DNA of 64,000 nt. Source: Macrostomum hystrix (taxonomy: Eukaryota > Animalia > Platyhelminthes). Location: positions 16,244,001 through 16,308,000 of the forward strand of contig CATNEN010000001.1 of NCBI GenBank assembly GCA_950097015.1, in the 5' to 3' direction. A model generated the notes under the pieces. That model ran no database searches and was not told the origin of the DNA. It saw only the letters and a program-made list of their open reading frames with translations. This document shows positions 1 through 64,000 of the stretch, in pieces; position 1 is the stretch's first letter; each line of letters opens with the position of its first letter. Both the position numbers and the translations under genes were made by a program.

Positions 1-2212
1 CCGTGCCTACCCCAAGCAGTGCTCGAAACCGGCTAAAAGTCTAAGAAGAGGGTCGGACTGCCCGGAATCGGACAGGGCAGGGCTAACTAGTCTACTGCCG
101 TCAGTAGCGTGTAAGTAACTGACTCCTAACCGTGGTAGCGGTGGTCGAAACGGCCCAGGCTCTTGTCACAGAAATGCGGAAAGGCTATTGGCAAAGCGGA
201 AAATGATCTCAGGTAGCGCCACCACCCAATGCGCCTACGTTGCCACCGCAGACATTTGGGAACTTGGGTCCCCCGAGTACACAGCTCCTAGTTTATCACG
301 CAGATCTAGACAAGCCGAAAAATAGGGCATTCTGCAACTTCCGTTTTAGACTGGGGTGAGAACCCCAGAATGGATCGAGACACGCCTCAAAAGGGGATTC
401 CTGAATTTGCGCTACAGGGGTCTAGAAAGGTGGTACTAAGAACTCGAATGAGAATCCATAGCCGGAATCCTACCCATGAAACATCAGGCACATTCTTTAC
501 ATTAGACTGCAGCCTACACATTAAGTAACTAGCAAATCCGAATCTGTGTGAGATGAGGAAATCAGAGGCTGGAGAGATTAAGCAGAACCTGGCTGAGTGA
601 TTATGCAAGCGAAGGATTAATTGGTCATCGCCCTCGCTTCCGTGGCGGCAGTCGCGAAAGGCGGGGAGCAGAGAGGAAACTAGATTGACAGGGGAGTTTG
701 ACACGTACTCCTTGATCCGCCAGGGAGAGAGGAAAAACCCGCCAAGGAATTCCCCACCCCTAGCAGAGAAACACATGCTACGCTCCGCATTTTGCCTGCA
801 AATCCCTAGCTCCTTATTACTCTTATGCGCGCTTACAATTGCCTTCCTGCCGCGGCCTTCAGCTCGGCATCACCAGAACCCGCCCCCCCTAAGCGATTAG
901 CCACTCATGATAGAGGGCTGTCTAACGATAAAATAAGGGCGAAAGGGAGACATAGTAAAAGGTTTAAGTTGGTTATAAAAATAGCCCAATAAGTTAAATG
1001 ATGGCTGTAAATTAGATAGTTTATTAGGCTAAACAATTCCTAGCTCCCCTCCCACTAAGTGCCGCCTAACTTAAGGTAAATTGTCCCTTAGGATTAACAA
1101 TAATAAGCCGCTGCGCGGATTACTTAGCTGAACCTCGCTTGGCCGCGTGCTGCAGTCCCGTTGTTCTCGGGGAGAAAGGATGGGCAAAATTAGCAAGGCC
1201 GAGAAAGGAACTTCTGCGAGTTGGCAGGGGCCAACGCACTGGGAGCTCAGAGGCTCAATTTAGAGCTCACCTAAAGAGGTGGCTTGCGCTCAAGGAATGG
1301 AAACAGGCAATTGGCCTGTGCTATCTGCTCGGAGCTCAAGGCTCGAGGGTCTAAGCCCTACGTGGGTCCGGAATAGTGCTCTGGGTCCGGTGGGAGTCCG
1401 GCCCGGCAAGGAAGTAGGTCCGGGGAAGGAGAGGTAGGTCTCCCGGAAGGATAGGTAGGTTGTCCTAGGGGCAGCGCAGCGCGCTTTCTTAAATAGTCCT
1501 GCAGCACGCCAACCCCGACATCCATCAAAGCAACCCACATTCGCGCCAGCCTGTCAACGGGGAATCGAAGCGGCGATGGCCGCTCCGATTACCCAATGAA
1601 CCGACGGCGGGAAACGACAGATGTTCTGCTCGAACAGCCGTCGGCAGTCGGCCAATGATTGTTACTCCGCCAGGACAATGGGAAGCGCAGGCGCCGACCT
1701 GCCAACAGTGACATTTACATGTATCTAAAGGAGGGAGGTCATAAAGTCGAGCTGGGCTCGAATACTGTAAAGAAGTGGGGACATGAAGAATTAATGATCA
1801 CTCATAATGCCCGAGTGATTCCCAATATCTGATCGCGGTTTGGAGGAGAATTATGACCTAAACTACTCATACAATAAAAGCTGTGGCCGCGATCAGTCAT
1901 TCCTACAGGGGTCTAGACAGATCCAGGGAGAGGGGATTCGACGGCTACTTAATTCACCGCCGCCCCAAACCCGGCCCTAAGATTAATGATCGTGTTTGCG
2001 GCCAGCTGCTATGAGGGTCGCAATTATTAGGTACTTAAAAATTTGAAAAATTATGCTGGCTCACACTCCCACTCGATTCCCGCAGCACACTCCACATCAC
2101 TCCACCTTCGCTAGAGAAGAAATCCTAATGCGTACGTACGTACGGTTACTATAAATAGATTGGTGCGAGAGTAGAGAATGATCGGCGCCCCTAGTGATTA
2201 CGGTATAGCGTC

Positions 2213-2665
2213 CTATGGGGGGTGGGTGCGCATTCCAGTCGCGGCGAAATTGTTCTCGATGCCCAGGGGTATGCTCAGTCCCGGCTCGCCTTTTTCTCCA
2301 GGTGGTCGCAGCTGTGTCCATCTTTCCCTGCCCGACTTGGTTTCGGTTGCGCAATCCTGGGGGCCCGGCCGTTTTTCCTTGAGTCCGAGGGGTCCGGCCG
2401 TGCTCTCACCAGGTGGTTCCAGGTTGGTTGGCCCGTTCGCGTCCTCACCGATCCTGTTGCCGGGCATCGGTAGCCTCTGATTTGCCGCGCGCCCCAGGTG
2501 TTTCCGGCTGGCCGTGCCCGAAAATGCTCGCCGGGCCGGTTGCCTAGCCGTTGCGCGCGGTCCAATCGGCGCTGCAGCTGGTCGCAGCTGGGGAGACCGC
2601 TGCTCAGGCCGCTTGTGATTCTGTTGCCGGTCGAGGCGTCTCCTCCCCGAAAAGGTCAGGGCCAT
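2213..2665 (-). CDS. Orphan 150-aa basic, Pro/Arg/Gly-rich ORF divergent from the small gene at 2883
   Basis: ATG-initiated ORF starting about 100 bp from the promoter-like block at 2725-2780. No recognisable domain; it could be a chance ORF in GC-rich DNA. Confidence 0.3.
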   Translation of the reverse strand: MALTFSGRRRLDRQQNHKRPEQRSPQLRPAAAPIGPRATARQPARRAFSGTASRKHLGRAANQRLPMPGNRIGEDANGPTNLEPPGESTAGPLGLKEKRPGPQDCATETKSGRERWTQLRPPGEKGEPGLSIPLGIENNFAATGMRTHPP

Positions 2666-2724
2666 AACAACTAAACTGTCACTAGGGTCCCCCTATGCTG
2701 GAATTCCCCACATTCCCAACTGTC

Positions 2725-2780
2725 TTCCTATTGGCTGGCGCTCCCGCCACTTTACCCCTAAACTTAGGTGCTATAAAAGC
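2725..2780 (+). promoter_or_regulatory. Putative Pol II promoter (reverse CCAAT, E2F/GC-box-like motif, TATA box)
   Basis: ATTGG at about 2730, TGGCGCTCCCGCC, and CTATAAAAG at 2771-2779, about 105 bp upstream of the ATG at 2883. Confidence 0.45.
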
Positions 2781-2882
2781 AAACACTTGACGCCCCATTA
2801 ACTCAAGCCTGCTATCTTCCACCTACCGCTGTTTGTCATCTACTCGACTGCTCGTTGCAAATCTTTTTCGACTAATCTGACC

Positions 2883-3562
2883 ATGAAGCCTACCACCCAG
2901 CCTGTTGTCCCGCTAGTCGACGCCGCGGGCCCGACCCAGCTGCTGCCTGATGAAGAAAGGTGAGTTATTTTGCTTCTACTCGGCCTCCCAAGGCCGGTTA
3001 TTAAGGGGGTTTTGCGAGAGTTATTGCATAATTATTAGAATTAACATTAATCATGACCCTTGGCACGCCCAGCTTGTTTTACTCGAAATTGATCCCTGCC
3101 CAGGCCCAGATGCCCACCCCGCTGTCAACTAAAGAAACACTGCTGGCAGTTTTCTTTTAATTAGAGTTGGGTTGGACTTTAATTTCACCTAATACCTGCG
3201 CTGGCGATCGTCGCTATCAATAACTCATGAGTTTATCGCCCACCTAATTTTTCAGAAAACAGATGCCGCCACCGCCCACGCGGATCACCTTCAGCATTCG
3301 TAAGTTGCCTGAACTTGAATTCTAAAACCTCTAAAACCCTATCCGAATCTTGCCACCATTTGAAATACTTCCAACTACCCGAGCCTATCATCAACATGGA
3401 AAACTCGCCTTCCTTCCCACAGAGATCGAAGTGCCCTTCGGGCAGACGAATATTCCGGCAATGGTTCATAGCAATGCCCTGCTGGGGCCGCTTGGCCTGG
3501 CCACGGCGGCCGGCATAATGATGGCTGTGGCGGCACTATGGTACAGCCACCACCGCCAGTGA
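2883..3562 (+). CDS. Small 3-exon orphan gene, about 86 aa, with a C-terminal hydrophobic anchor (exons 2883-2959, 3256-3299, 3423-3562)
   Basis: Donors GTGAGT (2960) and GTAAGT (3300); acceptors TTTTTCAG and TTCCCACAG; phases 2 and 1 join in frame. Product: MKPTTQPVVPLVDAAGPTQLLPDEERKQMPPPPTRITFSIQIEVPFGQTNIPAMVHSNALLGPLGLATAAGIMMAVAALWYSHHRQ. Confidence 0.55.
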
Positions 3563-4625
3563 AGTGGTCTGGAAAAAGTTCTCCTATGAAAAAGTGACCC
3601 ATAGTTTCTTTTTTCGAATTACTGGTGTGTATAGAATTTTCCTAGTGTGCCGTGCTGCCTCCGTCGTTTTTTTTGAAAAATACAATTTTGCGAGTGTACC
3701 GTGCTGCTTCCGTAGTTTTAAAAATGTGATTATTCAGCCTGCCCAGTGATTTCTAAGCGATCTCTTTCGTTAAGTTCTTCACTGTTTTTTCTTCCTCTTA
3801 GAAACCTTATGCTCCTTCATACTAGAAGAACTCCAATCGAAAAGGCAACACGTCACCTGAGCTTGCCCACTAAAGTTTACCTCCTTACTAATAGTAAGTT
3901 TTAATCTGGCCCGAAAGCATATAGCATTGTTCTTACTTAGGTGCCCGCAGTTCCATTGACTCATCCTAGTTGTAAACAACCATGTTCCCAGACTAAGTGC
4001 CCTTTCATTCTCCTTGCATTTTACGTGAGAAAGAAAACCATTTGACAACTCGCTAACCCTCCGAGCCAATGAGAACACTCCCCTTAAGTCCTATCGTATG
4101 CCCGATCGGTTCCTTGTTTTGTGACTGCCCTCAACAAACATAGAGGTGCCCAACATACCACCCCGCTCACTTTAGCGGGTTGGTATCCCTCCTAAAATAG
4201 AAATCGTCCCGAGATGCACCCCACAGACCCACCCGAAGCAAAAAGGATAAAGAAGGGTGCCATGCATAATGCGGTGCGAAAAATGTTAAATGTTTGAGAA
4301 AAGAAGGTGCACTTCCTAGTTTGCTACAATCATTGAAAACATCTCATGCGAAAATCGTACAAGGGGAATTTCACCCCATTACGTATGTTTTTGTGGTTTT
4401 GGCTAGATTATAATAATTTTTAGGCAGAATTTTGGCGCCAAGATGGCTTTAATGAAAAAGGAAAACACAACACTACGAGAAAGAGTGCGCGGTGCGAAAA
4501 GTTATTAAAGGGGAGAAGAAAAGGGGAAAGGACAAGGGGGGAACAGGGAACAGGGGCCTAAAGGATAGGGGTCCTATTCCTACAGTTCGGCGGTCACCGC
4601 CCCAATTGATCCTACCTCGCGCCTC

Positions 4626-5207
4626 CTATTCTTCGGCCTCTTCCTTGATGGGCGTGCTTTCTGCTGGTCCCTCGCTAGCTCCTTCGCCTTCCATCTCTCT
4701 CACCATGCGGCCGAGCGTGCTGTCCCCGGGCGGTGGCTCTTCGGCGATGCGATGTCCGTGGAGCCATTCACGCCAGTCCGGGTCTGCCGCTGACCTCAGG
4801 GTGACCTCTGGCATCCCGATCCGGCGCATGACCAGCTGGTGCTCCAACTCTTCCTGTCCTGGGATCCTTTTGGCCTGCAACCAGGACGCGAGCTCATCGG
4901 GGATGGTGATGCTCCAATCCTCTGGCGGGCTGTACTCCATCCACCGCAGGTTCCAAGGGAGGTTTGCTTCGTCTTCTCCCCTAGGCGGCAGAGGATCCCG
5001 CTCCTCGCACCACGCCTGGGCCAGCCACCTAGATTCTGCCAGCTGGCAGGCAAGGGCGAGGTCGACGCCTGCTTGGGCCGCTCGGCCTAACATGGGTAGC
5101 AGCCACAGGCGGACCATCAGCCAGGTCCTCTTCCCTGCCAGTTCGCGGCGATAGTCCGTGGCGGCCACCTCTAGCCACCACGCCAGGACGGTGCCAAAAC
5201 TTGCCAT
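4626..5207 (-). CDS. Orphan 193-aa Trp-rich protein with an acidic tail
   Basis: ATG-initiated ORF with protein-like composition; TATTTA box about 70 bp upstream on the minus strand (about 5278-5284); C/T tract downstream. No domain recognised. Confidence 0.5.
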   Translation of the reverse strand: MASFGTVLAWWLEVAATDYRRELAGKRTWLMVRLWLLPMLGRAAQAGVDLALACQLAESRWLAQAWCEERDPLPPRGEDEANLPWNLRWMEYSPPEDWSITIPDELASWLQAKRIPGQEELEHQLVMRRIGMPEVTLRSAADPDWREWLHGHRIAEEPPPGDSTLGRMVREMEGEGASEGPAESTPIKEEAEE

Positions 5208-5355
5208 GTCTCCGCTAGAAATGGAATATCTATCCCAAGAACGAAATGAATGTCTCCCCTACACGCGGCTCTCCCTCTAAATAGTATCAAGGCCAGAAGG
5301 GGGGGGAAGAGAAGGGGGAGGGGGGAAAAATGGGGAGGGAGGAAGTTCCTCAGCC

Positions 5356-6737
5356 CTAAAAGGCAGGCTTCCGCCTGAGCGAGAAGGGAATAGACTGGCT
5401 GTAGATAATTAGATTTCGCGAGTCAAAATCGAGAATGGCGTGATGGTGAGCCAACCAGGAAGCGCCTAGCAGGGGAGAGCAGTCGCCCTCGACCACAAGG
5501 AATAGCGTATCCAGTGCTTCGGCGCCAACCTGTAATTTGATTCTGACTTGCGCGAGTGCAACAATTGGTGTGCCATTGTAAGCAATCAGTGAAAATTGGG
5601 GGGGGGTTCGAATGGGAACTGTCGGATGATGGATGATAGCGAGTCCGGGAGCACATTGACCATAGATCCAGTGTCGATCAACAGGTCAAGGGGTGTCCCG
5701 TCCACCTCCAAGGCGACCCATACCTCGCTAAGCTTCTCAGAGCGGTTGGGGCGGGTGCGCACTCGGGTGGGGACTCGGCCGAGTGAATTCACTCGGACTT
5801 CGATGAGGGAGGCATCAACGGGGGGGCCTCGATCGCCCGAGCTGCCTGAGGCGCCTCCGGATAATCGAGCTGCCTCCAGTCGGCGGCCCCACTCCCGTTT
5901 CCCGAAGCTGCGCCTCCACGGTGCCTTCGCCGCGCCCACGGCCTCTCCTGCCTGTGGTGCCAGTGGTGTCCTGTGGTGTGCGGACAAGGAGGCAGGACCG
6001 GGGCCAGCTTCGGCTCTCACCTGCCGCACTCGGCGGCGCGGATCCCGTTCAGCTGCCATCTCAAATGCCTGGGTGGCGGCGCGCAGCTCAGCGGCAGCCG
6101 CCTCTACCGTGGCGAATTCTAGCCGCATAATGGGCGCCAACACCTCCGGGGGAGCCGTAATACCTTCTAGGAAGGAGGCCAGGAGGGCTTGCTCAAAGGG
6201 TGGGCCGCGGCCATTTGGATTGACCTGGGTGGCCACAGACCGCAGGCGGTCAGCGAACGAGGCGTATGACTCGCCTCTGTCCTGCTTAAGATTGCGCCCG
6301 CTAAGGAGCCGGGCATAGGGCGTGCAGGCGCCGCTGAGGGCCTCGGTCAGGTCTTGCACAAACCGCGGGTAGGTCACCCGGCGCGGTAGGCTCATGGCCT
6401 GGGTCAGAGGTTCGCCCCCTAGGTGAGCCAGGAGGGTGAGGATCTTTTCCTCCTCCGTCTCCAGCCCCTCGGCCTCGACTTTTAAATTGAACCGGCGCAG
6501 CCAGCGGGGAAACGAGTCTTTCGCCGACTCGAACGGCTCTAAGGCAATTTTAACCCGGTGGGCCCTAGCCCGTCGCGGCTTTAAGCGCTCCATCAGGGAG
6601 GCCAGGCGCTCCACTGGGTCTGCCGGCTGGGCTGCCGCGGTTGCTGGGGGCTCGGCTCGCGCTGCTGCTGCAGCGCGGCCTCTGGGTGGGCGGGCATTGC
6701 CAATGGCCTCCACCACCTCATCCTCCTGGTCGGACAT
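5356..6737 (-). CDS. Ty3/Gypsy-type Gag capsid fused to a complete retropepsin protease, with one frameshift in a G9 run (5598-5606); no RT follows
   Basis: Capsid-like motifs LEPFES..DSFPRWLRRF and LKQDRGESYASFADRLR; catalytic LLIDTGSMVNVL. The -1 frame after the homopolymer reads QFSLIAYNGTPIVALAQVRIKL...DCSPLLGASWLAHHHAILDF...RRKPAF, with stop at 5358-5356. Confidence 0.85.
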
Positions 6738-6860
6738 GTCGACCAAAAGAGGAAATGAGGATTTTGCGAATTAAGAGGGGGTTGTCGCTAAAGCAACACT
6801 GGGGATGAGAAAGGGTGGGCTAAGCGGGATGCTGCACACGACAGTGGCCGTGGCAAACTG

Positions 6861-7392
6861 AGCAAATGAGAAGGCCGACGAGCTGGCCAGACAAGCCTTG
6901 AGCCTCGACCAGCAGATTGACCAAGTCGGACCGACTGCGCACCGCCTCGCCGTGAGACACATGCTCCGCAGATGGAGAGCCACTCGAGACAATTGTCACC
7001 CGCACCCAAGACCTACCCCTGGCCACCAAGACCTGGACCGGTGGGGACAGGCTACGTTGTGCCAGCTCCGAGTGCTCCGCTCCTCACTCACGAGAGACAC
7101 GATGCTGCGCTTCGGCCTGGCCGACAACGACAGGTGCCCTGCCTGCAACGAACCGGACTCGGTGGCCCACCTTCTCCTCGACTGCCCAGCCTACCAACCT
7201 GCTCGCAGCGAGGCCTGGGGGAACGGCCCCATTGACCTGGAGAGGGTCCTGGAGAGCGACGCGGCCCGCATCTGCGCCCGCATCGGCATCTGGCCGTACG
7301 GCCCCGCCCATCGACGACGCCGGCGGGCGTACGACCCCCACCCGGCCATCTGCGGATGACCGGAGTAGGGAGTGAAGAGAGAGAGAGAGAGA
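6861..7392 (+). mobile_element. 5'-truncated non-LTR retrotransposon (RNase H-containing, I-group-like), 3' end only
   Basis: RNase H C-terminal motif ANEKADELARQA, CCHC finger CPACNEPDSVAHLLLDC, stop at 7359, then a (GA)n tail. Confidence 0.8.
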
Positions 7393-7743
7393 GGAGGATT
7401 TGGACCAGGCCCTGCTGGTGGAGGTGGTCTAGGTGCCAGGCTGGCCAACATGCGAGGCATGATAGTCTACTGGGTTGCAGAGACTCTAGCTAGGAACGGT
7501 CTAGAAATGGATCTCCAAGACAGGCTTGAGAGGCTGGGTGTCGAGCTGATGGACGAAGATCTTGACCTAGATGGAGAGGCCGTGGTGATTGACATGAACG
7601 AGGCAGAGTTGAAGATAGACAGAGACTATCTGGCCGTCATGTTTGTGAAGAACTGGGACCAGCGTTTTCCCACCACTATCTCCATTGCCGCAGGGCTGGC
7701 TTCAAGTTCTCCTCCGGCCACAACCACAGTGCAGAAGGCATAC

Positions 7744-9797
7744 GGGTCATTCCATATAACTTGGACAAAAAATTGAAATTTTTTTCTTCCTATTCTAGTG
7801 TTTTTAATGACTTTTATTGTAACTATATATATTTAGCCAATAAGTTCTGATTTTGATAATTAGTTTTAAAAGAGGTATCTGCTCTTTTTTGCTTTCAAAC
7901 TATGATTAAATTCTTACACATGTAATTTAGAAATTGTACCACATCTTTACTATTTAATGGAACAATAACTATTGGTGGAGTGATCAGTGGAATAATCAGA
8001 TCATGTAGTACATATGCTCTTTTTACCCATTTCAATATTAGAATATTTTTCAGTTTGTATAGAAACATCATGTATTTTGTATAAAAGTTAGTCAGCTGTA
8101 TGAATGTTACGACCAGAATGTTTAAAATGCATTCAGTTCTACTCATTGAAGTGGAAGTTATTATAGGGTGCAGGGTACACTTAAAAAACTCATTCCTTAT
8201 GGTGTCAGTATTGTCAGAAATTTTTAGACTGCCACATTTTTCCATTGAGGCTAAAAACTGCTTGTTACGACCTGAATGTTGTGGTCGTAACATCCTCCTT
8301 CTGGTCGTAACATAGACGTTTGTATGCTATTATTCTGTGATATAATGTCAATATAATTATTCTCACAGCTCAATCCCCTTCTCGATTCAACATATGATGC
8401 AAACTATTCGTTCTATAGTCATATAAGTTACATTCTTCAGCTAGTAAGCTCTTTAAGCTCTTGCAAGCTCTTAAATTAAACAATTATGGTGAAAACGAGC
8501 GCGGAAAACTCTCGGAATTTTCGTCGTCGAGCTGGCGATGTCCTTCAAGCCTCCGAGCGAGAGCGCAGTCGAGTGCGGCGTCAGTTCGCAGACAGCGCAG
8601 ATATTGCGAAGCAGCGTGCACAAGCAAGGGAGCGAATGAAAAAGATGCGCCAGCGTCACCTGCGGTACGAATCTGATTGTATTTAAGTTGTTACAGCTAT
8701 GCAGTCAAACAGTTTATGTTTTATTTATAGCTAGCTTACAACAAATAACTGTAGATCGCCAATATCAAGAAGAATCACTTCTGGTCTGCAAGCTTATCAG
8801 TCCGAGCTACTTACCGTTCGCCTCTCTCTACAATGCAAGCACTTACTGAAGCTGCTCAATCCGAGGCTCCTGCCGAGCCACCGGTGAATCATGCACTTGA
8901 AGGAAATCCTTCAGCAACGTCGGCAAGCCAAACTGCAATTTAAATTGTAGTTGGAACATGGGTGCTCGTGAACTACAATGAGTTGAAATACCCTGGCGAA
9001 GTCACCAAAATTAGGAAGTCGGATGATAGTGCCACTGAGTACCGGGTCAACGTCATGGCCAAGTCTGGTGACCGCCATTTCATGTGGCCTAAGAAGAAGG
9101 ACGAAATTTATTATTATCAAGTAGATATAATTTAGGAAATTAGCCCACCAACTCCTGTCGACAGGCGGGGCCACTTCCATTTTGATGGTCTTCCATGAAC
9201 TTATTCTTCCAACTTATGCTTCTTATGCTTGCCACAACTTCTGACTATTCAGTGATGAAAATATTGGTCTGAAATGGTTGATAACACAAAAAATAGCTAT
9301 TCTATTATTCATTTATTATTCAAAGGTAGAAATTTGCCAAGGGATAGTACTTTGTTGATCTGAAATGAAAAAAAAATTAGAAGTCGGTAGTTTGAAATTT
9401 GTTACAACCGCAATGTTACAACTGCAAGGTTTAAAACAAGTTTAATAGTTCAAAGAGTTGTTATGCAATTATTATGTGCACTATTTTTTCTTGTTGTAAT
9501 AACATTTCAACACATTATTATTCATTACAGTGCCTCTAAGATTTGTAGATTGAGTAAATTCACGAACACAAAAGACATCCTTCAACTGTTTCGATTTCTC
9601 TTGTTACGACCATCATGTAACTTAGCCTTCAATTTATTTTGTTATCATTAGTCAAATGAGTAAAACAATTTTTTTTGTGTAACAGACATATTTTGCTTTT
9701 AGAATGACTCAAATATAAACGATTTTAGCTTATTATAGGGACTAATTCATGAGCTTGTATGTAAAAATGTTACGACCATCATTATATGGAATGACCC
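7744..9797 (+). mobile_element. Non-autonomous, internally deleted Sola2-type DNA transposon
   Basis: Perfect 16-bp TIRs GGGTCATTCCATATAA (7744-7759 / 9782-9797); 4-bp TSD ATAC; repeated TGTTACGACC motifs. Retains the basic N-terminus (8486, MVKTSAENSRNFRRR...) and the C-terminal module (about 8945-9198, VGTWVLVNYNELKYPGEV...FMWPKKKD) but no catalytic core. Confidence 0.85.
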
Positions 9798-10483
9798 ATA
9801 CCGCTTGTACGAAGCCAGCGGTGTGGAGAGATCTCCAAGAAGTGGTTAAAGAGATCAGCAGCAAAGGCATCCTAAAGAAAGACCTTGCGGAGTACCTCTG
9901 CGATAAGTTTGGCAGATCAGCCATCAGGGAAGACATGCAGGCGACAATCGACCACCTGGCAGACTTCCCTGACGAGATCAAGCCGAGAAGTGAGCCTAAG
10001 AATTTCCCCAAGCTCATCTGCATGCTGACAGATGTGCCCTGCCCTGCTGCTAAGGGCAAGATTCTGAAATGGGATAAAGAACCAGTCCTTGAAGTGATCA
10101 GGAAGGCCACAATCAAGAAGTGAGGGCCGACTCCCTCACTCAACTGGCAGCACCTGGTTTAATAGAGGTGCTGTCTCTGCAGTGGTCTGTTTTTCTTTCT
10201 TTTCTCTTGATTCCTCATTCCCTTTTCTGCTCACAGTTCTACTCACATATGGAAACCCAGCACTCTCCAAATACAAATTTGCTTCATTCCAATCAATTTT
10301 ATTTCATTTTATTTCACTTTATTCTATTCAATTTAACTTAATTTCAATTTATTTCACTTGTTTTGTTTGTACTGCACCACCCTGATGGTGTTCCGAACTG
10401 TTAATGCCCTCTGACACACAAACCCATACAAAAAGCCTCTCATTATCCATAGTCAGGAAGGTGGCCTCTGAGGCGGAAAATTC

Positions 10484-10645
10484 CGGCGCACACAAAGGGT
10501 CTCGGAGCACATCGGCGCACAAGCGCGGCGCACACAAAGGGTCTCGGCGCACATCGGCGCACAAGCGCGGCGCACACAAAGGGTCTCGGCGCACATTGGC
10601 GCACAAGTGCGGCGCACACAAAGGGTCTCGGCGCACATTGGCCCA
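10484..10645. repeat. Left subterminal array of the hAT element (42-bp unit, about 4 copies, GGCGCACA cores)
   Basis: GGCGCACACAAAGGGTCTCGGCGCACATCGGCGCACAAGCGC repeated in tandem. Confidence 0.9.
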
Positions 10646-11172
10646 TAAGCTGCAGTACACACTATAAATTCCTAGAAGTCGTAATTTGTCGTAAATTGCA
10701 TATTTGTTATTCTAACGGCATTTTTCAAATATTGAAATTGTTCATAATTTTTGAAATCGTATGATTGAACATCTTGTATCATTGTCGTAACTCGTAAATA
10801 TTTTTCGTATTTCCTGTTTCCTATCAACTGTCCGAACTGTGTTACAACTTACAATTACTGCTTTCGTTTCAATTCAGTTTTTTTCAATATTACATATATT
10901 TGCTTGGCTTAGTAATTTGCTTGTATAGTATATATATATATATATATTTAATAACATCATTTCTGCGACTCTTATAGTTATATGCTCTAATGCAATGCGA
11001 CTCTAATATTATTCTTATGACTCTTACTTGTCTTGCTTGCTTGTCAGTTTAGTTTTTGTATTATAGTAAGTAGTTTAAGTAACTAAGTTCTTCATTATTT
11101 TGATTTGAAAGTGTCCATTCATATTCTATATCTCAAGCTTATTCCTAAAACTAAGTACTTTTAAAGAAAGCT

Positions 11173-14100
11173 ATGTCTCAGTCTCAGCAGACTGATTCCT
11201 CTGATTCATCTGATTCTGAGGCTGAGAGTCGTGAAGATGGCACTCATTGTGAACAAAGTCCAAGACCAGGACCAGGACCAGGTGAGCTGAGCTAAGCACT
11301 GAGTTTGTATTAGCTATTAATTAGTGTAAAATACCACGTTAGTCAACAAAACCTAATTTTGGTATGGTTTCATTCAAAGCTTCACAACTTTTACAAACTA
11401 TAAAACTATAACAAGAACTTGGTCTCAAAAGAAAGTAGACAAAATTTCACATCTTTTGACATATTGCATTTAAAAGTCTAATTGGTATTTGCTGAACAGT
11501 ATCCATTTTAGTAGACTTTTTTTGACAAAAATTGCAGAAATTAAAAAGGCAAGAAAAAGTGACTTTCAAAAAATGGACACTGCTTTCTTGCCAGGCAACA
11601 GATTACAACAAGTGACCACTTCTCTGACTAAAAACAAGCTAGGCTTTCATGAACTCATGATTCTTTTTTGTGCTCTCAGGACCAAAAACATTCATGCAAT
11701 GGATTGCAAAGTTTAAAAACATGTTTTTCACCTAAAATTTGTTGACTAACATGGTATTTTACACTATATAATTTTTATTGTGTTGTATAATTATAATAAT
11801 GTATAATTTTTTTTAATTGTGGCCTGTGGGCAAGAATGTGAATACTATATAATCTACTAGTTTCATTTAAACATTTCTATATTGTATACAAATTAGCAAA
11901 TATTAATTTTTCATTTTATAAAATTTTAAGCAGTTACAGAATGATGAATGAATCATACTGATATTGAGTTAAGAGTCTGTTAGACACTATGTGGGTAGTA
12001 GTGGTTGTGGAATTTCAATGTTACCAAAGCAGACTCTTCACAATTTTTGAAGTTGTTTTAAAAAATATGTTTTAAGTTCAAGAGTTATTAAAGCATTTCT
12101 TTACTTCTTCATAACATCATGTTACTTTTATATTATTAATTAACAGAATCTATTTCTCCTGCTCCTGTGCAGGCCCATGGACTAGCTGGTCCATGGGCAA
12201 GACTATTTGGAAAACGAGCTATGGACATAGACTCTTCCAACTCTCGTGCCACTGGACCCATAACATCCAAAGATGAACCACCATCCAAGAAAAGACGAGT
12301 TACTTGCAATGTCCATTACTGCTTGAATTGCCTCAGGGCTGGAAAGATCATTGTGCAATGCCGATTGTACCGAGGGAATGAGTCGTCGAAGAAACGGCAC
12401 ATTGCACACCATCATACAGATGCCAAGGGCACTGTTCTGCAGCGCCCAGAGTTTGGCTCGCAAGACAGTCTGCTGGTGCAGCAGCTGCTGCGGTCCAGGA
12501 CAGATGACATAGTACAGGAAGAAGCTTCCGAAGCGACTGAAAGTAATGCGCCTGACAACACTGGAGAGTCAGAGCTGGAGATAACTGCTGCCGACATTCC
12601 TGCTCCCATCAACCTAGCTGGTGACGTTAGAAATCATGTGTCTGCAGCTGATGTACAAGAATCGACATATAACTTTGGAGTAGGACGCATGCGCTTCCCA
12701 TCGGGAGTTTCCTGCATCTCAGGATCTGGAATCGAGGGTGTTAATGAGTTGGAGTCTTCAACTGCCAGCCTATCAGCGATGATGAAGTTGCTAGCAGAGC
12801 AGAATGAGCAACTGGCGAAGCAGTCGCAGCAGATTGCCAATCTGAGCGATGTTATTGCGAAGCAGTCGCAGGAAATTGCTAATCTTAGCACTAGATTGGC
12901 AAAGCTGTCAGCTCAGGGGCTTTCGGCCACAGAATCCGTTCCTACGCCAGCAGTTGGTCGAGCCTCAGTGCTGTCTACCGAGAAGTACGCTTGCTTGGCT
13001 GATCTTCTCAAGCACCATTATGTTGGTGTATGTCCAGTGGAAGAAGACTATATCGTTTACTGTGTGCCATGCTTCCAGTTGGCCCGCCAGTCGCGCGATG
13101 TCTCTGAAACAATGTCAGTTGAGGGTGTGCATCGTCTTATGTAAGTTTAGGACAATAAGTTTTTGGCCTCCAAGATCTATTTATTATAATTCATTTACAG
13201 AAAAACAATTTATACTTTATTCACAGAAACCCCTCATCTAAAGGATCAATTGGCACGGGCCTATTTGTCAACGCAGCGAAGATGGAGAAGCTGCATAATG
13301 ACCACTCAGCCTTCTGCAAATTCCGCTACGGGATTCTGAGCCACATGTCTGGAGCGAATAGCAGAGATCACCATTTTGCTGTTGATCTGCAGAATAATGA
13401 GGAGAAGCGAAACACTCTAAATCAGACGGTCGTTCGGAATATTATTCGAACTGCAGATCTACTCATCGAGACGGCGACTGCGGCCATGCATTACGAGCTG
13501 TTTATCAGTCATTTGGAGGCGTGTGAAGCCGAAGTTGGAAACATCGGACACGGATTGTGAGGGTTTTGCTGTTTCCGTTCACTTAGCCTATAAACATTGC
13601 CTACTAACTGGCTTTGCATTATTCACCCGTTCCAACTATATAGCCAATTCTGCAAGGAAATGTGGCGCCTGCTCGAGGTCTGCGTCGACAGGAGCACCAG
13701 CCAGTTTCTGCGCGCACCCCTGCCATCAACGGGTCTCCCGCCGCTCATCTGCCTCACCTGCGACAAAAGCACGCCGTCGCGCATCACTAACCAAGCGGTG
13801 ATGGTGTTGGCCAGGTAGAATTACCTCGCATCGCATTACTGAAGACATGATTTCTCCTAATCCCTACTGCCTCTCAGAATAATTATTTAAGAGCGAAATT
13901 CCTGCAATTCACAGGGATCAATCTGGTGAAGCTTTGGCTATCCCGGCTGGCGCACCTCCGATTTACGATAGCGGTATGGACGCAGGAGGCGAAGCCCTAA
14001 CCAAATTGCTGTTGGAGACGGTACGAGTATTCGATCCTCCCTTGCGCAGTATCGTCGGCGTCGTTGCCGATGGTCAGTACATCTACAATCGGCCGTTCGC

Positions 14101-17100
14101 AGATGCGTTGCGCAGGCAGTTGAATATCGACGTCGATGACAAGGAGTTTGTGCCCATCAGCTGGGATGCGGCGCACTATTTGAACCTGGCGGTCACCGAT
14201 GTCCGCGATGGCCGAAACCCCAACGGAGAGTTCTTCAGCCGGTTTGTAAAGCGGGCCAACGAATTTTCCCACCAGTTTGGTCGAGGCCGGGGCTTTGCCG
14301 CTTTAGAAGAAGCGACGGAGGAGGGTGCCAGGTGCATCTCCTCATTTGCGACACATCGCTTCGCCAGCTCAGCTATGAAGCAGTGGGAGGCCATCGCGTC
14401 TTCTTATGGTGTAAGTAATGGCTGCCATAAAAATCGATACTCGATACTCGATACTCGCATTAGTATTACAGGGTATTTCCCAACGGTGTTACACACTAGT
14501 TCGGAAAAGTGTCATATATAATTTTTTAATCAAATAACTCACAACTAAGCTTAGGAAATTGTGATATTATGTTCTGTTATGTTATTATTGTTTAATTTAG
14601 TATAATTTGTTTTACTTTAGACCTATTTATTCCAGTTTTTATTACTTTTTAAATTCGAAAAATACTGTAAACAATGTAAAACTCCATGTCCAAAAATATG
14701 GTAGCCTAGTTCCCTGTCTATAAAAACGTGACTATATGTTCATTTCTTATTGCTTCTATGTTGTATTCAGCCACTCATATGTTATACCTGATTGCACAAC
14801 CGTTATTTCTAGTTTCTAAACAGTTTTGACGGAATTTTAAAGGTTCCTAGCATGTCCTACAAAATGTGTCATCTGAGCGACGCTAGACATGCGTAAATTG
14901 AAGTCAGATATTTAAGCTATGGAAAGTGTATTAAACAAAGGCATTGGCTTAAATAATTGTCATGCTGTATAGTCTAATGTCTGGTCTCACCCTGTGACTC
15001 GTTGAGGAATATAGTTTTTTCACAAACTCAAACATTTTTACGTTTTTTCGTGTACAGTTTTTGTCATCTGAGCGACGCAAGAAAAATTAAATTTTTTATT
15101 ACACAGTCAAACTAAAGAAAGAAGTAGAATTTTATTCTTAATTGAGAATAAATTTTGATTATAATGACGTATGATTTGACTATGAATATATTTGGATTCA
15201 ACTAAAAAGTTGACAATACACCAGTTTGTGTCATCTAAGCGACGTCATCTGAGCGACGTCGCTCAGATGACGTCGCTCATATGACATACCAAAGTGTGCA
15301 AATTAGGTTGGATTTATAGCCTTTATGTTAGTCATTCCAGCTACATCAGAATGCCAGAGAATCCCGAGCTCAAGAAGATGCGGCAGTTAGCCTACCGACA
15401 ACGAAAAAAGGAGGATGACAATTGGAGAAAGAAGCGAAATGAGACAAGCAAAAAGAGCTATCATGAAAAGAAGATGGGGCCCATGACAGAGCGCGACTGG
15501 CGTATGAAACGTCGTGTCTGGAAGAAAAATCAGAAAAAGTGCCGACTGCAAAAGAAGTCTAAACTCGAGCAGGAGACACTGCAGCCTCTGAATTTTGCTA
15601 ATGGTGAACATACGTCCGACTCTGACACCAGTGTTAATACGGTGCCACTCGTGTCTGTCGATGTCCAAGTAAGCACACCAAAAACTACAAAAAGAGGGCG
15701 TGAACGTCATTCTGGTGCTGGCCGCACCTTGGAGGGGACACCCCGAGGGACCGTGCGAAACGTCACGCCAGCTTCATTGGCAGCACAGCGTCGTGAAAAG
15801 CGCAAAACTGAGCAGCGGATTCACAGACTGCGCTCAGAGCTAGCTAAGTACAAACGGTACTACTGGCGCTTGTACACGAGAGCTAATCGGCAAAAAAAGG
15901 TATGCATTGCCAGTACACACGTGTAGGACTGTGGCAGCTTCGACTGTCATGGCAGAGCGAGTCATGCAGACCAGGCAGCGTGGCGTTCGGTGTCCAGTGG
16001 CCATCATGCCATCATGCGCGAAAAGCTACAGGCACATGAGGTGTTTCTGCAGCACCTGCGAGAAGTGAAGACAAAGCGCCCAGTGATGCGCCTGACAGTG
16101 GCTCTGCTCAACCGATCGCGAAAAATACTACGAATGGGCGGAGCAGCTGGGGTAAAGAGGAAATTTTTATCTTACATTTATTTTGGACAGTTGCGCAACT
16201 AGGATTTTTTAATTTTTTGTCGGTCTCCAAGCAAGCAAGTGAAGTTGCATTTAAAGCATAATTTGAATCATTTTCAGGTAACATTTTATAAATCTGTTGC
16301 ACTTCTCACAGGCCCGCAGCGCTCGCTACCTGGTTCGCTTGTTGGCCGTCGACCCCAGGACGGCCAAGAAGCATGAGCAACCACGACCAGTGGAAGAGCT
16401 GCCAGCCAGTGCCCAAAGACGACAGTATGTCGAGTCATTCTTCTGTCGTGACGAGAATTCCCGCCTCGCTGCTGGGAAGCGTGATACGGTCACACGAAAC
16501 AAGGTCAAACAGCAGAAGCGGTACTTAAACTTCAGCATTGCCATTCTGTACAGCAAGTACGTTGCCGAAGTTGGTGAAGAGGTGGCTGTCAGCGCTACGA
16601 CTTTCTACCGTTGGCGGCCATTTTATGTTGTGTGGCCTCAGCTGAATGACCGGAGCCAATGCATGTGCATGCCATGTGCCAACATGAGGGTAAATTTAAG
16701 ACCAAACATCATAGGATTGTAAGTGCATGAAATGAAATTATAATAAATTTGAATGCTAATTTTCTCTGCATTTTTTACAGCTTCTGGTCGATGGCCTCTA
16801 TGCACGCCAGTTACTGCGATGCCGTGGTCTTGACGATCTTGTGGAAAAGATTGTTTGCCGAAGCGACAGCACTGACTGCATGTATGGCAGATGCAACCTC
16901 TGTTGCGACCGGACTGTGCGGGCAGCTGAAGGCCCGCTCAGTGATGCCCAGTTGAATAGCTCAGTGCGCTACCATGAGTGGGGTGAATCGGGCGGGTACA
17001 ATGGTGTTGTCTGCATGCAGGTAAAAATGAAAATTATCAGTATTATTACCTTGAGGAGCCTACTGGTCCAATGAAATCTGAAGTATTTACTAAATATTAC

Positions 17101-20100
17101 CCTGCCTTTCAGAAGTCTGCTCTGGCTCTGGAACTCTGTGAGCAGTTCGAGCAGCAACTACGTCGCTATGCCCAACACACTTTGCGCGTGCGGCACCAGC
17201 TGCAGGCATTCCGAGTGGCACGCACCACCTTAGCGCCGGGAGAAATCATCCTGCATGTTGATTACTCTGAAAACTTTTCTGCCAAATACGCCGAAGAAGT
17301 TCAGTCCTGCCACTTTGGCGGCAGAGCCCAAGTCGTTATTCATCAGGGCATCCTGTACACGGCTGACGTAAGTGACATATACTATGTGCATTATCAATAT
17401 ACTTACTGCATGGGAGTGAAATCAGAGTGCATGCACGGTAATACTATGCAGCAGTGATACATTTACAGACGTCTACAGTATGTATTCTCATTTCAGGAGA
17501 CTCCTCAGGCATTTGCCTCGCTGTCAGCTGACACGAGGAAGAAAGCAGCTGGGGTCATGGCACATTTGCGCAGCATCCTTGACTATGCCAGTGACCGTTG
17601 GTCAACCCTTCGCAAGGTCACCATCCTGTCCGACTCTCCGTCCTCGCAATACCGCAATCGGTACTGCTTGTACCTAATGCGACAAGAGATGCAGGCACGT
17701 GGCATCAACGCATGGGAGTGGCTCTTTTCTGAAGCAGGCCACGGCAAGGGTGCTGCTGATGGAGTTGGCGCCGCCATCAAGCGCAGATGTGACGCTGCCG
17801 TCTCAAAGGGCTTCACTGTAGAGACCCCTAGCCATGTCATCAGTGCTGTCAAGGAGTCTGATGATTCGACGAAGATCCTGCTATTTGAGGTAAAGTCAGT
17901 ATAATTACATTTATCATATTTTCCTACTTTTTATTGTGCCATTTGTACTTATCACACCCGTAGGTCACTAGCCGCGACATCGACCATGCACAGGCAGTGC
18001 TGGATGAGGCCACCGTCCCACCAATGAAGGGTCTATCACGCTGTCATCAGGTGTGCGGAAATGCACTCCAGCAGTCCACTGTGTACCGTGAGCTCGCCTG
18101 CCGCTGTGCAAGTGACCCCATGCAGTGCACGTGCCACGGCACCAAGGTTTGGGGTGGCACGGACACCGATCAACGCCAACCAGCGCGGGATATGACTCCT
18201 GAAGCTCCTGAAGCTCATGTGGGCAGCTACGTGGCTGTTTCGTATGAGACCAGGGGTCGCATCGACTGGTACATTGGCCAGGTCACAGCTGTTGATGGTG
18301 GGAACCTGAGAGTTTCTTACATGACCAAGCTGCCAGGTGACAGGTATGTTGTAACAGTGAATGCTACAACTTTAAATTATATTGAATACTTTCAAGCTCA
18401 GTTACATTCTGGGAGGTCATATTTACTTTGCAGACTGTACTGGTCCCCCAAACCTGATGTCCTTGATGTTGAGCGCGCGTCGGTGCTGTGGGTCCTGCAG
18501 ACAGTGCCAGAGATCTGCCCAGGGACGTCTGGCTCCAGGCGTGTTGTGTGTCAGCTATCGAAAGACGATGTGGAGCATGTCCAGTCCGCATTTGCTGCCG
18601 AAGGCTGACACTCAATTCAGCTTGAGTCTCGAACTGTCCACTGAGCACTTCATCAGACTTAATGCTACTTACACTTGCTTACACCAACTGTACTTTAAGT
18701 CCCGCGTGTTGCTTGATATGCTTGCTAAGTTCTGTTGTTATATTACTGGCATTCATCAAGCTTGAACTGCACACGCGGTGAAGCAAGAAAAAAAGGAAAA
18801 CGCATTATGGACACGAATTTTGTGAAGTAAATTAGTTTTAGTTTTTATTCTATAAAAAGCGAGCGGTATATCCGAATGAGTTATCTAGAGATAATAGCTG
18901 CAAACCTAAAAACGTTATGCACGGCTTTATAGTGTATTTAAATTACGACATACTAATATAACAAATCAAACTAAATAGCATGTTTAACTTAGAACTACAC
19001 GCTTAAAAACTTGCACATGTGTCTTTAGTTTTCATTCTGATCGAGTAATCTAGCACATAAAGCATATAGGAAGTATACAAATAGTTGTCATCTGAGCGAC
19101 GCGTCATTGTCATCTGAGCGACGGTAGTGTCATCTGAGCGACGGGTAAATGTCATCTAAGCGACGGTCTGTAAAAAAAATAAAATATTTAAGACAGTTAG
19201 GCACAGGAAAACTGCTTTCGACTTAATATTTATACAGTATATGATGTGAGTGATGATTTAAAATGCTTTCGCCAATACATAAGTAAAAAAATTAAATTTA
19301 CAACATGTGTGTATTTTTTTTGGGAAACACCCTACACATTTTTGCACAGGCTCTGCACAAGGCATTCCGTGCGGAAAACCCAAACTGCAATGACGACGAG
19401 ACTTTGCAGTACGCGATGTTTGGCTGTGATTTTGTCTTTGACATGCTGGCCCTGCTCGATTTGTTAGCACCCCTCCGTGAACTGATGGAAATCGCCCAGG
19501 TAAGTCTAAAATACTTTTTAGCAGCTTGTTTCTTCCTTGCTTCTGCGTCATGTTGCTGTTGGCCTTCAATTACACAGGACCTTCAGCAGCCCCACTGGAA
19601 AGTGTCACTGCTGTGGCAGAAGGTCGCCAGCTACTTGAAGCGAAGGTCGGAATGCTTCCGCCTTTCCGACTATCCACGGCTAGCCTCGTGCTACGACTCA
19701 ATTCGACCTGGCGGTGTATTCGACGGCGTGCCACTACTCGACGGTTGGCTGGTGACGAATGAGGGCGCACAGACGGCGTCTTCAGGGCGTATTGGGCGGA
19801 CGACGAATGAGGCGCAGGTTAATTGGGTCGCACGCGACCGCGATGACATGCAAAGCGACATTGTTAAGCTTGCTGGTGCGCTGCACGATAGCCTCACTGA
19901 GCGCATCTCGAAGTCCTCCAATGCAGCAGTTTCTGATTGTGCAGTTATGGATGCTGCTACCGTCATTGGACTGCTGGCTTCGAACGATTTCGACGTCGAC
20001 GTAGAGGCTTACACGGAGTCCCCCTCGGCCAAACGTCTCGTCGAACAAGCGCAGCGCCACGAACATCTGCAAATGAACGCGAAGTTATCGCGCAAGTATG

Positions 20101-20895
20101 TTGCTGCATACGTGGCCAGTGTGCACCAGGCGTTTAAGACTGGCAGGGGCCGTGAAAAATGGCTGTCGCCAGCCGTCTCGGAGCCAATTGTCGCCATCCG
20201 TGTCGCCGCCGACGCCGACTCATGCCGCCTCGATCTCCACCTGGAAGTCGTGACGGAGTCTGGCAATACGGTGTTCACACGCCTTGTGGAGAAGGCTGTC
20301 TACCAGTCGATGTACCACGACCCACGGCTGTTCGAGCCTGCCGGACAAAAGGCCTGTCATCTGCTGGATTTCGCGCTGCAACGCAGTGGTACTGGTGAGA
20401 TCAAGGCACACAGTTCTAAAAGTTTTAAATTGTTTAATTTTAACTCTAGGAAACTACAATGATGATCGTGTCTTTTGTCCTGTTCATTCACATCAAACTT
20501 ACATTACAATTAAATTCCGTGCTCTAATCTTGTCTTTACTTTCAGAGGCCATAGTAGAAACCTTCTACTCAGCCATGCGTTCGCAGCAGCAGCAAGGCGG
20601 CCAGTCGAATGATACTTTGGCGCAGCGGACGAAGCTTCATCTGACAATGCCGTCCATCAACACGCCGCAGATGGCTTCCCTCCTGGACGATGCTGCACGC
20701 CTATATTTCAAAGGCGACGAACAGCGCAGTCTACGTCCACATCGCGACCCACTCTTTTTTGACCCTAGAGGCCGGGCAAAAAAGAAGTATTTGGTCAGCA
20801 AGGTGGTCGACCGCCACACAACTTCGAAGCCGCGCTGCCCGTACATTGGCCGATCTGTGATCTGCGATCTGCGATGTGCGATCTGTGATCTGTGA
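11173..20895 (+). CDS. hAT-family DDE transposase, 8 exons, about 1138 aa (11173-11281, 12147-13140, 13227-13556, 13644-13814, 13915-14410, 19350-19499, 19578-20394, 20546-20895)
   Basis: All seven GT-AG junctions are phase-compatible and no internal stop was seen. Motifs in hAT order: LICLTCDKST (D), VGVVADGQY (D), WDAAHYLNLAV (C/DxxH), ATHRF, GTEAIVETFYS (E). Cys/His-rich region near the N-terminus. Confidence 0.85.
11322..11766. mobile_element. MITE in intron 1 of the hAT transposase
   Basis: 29-bp TIRs TAGTGTAAAATACCA(C/T)GTTAGTCAACAAA with one mismatch; non-coding AT-rich interior. The terminal TA may be a TA TSD, so the superfamily is unresolved. Confidence 0.8.
14471..19332 (+). mobile_element. 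Full-length Sola2-type DNA transposon nested in intron 5 of the hAT transposase
   Basis: TIRs GGGT(A/G)TTTCCCAA; 4-bp TSD TACA (14467-14470 / 19333-19336); GTCATCTGAGCGACG motifs near both ends (about 14868, 15063, 15229-15286, 19087-19165). Confidence 0.85.
15351..18608 (+). CDS. Sola2-type DDD transposase, 8 exons, about 864 aa (15351-15899, 15927-16151, 16312-16689, 16781-17020, 17113-17367, 17497-17889, 17964-18343, 18434-18608)
   Basis: Motifs LHVDYSENF...EVQSCHF, ILSDSPSSQYRN and SEAGHGKGAADGVG; junctions are phase-consistent. The first intron is only 27 nt and could instead be a nonsense mutation. Confidence 0.8.
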
Positions 20896-21013
20896 ATGCG
20901 ATAACCTAACTGTATGATGAACGTATTTTATTTCGTAACATTAATACATCATATAACCCTTAGGTTAACATAGGGTGCTTTTCTGTGTAGGGTCAGGGCT
21001 AGGGGACAGAAAC

Positions 21014-21100
21014 AGCGCATAGACGGCACACAGATGGCGCACAGACGGCGCACAGACGGCGCACAGATGGCGCACAGACGGCGCACAGACGGCGCACAGA
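21014..21100. repeat. Right subterminal array of the hAT element (11-bp GGCGCACAGA(C/T), about 7 copies)
   Basis: Direct repeats sharing the GGCGCACA core with the left array. Confidence 0.9.
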
Positions 21101-21210
21101 TTGTCCCTCCAAAATTTATTCCGGCGCACACTCTGCCACCTTCCTGACTATGGCTCATTATCATCGTACTGTTTGCTAGCTGGTCATATTATCTTTAGTT
21201 AATAGCAGAT

Positions 21211-21747
21211 TGTAACAGCAGGAGGTATATCCCAGATGTTTTATTGTGTTTTGGGTTTTGATTTTTAGTATAGGGGTCTCTTCCTTGAAAAACATCTAAA
21301 AGACTTAAAGGTTCAAATAAATATATTCCAGACTAAGTGTTCATAAAATAATTATTCATTGGATATAAAGAGAGATATAAAGGAAGAGCTGTAATCCTTA
21401 GATCATTGGTAATGCCTTAAAAGCAGACTGAACATTGCAAACCAGACTAGCCAAAAACCCGCTTAACAAGTGAATATATAATCCTAGGCCTATAAAATTT
21501 TATGAAATAAGTAAACTAGAACTCGGTTACTATATAAAGACACTACCAACTCAGACTTAATACGCTACCATTAAGAGTTAAAAACTTCATATTACATTAA
21601 ATTATAAGAAAGGTTAATAACCACTTTGATAACAGCAATTGGATACTAAATATTGTATAATAATCCTATAACAAATTTAATAATAACAGTGGGACATTAA
21701 ATATATTAAGAAGCCCTAGGACAACTTTGGTGACAGCGGAAAGGATC
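21211..21747 (+). mobile_element. Possible orphan LTR (TGT...ACA, about 513 bp) followed by a tRNA-Leu-like primer binding site
   Basis: TGTAAC at 21211, ACA at 21721-21723, then TGGTGACAGCGG at 21728, resembling the complement of a tRNA-Leu 3' end (TGGTGGCAGCGG). No second LTR or ORF seen. Confidence 0.4.
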
Positions 21748-23672
21748 TAAGAAAACAGCAAAAACTTTCAGATATGAATAGCCATCTTCTCTTTGTTTTC
21801 TTCGAATTTTATATCTAGTTATATGAAAAAATAATATAAAACAATAGCAGAATTCACTTGTTTCTTGTTGGGATGCTAAACAGATTTGATGTAAGAATAA
21901 TTGAAGTTGCTAATTAAAGGGAAAAGTCCCTTTTCATAAAACATAAAGTCATGATTCATTCAAAATGGTAGCAACTTGCAAGAAGTTGCTTTGAATTCCA
22001 GTTTATATATTATTATTATATTATATTATATCGTAATCAAGATGTTGAAATTTTATTCAAATAAACTTACCACATTAAATAAAAACCAATGTAATCAGCT
22101 GTAAGATACGAAATGACGCTCGAAAGCTTTTTATTCCTGTCGAAGTAAACATAGAGATAGAGTCGTGGTATTGACTTGTCGAACGTAAGCGATGACACTC
22201 GTAGACACTGACCGCGAGCGAGCGAGCATCTAACTCCGATTAAATATAACCTAACACACTAGGTTAAACGAACGAATTAACAACGCAACCCCAAATTCAC
22301 AAAAACTGGAGAACATTTTAAGCTGCATTGCAGTAACTAAGAAAATATATTAATTGACTAACAAATCATGCACCCAGTGATAACACAAAAGTTCTGGTAT
22401 TTACATCGTTACACCACTATGGCCGGGTTATCAGTTCCCAGATTTTCAGTTACGAACGATAATTTTAATATGCAAACTAAAAAACGATATTTTTTCGAAT
22501 CAAAAATACGTAAACGTATTAAAAACGTAAAATGCTTTTTGCAATATAACATCCAAATAGGTTATACACAAAAAATAGTTTTCTCTACCATGAATAGCAG
22601 CTTTAGTGCACGATCAAAATGCTGCTTACATTATACTATATCCTATTTACTAAAACTCACATTTATTGCTTGCATATACGAGTATGTTCTTGTGTGTATA
22701 GCTTATGCTATTGCACATTGCACAACATATCTAAAGCTACACTAAATGCTAAAAAAACTTACCTGTGTATAGATGTTATATTGAAAAAATAAAAATAACA
22801 TGTTACATTACGGAACCGCTACGGAACCGATTGACAGAGTAACACTGTGCGGTGCAACCTCTCCATCTCCAACAAACCATCACACTGTCGATGGCGCTGC
22901 GATCTAGTTATATCTATGCTATTCCATCATCAGATGGCAATTAAAAATGCAGCATGCCGTGGCAATCGTCCTTTTAATACAATTACAAAAAATGAGCTGC
23001 AGGTTACTCTACGACCCTTTTGAACCAAGAACCATAGCTTTTTAGTTCATTACTAAACTACAAAAAATGACTCAAATTTATTAACAAAACAAAAAAACGT
23101 ATTTAAAACGTTGCTTGATTTTTCATCTAAATTTTTAGCCTTTCCGTTTTTCTAAATTTTTTTTGCCTTGCTATAACGTAACAACTAAATGCATATGTTA
23201 GTAGATTGAGTAGATAAAGAAGTATGTTAAAACTAAAAAATAAAAAATTACGAAAATTAGTTTTGATTACTCGTTTTTGTTGCCTAAAAATATGCGAAGC
23301 AATGAAAGTTTATTTTAGCTCGTATTTGTTGAGGGGAACGGGAAAGTGGTAGTTATACAAATATGAGTAACGCGCATTTGCCAAGCACCCGGACGATAAA
23401 ATAATTTTAGGACAAAATTTTTAAACCGATTTAATCAACAAAGATAATATAACCGCGTGTAAAAAATATCCCAATTACAGAGAGGCAGACAACAGGCAAT
23501 TAAGTGTCTAACGCAGAAAATAATTCCTAAAATTCAGATAAGAATGGATGACTTAAAAAGCGAAATTTCTACGCTTGAAATCTAATTGACGCAACTACCA
23601 AAGGCCAACAGTGCAGGCAAAAATACCCTACGAGAATTTTACTTGTAGTTTTTCATCAGCTAAGTAGGGATT

Positions 23673-26600
23673 CTAGCCAGCCTTGACCAGCATGTAGGTT
23701 GCCCAGTACACCAGATTGAAAGCCAGGAATCCCACAGGATAGGCGAACACGAAGATGCCGTCCAGCTTATCCGGCCTGAACTGCTCGTCATCGTCGTCGG
23801 TGTCATCTTCAAAATTCATTGAGCGCTTCTTCAGTCGACACACGCCTACAACTGGGTGCCGCAGCTGCTCCTGCTGCTGGTTGTCACCGGGAACTGGTGG
23901 CAGTGACGTCGCAACCACCAGACCAGTCGAGTTGTTTTCAATGTTATCGTCTTGTAAGCAGGGCTGAAACTCCTCTGGCTGCTGCTGCTGCTGGTGCTGC
24001 TGCTGATGCTGGCAAGTGTTCATGGAACACCTGTGTCGAAAGCGTTTATTTAGGGATTAGATGAAACTAGTTTCTAACGCAGTAGCATTGAAAAGCGTAC
24101 ATACTAATAATATATAATTAACTTCACCATTTCTGCATGCATCCGAAGGCTGTGTTCAGAAGTTTACTCAAAAGACTTGTGAGCACCACTGGATCAACTG
24201 TAGCAATGCACCCAACTAAAGTACATAAGTTATTTAAAGGAGTCAGGAATCGAACCCCCTGTCCGACACCCTGACAACTTTCAACAAAGCTTTAATTACG
24301 AGTAGCTTTACATAAGTCTTCGCGAGCTGTTACTAAAACAAAACTGCCCTACATTCTGGTCCGGAGATGTTTTTTGACAGTCTGATAATAGCCGGTACAA
24401 ATCAGCAGTTAGCATGAGAACCTTGAGTTTCCCGGCTGCTGCTGTTGGGACCTGTCCGGCCGCAGGAAGTTGCCCTTGAGCATGCTCATCTCCTTGCCCA
24501 TCATTTTGCGCAGGTCGTCGCGCAGTTTTCTCTGCTCCTGCCTCCTGGCGAGCATGTTTACCAGGGCAAACTCCAGCAGAGAGCCAACAACGAAGGCCAG
24601 GCAGGCGAACAGCCAGGCGTCGATGGCTTTGATGTAGGACACTCGGGGCAGCTTCTGTGGTGTTTGAGATTCAGACAAATTGGAATCGCTCAAGATATTC
24701 AAGGTTACTAAGTGTAAGGTATGTAAAAAAAGAAAAACTTTACTGTACATTAGTTAATATTTCGCGCAAGTTTTAAGTAAGATTTAATTTCACACCTTTT
24801 TGCTTAAATGTGTATTCATTAGTTTTATTTTAATAATTTTTTTCGGAGTGAAATTTATTTATTTTTTTGTATTTAAAATAAAGCTCTTGTTTTTTTTCAA
24901 ATAATTTTAGATATTTTATTTTGTACTTTAACCAAGTTAATTTTTTTTAATAGTTATGTCTATAGTTGCCTCTTTGGCTATCAAAAATACACTTCGAATG
25001 TTTATGTACTGAACGCAACGTCTTATATAATTAGAGACCCGTGAAAAAATCAAGAAACCTTCCAATAATAGTTATAACAAATTTACCGATTATAAACCTC
25101 CAGTGATATATCATGGAAAGAAGGCCGCTTAACTCAAGGGAATCCATCACATTGACGAGAATTATGACTTGATTTAGCTTAATCGTAAGATACAGCACAG
25201 AAGGCTACGCTCGTAAAATTTCAGTAAGTAGTTAAAATAATATATATTTTAGTTGCGTTGGGATAAGAAGGTTAAGTATTAAATAAGTTGGGACCAACAA
25301 CAGGTAAAAATTAGTACAACGTTTTCCCACTGAGAGAGGGAGCGGAGATAACACCGGCAAACATCGCTAAGTCACTAACGGTCGGACCGCAGATTTGAGA
25401 TGAAAAACAAAGCCAAACTCCGCTTATAAATTGACTTAAACAAGCCGAAAATGTTTGCCGTGCACCTGCAGCAGCCCCCAGCATGAATCCAGTTTGTAAA
25501 ATAATATTTGCGTAGCAACAGGCTCTTCTAACTACATATTAGCTACTGGGAAAGCACCCGATTGAGCATAGCACAAGAAATTTGACCGGACCTCCTCCCA
25601 CCTGACTGCGTGGGCCCCTGTCGGACTGTTGATAATCGGATTTAGGAAGGATTTCTAATCTTGTGCAGCTGCTAAATCTTCAGTTGTAAATAATGCAGTT
25701 CAGAAATTAGCATTAGGGAAGCACACGGAGATGCTAAGCCTAAGCAGTGCAGAGAATAATTGATGAATCCGTGACTCAAGCCATCACTTCTATCTGGTGC
25801 GATAAGATACTCAATGACTCTAAATTATATAGATTTTAGGTCTGCAAATCTGTGGATCAGTTGAGCATTTCTGCTCCGGATGGGTAATCAGACATTTTAC
25901 GCACCACTGGGTCGATATCGCATTCGAGACATCTTTTTTTAATTTGAAATTCTGCTATTCAAATCCATTTGATTCACAGAATGTGCTTCTGCGACTCGCT
26001 GGGTCTTGAAGTTTCTGAAGGTGTCCCTTTGCTATTGAAGGTGTCCATCAGTTTCTGATGGTGTCCTTCAGTTTCTAAAGGTGTCTCTCAGTTTCTGAAG
26101 GTGTCTCTCAGTTTCTAAAGGTGTCTCTCAGTTTCTGAAGGTGTCCATCAGTTTCTGAAGGTGTCCTTCAGTTTCTGAAGGTGTCCTCAGTTTCTGAAGG
26201 TGTCCTTCAGTTTCTAAAGGTGTCTCTCAGTTTCTAAAGGTGTCTCTCAGTTTCTGAAGCTGTCCATCAGTTTCTGAAGGTGTCTTCAGTTTCTGAAGGT
26301 GTCCTCAGTTTCTGAAGGTGTCCTTCAGTTTCTGAAGGTGTCTGTCAGTTTCTGAAGCTGTCCATCAGTTTCTGAAGGTGTCCTCAGTTTCTGAAGGTGT
26401 CCTCAGTTTCTGAAGGTGTCCTTCAGTTTCTGAAGCTGTCCATCAGTTTCGGAAGGTGTCCTCAGTTTCTGAAGGTGTCCTCAGTTTCTGAAGGTGTCCT
26501 CAGTTTCTGAAGGTGTCCTTCAGATTCTGAAGCTGTCCATCAGTTTCTGAAGCTGTCCATCAGTTTCTGAAGCTGTCCATCAGTTTCTGAAGCTGTCCAT

Positions 26601-29600
26601 CAGTTTCTGAATGTGTCTCAGTTTCTGAAGGTGTCCTCAGTTTCTGAAGGTGTCCTCAGTTTCTGAAGGTGTCCTTCAGTTTCTGAAGCTGTCCATCAGT
26701 TTCGGAAGGTGTCCTCAGTTTCTGAAGGTGTCCTCAGTTTCTGAAGGTGTCCTCAGTTTCTGAAGGTGTCCTTCAGTTTCTGAAGCTGTCCATCAGTTTC
26801 TGAAGCTGTCCATCAGTTTCTGAAGCTGTCCATCAGTTTCTGAAGCTGTCCATCAGTTTCTGAAGTTGTCCATCAGTTTCTGAATGTGTCTCAGTTTCTG
26901 AAGGTGTCCTTCAGTTTCTGTTCTGAACAAACAGTACTTTAGCCGCATTTCCAGATGAAGCAAGTTGATTGTCAAGTTAAATTACCTCAGAAGGAATATT
27001 TAAGCTTCAGCTAACCTGTTTGTATCTGCAGATGCGATTCCATAAAATGACACAACTAATTCATTGCAGCTGCAGGCTTCAAAGATAATAGAGAAATGAC
27101 TAGAGACTAGATCACATGGCTTGGGAACACGCAGCTAATACAATAGTGAGTGCCCAACTAAAATATCAGCAGACAAGACTGCCCACTTGACTAAGTCAAT
27201 TTTCTAAATGCTTAGTGATAAAGATATCTCTAAATCTATAGATCTACTAGGACTAATAGGAATTTTGAATTACTGATTTGAACTTTCTCGTGCAGACACG
27301 GAAAATAAAATCCTCATGATACCCTTCACAGCAAGTCAAACAGGCAGGCTATATCTTGTCTAATAGGTAGACTATGTCATATCTAACAGGCACCTACTGC
27401 CATGTCTAACAGGCACCTATTGCCATGTCTAACAGGCACCCACTGCCATGTCTAACAGGCACCCACTGCCATGTCTAACAGGCACCCACTGCCATGTCTA
27501 ACAGGCACCCACTGTCATATCTAACAGGCACCTACTGCCATGTCTAACAGGCACCCACTGCCATGTCTAACAGGCACCTACTGTCATGTCTAACAGGCAC
27601 CCACTGCCATGTCTAACAGGGCATGTATAACAGGTTCTGTCTAACAGGTCATGTCTAACAGGTCATGTCTAACAGGTCCTGTCTAACAGATCTAACAGGT
27701 CTTGTCTAACAGGTCATGTCTAACACCTGCAGCAGTTTCACCTGCATGGTGGCGGCCGACTGCGTCATTAGCGCCAGGATGGACAGCAAGCCGAGGGTGA
27801 TTCTCGCTGGCACGGCCTTGTAGTCGATCCAGAATGAGATCCACGAGATGGTGACGATGAGAATCGACGGCAGGTAGGTATAGATAAGGTAGAATCCGAA
27901 TTTTCGCACCAATTTGAATTCCACAAACAGGCAGGCGAACTGGCCGGTTGAGTTGTAGGCCTTCTGGCAGCTGCTGGTGTTCACGGCGGGAATTTCAAAC
28001 TCGTTAAGCAGCATCTGCGGGTTCAGAGACACCGCCGGCTGGCTTGTCATCCACGCGAAGTCCAGCTCGCGCACTGAGAAGCCGTAGCTGCCGATTTCCA
28101 GCGGACAGAACTGCGTGTCCATGGGGAAGTTCCACAGCTGCGAATTGATTGGTTGGGCCCAATTTGAGTACACCTGGCCGAGTATGCCGAACATCTAAGC
28201 CTCATAAACCCCAGACCTAAACCTCTGAAATCCCAATCCTAAACCTTCTAAATCCCTGACCTAAACTTCCTATATCCCAAAACCAAAATTTCCTAAATCC
28301 CTGACCTTAATCTCCTAACTCCCATACCTAAACCTTCTAAATCCCTGACTAAACGTCCTAAATCCCTCACCTAAACGTCCTAAATCCGAGACCTAAACCT
28401 CATAAATCCCGGACCTAAACCTCCTAAATCCCGGACCTAAACCTCCGAAATCCCGAACCTAAACCTCCTAAATCCCTGACCTAAATCTCCTAACTCCCAT
28501 ACCTAAACCTTCTAAATCCCTGACTAAACCTCCTAAAACCCGGACCTAAACCTCCTAAATCCCGGACCTAAACCTCCTAAATCCCTGACCTAAACCTCCT
28601 AAATCCCGGACCTAAACCTCCTAAATCCCGGACCTAAACCTCCTAAATCCCTGACTAAACCTCCTAAATCCCGGACCTAAACCTCCTAAATCCCGGACCT
28701 AAACCTCCTAAATCCCTGACCTAAATCTCCTAAATCCCGGACCTAAACCTCCTAAATCCCGGACCTAAACCTCCGAAATCCCGAACCTAAACCTTCTAAA
28801 TCCCAGACTAAACGTCCTAAATCCCTGACCTAAACGTCCTAAATCCGAGACCTAAACCTCATAAATCCCAGACCTAAACCTCATAAATGCCAGACCTAAA
28901 CCTCAAGAACAAGCATCCTTTATTTCGTATCCCATAATCTATAATTGTGCTCCCAATTCGGCCCAAATCGTCATCACCAATTCATACTGATCATTTTGTG
29001 ATAACTCGACATTCGCACTTTAGAAACAAAAAGCGATGAATCAATTCGAACCAATGACCCTATCTGTGATTCGCTCCACAGAACCAAACCAGCGATATAT
29101 TAAATCCCAACTGAGATAGCTAATCCCACAAATCTCGGTTAGTCGAAACTGATTGATGAGTTTCTTCCTGCAGCCGAATGAGCACTGCTTGGGAACACAA
29201 TGTACCAACAGGGAGGGTGGACAGAAAGTGCGAATTCGCGAGATTTTCTGATGCAGCCTCCGTGACAAAAATTGTCGAAAACTCAATTTATCAGTTATAT
29301 ACGCATTCTAAAGACTAGTAGTGCTTCGCTGCCCATTTTTCCTTCCAGCGTTTGAAATTTTCAAAACATTTAGTCTCATGAAAATTTCACATTTCATTGG
29401 CTCCATATTACTTTGTGAATAAGACTCTCTGCTTATCACTCTCTCCTCATCACTCTCTCCTCACCACTCTCTCCTCATCACTCTCTCCTCATCACTCTCT
29501 CCTCATCACTCTCTCCTCATCACTCTCTCCTCATCACTCTCTCCTCGTCACTCTCTCCTCATCACTCTCTCCTCATCACTCTCTCCTCATCACTCTCTGC

Positions 29601-32600
29601 TTATCACTCTCTCCTCATCACTCTCTCCTCATCACTCTCTCCTCATCACTCTCTACTCATCACTCTCTCCTCATCACTCTCTCCTCGTCACTCTATCCTC
29701 ATCACTCTCTCCTCATCACTCTCTCCTCATCACTCTATCCTCATCACTCTCTACTCATCACTCTCTCCACATCACTCTCTCCTCATCACTCTCTCCTCAT
29801 CACTCTCTCCTCATCACTCTCTCCTCATCACTCTCTCCTGGTCACTCTCTCCTCGTCACTCTCTCCTTGTCACTCTCTCTGCCTAATCCTCCATACCCCC
29901 TCCCTAATCCTCCATTCTCCCCTCTCTAATCCTCTATTCTCCCCTCCCTAATCCTCCATTCTCCCCTCCCTAATCCACCATTCTCCCCTCCCTAATCCTC
30001 CATTCTCCACTCGCTAATCCTCCATAACCCCTCCCTAATCCTCCATTCTCCACTCGCTAATCCTCCATTCTCCACTCCCTAATCCTCCATTCTCCCCTCA
30101 CTAATCCACCATTTTCCTTTCCCATTATCCTCGGATAGAAGGCTTGGGGGCTTGTCGTGCAATTTACGCCCTTGAGGGCCAACCTGAGTAAGTGTGTGAT
30201 CAGGGGTCAGCGGAATGGGCAGAATTGCCTCCTCGCTGGCTGCGGGTCTAGTGTCACCAAATGATGCGCCTGCAGCCCCCTTCAAAAATCACCATCATAA
30301 TCGAATTTTGTCAGCCTGACCTGCATGGGGCAAGACAGTTTAACCGTGAGCTTCTGCGAGAATGTGATGGAACCGTCGTGCTGCAGCCAGATCAGGTAGT
30401 TGGGCGTTGTGATCTCGTGCAGGAAGCCGTACTTTGAGTTGCGAAAGAACAAGTCTGGAATCCAGATCTGCTCCTTCAGGTAGCTCAGGCTGATTGTGTG
30501 CTGATAGCCAGTGAACTGCAGGCGCGGGTCCACCCACCGCTGCCGCAGCATCATGTCGATGGTGTAGTCCATGTCGATGACGCTGATGCTGCCGAAGCTC
30601 TGCACGTACATGTTGACCTCCACCACCGTGGGACCGCCTGTTCTGGTGGGCCTGCGGAGGGGGCAGTTGCGGGTCTGACCCAGTGATCACTGCCCAACCC
30701 TCTGTGCCCCTCTAGCCGCCTCTACAACTGCTGTGACTGTGTGCAACCCTTTTGAGTGAGAGCTACAAATGCCTGAGCTGTGGCACCCATTTATAATTAA
30801 TGGCTAGGCTTGAATCCTACCGATAAATCTCTTGCAACCATTATTCGTCTGTTAAAATAATTTCACACCTGACTAGCTCTCTACCTAACTCTACCCCTCC
30901 CTACCCAATTCTACCTCTCACTACTCAATTCTACCTCTTTCTACCCAATTCTACCCCTCTCTACCCAATTCTACCTCTCACTACTCAATTCTACCCCTCT
31001 CTACCCAATTCTACCCCTCTCTACCCAATTCTACCCCTCTCTACCCAATTCTACCCCTCTCTACCCAATTCTACCTCTCACTACCCAATTCTACCCCTCT
31101 CTACCCAATTCTACCCCTCTCTACCCAATTCTACCCCTCTCTACCCAATTCTACCCCTCTCTACCCAATTCTACCCCTCTCTACCCAATTCTACCTCTCA
31201 CTACCCAATTCTACCCCTCTCTACCCAATTCTACCCCTCTCTACCCAATTCTACCCCTCTCTACCCAATTCTACCTCTCACTACCCAGCTCTACCCCAAT
31301 CAACCCAATTCTACCTCTCACTACTCAATTCTACCCCTCTTTACCCAATTCTATCAATCTCTACCTAACTCTACAACTCTCAACCCTACTCTACCCCTCT
31401 CTACCCCATATCCCCACTGTACCACTCTACCCCACTCTACCCCACTGTAACTAACTTTCTACACATTCCCTTCCCTTTTTATACGTAATATTTTACTAAG
31501 CTCAAACAGCTGTATAAACTGAAATATTTTCTGGACCAGGTGAATTCTCTGTAATTGACGGACGCGGAAGACACTGGGCAAATCAAGTGCAAATCTTTCT
31601 ATTCAGTCAGCAATCAGTGAGACCAGGCAGATAATTACACTTCCATACTTTTGAGCTCACAGACAAGACCCACAGCTAACCACGAAAAGTACTCCAGGTC
31701 GTAAATAAAAAATAATTTACATGAGTATGTGTGAAAATTATAACATGTCTCTTCGAAGAACATTTCTGCTGATTCTGGCTTTTGTGAGGCTAAGTGGACT
31801 CGAGGCGCTAGTCTACTCACAATTAATTCATAACTACCTGACTTGCCGATTGTAGCTGAAATGACAAAATCAGAGTTGAGCGACAATGCAGTTCTGCTGT
31901 TTAATCAGCCATGAGTAAGGTGCCATTGTTCTTAAGCACTGGGGTTTGACAATAAACTGCTTCTATCTACTAGAATGCAAATTTGTGAAACTAACAAGAC
32001 AATAGACAGTCAGACAATAGTAAGTACTGCTAGTATTTCATGATGGTCGGAATAGGATTTCAGGGAAGTGGGAAAGACACGCGATTTCATAGAATTAGGA
32101 ATGGAATTTCTAAGAATATTAGGAATAGGATTTCATAGAATATTAGGAATGGGATTTCATAGAATTAGGAATGGGATTTCAAAGAATATTAGGAATTGGA
32201 TTTCATAGAATTAGGAATGGGATTTCATAGAATATTAGGAATGGGATTTCATATAATTAGGGAATGGGATTTCATATAATTAAGGAATGGGATTTCAAAG
32301 AATATTAGGAATGGGATTTCAAAGAATATTAGGAATGGGATTTCATATAATTAGGAATGGGATTTCATAGTGGTGTGATTGGGATTTTTAGAGGTGGGAT
32401 GGGGTTCCATGGAATTACGCTAGCACGAATAAGATGTGATGGAAGTGGCAGTGGGACACGCAGTTTGTCGACAAAATCCCAAATCCCAAATCGCGACATT
32501 ATTCCGTCCTAGGCGAAGGCGGCACACAATAGCTTGAGGTCAATTGTGAGTCCTTAGTCCAGCTCTCATTGGAATATATCCCAAATACACTCAAGCGACG

Positions 32601-35600
32601 CAGCCATATTGACTCAACCAACTCTGCTCAAACAGGTCGTGTATGACAACTCGCACTCCCTGCTCAGAGTTGCCCCGTAGACTTTCCCCACTGTCTGTCT
32701 CACACTTTAGCAGCCGCGGACACAAGGACACGAGTGCTCAGACTATTGTACTGAGCCTAGCCTTCAGAGCGGGGCTGGTTATTGTCAGAGAACCCGAACG
32801 AAGACACAGCTTGCAGAGGCTCGCTTAAACTTTTGCTATCGATCAAAATCCAGCGACAGAAAAAGAGAACTGCGAATGAAAATATAGAAACTCCGCGCCA
32901 GTGGAGCTGCTGCTTGCACTATTCAAATGAAATCTGAGAAGCTCACTCTTCTTCTGCGCTCAAGGTTTGCTCAAGGGATCAACAAACTCAAATCTGACTG
33001 TTCCGCCTGCTCATACGAGCCGTAAACTGCTCATGTTAACTGAGCATTAAAAAGCCACATTGTTATAGAGATGTGACCTGACACATATAGGTTAGCACTT
33101 CTGTATCCTCTGTCTACTCATCTTCTGCGCTGGCAGTACCGTCTCACCCTTCTCCCTCTTTGCCGTCTCCCACTCTCCCATCTCCCACTCTCCCATCTCC
33201 CAATCTCCCATCTCCCACTCTCCCATCTCCCACTCTCCCATATCCCACTCTCCCATCTCCCATCTCCAACTCTCCCATATCCCACTCTCCCATATCCCAA
33301 TCTCCCATCTCCCATCTCCCATCTCCCATCTCCCACTCTCCCATATCCCACTCTCCCATCTACCTCCCTCCATCTCCCTCTCTCCCATCTCCCACTCTCC
33401 CGTCTCTCTCTCTCCGATCTCCCACTCTCCCATCTCCCTCTCTCCCATCTCCCTCTCTCCCATCTCCCTCGCTCCCATCTCTCTCTCCTATCTCCCTCTC
33501 TCCCATCTCCCACTCTCATACTCTCTTCTATCTCTCACTCTCCCATCTCCTCTCTTCCATCTCCCACTCTCCCATCTCCTCTCTCCCATCTCCCACTCTC
33601 CCACCTCCCTCTCTCCCATCTCCCACTCTCCCACCTCCCTCTCTCCCATCTCCCACTCTCCCACTCTCCTATCTCCCTCTCTCCCATCTCCCTCTCTCCC
33701 ATCTCCCACTCTCCCACTCTCCCACTCTCCCACTCTCCTATCTCCCTCTCTCCCATCTCCCACTCTCCCACTCTTCCATCTCCCTCTCTCCCATCTCCCA
33801 CTCTCCCATCTCCCTCTCTCCCATCTCCCACTCTCCCATCTCCCTCTCTCCCATCTCCCACTCTCCCATCTCCCTCTCTCCCATCTCCCATCTCCCTCTC
33901 TCCTATCTCCCTCTCTCCCATCTCCCTCTCTCCCATCTCCCACTCTCCCACTCTCCCACTCTCCTATCTCCTATCTCCCACTCTCCCACTCTCCCATCTC
34001 CCTCTCTCCCATCTCCCTCTCTCCCATCTCCCACTCTCCCATCTCCCACTCTCCCATCTCCTCTCTCCCATCTCCCACTCTCCTATCTCCTCTCTTCCAT
34101 CTCCCACTCTCCCATCTCCTCTCTCCCATCTCCCACTCTCCTATCTCCCTCTCTCCCATCTCCCACTCTCCTATCTCCCTCTCTCCCATCTCCCACTCTC
34201 CCTCTCTCCTATCTCCCTCTCTCCCATCTCCCTCTCTCCTATCTCCCTCTCTCCCATCTCCCACTCTCCTATCTCCCTCTCTCCCATCTCCCACTCTCCT
34301 ATGTCCCTCTCTCTCATCTCCCACTCTCCTATCTCCCTCTCTCCCATCTCCCACTCTCCTATCTCCCTCTCTCCCATCTCCCTCTCTCCCATCTCCCACT
34401 CTCCTACTCTCCTATCTCCCTCTCTCCCATCTCCCTCTCTCCCATCTCACACTCTCCCACTCTCCTATCTCCCTCTCTCCCATCTTCCACTCTCCTATCT
34501 CCCTCTCTCCCATCTCCCACTCTCCCACTCTCCCATCTCCCTCTCTCCCATCTTCCACTCTCCTATCTCCCACTCTCCCATCTCCCTCTCTCCCATCTCC
34601 CACTCTCCCATCTCCCTCTCTCCCATCTCCCACTCTCCCATCTCCCTCTCTCCCATCTCCCTCTTCTATCTCCCTCTCTTCCATCTCCCTCTTCTATTTC
34701 CCTCTCTTCCATCTCTCCCACTCTCATACTCTCTTCTATCTCCCTCTCTCCCATCTCCCTCTCTCCCATCTCACACTCTCCCACTCTCCCATCTCCCTCT
34801 CTCCCATCTTCCACTCTCCTATCTCCCTCTCTCCCATCTCCCACTCTCCCACTCTCCCATCTCCCTCTCTCCCATCTTCCACTCTCCTATCTCCCACTCT
34901 CCCATCTCCCTCTCTCCCATCTCCCACTCTCCCATCTCCCTCTCTCCCATCTCCCACTCTCCCATCTCCCTCTCTCCCATCTCCCTCTTCTATCTCCCTC
35001 TCTTCCATCTCCCTCTTCTATTTCCCTCTCTTCCATCTCTCCCACTCTCATACTCTCTTCTATCTCCCACTCTCCCATCTCCCACTCTGCTATCTCCGTC
35101 TCTCCCTATCTCTGAGCGTGAGAGTGACATACTGTGTAATAGTGAGAGACAGACTCAGGGAGTGAGAGGCGCAGTGAGAAAGTCAGAAATTAATAAAACA
35201 GACGATATTTTCCGGCAAGAGCAAATAAAATGTTAAATTACAGAATTCAAATCCTGTAGCCTGCAATTTCTTCGAGAAATGTAAACCCCTCAGAAGAAGG
35301 GTTGAAAATCGATCAGCCAAATTGGCTCTCGTGTTACTGCAGTCGGGCATGACACAGGAACCCATAAGAATTCTAAGAACCCACAGCCTACAGACTGCAG
35401 TCTCATTTCACTCTTGTCCAATCCAAATTAGGAGAATTTTGAATTTTGAGCACACAAGTGAAGGACATTTTCAAGCAAAGTTTTTTAACACTGACAAGTG
35501 AAGGCGTTACTGTGAAGGCCCGATTCAAATTGGCGCCATTGTCAACTGAATGATAACAAAAGACTAGATATTTCAAACTGGCGCCATTGTCAACTGAATG

Positions 35601-37877
35601 ATAACAAAAGACTAGATATTTCAAATTGGCGCCATTGTCAACTGAATGATAACAAAAGACTAGATATTTCAAACTGGCGCCATTGTCAACTGAATGATAA
35701 CAAAAGACTAGATATTTCAAATTGGCGCCATTGTCAACTGAATGATAACAAAAGACTAGATATTTCAAACTGGCGCCATTGTCAACTGAATGATAACAAA
35801 AGACTAGATATTTCAAACTGGCGCCATGCATTGTCAACTGAATGATAACAAAAGACTAGATATTTCAAATTGGCGCCATGCATTGTCAACTGAATGATAA
35901 CAAAAGACTAGATATTTCAAACTGGCGCCATTGTCAACTGAATGATAACAAAAGACTAGATATTTCAAACTGGCGCCATTGTCAACTGAATGATAACAAA
36001 AGACTAGATATTTCAAATTGGCGCCATTGTCAACTGAATGATAACAAAAGACTAGATATTTCAAACTGGCGCCATTGTCAACTGAATGATAACAAAAGAC
36101 TAGATATTTCAAATTGGCGCCATTGTCAACTGAATGATAACAAAAGACTAGATATTTCAAACTGGCGCCATTGTCAACTGAATGATAACAAAAGACTAGA
36201 TATTTCAAACTGGCGCCATGCATTGTCAACTGAATGATAACAAAAGACTAGATATTTCAAACTGGCGCCATTGTCAACTGAATGATAACAAAAGACTAGA
36301 TATTTCAAACTGGCGCCATTGTCAACTGAATGATAACAAAAGACTAGATATTTCAAATTGGCGCCATTGTCAACTGAATGATAACAAAAGACTAGATATT
36401 TCAAACTGGCGCCATTGTCAACTGAATGATAACAAAAGACTAGATATTTCAAATTGGCGCCATTGTCAACTGAATGATAACAAAAGACTAGATATTTCAA
36501 ACTGGCGCCATTGTCAACTGAATGATAACAAAAGACTAGATATTTCAAACTGGCGCCATTGTCAACTGAATGATAACAAAAGACTAGATATTTCAAATTG
36601 GCGCCATTGTCAACTGAATGATAACAAAAGACTAGATATTTCAAACTGGCGCCATTGTCAACTGAATGATAACAAAAGACTAGATATTTCAAACTGGCGC
36701 CATTGTCAACTGAATGATAACAAAAGACTAGATATTTCAAATTGGCGCCATTGTCAACTGAATGATAACAAAAGACTAGATATTTCAAACTGGCGCCATT
36801 GTCAACTGAATGATAACAAAAGACTAGATATTTCAAATTGGCGCCATTGTCAACTGAATGATAACAAAAGACTAGATATTTCAAACTGGCGCCATTGTCA
36901 ACTGAATGATAACAAAAGACTAGATATTTTCACGCTATATTATTTAAGAAATTTACGAGCTAGAATCTAGGAAATGTGTTCGTCAGAATCTTAAAAACAC
37001 TTAAATGAAAACAATTCTGTAGAGATTTTCTATCCAGACTTTAAATATAAATTATTTTGCTATCTGAAAAATTTAATCGAAAAAAAATCAAAATGAATGG
37101 CTTTGAAAAGTCGAGTCGTCTCAAAGCATTGAGTAAAAGCCCAAGAATGGTGCGGGTAGTGAAAAGAGAAGAACTCGTGTTGCGTAGGTGAGGGCCATTT
37201 TAAAAAGAGTGACACTGCGAAGAGAGTGGCATTATATAGAGAGTGACGCAGTGAAGAGACAGTGATATTGTAAACTGAGTGAAATTGTGAGGACAGTGAC
37301 ATTGTGAAGATCTTCCACTCTCCTATCTCCCGTCTCCCACTCTCACTCTCCCATCTTCCATTCTCCCATCTCCCTCTCTCCCATCTCCCACTCTCCAGTG
37401 ACATTTGTAAAGAGAGAGAGAGTGACATTGTTAAAAGAGAGAGAGTGACATTGTTAAAAGAGAGAGTGACATTGTTAAAAGAGAGAGAGTGACATTGTTA
37501 AAAGAGAGCTCGTGGCATTGTGAAAGTGAATTGGTGAGCTTTAAAGAGAGAGTGACATCAATGGCAGCAGCAGGCAATGCTCCAGCCAGGCCTTACCTGT
37601 GATGGTTATCATAGTTCTCGAGTAGCACGTGAGCAATCTGCTCGATGGTCAGATTTTCGGAGATTCTCAGCGGCACAGTGGGATCTCGGGGCCGGGACGG
37701 CGCCGGGGCAGAGTCGGCAGATTTGAATCGATCAACAACGACTGTGGACTTTCTGCCGGAACTCCTGCCTAGTCGTAGGGCTTGCGGCGGCTGGGCTGAG
37801 CAGTATGCTGCTGCTAGAAGCAGCCACAGCACCGGCAGCAACTGGCTGAGCTGGCACAGTTTCACCTTAGTGCTCAT
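23673..37877 (-). CDS. Cys-loop ligand-gated chloride channel subunit (GluCl/glycine-receptor-like), 5 exons (37877-37597, 30651-30321, 28137-27742, 24654-about 24422, 24030-23673)
   Basis: Signal peptide; IWIPDLFF loop A; Cys loop CPMQLWNFPMDTQFC across the exon 2/3 junction; second Cys pair in loop C; anion-selective PAR motif (AVPARITLG); M3 YIKAIDAW; M4 FNLVYW. Phases are consistent; the exon 4 donor is weak. Confidence 0.93.
24238..24297 (-). repeat. Short tRNA-related interspersed repeat (second family)
   Basis: Minus strand TTAAAGC...GTGTCGGACA...GGTTCGATTCCTGACTCC (B-box) shares these blocks with 61103-61175. Confidence 0.45.
26010..26920. repeat. Intronic minisatellite, 19-20-bp unit TCAGTTTCTGAAGGTGTCC(T), about 45 copies
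   Basis: Direct tandem array. Confidence 0.95.
27345..27725. repeat. Intronic minisatellite, 23-bp unit TCTAACAGGCACCCACTGCCATG decaying into a 14-bp unit
   Basis: Tandem array ending about 15 bp from the exon 3 donor. Confidence 0.9.
28195..28905. repeat. Intronic minisatellite, about 22-bp unit CCTAAACCTCCTAAATCCCGGA
   Basis: Degenerate tandem array. Confidence 0.9.
29425..30110. repeat. Adjacent minisatellites: 14-bp TCACTCTCTCCTCA, then 22-bp CTAATCCTCCATTCTCCCCTCC
   Basis: Tandem arrays, switching at about 29880. Confidence 0.9.
30131..30280 (+). mobile_element. Truncated, internally deleted copy of the tRNA-derived SINE
   Basis: Shares AGAAGGCTTGGGGGCTTGTCGTGCAATTTACGCCCTTGAGGGC and CCTCCTCGCTGGCTGCGGGTCTAGTGTCACCAAATGATG with the copies at 58.4 and 63.2 kb. 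Confidence 0.8.
30880..31400. repeat. Intronic minisatellite, 20-bp CTACCCAATTCTACCCCTCT
   Basis: Tandem array built from paired 10-mers. Confidence 0.95.
32085..32370. repeat. Intronic minisatellite, about 22-25-bp AGGAATGGGATTTCATAGAAT(AT)T
   Basis: Tandem array. Confidence 0.9.
33160..35110. repeat. About 1.95-kb polypyrimidine satellite (CTCCCAT/CTCCCACT/CTCCCTCT units)
   Basis: Almost G-free on the plus strand; source of many spurious ORFs. Confidence 0.95.
35524..36930. repeat. 48-bp satellite, about 29 near-identical copies
   Basis: TTTCAAA(C/T)TGGCGCCATTGTCAACTGAATGATAACAAAAGACTAGATA; three units carry a 4-bp insertion. Confidence 0.95.
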
Positions 37878-39663
37878 TTGAGTACTTAGCCAACTCTCAA
37901 CTTCAGCTCAAAGAAGAACTGCCGGCTTGTATTTGACTTGAGAATTTGTACGGGACAGTTCCTAATCGCACATTATAACCCCGAATAGCCAACCAATAGT
38001 CAACCAATGAGAGGCGAGCGCTTATCCTATTGGATGCAGGAGCCTTGGCTGATCCCTATTGATTCAGGATTCGATTTGGAGAAACCAATGAATGTGAGAT
38101 TTAGGATCAGAGAATAAGGAACTGGGATTTGGGATTTGGGAATTGGGTAAAAAAATTGGGATGTGGATTTAGAATCCGTCATAGGATTTAAGATTAGGGA
38201 TAGGCGTTTATGATATTGGAAGGGATTTAGGATAGGGATTGAGATCTGGTTACGGATTTAGATAGGCGATTTAGATGGATTTAAGATCAAGGATGGGAAT
38301 TTTACATACTACTATTTTTCAAGTCGCTGACTAGAATAAAAAATAACTAAAAAGTTGACGACTTTTCTACTGAAACAAAAGTTTTGTATGAGAAAAGATA
38401 ATGAAAGTATTTCTTTTGCATATATTTACAATTTTCTTTAATTCTTTTTAAAAATGATTTGTTGATTTTTTCTGTAAAAAATAATTTCGCATGCTCTCAC
38501 ATAGTACTGACAAGCACTAAGTAGTATGAATCACGAGAGTCAATTATTATTTGCAGGAAAAATGTTATTATTTGCTTGGAAAACGATGTGAATGGGGTTA
38601 AAAGTTTTGAGTAGATTTTGAGTTTTGAGTTTGAGTTCACTACAGAAATTTTACGCAATTGTTTAGTAGAGTTATAATAGCCAGACTTTAGCATTTTGTT
38701 ATATTTTTAAGAGCCATTGTTACCAAAATGATTCTATTAGAGATTAATCAATTTTGCAAATCTGATTCTGATTAAGAAACAACAGTTTGTTATTAGTTTC
38801 CATGGCAGCAAAATCACTTAGCCAAACAGGCCAGCAATTTGTGCCGCTGTGGCTGCGGGCTGTCCCTGCCTCGCGATACCAGCGGCAAACCTGCGACACG
38901 AGTTTGCAACAAACAAGCATCAAATATAATTGTGCAATTAACAGTAGTGAAAAACGACATAAAAAAACACGACAGGATTCATTAAAAAAACAAAGGGCGG
39001 AAATATTTTTCTTGTTCTGGAATAAGACAATGAGCTTTCTTCCAATGTTCTAAATAAATTATCCACGAATTAAAACAGAAACTGTTTCTTGTCTGGTCGA
39101 ACAAAATCATCTTGATTGACAGTTAAAACACTGATTTGTTACTTTCTTCTGTTTCAGTCTAGGCTGCATTGTTAAACTCGCGATAGCCGGACTCTGGCCT
39201 CGAACCATGGCTGGCCAAGCCTAAAATTGAAATCGATTTCACTCTGTTAAAATAGTGCGTCACAAATGCTATTCACACTACTAATTAATGGTCATTCTGT
39301 AAGTAGTATGCAAGCGAAATGTGTTTTTAAGGTGGAAATTTGTTTGAATAATCGCTTGAACAAAAAATATAAACTATGCTAAAGAACTTAAGAAGCAAGG
39401 ATTGATTTTAAAGAGGGACAAAAGAGAAGAGGAGACACAAAACACAATTAATGAACGACAACTAGCAGCTTAGTTTGCATTCGACAAAACAAGACAGGGA
39501 CAAGCCAGACAAGTCGACACTTGAATATAAAAAGTATTTTGTGTATAAATTAATTCATTGTAGAGCACATAAGACTTCCACGGAACAAATATATATGTAT
39601 TCTTATGCGTATGATCTGTAGCAATCGATAGTTAAATATGTGTATAAATATACTCTAAGGGTT

Positions 39664-42400
39664 CTAAGCTTGGGCATCGCCCTGCAGCAAAGGACTCGAA
39701 TCCTCGCTGGCGGCCCTCTGGCCTCGAGATCCCAGCAGCCCTGCATTATTTGTTGATAATTTGCTTTTCCACTTAGGAATGGGTTGTTGGGGTCTGAGGC
39801 GAGTCTACATGGTGGGGAATGGGTGGTTGGGGTCTGACGCGAGTGTACATGGTGGGGAATGGGTGGTTGGGGTCTGAGGCGAGTGTACATGGTGGGGAAT
39901 GGGTGGTTGGGGTCTGAGGCGAGTGTACATGGTGGGGAATGGGTGGTTGGGGTCTGACGCGAGTGTACAAGGTGGGGAATGGGTGGTTGGGGTCTGACGC
40001 GAGTGTACATGGTGGGGAATGGGTGGTTGGGGTCTGAGGCGAGTGTACATGGTGGGGAATGGGTGGTTGGGGTCTGAGGCGAGTGTACATGGTGGGGAAT
40101 GGGTGGTTGGGGTCTGACGCGAGTGTACAAGGTGGGGAATGGGTGGTTGGGGTCTGACGCGAGTGTACATGGTGGGGAATGGGTGGTTGGGGTCTGAGGC
40201 GAGTGTACATGGTGGGGAATGGGTGGTTGGGGTCTGACGCGAGTGTACAAGGTGGGGAATGGGTGGTTGGGGTCTGACGCGAGTGTACATGGTGGGGAAT
40301 GGGTGGTTGGGGTCTGACGCGAGTATAAGTGTTAAATATAATTTCCAGACCGCTAGAAGCTGTTTAAATTATCATGTCTAGCTCATATAATTGAGTCAGC
40401 AGAAAAAATGGATACATTATATTTGGATTACGCACCATATTTGGACCGGATCTCGTCATATTTTTTCTCGCGTTCATTGCGTCTAAAATAAAAAATGGGT
40501 AAAGACGAATTCAAAATAATGCACTTGCTATGTTTTTTCAATTATATTATAAACTTTTGAGCACATCAGACACTCACCGCTCGGCGTGTCTGGCCTCACG
40601 CTCGACCCTGTCCTGCTCAAACTTGGCATTCTCAGCCAGGGTACTAAAATAACAAATCATAGATTATAAAATAATAATGATTTTTAAACACCTATTTTAA
40701 ATTGAACAAACAGTTAAAAATATTTCCTCACCGGCGGCTGGGCCCAGACTTGCCCCTGCAGCAGCAGCAATAGATGCAGCACGGCACGACCACAATGATG
40801 ACAAAAGCTAGCACACTCATGCAGATAATCAGTGCCAGGAAGTTGACAAGGCAGGTGCCCCAGCGGGCATCATTCAGCGGACAGTCTCCTGGGCCTGGAA
40901 TGAGGTGGCCCACTGGGTAGGGCTTGCACTTGTGGTCAGAGAAGCAGTACATGCACTGCAATGGGGTGGGTGCTTACATTGAAATTTACAGTAGCGAGAA
41001 AAAATATAATTACCTGTTGATAATTAACACGATGGAATCATTATTTTAGTAATTACTCACGGGTGCATTTCGGACACAATTCTGGCAGTTATCATTGCTA
41101 GCTGTGCCACTGAACTGAGTGCAGTCTGTAAAATAATATAAGTGCATTGATGGGTAAGGTTGAGATCAATATTGGAGCTCTATTTAATAGTAGGCTTTCA
41201 TATTACAAAAAAATGCATAAACTAGAAACCTATACATTTGGATTTTGAAGGAAGTAAATTATTTCATTGAACCAAAATGTTTTAAATAAATTGTACATCA
41301 TATATCATAGCCTTGTCTCATATCACATTATTTGCTCAAGTGTTGTGCCTAGTAAAGAACAATATTTTTACAGACTTTTGTTTTACATTCCTTAAGCAGA
41401 CATTATATACTTTTATTTGCATATATAATATTTTAGCCTTAGATTTTGGTTTTCAATAACTGTAGATCAATAACCTTTTGCAGTATACTTCAGTAACTTC
41501 TGATATCACAGTAACTTCTGAGTTAAATATATATATAATTATTATAGAATTATATGTCCTCAGTTACAATTTGACAATGTGTTTTGTATTTTTGTCAAAT
41601 GGTCAAATAGCTTGATTTTAATATATTTTAGTGAATTAAGAATTGTGCCTAAGTGCAACACTGTCAGAAGTAAAAATTGAATTAAGTTGTAAGCTAAAAA
41701 ACTTCAAAAATATCAATACAAACAGTATCTATGTTTAACCATTAATTTTGCACAAAGCTAAGAACTTGGAGCAATTTGTTTAGCAGATTTGATCTAGTGT
41801 ATTTAACATAAAGAAACTCTTTGTAAATTTTTCAGCTTCTGGTTATTAATTCTTTTGACAATTTTCTAGATCTTTCCAGCCTTTGCCAGTATAGCTATAC
41901 TTGTCATACAGCACCAAACTGTATTTTTGCTGCAACCAATCTTCATAAAAAAGCTTTTTTCTGTGCGACCTGGACATCAACCGCCATGGGTTTGATGGTT
42001 TGATGCCTGATGTTGACAAAACAATTCAGCAGTGGATAGCCAAATCTGGAGGCCTTCTTAATTTATGAACCTGCTGGAATTCATTTAGTACTATGCTTTT
42101 CAACAAACTATTTCAACAAACTAGGCCTATATTTTGAATTTTTTGGCTTTATTGTAATAAAAACATACTGATTTAGATATATCTTTCTTGACAAGTGAAC
42201 TTAGAAATTAGAAATTAATATTCTATTAATTTGTGTCTACAAGTAACAACACAGCAACATCATAGTTCATAATCATACAAATATTTACATTAGATTAAAC
42301 TTTCTGCATAGCATGACTTACCAATATTAGTGGAATTCTCTCCGACAGCAGCTGCTACAAAGCAGCAAAGCAGCAGACTCACGAATATTTTTGAAATCAT
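39664..42400 (-). CDS. PTTG1IP: PTTG1IP-like single-pass membrane protein (PSI domain), 6 exons (42400-42322, 41125-41061, 40955-40732, 40643-40578, 40482-40436, 39740-39664)
   Basis: Signal peptide; Cys-rich PSI-like domain (CQNCV...CMYC...CKPYP...ARWGTCLVNF); TM helix followed by CCCC; coiled tail ending YDEIRSKYGLL...EDSSPLL. All phases are consistent. Confidence 0.85.
39776..40324. repeat. 40-bp G-rich minisatellite (about 13.5 copies) in the last PTTG1IP intron
   Basis: GAGTGTACATGGTGGGGAATGGGTGGTTGGGGTCTGA(C/G)GC. Confidence 0.95.
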
Positions 42401-43165
42401 TGTCTTTAAGAAGTAAACTTCTGAAGTAAGAAGATAAATTAAACAGTTCCAAGACAAGTCTCTTCCGAGTGGTCGTAAATTGAAAATTTACTTTAAATTA
42501 AACACGTGCGACTTGTAAACAATACGTAATATTAAAACTAAATTTTATCAAATAAAAGAAAGTTAAAAACGTTAATAATAAAGTTAACATTCTTTGGACG
42601 CTTATTATTATTATTATTGATTACTGTCGATGGCTTTATTAGGGTTAGCTTACCGCTTTTGAATCATTCCTACTTTTAAGATATTCACCCAATATTCACC
42701 GCATATAATATTCAGATGCATATACGAGCTATTTCTCATTATTTAAAGTTCCTCATTATTTAAAATAATATTACAGTTTTTAGTTTTTAGTTAGATGAAA
42801 TGTTGTTGTCTTTAAAAAGCTCAATAAAATAGAAAAGCTACACGAATTCTAGGCTGAAATGTTGCATTTTTTCGCATATACATATTTATTCTGCATCTTA
42901 TTGTCACTCAAATGTGACAAAGCGTGTCTTGCATTTATTTCGGGAATGAAGCATATCCAAATTGACAAGCGAAAATTGCTGTAATACAAATTTAAAAATG
43001 CATGCTTCGTTGAGCAGGCTGTGGAAAAAAATATTGGAAGGCTTTAGAACTCATTTAATGCTGTGTTTTATAACACTGAGCTGAAGAATTCCTGAAAAAA
43101 CACTGGTGTGATATAGCTCTAGCTAAATTCCCAACTCCAGCTGGGGTTGGTTGAAATCTAAAAGC

Positions 43166-44162
43166 ATGCGGATATTATATTTTCTATCGGTAATTAACTT
43201 CCTCCATTCTGTGATTTTCGTGACGCCAATTACCGCCGGCAACTCCATAGTCACATGGAGAGCCATCCATGAAGACCTGACAGAGTACCGGCTGATCAAG
43301 AGCTCCTTGGCTGAGGATTCCTTCCAGTGCGTTCGCCAGGCTTCAGAAGGGACTCAGGCGGTCTGGTATTCTAGTCTCAACCAGAGCTGCCAGCAGTTTG
43401 TTTGTAACCGGGGCACGAACGGATGCAGAAAGTGCCGACATGCGGCTGCTGACCTTGTTGACAACGTAATCAAGCAGGTTTGGGTGAGCAGCTTCTCAAT
43501 CAAATCAATTCAAATATAAGCCAAAATTACAAAGCTAGATATCTTTTCGCGCGTAGGTGAGAGCGCAGCCGTCAGGCCAGGTGAGGTGCTGGAAGACATT
43601 CCAGCACCGAGTGAGTTCCAATCTGAGCTTCTACCGCAACTGGTCCCAGTACGCGCGCGGGTTTGGCGACGATGAGGCCGACAACTTCTGGCTGGGTCTC
43701 GACACCCTGCACCAGCTGACAGCAGACGGTGGCCGAAGAGTTCGCTGGGAGCTGAGCGACTGGGACGGCAAGTGGTACTGGACCGAGAGCCTCAACTTTA
43801 GCGTTGCCGGAGCCCCTGACAAGTTTCGAGCTTCAATCGGCAACATGGACTCCGGCAGCTCCAGTATCGGCCAGGCATTCAAAGTTAGCAATGTCGGCAT
43901 CCAGGGAAACAGATTCTCCACACCAGAGAGCGACAACGACAATAGCCCCGCGAACTGCGCTTCAGAGCGACATGGGGGCTGGTGGTTCGGCTACTGTGGC
44001 TACTTCAACCCCAACGGACTGTACCGTTATCCGCCCGAAGCGCTTCATGTGTCCAGCCCTCCGGTTCCGATGAGTTACACCTGCTCTGGCTGCCCGAGTC
44101 CTATCACTGGGTCTTATTCTCTGCAAACCATCGAGTGCCTGATTGAGTACGACATGGCCTGA
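43166..44162 (+). CDS. Secreted fibrinogen C-terminal domain protein (FReD/ficolin-like), 2 exons (43166-43477, 43557-44162), about 305 aa
   Basis: Signal peptide; Cys-rich N-terminal module; FReD motifs FQHR...FYRNWSQYARGFG...FWLGLDTLHQLT, FSTPESDND, GGWWF...NPNGLY; phase-0 intron. Confidence 0.9.
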
Positions 44163-44284
44163 GCTCTGTTAATCTAAAAGTTAATGCTCTTGTTTGACGA
44201 TGAATTTATCTATTGCGTCAACATTCTATTGCGTGAAATTCAGAGGTAGATTTAGCTAAAAGCTTTGTTAAAAACTTAACCCTA

Positions 44285-44325
44285 GCGTCACACCGCAGCG
44301 AAGCCGTCGCAATGCCCCGCCTAGT
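44285..44325 (+). mobile_element. Possible Helitron-like 3' terminus
   Basis: GC-rich CCGCAGCGAAGCCGTCGC followed by CTAG-T. No 5' end identified. Confidence 0.25.
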
Positions 44326-44564
44326 AAAGCAAATGAAAATAAAGCAAATGAAATAATGAATGCCAGGCACGATTCAGTTGCCATGCGTAACAGTTGAGAA
44401 TATATATTTCTTTTTTTTAATTTTACATTTAGTATAGACATAGAGATGACTTCGCGAAATGGATGTATGCTTATCTTAACTATGTGTCACAATCTCAAAT
44501 TAAAATAATTTTTACGAGGTGTATTTTGACCACAACAGTTTCCAGAGAAACCTGCGATCTAACA

Positions 44565-44768
44565 CAGACACACACATACACACAGAGATACACACACACA
44601 CCCGAATCTAACACACACACCCGAATCTAACACACACACCCGAATCTAACACACACCCGAATCTAACACACACCCGAATCTAACACACACCCGAATCTAA
44701 CACACACACACACACACCCGAATCTAACACACACACACACACACGAATCTAACACACACACACACACA
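44565..44768. repeat. (AC)n-CCGAATCTA compound microsatellite
   Basis: Tandem ACACACACCCGAATCTA variants. Confidence 0.9.
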
Positions 44769-46083
44769 TGAATGGCTTGAAAAAATACTAAATAAATACT
44801 TAAAGTAGCTGATTAGTACGCGAACTTGCACTGGCAGATCAGAGCTGATTTTAAAAGATCGAAGAAGAGTCGAGAATCGAATTATGAAGTTTGAGATTAA
44901 GAACGTACCACTTTTTAAAGTACCTCTTTTACAGCTTCCATTCTATAAATTTGATGAATTTGATGAAACAAAAACTGCTTAGTATCTAAGCCAGAGCCAT
45001 GCTAGAAGTCAAGGCTGCACTGAAGTCGGCGACCTCTCGGGGGCTTCCACGCCCAGTCTGCATGCAACAGGAGGCCCATCTACATCAGACTGACTTGTCT
45101 CTTAGAGAATGTCACTGCTGACACTATGCGAAGCTATGCGACACTATGATTGAGCTGCTGCACAATTTGCTGGTGCGAGCTGCTAGTAGATGGACTTCTG
45201 AGTCTGAACTAAAGGGTAAATCTCACCAAGCAGCATCGGAATTTGTCCTCTTAAAAAATTCTCGAAAAAAACACATGTAATAGCTCTAAAATATTTATTT
45301 CCATCAACAGAATGTAGTTTGCATACTAAAAGCACAAAATATTAAAGTCTTATGCTTGAAAATTACTTTTTGTTTTTCTGGAGAAACGTACATCACGACT
45401 GTTACAAATAAATTATAAATCGTCCTTTTAGCAGATATTATCGAATGGTATAACTAATTTGCACTTAAAAAAGACTAACTAAACCTTTTTGTTGCTGAAG
45501 TATTTTTTGATTACTAGTTTTTTTGTTTTTCTCCTTGATCTATGGACTCAATATTATTTAACGTTGGTAGTTCGCACAAGCTAATTATGGCTTACATCTT
45601 AATTATAGCTATTGTAATGAAATAATTCGTCTATTTTAAATTGTTAGTAAAATCAAAATATTTATTGTATACTGTTATTACAACTAAATTTATGCTAATC
45701 ATCTTCTCATATAACCGGTATTTTCGTACGGATGTTTGTATTAATTATGTATTTAGTATTTGTTAAATCTACGCTTGACAAGTTAAATATAAAGTGACAC
45801 CAGTTGCAACCGGTTTTCTGACCCGCGCGCGCGCATCGGGATTAGCCACTAAGTTTAGTTAATTAGAATATTCGAACATTAGATTATAATTAATATAACC
45901 ACCTTTAACTAATCTTGCTCTATATTGTAAGCGCGTGCGTCAGCAAAGCGGCGTAATTTATATAACAGAAGTAGGCCCTATCACTAATTATATTACTAAT
46001 TATACTACATTAAGCTGCAGCCCTTCAAAACGATTTACAATTCATTTTAAATGGCGACCACCGATTAATAAATTCATTACAAA

Positions 46084-46101
46084 TGGCGACCACGCCAGGA
46101 C
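46084..46101 (+). other. Primer binding site, probably tRNA-Arg
   Basis: TGGCGACCACGCCAGGAC two bases after the 5' LTR, complementary to a ...GTGGTCG-CCA tRNA end. Confidence 0.75.
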
Positions 46102-46485
46102 CATACTCTAAATGTTAGACTCTGCTGGAATCTATTAGCTATTTTAATATAATCTGGATTCATATTAATTTACTTTGTGTAGTTTTGAGTAATCTCTTCT
46201 CTGATATCGAAATTTGTTAATATCTACATACACTTTATCTGTATTTTCTGGTTATATATTGTCTCACTAAATCTCAGTTAGTCTAGAGCTAGTCTCTTGA
46301 TTGTTGGCCCTATTGCATGTTGCAACTACAGTTTAACTAGGCCTAGATCTCATTAATGACTTATTTCTCCTTTGGTATTTACCTAATAATTTATTTTGTT
46401 TCAAACTACATTTCAAACTCAAACTAGTAATATTGGTCTTAATAGGTTAAGTTAAATAAGATCTTAGCTTAACATTTCATTTGTG

Positions 46486-47805
46486 ATGTCTCAACACTTA
46501 ATGGACACAATTGAATTAAGAAATTGATCAGTTCAGAGAGCACCTGTGCCAATTCAATCCAACCCTTGGCCAGGCCAATCTGGTGACTTCCAGTCAAACC
46601 CAAATGCAGACTATTCATTCTTTAACCCACCAGAACAAATCAATAGAACTGAACCAACAATACAAACAAATCCTTTCCATATAGATTATGGTCATAGAGA
46701 ACCATACGTTCCATCATCATCTGCACAAGAAAATATGAGAGTTCAAGAGTGGATAAACCACAATCCATCAAGAAGCACTAATCCATTTTTAGATGAAGCA
46801 TCATGTATTGCCGATTCAGAGCCAACCAATGCTACCAATCCTAGCCTTTTCTTAGGCCCAGTGCCTCAAGTTTTTCAAGCACAAAAGCACACTAGCATTG
46901 AGCCTATGCCAACATCTTACCAGATTCCTCCTGTGCCTAAGCCAGCACCATTTAATGGCAAGGAAGACTTTTCTGATTTCATTGCTAGAATCGATAATTA
47001 TCTTTGCAGATTCCCTAGCTTGACTGATGCTATCAAAATTCAAACACTTGTTGCTTTCTTAGGTCCAGTCTTTAGTTCTTATAGAGCCTGGTTGACACAT
47101 GCATGTGCATCAGCAGGTATGCCTCTAGGTACACCTCTTGAACAACTGCCAAATGCTACCTATGACTTATGTGTGCAATTTTTAAAGAGTAGACAAGGTG
47201 AGAAAACTAGTATTGTTCTTAGAAGAGAAGTTCGGACCCTAACTAGGAAGCCTAATGAAACATTTGAGCAATTCTTGACAAACTTACAAAATCTAGCCAT
47301 TCAAGCTTATCCAGAAAATGCCAATAGTGAAGTAGTCCAAACTATGGTGCTTGACCAATTTATTGCAGGTATTGGTGACTTAAAGGTAACAGAGTATTTG
47401 TCTAACCAATTGCACCTTGAGACACCAGAACAAGCTCTACAGCTGGCACAACAAGTTCGAGAGACACAGTTGCTACTTCAAAGTCAATCTACACATAGTG
47501 CACAAAGAAGCAATATAATAAGAAACACTAAGCCAATTTACCCACATATGGGAAGTCAGCAATGCAATTCAATAGACTCTCAATCCAACCACATGCAAGC
47601 AACTACTAAAACATCTGTAAATGCAAGGCCTTATCAACCAGCACTACTGAACCAGCCACAGCGCCAACTGCACCAGAGCAGGAACCAAGGTAAATGCTAT
47701 GGATGTGGTCAACATGGGCACATAAATAGGAATTGCCCAAACGCCAATCAGGCTGGATCACGGGGCAGATTCCAGCCAAGAGTGCCAACTGCCCCACCAC
47801 TGTAG
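46486..47805 (+). pseudogene. gag: gag (capsid + CCHC knuckle) with an in-frame stop at codon 14
   Basis: ATG at 46486, TGA at 46525-46527, then an open frame with KPAPFNGKEDFSDF and CYGCGQHGHINRNC. Confidence 0.85.
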
Positions 47806-48530
47806 CTGATCACCAAAAGCAAGGAGCTGGGGAAATCCTTAATGTAAATCTTGATTTTAATAATGCTATATATGTAAATGCAATTGTAGCGTCTAAAAAA
47901 ATACCTTGCCTAATAGACACAGGCTCTAGTGTCACAATCATTTCAGCTGATGTCCTTAATCAACCTAGACTAAATCTTATCAAGGCAGAAGTTCAGTTAA
48001 CAGTTGCCAATGGCGAAGAATTAAAGGTTTTAGGAAAGAAAAAAGTTACCTTTTCATTTGGCCAACTCAATTTAGCACATGAAGTATATGTGTGTAGCAA
48101 TATCCAGCACAATGTAATTATAGGTTTAGATTTCTTAAAGCAATTTGATGTTTCTATCCACCCAGCACAAGGTATTATTACTTTCAATGCTCATAACAAA
48201 TCAATTCCAACTCGGAAAACCATGGAAGTCCCAAGGTTTCAAGTCCTTGTTGTGGCCGAAACTACAACTGTGCCACCAGGCCAGACTCTTGATATTTCTA
48301 TTAGGTCAAAACTTCCTGATCAATCACTTGCTCCAGGCATTGTTGAATCAAATCACCATGTCCCAGGTCTCTTGCTTGCCAGAGGTATTCATCTAATAAA
48401 AAATTATGTCGCTATGGCCGAAATTAATGCAGATTTTATTTCAGATGCCCGACTGTGTTGCTATAAGCTACAAGTAAACTTTTGTTTGATTGCACTTTTT
48501 AATTTTCCATGCGTATGCGTTAATATTTAA
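47733..48530 (+). pseudogene. pol: Truncated pol: aspartic protease in the -1 frame; RT, RNase H and integrase absent
   Basis: LIDTGSSVTII...VANG...IIGLDFL; pol-like sequence is lost at about 48400. Confidence 0.85.
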
Positions 48531-50539
48531 ACAATATGTCGTCAATCGAATGCTTTTCGCTGCAATAAAGTTCTTTCGTTTGCGTGTATCTCGAAGTTAT
48601 TTATCTTCTGTTTGCATTTCCAATATCCTTAAGTGTATCGGTTGCTTTGCAATAAAATTTACCTCCATTCGTGATCAATGCATTTTAAAGTCCCAATATG
48701 ATTAGTTGTTACTCGTTACTCGCTAAAATCGTGTTTTTCAAATGTTAAGTTTTTGTGTATGTTTTCTTGCGTTTTCACAATTTTGCGCATTTCAATGAGT
48801 TATTGTTTGTGAATGGACCTACCACTGACTATTCCCTCGTTATTGTTGATGTCGAATGAATCCAAATAACTAGTCGAAGTTTGATCGTGTTTAAGTTTTG
48901 TCGTGATGTTCGTTATCCATTAAATGTCTATTTGTACCGTAAGAAACCTGTAGACTGTATTGACTGTATTTTTAGACTTTGCAATTTTGTATTTTATACT
49001 GTATCCGCGTTGTCATAGTTACTGTTATGTTTAGTAGTTTGTCGTGGTTTTCTTCTAGCCGCTGCCACAGCCAGGCATGCAGGAGGCATTGAAATGTCCT
49101 CCTTGTCATCGCCCGGCAGGTTGGTTCGGTAGAGTTTTGTGAGGCTCGCTGAGGCTTAGGGATTCGAAGCTACCCCGTCTTTTCGGTGCGTGGTGCAGCT
49201 TTCGATCGCCCAATTTCTTGTCGGTTCTTGTTGGTCAGTTTCGCAGTCCCCGCTCCCAAGCGTACATTTTGTGCTGTTCGTCTTGTGTTGCTCGGTATCT
49301 GTTGAACGGTGTCGCATGATATCTATTGCTTCGTGTAGAGTATACATTATCGAACCTTGTATTTGTACTGCTAGTAGTATAATCGCGATATGAAGCTATG
49401 TATTGAAGTCATTGTAATGCCATATGTACGTTATTTATTGTTATTTTCAATGAGGACATTGACTTTTGTTGAGGAGGATGATGTAATGAAATAATTCGTC
49501 TATTTTAAATTGTTAGTAAAATCAAAATATTTATTGTATACTGTTATTACAACTAAATTTATGCTAATCATCTTCTCATATAACCGGTATTTTCGTACGG
49601 ATGTTTGTATTAATTATGTATTTAGTATTTGTTAAATCTACGCTTGACAAGTTAAATATAAAGTGACACCAGTTGCAACCGGTTTTCTGACCCGCGCGCG
49701 CGCATCGGGATTAGCCACTAAGTTTAGTTAATTAGAATATTCGAACATTAGATTATAATTAATATAACCACCTTTAACTAATCTTGCTCTATATTGTAAG
49801 CGCGTGCGTCAGCAAAGCGGCGTAATTTATATAACAGAAGTAGGCCCTATCACTAATTATATTACTAATTATACTACATTAAGCTGCAGCCCTTCAAAAC
49901 GATTTACAATTCATTTTAAATGGCGACCACCGATTAATAATTTCATTACACTATTAAGATGAAAGCAGATATGCCAACTCAAAGCCGAACAGAAGTCTTT
50001 TAGCTTAATGAAATACATTTTACCTCTGTTAGATTACATAGATAAAATCTTTTGAGAGAATATTATTGTTTGTTCTATCTGCAGAAAAAGATAAAAATCG
50101 ATTTTTAAAAGAAAGTAACCATCCTAGATCCTATAGGCTATAGATGGAAGACTTTAGATTTTTCTGTTCTAAAGTGTAAAGCTGAAGCATAAGCTTTGCA
50201 AATGAATTAGTGAAATTATTTTATAGAAATTATAATGGTATTGAACAGAAGCGGGACAGAGTGATTAGAAAAATTATTAATTACATACAAAAATCGCAAA
50301 AGCAGCATATATATCCATAGAACAAATCAATGGAACAAAGTTTTCAGTTCTCTAGAAATTGAGAGTATATTCAGAATATTGGGAATATTTAAAAGCAAAC
50401 AACTAATGTCATTGTCTACTGATGATTACAAATAGAGAGAAGGGAAATGGACCTATAGTTCATGTTTGTGCTGAAGAAATCCACTATAAATGTGCTTTAT
50501 GACATAAATCAAAATTGGACTTGTCTATCAATTAGACTG

Positions 50540-53120
50540 TATGACGAAGTTTCGGTCCCAATGTATAGGCGTAGCGGTTCGGTCTATTTGAATAGCAGTA
50601 AATTATTATTCGGCAGTAAATTGGGTCTTTAAATAACGAGATCGCTTAACGGTGAATGCTGGCTATATGACTTAGAGATATGTTACTTAGAGACATATAG
50701 AGATATATCAAGATTCACTTGAAAGTAGTTACGGCTACAGTTGAAATTAGCCACACTTAAATAATAGCCAGCACTCAGTCGTAGAACCAGAACCAGGCAC
50801 GGGGGGGGGTTGGGAGCCTTCCTGGAAAGGCCTAATTAGCACATTTGAATACGAACTACGACTATGTAGTACACTAAAACAAAACCATTATAAATATATA
50901 TGGAAAACCGAAGAAATATCCCTAACAAATATAGCTAACGAAAATATTGCACTTAATTAGAAATAGCATATTAAAATTACATTAAATTAGAGAGACAACG
51001 TCACACTCGCCTCCCTCTCAGAAGCTTAATGGCCTACTAACAGTAGTGGCTACGAACATCGAAATGGCAGCGAAAAAAACGATTTCAAAATTGTTGCTAC
51101 GTTATTAGAGTTATTAGAATAGCTGTCTAGAAATATTTTGCAAATGAGGTTAACAATGGCAGTTTCAAGTGACACAAAAACAGGCATTAAATTTCAAAGA
51201 CGAACGGCAAAAACGGAATATCGAGTGGCAAAACTGAACGACGAATGGCAAAAATTCGAACAAAAACCAAAGGCAAAATTCAGCAAGATATTGGCAAATT
51301 GAACAACGTCATCAAACCGCAGAGGCAATAAAGGAATTGAAAAGATTTTTGTTTTAGAAAATGCAATGTTTTTTATTTTTTAAACAAAACTGACAAATAG
51401 ACAAACACGAGGATTGTCTAGGACTGGCGAAAATTTCGGCGAATCGGCGGCGGAGCGAAAACCTGGACGGCCTCGACTACAGCCCCAGCGGCTGCAGCCA
51501 AGCTAAGCTCCTAACTACAGGCTACAAACAATGACTACGACAAAGACTTACACTATGGCCAAAACCTAATCCGAAGATTCAAGGCTCGACCGCAGAGATA
51601 CTAAACTAATGACAAAATGAAAAGATTGGCGAAAGCTATTAAAGAAAAGCTAACAGGCACACAGAACACAGGCAGCATACGACACCTTAGCTCTCGCTAC
51701 CTCTCCTGAACAGATTGACCAGCGTGGAAAGGAATCTGACCGGCGGCCTTACTTGCCGGCCGGACCTCGTAACAGTGCAAGCTGGTCTCTGTGCCTGGTC
51801 TGTCTGATCGTGTTCGTGTTCTATTTGTGGTTGTGGTTCTGGTGGCAGATTTGGTATTGCTGTTGCCTGAGGATTTGGATTTGGCTCTGCTGTGACTTCA
51901 ACTTCAGCACCGATGTCTGGCACCTGTTCATTATTGACAATGTTTACTGCTTGTGGTGCTTGTTCAGGTTGCACCTCGGGTGGTGACTCTGGTTTAGTGA
52001 CTGGTTGAGCATTTGGCTGTTCCACTGGCAGTGTTTTGATTGGCTGTTGAACTGGCTGTGTGATTGGCTGTTGAACTGTATGTGTGATTGGCTGTTGAAC
52101 TGTCTGTGTGATTGGCTGTTGAACTGGCTGTGTGATTGGCTGTTGAACTGGCTGTGTGATTGGCTGTTCGACTGGCTGTGTGATTGATGACGATTGGCTT
52201 CTCGGAAAAGAGCGGCTCTTCTGACCCACAGGTGGGACAGTGACCAAGTCTGGTTCGGAAGTCCAGTCAGAACTAAGGCTCAGCTGTCTGGAGCTGGAAT
52301 CCAGATCTCCTTGTCCTAGCTTAGATGAGCGTGGCATCCTTGCTACGGTGTCTAATCTAAATCTATCAACCACATCCTGATAGTTTGGCTGGCGGATGCA
52401 CCTCTTCATCCGGTCTACGTTATAGATGTTGTGACTAGGATTCGGTACTCTGAACGGATTCTCTCGCGAAAACTCTGGAATCAACCTATAGTTTCTCTCA
52501 GAGACCTTCTGAATAACCTTGTACGGACCAAACCAAACAGCTGGGTCGAGGCCTTTGTGGTCGGGGTTTAGAACCCACACTAGCTCTCCAACCTCGTAGC
52601 TTGACTTATAAACCGATCTGTCATAGTAACGCTTCTGCCTAGCCTGTGCCTTCTTCCTAACAGCCCGTGCGGTGGCAGAGGTTTCGACAAGAGTTCGGTG
52701 GAGTCGGTGCGCGTAACTGTCCGGGTCATAGCAATCTTGCCTTGGTGGGTTGTACATCAGGTCTAGGGGCATTTGAAATTCACGGCCCAGAAAAAGCTTA
52801 GCAGGTGTCATGCCTGTCGATTCGGATTCTAGAGAGCGGATGCTCATTCCTACACACCTAGCGGCAAAGGGCCAAGTCACATGCCTCTCAGCACAGACTG
52901 CTCGAATTTGACTCTTAATAGTCTGGATGTTGCGTTCCACCTTCCCGTTGGCCTGGGGGCGGCGAGCAGTGATTCTAACGGTATCGATCTCTAGCAAGCG
53001 GGTCAGCTCTGCAACAATGTTATTTATGAATGCTGTGCCATTGTCCGAGACCATTTGCTCCATAGCACCGTAGCGAACAATCCACTCTGTCAGGATTGCT
53101 GCCGCGGTTGTCTCGGCAGT
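50540..53120 (-). mobile_element. 3' remnant of a second Gypsy-type element: integrase C-half, 3' UTR, PPT and one LTR (about 51005-50540)
   Basis: Minus-strand PPT GAGAGGGAGGCGAG immediately followed by TGTGACG at 51005; degenerate inverted end CGTCATA at about 50540. Confidence 0.75.
51687..53120 (-). pseudogene. 5'-truncated Gypsy integrase with GPY/F motif and a long Gln/Pro-rich tail
   Basis: MVSDNGTAF...PQANGKVER, WFGPYKV, 24-bp (QQPITQPV) repeats, terminal TRSGRQVRPP. Confidence 0.9.
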
Positions 53121-54759
53121 TAAAAGTATCACAATATAAGAAAAAAATATTTTTTTGCAGCACACACAAAAAATGTAAGGTTTACTGCGTTACTGTGTAC
53201 AAAAGTTTCATTATCTATATATCAGCTTTCAATTTGGTAATCAAATTCTCAATTATAAAGAGTCCTTGGTGCCATTATATGATTTATTAAACAAAAAAAC
53301 AACTATTTTGCTACAACCGGTGTCACTAAAAAAATACAGTTACGTTATTCAAAGAAAGAATGGCAAAGGATCACGGGCCTATGACATATTGGCATTTATA
53401 AATAGCAGAAAGGTCTTTATTTTCTTTGGATGCCTTGACGTGTGTGTTATTAAAGTCTGTTTTGTGCTCATAAAGCAGCACTCAATATATACATTAATTA
53501 GAAATTCTTGGCTTACATTATATGTGGTGTGACAATTTTTTTGTCAAAGACTCTCCAAGAGGTTGTGAAGCTGTAAATAAAAACTATTGCGCATTTTAAA
53601 AAATTTCTCTTGTTTAATGCACTTTCAGATTGGTAATTTAGAAGAGCAATTTTCATTTAGCAATTTCGTATAAATGACACCGATGACTAATAACAGTAGA
53701 ATCAAGTAATTTAATTAATGTTTTGTGGTAATCTAGTTTCTTCTCACATATTCCCGTATACATACTTTATCATTAGACTCGTTATCATTACTAATTTCCT
53801 GCCTAAAGTCCAAAATCGTGGCTCGGACACGCGTCGCTTATTAATTTTTCTGTTGAATTTTCGCAAAATGTGTCACTAATATCGAGCAGATTAGGAAAAA
53901 TTAAATGCTTTGACATTAAAAACATCAATTTAGATTTTTAACAGTAAAAATATACCCATTTGACATTTACTTGCCGTTACATCAAAAGTACTGTTACATC
54001 TGCAACTTTGTTATAATCTTCGGAAATGCAATTTGAGATTTACCCTTAAAAGATAAGCTGAAACAGCCGTTTAAATTTGTGCCATAGAAGGACTTGGTGC
54101 GTTAAAAATAAGCCGGTCCATATCATGCCACCGTAATATATAGCATGATGTATAGGCGAAGCCGAGGCCCAGAAGCGCAGTCCGAAGCCGTTCCTAGGCC
54201 ATAGACAACGAAATCAGGGGGGTATTATGGTATTTAATCCTAAAGCCTGGCCCGGCTCACGAGATTGCAAACCTAAAACTGTTTACAGCAACTGTGACCA
54301 TAGACTATATGTTTAATCGGCCTAGGCCGTTAAATCATTTAACGGCATAGGCCGATTAAATAATAAATGCGCAGAATAATTAGCCAATAGGCCGGGCCAA
54401 GCTGGGGATTAAATGGATCGCTTATAGCCACAGAAGACCACTGGAATTGTAGCAGTACTTTCATTTTTCCGTGTCCTTCTTTGTCCTTTCTTATATTTTA
54501 TAAGCCTTCTAGATTTGTCATTTTAAAACTCTAGTTGACCTCGCCCCTTTCCTCTAGTTTGTTTTTCTATTCATTTACTTTTCTGTTTTTCGCGAAAAAA
54601 TCGAGACTTAATCTAGTCCATTTTCTCTATTTACTAAAATTCAAATTCTGATCGACACGGGAGCTGAAGTGTCATGCATCAGCAATGACGTCTGCCGGAA
54701 TCATCATCGTCGTCAGAGGCATGGACGGCAACCTGCAACCAGTGCTCGGCAAAACAACG

Positions 54760-55310
54760 CTGTGGATCTGTTGATCCGTGAATCTTGTGAATCTTGTGGA
54801 TCTGTGCATCTGTGGATCTGTGTATCTGTGGATCTGTGTATCTTGTAGATCTGTGGATCTTTGGATCTGTGGATCTGTGGATCTGTGGATCTGTGTATCT
54901 TGTGGATCTTTGGATCTGTGGATCTGTGGATCTTGTGGATCTGTGGATCTGTGTATCTTGTGGATCTGTGGATCTGTGTATCTTGTGGATCTTTGGATCT
55001 GTGGATCTGTGGATCCTGTGGATCTGTGGATCTGTGGATCTTGTGGATCTGTGGATCTGTGTATCTTGTGGATCTGTGTATCTTGTGGATCTGTGGATCT
55101 GTGCATCTGTGCATCTGTGCATCTGTGCATCTGTGGATCTTGTGGGTCTGTGGATCTTGTGGGTCTGTGGATCTTGTGGGTCTGTGGATCTTGTGGGTCT
55201 GTGGATCTTGTGGGTCTGTGGATCTTGTGGGTCTGTGGATCTCGTGGGTCGGTGGATCTGTGGTTCTTCTGAATCTTCTGAATCTGTGTATCTGTGGATC
55301 TTGTGGATCT
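54760..55310. repeat. 8/9-bp TGTGGATC(T) microsatellite
   Basis: Tandem array. Confidence 0.95.
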
Positions 55311-55706
55311 CTTACTCTAGCTTGTCTAGGATAAGTTGAGCCACTAGATTGACTGGATAGTGTTATTAATTCTAACGACCTAGGTCAATTCTTAAACCAA
55401 GAAGCATCTGGCAGGGTGTTTGTTTTGATCCAGTTAAATATAATTCACTCGTGTATTGCTGAAACAAAGCAAACGGTGTTATAGTGAGGAAAATCAGTAG
55501 CCAGGAAAATTTTATTCCATGAAAGCCTGCCATGTCCAGATGATCTCCTTTGGATCTCCTCTAAGACAACCACTTCTTAGACGTGCTGAAATTTTTAAAT
55601 TTATTTATGACAAATTTTACAGCCAACAGTTTTTTCATTCTGTTCTTGTATTTCTGGGATCTAGACTTCAACTTGCTTAAGCAGGTGGTCCTCTACTGAA
55701 TGATCT

Positions 55707-58700
55707 CTAGTAGAAATTCCTGTGCTGCGCGGGCGACAGCCTCGGAGAGGGCGGGTCCACAACAATGTCCACCTCGGGCGGTCTCGACAGAAGAGCCTCG
55801 GATTCGTCTGTCGGCTGAGTTCTGTGCAAATTGTGACAAATTCCTCATCTAAATACCATTAACAGCTGATGAGCATGGCCTCAATAAAATAAAAAACGAT
55901 ACGTCGAATGACGACTGAGTTAATTGAAGGAGCGATAACAACGTTTCTAGTGGCGCTAGTTAATGTTGTAGTTTCGCGTGTTATAATACTCGAAATATTA
56001 ATTGCAGGAGGGCTGCGGGCAATGGCACATCATTTGGTGACCCAAGACCTGCAGCCAGCGAGGAGGCAATTCCGCCCATTTCGCTGACTCCTGAGCACAC
56101 ACGAATGCAGATACCGTACGCATGTACAGGCTCGCACAGGTGTGTACATCTGCCCAGACTTTCTCAACGTCAGGCAGTGTACACTCTCACCATGCTTTGG
56201 GGGTTGGCCCCCAAAATCCTCACTCCAGCGGCGCGGCGGAATCGAGCTCAGGGACCTTGACATTCAGTGCTTAGGGAGAGGCAAACGTGTTAACCGCTCT
56301 GCCACTGACCCCCTAGTCTCGCTTGCGTGCAAGTGTCTGTCTGGGGTGTTAGCTCATTATCGCGTGCATGCTTGAAGTGGCAGCACCAGTCTAGCCTAAA
56401 TACATTGGCTGTCTCCAATGAGGCGACTCCTCACATTTAATTGTCGACTCATTCTAAAACCGCGCTCTCACTGAACTGAACTCACATAACAATGTCGGCT
56501 GGCGGCTTTTTCGTTTCCGAAACCCCAGTTTTCGTCTGCTTCTCCGTCATCCCGATCTCCGATGAATTCCTCGGCGGCTGGTGAGACCGCGGCTTCAGGG
56601 TGAGCGCCGGCATGATGTCGTCCAGCCACTTGAGCTCATTCTGAGTGAACAGGTAGTCTAGCGCTTTTCGAATGAAGCACATTGCCAGCACCATGATTGG
56701 GAACAGGATGGAGATCTGCTTGATCACCTTCACAGCCCACAGCAGCGCCAGGCATGCCACCTGGATGATGGTGAACTTGTGCACCTGGATTATCTTCACG
56801 TGCCTGCGTTAATAATGTTTGAATTGAATTCTCATGTGAAGCTAGCAATGACTGTGGCACTGATTGACAAACAGCTGTCTCACCTCAGGAAGATGTAGTC
56901 TGGCTGGTACTTCTGCGGCATGAACATCAGGCCCACCCGCTGCACCAGCTGCACACCCCTCAGGCTGGAGATGCCCATGAACAGAAACACTCCGTACAGC
57001 ACAGGCATGGGAATGTGCTTCAGCACCGGCGTCAGGAACACCGACAGGCCGATGAGCAGGAAGATCAGGAAGCCTGTGACACGGTTCTCACTGAAAATGA
57101 GATGCACCAGGAATACTATTTTCATTCTGGCAGTCACCTCAGCTATTCAGGCAGTCACCTCAGCTATTCAGGCAGTCACCTCAGCTATTCAGGCAGTCAC
57201 CTCAGCTATTCAGGCAGTCACCTCAGCTATTCAGGCAGTCACCTCAGCTATTCAGGTATTCAGGCAGTCACCTCAGCTATTCAGGCAGTCACCTCAGCTA
57301 TTCAGGCAGTCACCTCAGCTATTCAGGCAGTCACCTCAGCTATTCAGGCAGTCACCTCAGCTATTCAGGCACAGTTCACTCACCGGCAGCCCAGAAACTT
57401 GGGTCTCTCGCCCGGCGCCGTGGACTTGCTCTCAATCTTCAGTGACATCACATGATTGATTGACAGCACAGTGGCAGCCACAAACCAGGGAATGCCTAGG
57501 ATTGAGTTAACGCAAATGAGCACTGCCACAATGAGCAGGTCCAGGTGATAGCCGAGGCCCTTCTTCAGCTTGTTCTCCTTGCGGTTGACAATGACAGCCG
57601 TGATCTGCTGGTCCATGAAGATCAGGATGGTGGCTAGCAGGGCAGGGAGGAGAGCGAAGATCGCCGAGTACAAGGGGTTCTGACCGCGACTGCCGAACAG
57701 CGGCACAATCCAGCCCCTAGTCTCGTAGCCCAGCGTCGGTGAGAAGGTCTCAGGCACGTGCAACTTTGGCGTGTGCAACCCCATCACGAGGTCAACGGTT
57801 GTCATGGCAACGATGGCCAGCATGACAGCAAAGTCGCTAATCAGTGAGCGAACGCTGTTAGGAAAGAAGCGTGAATTGCGCATCATTTTCAGGCCGTAGC
57901 TGATGCCGAAGGTGCCAAGGAAAAGCAGGCAGGAGAAGAAGAACACGTCAGGCACGGCGTACTGGCCGCAGCCGCTGCCCTGCCACTTGCCCTGGTTGTT
58001 GACGCAGTACTTGTAGTACTTATTCGAGTCCCAGTCCCAGTACTTCATCTCGGAGTAGTTGGCGAAGTAGCGAATCTCGCTGCTGTTCTCGTCGCCGTAG
58101 AGGCGGGGAAAACTGGGGACAAAGTACCGCTGGCCCGGCATCAGCGGCTTCCTTTGGGTGTCGTTGATGGCTGGGTCCAGTTGGCAAGAACAATTGAAGT
58201 CAGACACAAACTTCGGGTGCCAATCCCGATTGATGGGATAATAGGAGGCTATGCTAATCAGCTTCTTGATGGCTTCGACTATGAAGATGAGGGCGATTAG
58301 AGCAGCGAAAGACTCCTCTGTGAAGCGGGTGATGTACCTGTCAGGAAAGTGACGCTTTGATTTGTGTAAATCGTACAGGTTTCTTTGCTACTTTCGGGGG
58401 AGTCAGTGGCCGAGCGGTCTAACGCGTCTGCCTCTCGCACCAAGGTCCCTGAGCTGCGGAGAGAAGGCTTGGGGGCTTGTCGTGCAATTTACGCCCTTGA
58501 GGGCCAACCTACAAGGCACAGTGAGAGTGTACACTGCCTGACGATGAGAAAGTCAGGACAGATGTACACACCTGTGAGAGCGAGTGCCTGCGTACAGTAT
58601 CTGTGTGCGTGTGTGCTCAGGAGTCAGCGAAACGGGCAGAATTGCCTCCTCGCTGGCTGCGGGTCTAGTGTCACCAAATGATGTCCCCTTGCCCGCAACC

Positions 58701-61700
58701 CTCCTGCAACTATTGTTTTTATTATAGCTAGTGTCTGGTGATCCATAACTTGCAAAGCAGCACTCACTTGACCAACGCGCTCAGGTCGAAAGCCACGAAG
58801 AGCATAAGGATGACAAAGATCCAGATACCGATCCAGAGTCTCAGGCTTAGGTAGTCCCAGTGCCACTCTTTGCACATCTTGAAGACGATTGTCTCAAACA
58901 CCAGCACGGGTCCTGTAGAGCCTGTTGAAATGATTGACAAGGATCAGCGCGCTTTTATTATTCAATAGTCGATCATCGGTACATAATTTGAATAAACAAA
59001 GCTCATGAACATAGAGAGGCCAACCCACCGAGAATCGTGAGCGGCTGTCCCGAGAACAGAGCGTACAGAATTCCGCAGATGGCGCCGGAGAGAATGGACT
59101 CCATGGCACCCAGGTACCCCTCGGTGGCGTCCACGAGCAAGCCGCCAAATGTGATAATCGGCGTCAGACAGGCGAAGTACAGGAAGAAGAAGGCGCCGAT
59201 GGTTTGCACATGCAGAGCGTCCTTCAGGTCCGAGACGTAGAATGGCGCTTTTCGTTTGACATCTTCGATGAGGCCGCCGAAGAGGCGACCGGTTCGCTCC
59301 AGCGAGGCGTCGAAGTGACTCTCGGCGTCGCCCAGGGAGGCTGTTTGAGACTGCTGCGGCTGTGGCTGTGGTGGCGGCTGCTGCTGCTGTTGCTTCTGCT
59401 GCGATTCCTGCCCTGATGCGTCCTGGGGCTTTGGCAGCAGCTGCTCATTAGCTGCCTGACCGTCCTCCACTGTCAAAGATTGCCAGTCTTTTTCTTATTT
59501 TTGGGAAATCAGCTTAACCTACTTCGATAGCCTACTAGAAGTAGTGAGTAGAGTTTTTGATGCGCTTTCAACGACAATGGCCAACTTAATGGAAGTAATA
59601 AGCCCCCCCAAAGTCAATCACCTGCCATGGCTGCCAGGTTGGCTGATGACTGGCCCTGTTTGCGCGGCTCCTGCGACGGCACCTCCTTTGGCGGCTCGAT
59701 GCGGATGTTGGGATCCCACTCGTTCGGCGGCAGGACGATGCAGAATTTCAGGAACTCGTCAACACCGGCCAGGAGGTCCTCCTTATTGAGGCGAGTTGCC
59801 ATTTTTGAATGTGAATAGTCAGCGAATGCAATGAAGGCCAATCGTCTTTTATTAAAGAAATCGTCATTAAAATCCAGAACACTTGGGATTAAATTTCCGA
59901 CTCTATCACATGAGACAACTTCTAGAGTCACAAAACATCGTCGAGATATATTCAAAGATTCTCGTCATGGGTGTCTGGTGGCAAGAACCACAAGTACGGA
60001 GATAGTTTTTCTGCTCACAAAATTTCATCATGTAATCATGTCGGCAAAATCATGTCTATTCAGGATTCATAAGTTGCGACTTTTTTCGATCCTAATGGTG
60101 GACTTTCACGAAAATCGGTCCTTCGTGAAGTAGGCAGCAGGTATTTCCCCAAGGGGAAAATTAAGTGGTTGTTCCTCTGTCAAGAGGCATAGTAATAATC
60201 ATGAGAGAACGCGATCACCTTTCCCTTGGCCAGGTAGGCGACCTCTCTAAACACCTCGTCGGACATTAGGGTGCCCAGGCAGCGGCCCATCTCCTTCAGC
60301 GGGTCGGCCTGTCCCGGCGGTCCCAGCAGTACAAACAGGAAGCGGCTGGGCACTGGCACCTCGGTGATTTCGGTGGCCAAGCAGGCGCTCCTGAGCCGAA
60401 TGAAGCAGACAACTGGGCCGCCAGTCAGGAAGCTGGTGCTGCCCACAAGAATGTTGGCGGTCTCCGCTCCTGGAGGCACTTTTCTCATGAAGCTCTGATC
60501 ATAGGTCTTTGAAGTTGCCGACTGAAGCTGCTGCGACGGCGCCGGTTGTAGCTGCCCCTCACCTGCGGCTTCGTCGTTGGCAACGGCGTCGCTCAGACCA
60601 ACACCGCTGGGACTCGTGCGAAAGCTGGCCTGCGAGTCTGAAGGGTTCGCGCTAGATTCTTGATTCGGAGCTACTTGAAAAACAATGATTTTAAGCGTAA
60701 TGTCGGTTGTCTTTTAGTCAATAGAGCCAAGAAAGACAGGGTTTGTAGCCTGGTGGTTGGAGGTGAGTAGTGGCAGCGGTCTGACTCGTTTGCCTTTCGC
60801 ACCAAGGTCCCTGAGTTCGATTCCACGGCGAAGCCACATTCATTTTGAGGCGCAGCCGCGGAGAGAAGGCTTGGGGGCTTGTCGTGCAATTTACGCCTTT
60901 GAAGGCCAAACTCCAAGGCACAGTGAGAGTGTACACTGCCTGACGATAAGAAAATGAGAAGATATGTCAGGGCATATGTACACACCTGTGTGAGTGTGTG
61001 CCAACGTACAGTATCTGTATGCGTGTGTGCTGCTGGTCTAGTGTCACCAAATGATGTGCCATTGTCCGCAACCCTCCTGCAATTACTATTACAATTGATA
61101 AAGCCTGGTGGTTAAAGCCTAAAGTGTCGGACACTCACGACATGTCGGGGTTCGTGGGTTCGACTCCTGACTCCACTGAAATAGAATAAGTATAAGCTGT
61201 AATTGAGGGTGGGTGTGGCGTCCCCCAGTCCATGGACTGAACAGCCGCGCAACGGTCTACAGATGCGCCGCGCAGTAACTGCGGCTGTGCTGTCGACAGC
61301 CAAATTCATCAAATATTTCTGTTAAATTTTGTCGGGGTGAATCGTTCTAACACGCAGAATTTTTCTAATGATACTAACAGCCCTTAAATGCAGTCTCCGT
61401 CAACTCACCCTTCTCCAGATCCTTCGACGAATACCGCTTGCCGATCTCGGCAATGCTTCGAATTTTCGAGCCCAAAAACGACCCGGTCCTGACCATCCGC
61501 TTCTCATGCAGATTCCAGTGCTTCTTCAGCAGCAACTCCTTGGTCCTGTCTCGCTGCTCAGCTGGCAGGCGAGACTTCACAACTAGACGGTCCAGCATCA
61601 ACTCGACGACGGATTCGAAGGACTGGGCTTCACACTCCAACATCACTTCGCCTGACGGTGTTGCGGGGAGTAGCTGTGAGATATCCTGTGCCTAACAGGC

Positions 61701-64000
61701 GACTCTACAGTCTAACAGGTGACTCTACAGTCTAACAGGTGACTCTACAGTCTAACAGGTAACTCTACTGTCTAACAGGTAACTCTACAGTCTAACAGGT
61801 GACTCTACAGTCTAACAGGTAACTCTACTGTCTAACAGGTAACTCTACAGTCTAACAGGTGACTCTACTGTCTAACAGGTGACTCTACTGTCTAACAGAA
61901 CACTCTACTGTCTTACAGGTGACTCTACTGTCTTACAGGTGACTCTACTGTCTTACAGGTGACTCTACAGTCTAACAGGTGACTCTACTGTCTAACAGGT
62001 GATTTTTATGATTATTTATCACCAAGATTGTAGTTGTCAGCTTTAATTTTCGCTCACCTGAAGCGATGGCGGTTCGTACCTCGAACAGAGATAGCAGGCT
62101 CAGGGTGGCCACGTGCGGCTTGGACCAACGCTCGCCGCCCTCTTCGACGTCCTCTTCGAATTTGATCCATCTGGCAGTCTCCTTCCACACCGGCTCGCCT
62201 GGTTAGGATTCAGTTTAATCGTTGCCATTGGTTTACACAATGAATTTTCCAAAAATTAAAAGGTCAGTATATCATCGAATCTCAAACAAATTTAAACCAT
62301 TTTCGCTGCATTTCACGCATCAGTAAAATTCGCACCAGAACTAGTTAGAAATCTAGCTTCCCTGCCTCACCTGTGCAGTCCCAGCCTCACCTGTGCACTC
62401 CCAGCCTCACCTGTGCAGTCCCAGCCTCACCTGTGCAGTCCCAGCCTCACCTGTGCAGTCCCAGCCTCACCTGTGCAGTCCCAGCCTCACCTGTGCAGTC
62501 CCATCCTCACCTGTGCAGTCCCATCCTCACCTGTGCAGTCCCAGCCTCACCTGTGCAGTCCCAGCCTCACCTGTGCAGTCCCAGCCTCACCTGTGCAGTC
62601 CAGTTCGTTCATCTGGCAGAAGAGAGGCCGAATGTCGTCACTGGCGCCGGCACCTCCGTCGTCATCATTGTCCTGATTGCCCAGCAGAAATTGCACCCTC
62701 AGTGAAGGATCTACGTGGGAGGTCTCTGTAATGAAGAAAATTTATAAAACTTGTTTTTTTTTATTGCCTAATTTTTTCGCGTCAATTTAAACTGACGTCA
62801 AATTTATCATGAAAGCATTTTTTAGTTACCTCCAGAAACAGCAGGTGATCCAGTGCCCTTGCCAGCCACACTGGCTGCCATATTGCCGAAGCCTTCAAAT
62901 TTGTTAGAAATGAAATTTAGCGCCAATTCAAACGGAGATAAGTTATCATTTGTTTAATTCTATTACATTGTCAACGCTTGGGTTATTATTGCTTACTCGG
63001 TGGCGCATCACCTCCCATCTCGTCGCTTTCTTGAAGAACAGACACTGGAAAGCACAGGCATGCGATTTGGGAACGTTTTTAAATTCCTAGATTTGTAATC
63101 GGTTATTCATTGCAAATCTGTCAATTTTGCCTACGAGGACTAAACCGGAAAACCGACAAGACAATTAGAAAGTCTGAGAATTAGAAAGGCCTACAGCTGG
63201 GGGTGAGTGGCAAAGCGGTTAACGCGTTTGCCTCTCGCACCAAGGTCCCTGAGTTCGATTCCGCGGCGAGGCCACATTCATTTGAGGTGCAGCCTCGGAG
63301 AGAAGGCTTGGGGGCTTGTCGTGCAATTTACGCCCTTGAGGGCAAACCTCCAAGGCACAGTGAGAGTGTACACTGCCTGACGATGAGAAAGTCAGGGCAG
63401 GTGTACACACCTGTGCGCGTGTGTGCTCAGGAGTCAGCGCAATGGGCAGAATTGCCTCCTCGCTGGCTGCGGGTCTAGTGTCACCAAATGATGTGCCCTC
63501 AGCTCTTCTGCCTGGGCACACACGCACACAGGTGTGAATTTCTCATCGTCAGATTGGGTGCTTTATCCGCTCAACCACACTTATCTATTGTGGAACAATC
63601 GGAGACAAACGTAGGCTAGTATTCTCACTAGTAGATGGCTGCTGCTGCTGCTGCGGCCGAGTCTTCTTGGTCCTGCGTCGAGCTCTCCGCTGTTGCTCCT
63701 GCTGCAGCGTCTTCTGCCTATCTCCGCCGGGCACCCGCACGCCGATGAGCAATGTCCGGTGCCCCACATCGCCGCCGCCAACGGGCAGTGACCGGTGCTC
63801 CTCGAAGTCCTGCAGCTGCTGCGGCCGGTGAGACGAGCCCACCATCGGGTCCAGGACGGGATCCGTGCCGGACATCTGGAGGGCTGCGAGTTCCACCGGT
63901 TCTGCTTTCACGGATCTCACAGACACACTACGATCGATTTCCCTTTTCCTTTCCACTCAGTCCGAGCTGCTGCTCACCCTCTACTCGTAGCAGCCCGGAG
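55707..64000 (-). CDS. SLC4 bicarbonate transporter (Na+-coupled NDAE1/NBC-like), 5' end outside the window. Exons approx. >64000-63629, 63044-62997, 62892-62830, 62725-62591, 62198-62058, 61651-61409, 60671-60219, 59781-59622, 59469-59029, 58921-58768, 58337-57384, 57090-56884, 56803-56486, 55821-55707
   Basis: [95 protein letters not shown] (MDQ as in Na+-coupled members), [13 protein letters not shown]. Confidence 0.93.
55998..56313 (-). mobile_element. tRNA-derived SINE copy (inverted relative to the other copies)
   Basis: Minus strand GGGGGTCAGTGGCAGAGCGGTTAAC... through ...CCCTCCTGCAATT. Confidence 0.8.
57128..57370. repeat. 21-bp intronic minisatellite CAGGCAGTCACCTCAGCTATT, about 11 copies
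   Basis: Fills most of the 293-nt intron. Confidence 0.95.
58396..58715 (+). mobile_element. tRNA-derived SINE copy (B-box region deleted)
   Basis: A-box TGGCCGAGCGG, shared body, CCCTCCTGCAACTATT tail. Confidence 0.85.
60759..61092 (+). mobile_element. tRNA-derived SINE copy
   Basis: B-box GAGTTCGATTCC, shared body, (ATT/ACT)n-like tail. Confidence 0.85.
61103..61175 (+). repeat. Short tRNA-related interspersed repeat (second family)
   Basis: GGTTAAAGC...GTGTCGGACA...GGTTCGACTCCTGACTCC, related to 24238-24297. Confidence 0.45.
61693..62000. repeat. 20-bp intronic minisatellite TCTAACAGGTGACTCTAC(A/T)G, about 15 copies
   Basis: Tandem array. Confidence 0.95.
62364..62601. repeat. 20-bp minisatellite made of an SLC4 exon/intron junction, about 12 copies
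   Basis: Sense-strand unit CTGGGACTGCACAG|GTGAGG; the first copy contains the in-frame donor at 62590. Confidence 0.95.
63199..63498 (+). mobile_element. tRNA-derived SINE copy, followed by a short inverted fragment of itself (about 63515-63552)
   Basis: A-box TGGCAAAGCGG, B-box GAGTTCGATTCC, shared body. Confidence 0.85.

Follow-up and report, generated by a model that had tools for sequence, protein, structure and literature searches.

A broken copy of a multi-copy, pol-less capsid-protease family with a conserved orphan gene in Macrostomum hystrix, probably a semi-autonomous Ty3/gypsy-type LTR retrotransposon

Retrotransposons that keep a capsid gene and do without reverse transcriptase (RT) and integrase have been described from both plants and fish. 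In wheat, RLG_Sabrina_SA is a Gypsy element whose GAG-Pro ORF is intact and which has neither RT nor integrase; it is thought to be mobilised by the autonomous RLG_Wilma, and its sister variants are reported to encode short orphan proteins (PMC9744471). Among non-autonomous LTR families of sugar beet, 28 of 115 are reported to keep GAG/PROT domains only (PMC13570524). The zebrafish BHIKHARI family (Bik-1, Bik-2) is a non-autonomous LTR family with gag and neither pol nor env, solo LTRs making up 337 of the 393 Bik-2 insertions (PMC12067270). Accessory genes are likewise on record. The Drosophila MDG1 group, a gypsy lineage, encodes two small accessory proteins of 63-107 aa, one soluble and the other transmembrane (sORF1 and sORF2), sORF2 being linked to cell-to-cell transfer (PMC11952523); Retand carries antisense ORFs in the stretch from the coding core to the 3' LTR, with some elements non-autonomous (PMC11963269); and the bdelloid ORF3s are extra genes in the same position, small transmembrane ORFs among them (PMC5408684). 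The survey of Macrostomum lignano is described as starting from RT (PMC12801592), and RT-seeded surveys are blind to pol-less families. Titles and abstract openings of the open-access literature yielded no Gag-protease-only family accompanied by an accessory ORF from flatworms or any other invertebrate.

The window analysed here is the whole 64,000-nt stretch of DNA, and its positions 1-6850 are probably one damaged copy, lacking its 5' end, of a pol-less family that is present in multiple copies and encodes a capsid, a protease and an orphan protein conserved among them. The family is likely a Ty3/gypsy-type LTR retrotransposon of the semi-autonomous kind, which would obtain RT and integrase from an autonomous partner. 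The parts of this copy, and the neighbour that cuts it, are as follows.

1..2099, minus strand: likely 3' LTR, more than 2.1 kb, running off the window; start at 2099 or 2096; CCAAT at 1593 and 1652, E2F-like sites at 1540 and 1613, TATA at 1495-1488, AATAAA at 1025
2100..2109, minus strand: candidate polypurine tract by sequence, followed directly by TG; short, 10 nt with one pyrimidine
2110..2700, no strand assigned: non-coding block, conserved; TATA facing both ways at 2150-2157, E-boxes in a cluster; depth 50-77x
2772..3562, plus strand: three-exon micro-gene for a predicted tail-anchored membrane protein of 86 aa; TATA at 2772, exons 2883-2959, 3256-3299 and 3423-3562
3900..4625, no strand assigned: non-coding stretch shared among copies; E2F-like palindrome at 4431; depth in run X1 3190 (3901-4200) and 1209 (4201-4500)
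4626..5207, minus strand: ORF2, 193 aa, acidic and rich in Trp, predicted to be helical and without a membrane segment; a TATA-like box of its own, TATTTAGA, at 5283-5276
5356..5597, minus strand: protease, C-terminal half with the LLG motif, read in a second frame; stop at 5356, break at a G-run near 5598-5606
5586..6737, minus strand: gag fused to an aspartic protease's N-terminal half (DTG), 383 aa in all and ending prematurely in this copy; capsid of two domains (residues ~60-230), linker rich in Arg, CCHC absent
6862..7400, plus strand, not counted in the element: LINE fragment, the 3' end (zf-RVT, E 8.6e-6) with a GA tail, sitting where the 5' leader and 5' LTR would be expected

Gag reads on the minus strand from 6737 and has a single Cys, in keeping with the initial annotation's remark that it has no CCHC knuckle. 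Searches gave eight weak matches (E 2e-8 to 4e-4), seven of them with Gag, PNMA or CCHC Pfam domains, and in Atlas it fell with Retrotrans_gag clusters (0.91-0.95); a word-seeded protein search (0 of 7995 candidates) and a PDB sequence search returned no match. With the predicted model (pLDDT 72.6), the top 32 VIA-align matches were all retroelement capsids (best Z 9.1, rmsd 3.2, 96 aligned), a Z of about 9 being modest for a helical model, and Foldseek gave no capsid match at E<=0.001. As modelled, Gag has an ordinary retrotransposon capsid fold.

The protease had been taken as complete, in a frame running cleanly to the stop at 5356; instead the frame halts at 5588-5586, shortly past the catalytic DTG. 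The C-terminal half aligns locally with that of the P0004 protease at a score reached by 2 of 1000 shuffles, not significantly with the window's other gypsy protease (98 of 1000), and its pairwise BLASTP was not significant. With an X placed at the break, the protease aligns with P0004 protease residues 5-97 at a score that none of 1000 shuffles reached; against Pfam Asp_protease_2 it reaches E 0.06 only, with the DTG and LLG motifs present. A programmed frameshift was rejected because most of the contig depth covering the G-run differs in its length, and the protease of this copy is broken by frameshift. For membership in Ty3/gypsy, the Gag with its two-domain retrotransposon capsid and the aspartic protease behind it are both present; the RT-RNase H-integrase order that marks autonomous members is absent from the element, so the superfamily is assigned from Gag and protease.

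Gag, protease and ORF2 are under purifying selection. Among the 40 best-supported of 250 entries, mostly reflecting one or two sister lineages, the listed changes are synonymous in 5 of 5 cases for gag, 11 of 17 for the C-terminal half of the protease and 13 of 16 for ORF2, the last against 0.28 expected (binomial p 1.4e-5), with 1 and 3 of 16 in the two control frames of ORF2. On this sequence evidence the TATA-preceded, Trp-rich ORF marked out in the initial annotation (5207..4626, 12 Trp) is a real gene. No homologue appeared in a word-seeded protein search (0 of 198 near-length candidates), in Atlas (no usable match) or in a viral-contig scan, and no longer protein containing ORF2 was found among 1444 candidates in a search weak by its own account. 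The single-sequence model has a pLDDT of 40.6, which makes the viral fold search with it (best match E 0.38) uninformative, and neither homology nor fold supports any role for ORF2. Our judgement is evenly divided on whether it is a soluble accessory protein acting on element RNA, on the particle or on host silencing.

The antisense gene stood up to inspection as the three-exon, opposite-strand, tail-anchored micro-protein originally proposed: a TATA at 2772, a Kozak ATG, GT-AG junctions with GTGAGT and GTAAGT donors, and 86 aa with hydrophobic residues 61-79 (hydropathy 1.84 across these 19). None of 300 Markov-shuffled copies of 1-6850 yielded a gene of like structure, by criteria set after the gene had been seen. 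It lies in the least shared and most variable part of the element, and relatives of exons 2-3 come from runs X1 and X2 only. Its membrane segment ends 7 residues from the C-terminus and its sequence starts with MK, against the central segment, basic cytoplasmic tail and frequent MG start of sORF2/FAST-like fusogens, and membership in that group was rejected. The neighbouring stretch 3900..4625 likely holds the 3' ends of convergent genes. A divergent basic ORF (2665..2213, 150 aa) had also been offered as a gene and was rejected: its start codon is absent from all contigs in the three of three runs that cover it, other copies carry indels, and 1 of 8 changes is synonymous. The overlapping 150-aa and 100-aa ORFs of 2110..2700 are probably spurious; 6 of the 13 CAGGTG/CAGCTG boxes in 1-7000 fall within 2299-2590.

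The stretch from 1 to about 2096 looks like a long 3' LTR, a reading drawn from its signals. Depth steps about 13-fold at 2100 (~50x to ~660x), and contigs end at 2096 (X5) and 2099 (X4). The TATA/CCAAT/E2F-like blocks of the initial annotation were found at 1488-1656, 2150 and 4431, the 1490-1660 block being best read as the promoter of this LTR. No second LTR, primer-binding site or target-site duplication is visible in the window, with the other end of the LTR outside it; no primer-binding site was seen in 6740-6860, the 5' end of the element being missing from this copy. The LINE fragment was rejected as part of the unit on zero depth at 6901-7500 in X2, X4 and X5, though all three carry the element, and single-copy DNA begins at 7405. 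The rest of the window holds no second copy of 1-7000, a long internal repeat is absent, and no tRNA gene occurs across the window; an Rfam scan of 1-7800 gave no match, and 1-7000 has no perfect heat-shock element, only three sites with one mismatch. None of the eight runs listed as carrying the sequence is of RNA, which bears neither way on expression.

It should be considered whether these parts belong together at all, since gag-protease-ORF2 might be one pol-less repeat and the high-copy 1-2096, perhaps with the micro-gene region, other repeats adjoining only here. Contig depth in X1, relative to the single-copy flank (depth 79), is ~110-660x over 1-2100, 50-77x over 2101-2700, 2.5-6x over 3001-3900 and ~17x over 4201-6900, a part-to-part gap of up to ~260-fold that would suit such a patchwork, with the limit that summed contig depth is not copy number and is uneven within the putative LTR itself (110-660x). 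One X4 contig departs from the sequence of the window at 2655. X5, like X4, has no cover at 3301-3900, which is not read as absence. No listed contig spans the whole element, so linkage of all its parts in other copies is seen only piecewise. Against a patchwork, one X4 contig, a deletion derivative, bridges the 2100 boundary by joining 1163 to 2343; purine tract, TG, promoter and polyadenylation signal all point the same way as gag; and the TATA and first-donor stretches of the micro-gene recur, with a variable stretch between, in contigs of three of the four runs. We regard a patchwork as unlikely. The earlier proposal that the dense block is a single unit survives in part: capsid, protease and ORF2 travel together without pol, whereas the basic ORF is not conserved, the 1490-1660 promoters are better assigned to the LTR, and depth is not uniform across 1-6900.

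A semi-autonomous element must be told apart from an autonomous gypsy family with ORF2 as an accessory gene. In such a family, pol would sit at another place in the intact copies, or in a subfamily not represented here, and the copies here would be recent deletion derivatives whose ORF2 selection was inherited from an autonomous parent. Extra ORFs after pol are described as common in invertebrate LTR elements (PMC5408684), a pol-bearing contig could lie beyond the contig pieces listed (149 further pieces, 26 loose ends), and the much greater abundance of the LTR-like part over gag-ORF2 may mean a partner with another interior. As had been noted at the outset, RT, RNase H and integrase are missing from this copy, all 26 stop-to-stop frames of at least 70 aa from 1-5422 being without a Pfam match at E<=0.1. 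Contigs of X2 and X6 join 5211 to 5417 through 208 letters and 5185 to 5344 through 141. ORF2 identity in the two subfamilies is 95% and 77%: X6 record 22 has 28 differences in 588 in ORF2 and 54 in 384 in the protease, record 25 has 44 in 190 and 47 in 457. Both coding sides align while the spacers do not. Since two subfamilies so diverged (5% and 23% in ORF2), each with its own spacer, join protease to ORF2 over just 141 or 208 nt, the absence of pol is a trait of the family; the protease moreover terminates in a stop, and the search for longer ORF2-containing proteins, weak as it was, was empty. An autonomous family is accordingly quite improbable, and the initial annotation's own fallback, an ordinary Gypsy element with a private pol deletion and a long LTR, probably holds for the LTR and fails for the deletion. 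The window copy is closer to record 22 in ORF2 and to record 25 in the protease, a mixed affinity such as template switching between co-packaged RNAs would give.

The element is very probably neither a new virus class nor a domesticated gene, both of which had been suggested for it. Several internal promoters, an intron-containing gene and the lack of close relatives in the Gag and ORF2 protein searches, the metagenome scans (by Gag protein and by LTR motif) and the viral-contig scan could be taken to favour a virus-like or satellite element with a retro-type capsid and another replication route; this is very improbable, as capsid and protease are of ordinary retrotransposon type, the 3' end is LTR-like, antisense and extra ORFs are described in LTR elements (PMC11963269), and the tested frames hold no replication gene of any kind. 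A domesticated Arc- or PEG10-like capsid system with accessory genes is scarcely credible, because its purifying selection would be expected among copies of any transposing family, its fold neighbours Arc, PNMA2, MOAP1 and PEG10 appear because they are gypsy-derived capsids with solved structures, and in place of a single- or low-copy fixed locus with an intact frame and lost LTRs we see multiple copies, subfamilies, deletion derivatives, a mosaic look, an LTR-like end and a copy both frameshifted and cut by a LINE.

For the preferred semi-autonomous element, the LTR promoter (CCAAT/E2F/TATA) would drive genomic RNA in dividing cells, stem or germ; Gag-protease would build and mature particles, the Arg-rich linker replacing the zinc knuckle in RNA binding; and the element RNA would go into capsids either its own or mixed, to which a partner's Gag-Pol would supply RT and integrase. 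The purine tract at 2100-2109 may prime the plus strand, ORF2 would be made from its own internal TATA promoter, and the antisense membrane micro-gene may be cargo that certain subfamilies carry and can swap. No autonomous partner was recognised. More speculatively, and to us doubtful, the family might be a helper-dependent animal retro-satellite that captures a helper gypsy's RT and integrase for its own capsid and protease, with dedicated accessory roles for ORF2 and the tail-anchored micro-protein (packaging bias, silencing block, cell-to-cell particle transfer) and a 3' cargo slot whose content is exchanged between subfamilies, in the way that accessory genes vary among phage satellites.

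Pol-less elements with selected genes show what a retrotransposon must bring when it parasitises another, here capsid, protease and one orphan protein, and ORF2, an orphan both small and conserved, offers a clean system in which to look for a new accessory function of retroelements. The orphan genes have no known relatives; the surprise is limited because the broad kind of element is already known from plants and fish. In being multi-copy, keeping a selected Gag(-protease) and having neither RT nor integrase, the family matches semi-autonomous Gag-Pro elements, and non-autonomous elements were correctly named at the outset as a known case. The extra ORFs described for Retand (PMC11963269) and bdelloids (PMC5408684) have TRP28, GDSL, DEDDy or env domains, and those here have no Pfam match. 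MDG1-group elements, unlike this one, carry pol, and their sORF2 is described as having its membrane segment in the centre, a basic tail on the cytoplasmic side and in many cases a start with MG, whereas our micro-protein is antisense, interrupted by two introns, anchored C-terminally and begins with MK (PMC11952523). BHIKHARI resembles it as an animal, non-autonomous element with gag and no pol; it differs in being of ERV class, with a host role shown and, as described there, neither protease nor second gene (PMC12067270). The GAG/PROT-only beet and TR-GAG families share the retention of GAG/PROT without pol and are plant elements, described without a selected orphan accessory ORF (PMC13570524). 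RLG_Sabrina_SA likewise has GAG-Pro without RT or integrase; unlike the wheat Sabrina elements, in which orphan ORFs are reported to replace GAG-Pro (PMC9744471), the animal element has its ORF2 adjoining Gag-protease, with its own TATA-like box, and an antisense spliced membrane gene besides.

The element under study occupies window 1-6850 with its gag strand on the minus strand, and its parts are as follows.

6737..5586, minus strand: gag ORF, 383 aa
5207..4626, minus strand: ORF2, 193 aa
2772..3562, plus strand: three-exon micro-gene, predicted to encode an 86-aa tail-anchored membrane protein
2665..2213: basic ORF, 150 aa
1..2099, minus strand: putative 3' LTR, starting at 2099 or 2096

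Parts of this stretch are present in eight public sequencing runs from two studies. Depth in run X1 is 79 for the single-copy flank, and positions 4201-6900 average ~17 times the flank, a summed contig depth that is not a copy number and is readable only as 'many copies'. The initial annotation had recognised no RT, RNase H or integrase, and our search agrees, with Pfam matches in none of the 26 frames tested from 1-5422. Contigs from X2 and X6 carry the protease-ORF2 junction directly, with a spacer of 208 or 141 unalignable letters; here conservation extends over the coding sides but not over the spacer. Judged from these sequences the element is a repeat family, and the absence of pol appears to be a family trait among the contig pieces listed, a comparison drawn from the best 40 of 250 difference rows and a subset of contig pieces. 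A rarer, pol-bearing relative of the family may exist. Two subfamilies can be told apart against the window copy, the first matching it at 95% in ORF2 and 86% in the protease, the second at 77% and 90% respectively. The window copy looks like a recombinant of both, which would fit copying via co-packaged RNAs.

The gag ORF contains no CCHC knuckle in its 383 aa, as had been noted. The same frame had been described as running cleanly through the protease to a stop at 5356, and this did not hold: in the window copy it is broken at a G-run near 5598-5606, so that the gag ORF stops shortly 3' of the protease DTG motif and the second half of the protease lies in a separate frame ending at 5356. The length of the G-run varies in contigs of other copies in all four runs covering the site, length variants forming the majority by depth in X1, X2 and X6 and less than half in X5. 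Among the best 40 of 250 difference rows, changes were synonymous in their own frame at 5/5 positions on the gag side and 11/17 in the C-terminal half of the protease. Because other copies differ at the G-run and both sides are mostly synonymous, the break is either a defect of this copy or a homopolymer slip in assembly.

Searched against 1.84 billion representatives, Gag gave eight HMMER matches (E 2.4e-8 to 4.3e-4), seven with Retrotrans_gag, PNMA or zinc-knuckle domains. Three of these weak relatives are named, two being Macrostomum lignano proteins at 27-29% identity; on this basis a host resembling Macrostomum would be about as likely as not. The Atlas matches are Retrotrans_gag clusters. 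A structure model built from seven input sequences (pLDDT 72.6) was aligned by VIA-align to retroelement capsids only in the top 32 rows (best Z 9.1, rmsd 3.2, 96 aligned), while Foldseek placed Arc, MLV and PNMA2 on top, none at E 0.001. The predicted fold and the sequence matches together indicate that the capsid is real.

The proposed 193-aa ORF was likewise borne out. ORF2 accounts for 16 of the best 40 of 250 difference rows, and 13 of these 16 are synonymous against an expected fraction of 0.28 (p 1.4e-5, sites taken as independent); as a control, its alternative frames gave 1/16 and 3/16. A TATA-like box lies 69 nt upstream. The product is acidic (35 D/E, 20 K/R) with 12 Trp, no membrane segment was found in it, and neither sequence nor fold searches returned relatives. 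We regard ORF2 as a real orphan gene.

The three-exon gene is present as described, and its build is strong, with 0 of 300 shuffles equalling it under criteria picked after the fact. Contigs from three runs share its TATA and first donor. The gene body lies within the least shared part of the element (depth 2.5-6x); exons 2-3 match one X2 contig at 86%, and exon 2 is skipped in one diverged X1 contig. A second ATG at 2950, just 5' of the first donor, lies inside the stretch common to other copies, and a start there would yield a different, basic peptide. The 150-aa basic ORF did not survive as a gene. Of 951 difference rows 40 were listed; removing those at 1-1808, two that are non-coding and two duplicates left 11, of which this ORF contains eight, one of them synonymous. 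Its start codon is absent from all contigs covering the site, and other copies carry indels. A regulatory block with a cluster of E-boxes fits this region better.

At the left end, depth steps at 2100 from ~50x to ~660x, contigs terminate at 2096 and 2099, and exactly at this position the gag strand reads a purine tract followed by TG. The promoter-like blocks reported earlier (about 1490-1660, 2150 and 4430) were found as stated. In the left part a minus-strand TATA at 1495 has CCAAT and E2F-like sites ahead of it and an AATAAA after it, at 1025. Many deletion joints fall within 360-2343, one crossing the 2100 boundary. An 18-nt motif occurs twice (412-429 and 1903-1920, 94% alike), in the two most abundant parts of the putative LTR. 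By analogy with established LTR structure, the left 2.1 kb would be a long 3' LTR that also exists in many copies, as solo LTRs or in partner elements, and the element likely belongs to the LTR retrotransposons. There is no 5' LTR to match it: at ~6860 the 3' fragment of a LINE starts, and single-copy DNA comes next.

We consider it probable that this is a semi-autonomous gypsy-type element. LTR-driven RNA would give rise to Gag-protease, and its own or mixed particles would acquire RT and integrase from a helper. An internal promoter would drive ORF2 as a putative accessory factor, and the 2700-3900 slot may hold variable cargo.

The window is animal DNA: it includes one exon each of an SLC4 anion exchanger and a Cys-loop receptor, a fibrinogen domain, and fragments of ordinary gypsy elements.

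57380-60713, minus strand: SLC4 bicarbonate-transporter gene; its exon at 57383-58387 scores Pfam E 4e-95, and more exons lie upstream
46528-48530, plus strand: another gypsy-type gag, with CCHC, whose frame overlaps that of a protease
51687-53189, minus strand: C-terminal part of a gypsy integrase with a long Pro/Gln-rich repeat tail
55986-56313, 58497-58725, 60734-61090, 63199-63536 and 30192-30270, both orientations: dispersed short repeat with a tRNA-like head

The dispersed repeat is probably a SINE family; ARAGORN found no tRNA genes in the window. Several long ORFs at 12140-20900 (plus strand), those at 13883 and 17964 among them, are possibly nested DNA transposons; the four tested, at 12140, 15285, 16987 and 19296, gave no useful Pfam match. 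Minisatellite arrays unrelated to one another, their periods ranging over 8-48 nt, are densely packed at 25900-40450 and 52000-62700.

Compared with known systems, the element did not fit as an autonomous gypsy, as a FAST/sORF2 member or as a domesticated gag gene. In its proposed working it resembles wheat RLG_Sabrina_SA, which has GAG-Pro without RT and orphan short proteins in sister variants (PMC9744471). Other papers describe 28 sugar beet families with GAG/PROT only (PMC13570524) and zebrafish Bik-2, with gag alone and mostly solo LTRs (PMC12067270). Accessory small ORFs are likewise described for Drosophila MDG1-group elements (PMC11952523), Retand (PMC11963269) and bdelloid elements (PMC5408684), beside which CERV of Cer1 may be a further case (PMC10309623). 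Within the open-access literature we found no description of the same gene combination in any invertebrate. The element is real, well defined and ordinary in kind; what is unusual is that a selected orphan gene and a predicted spliced antisense membrane gene are kept without pol.
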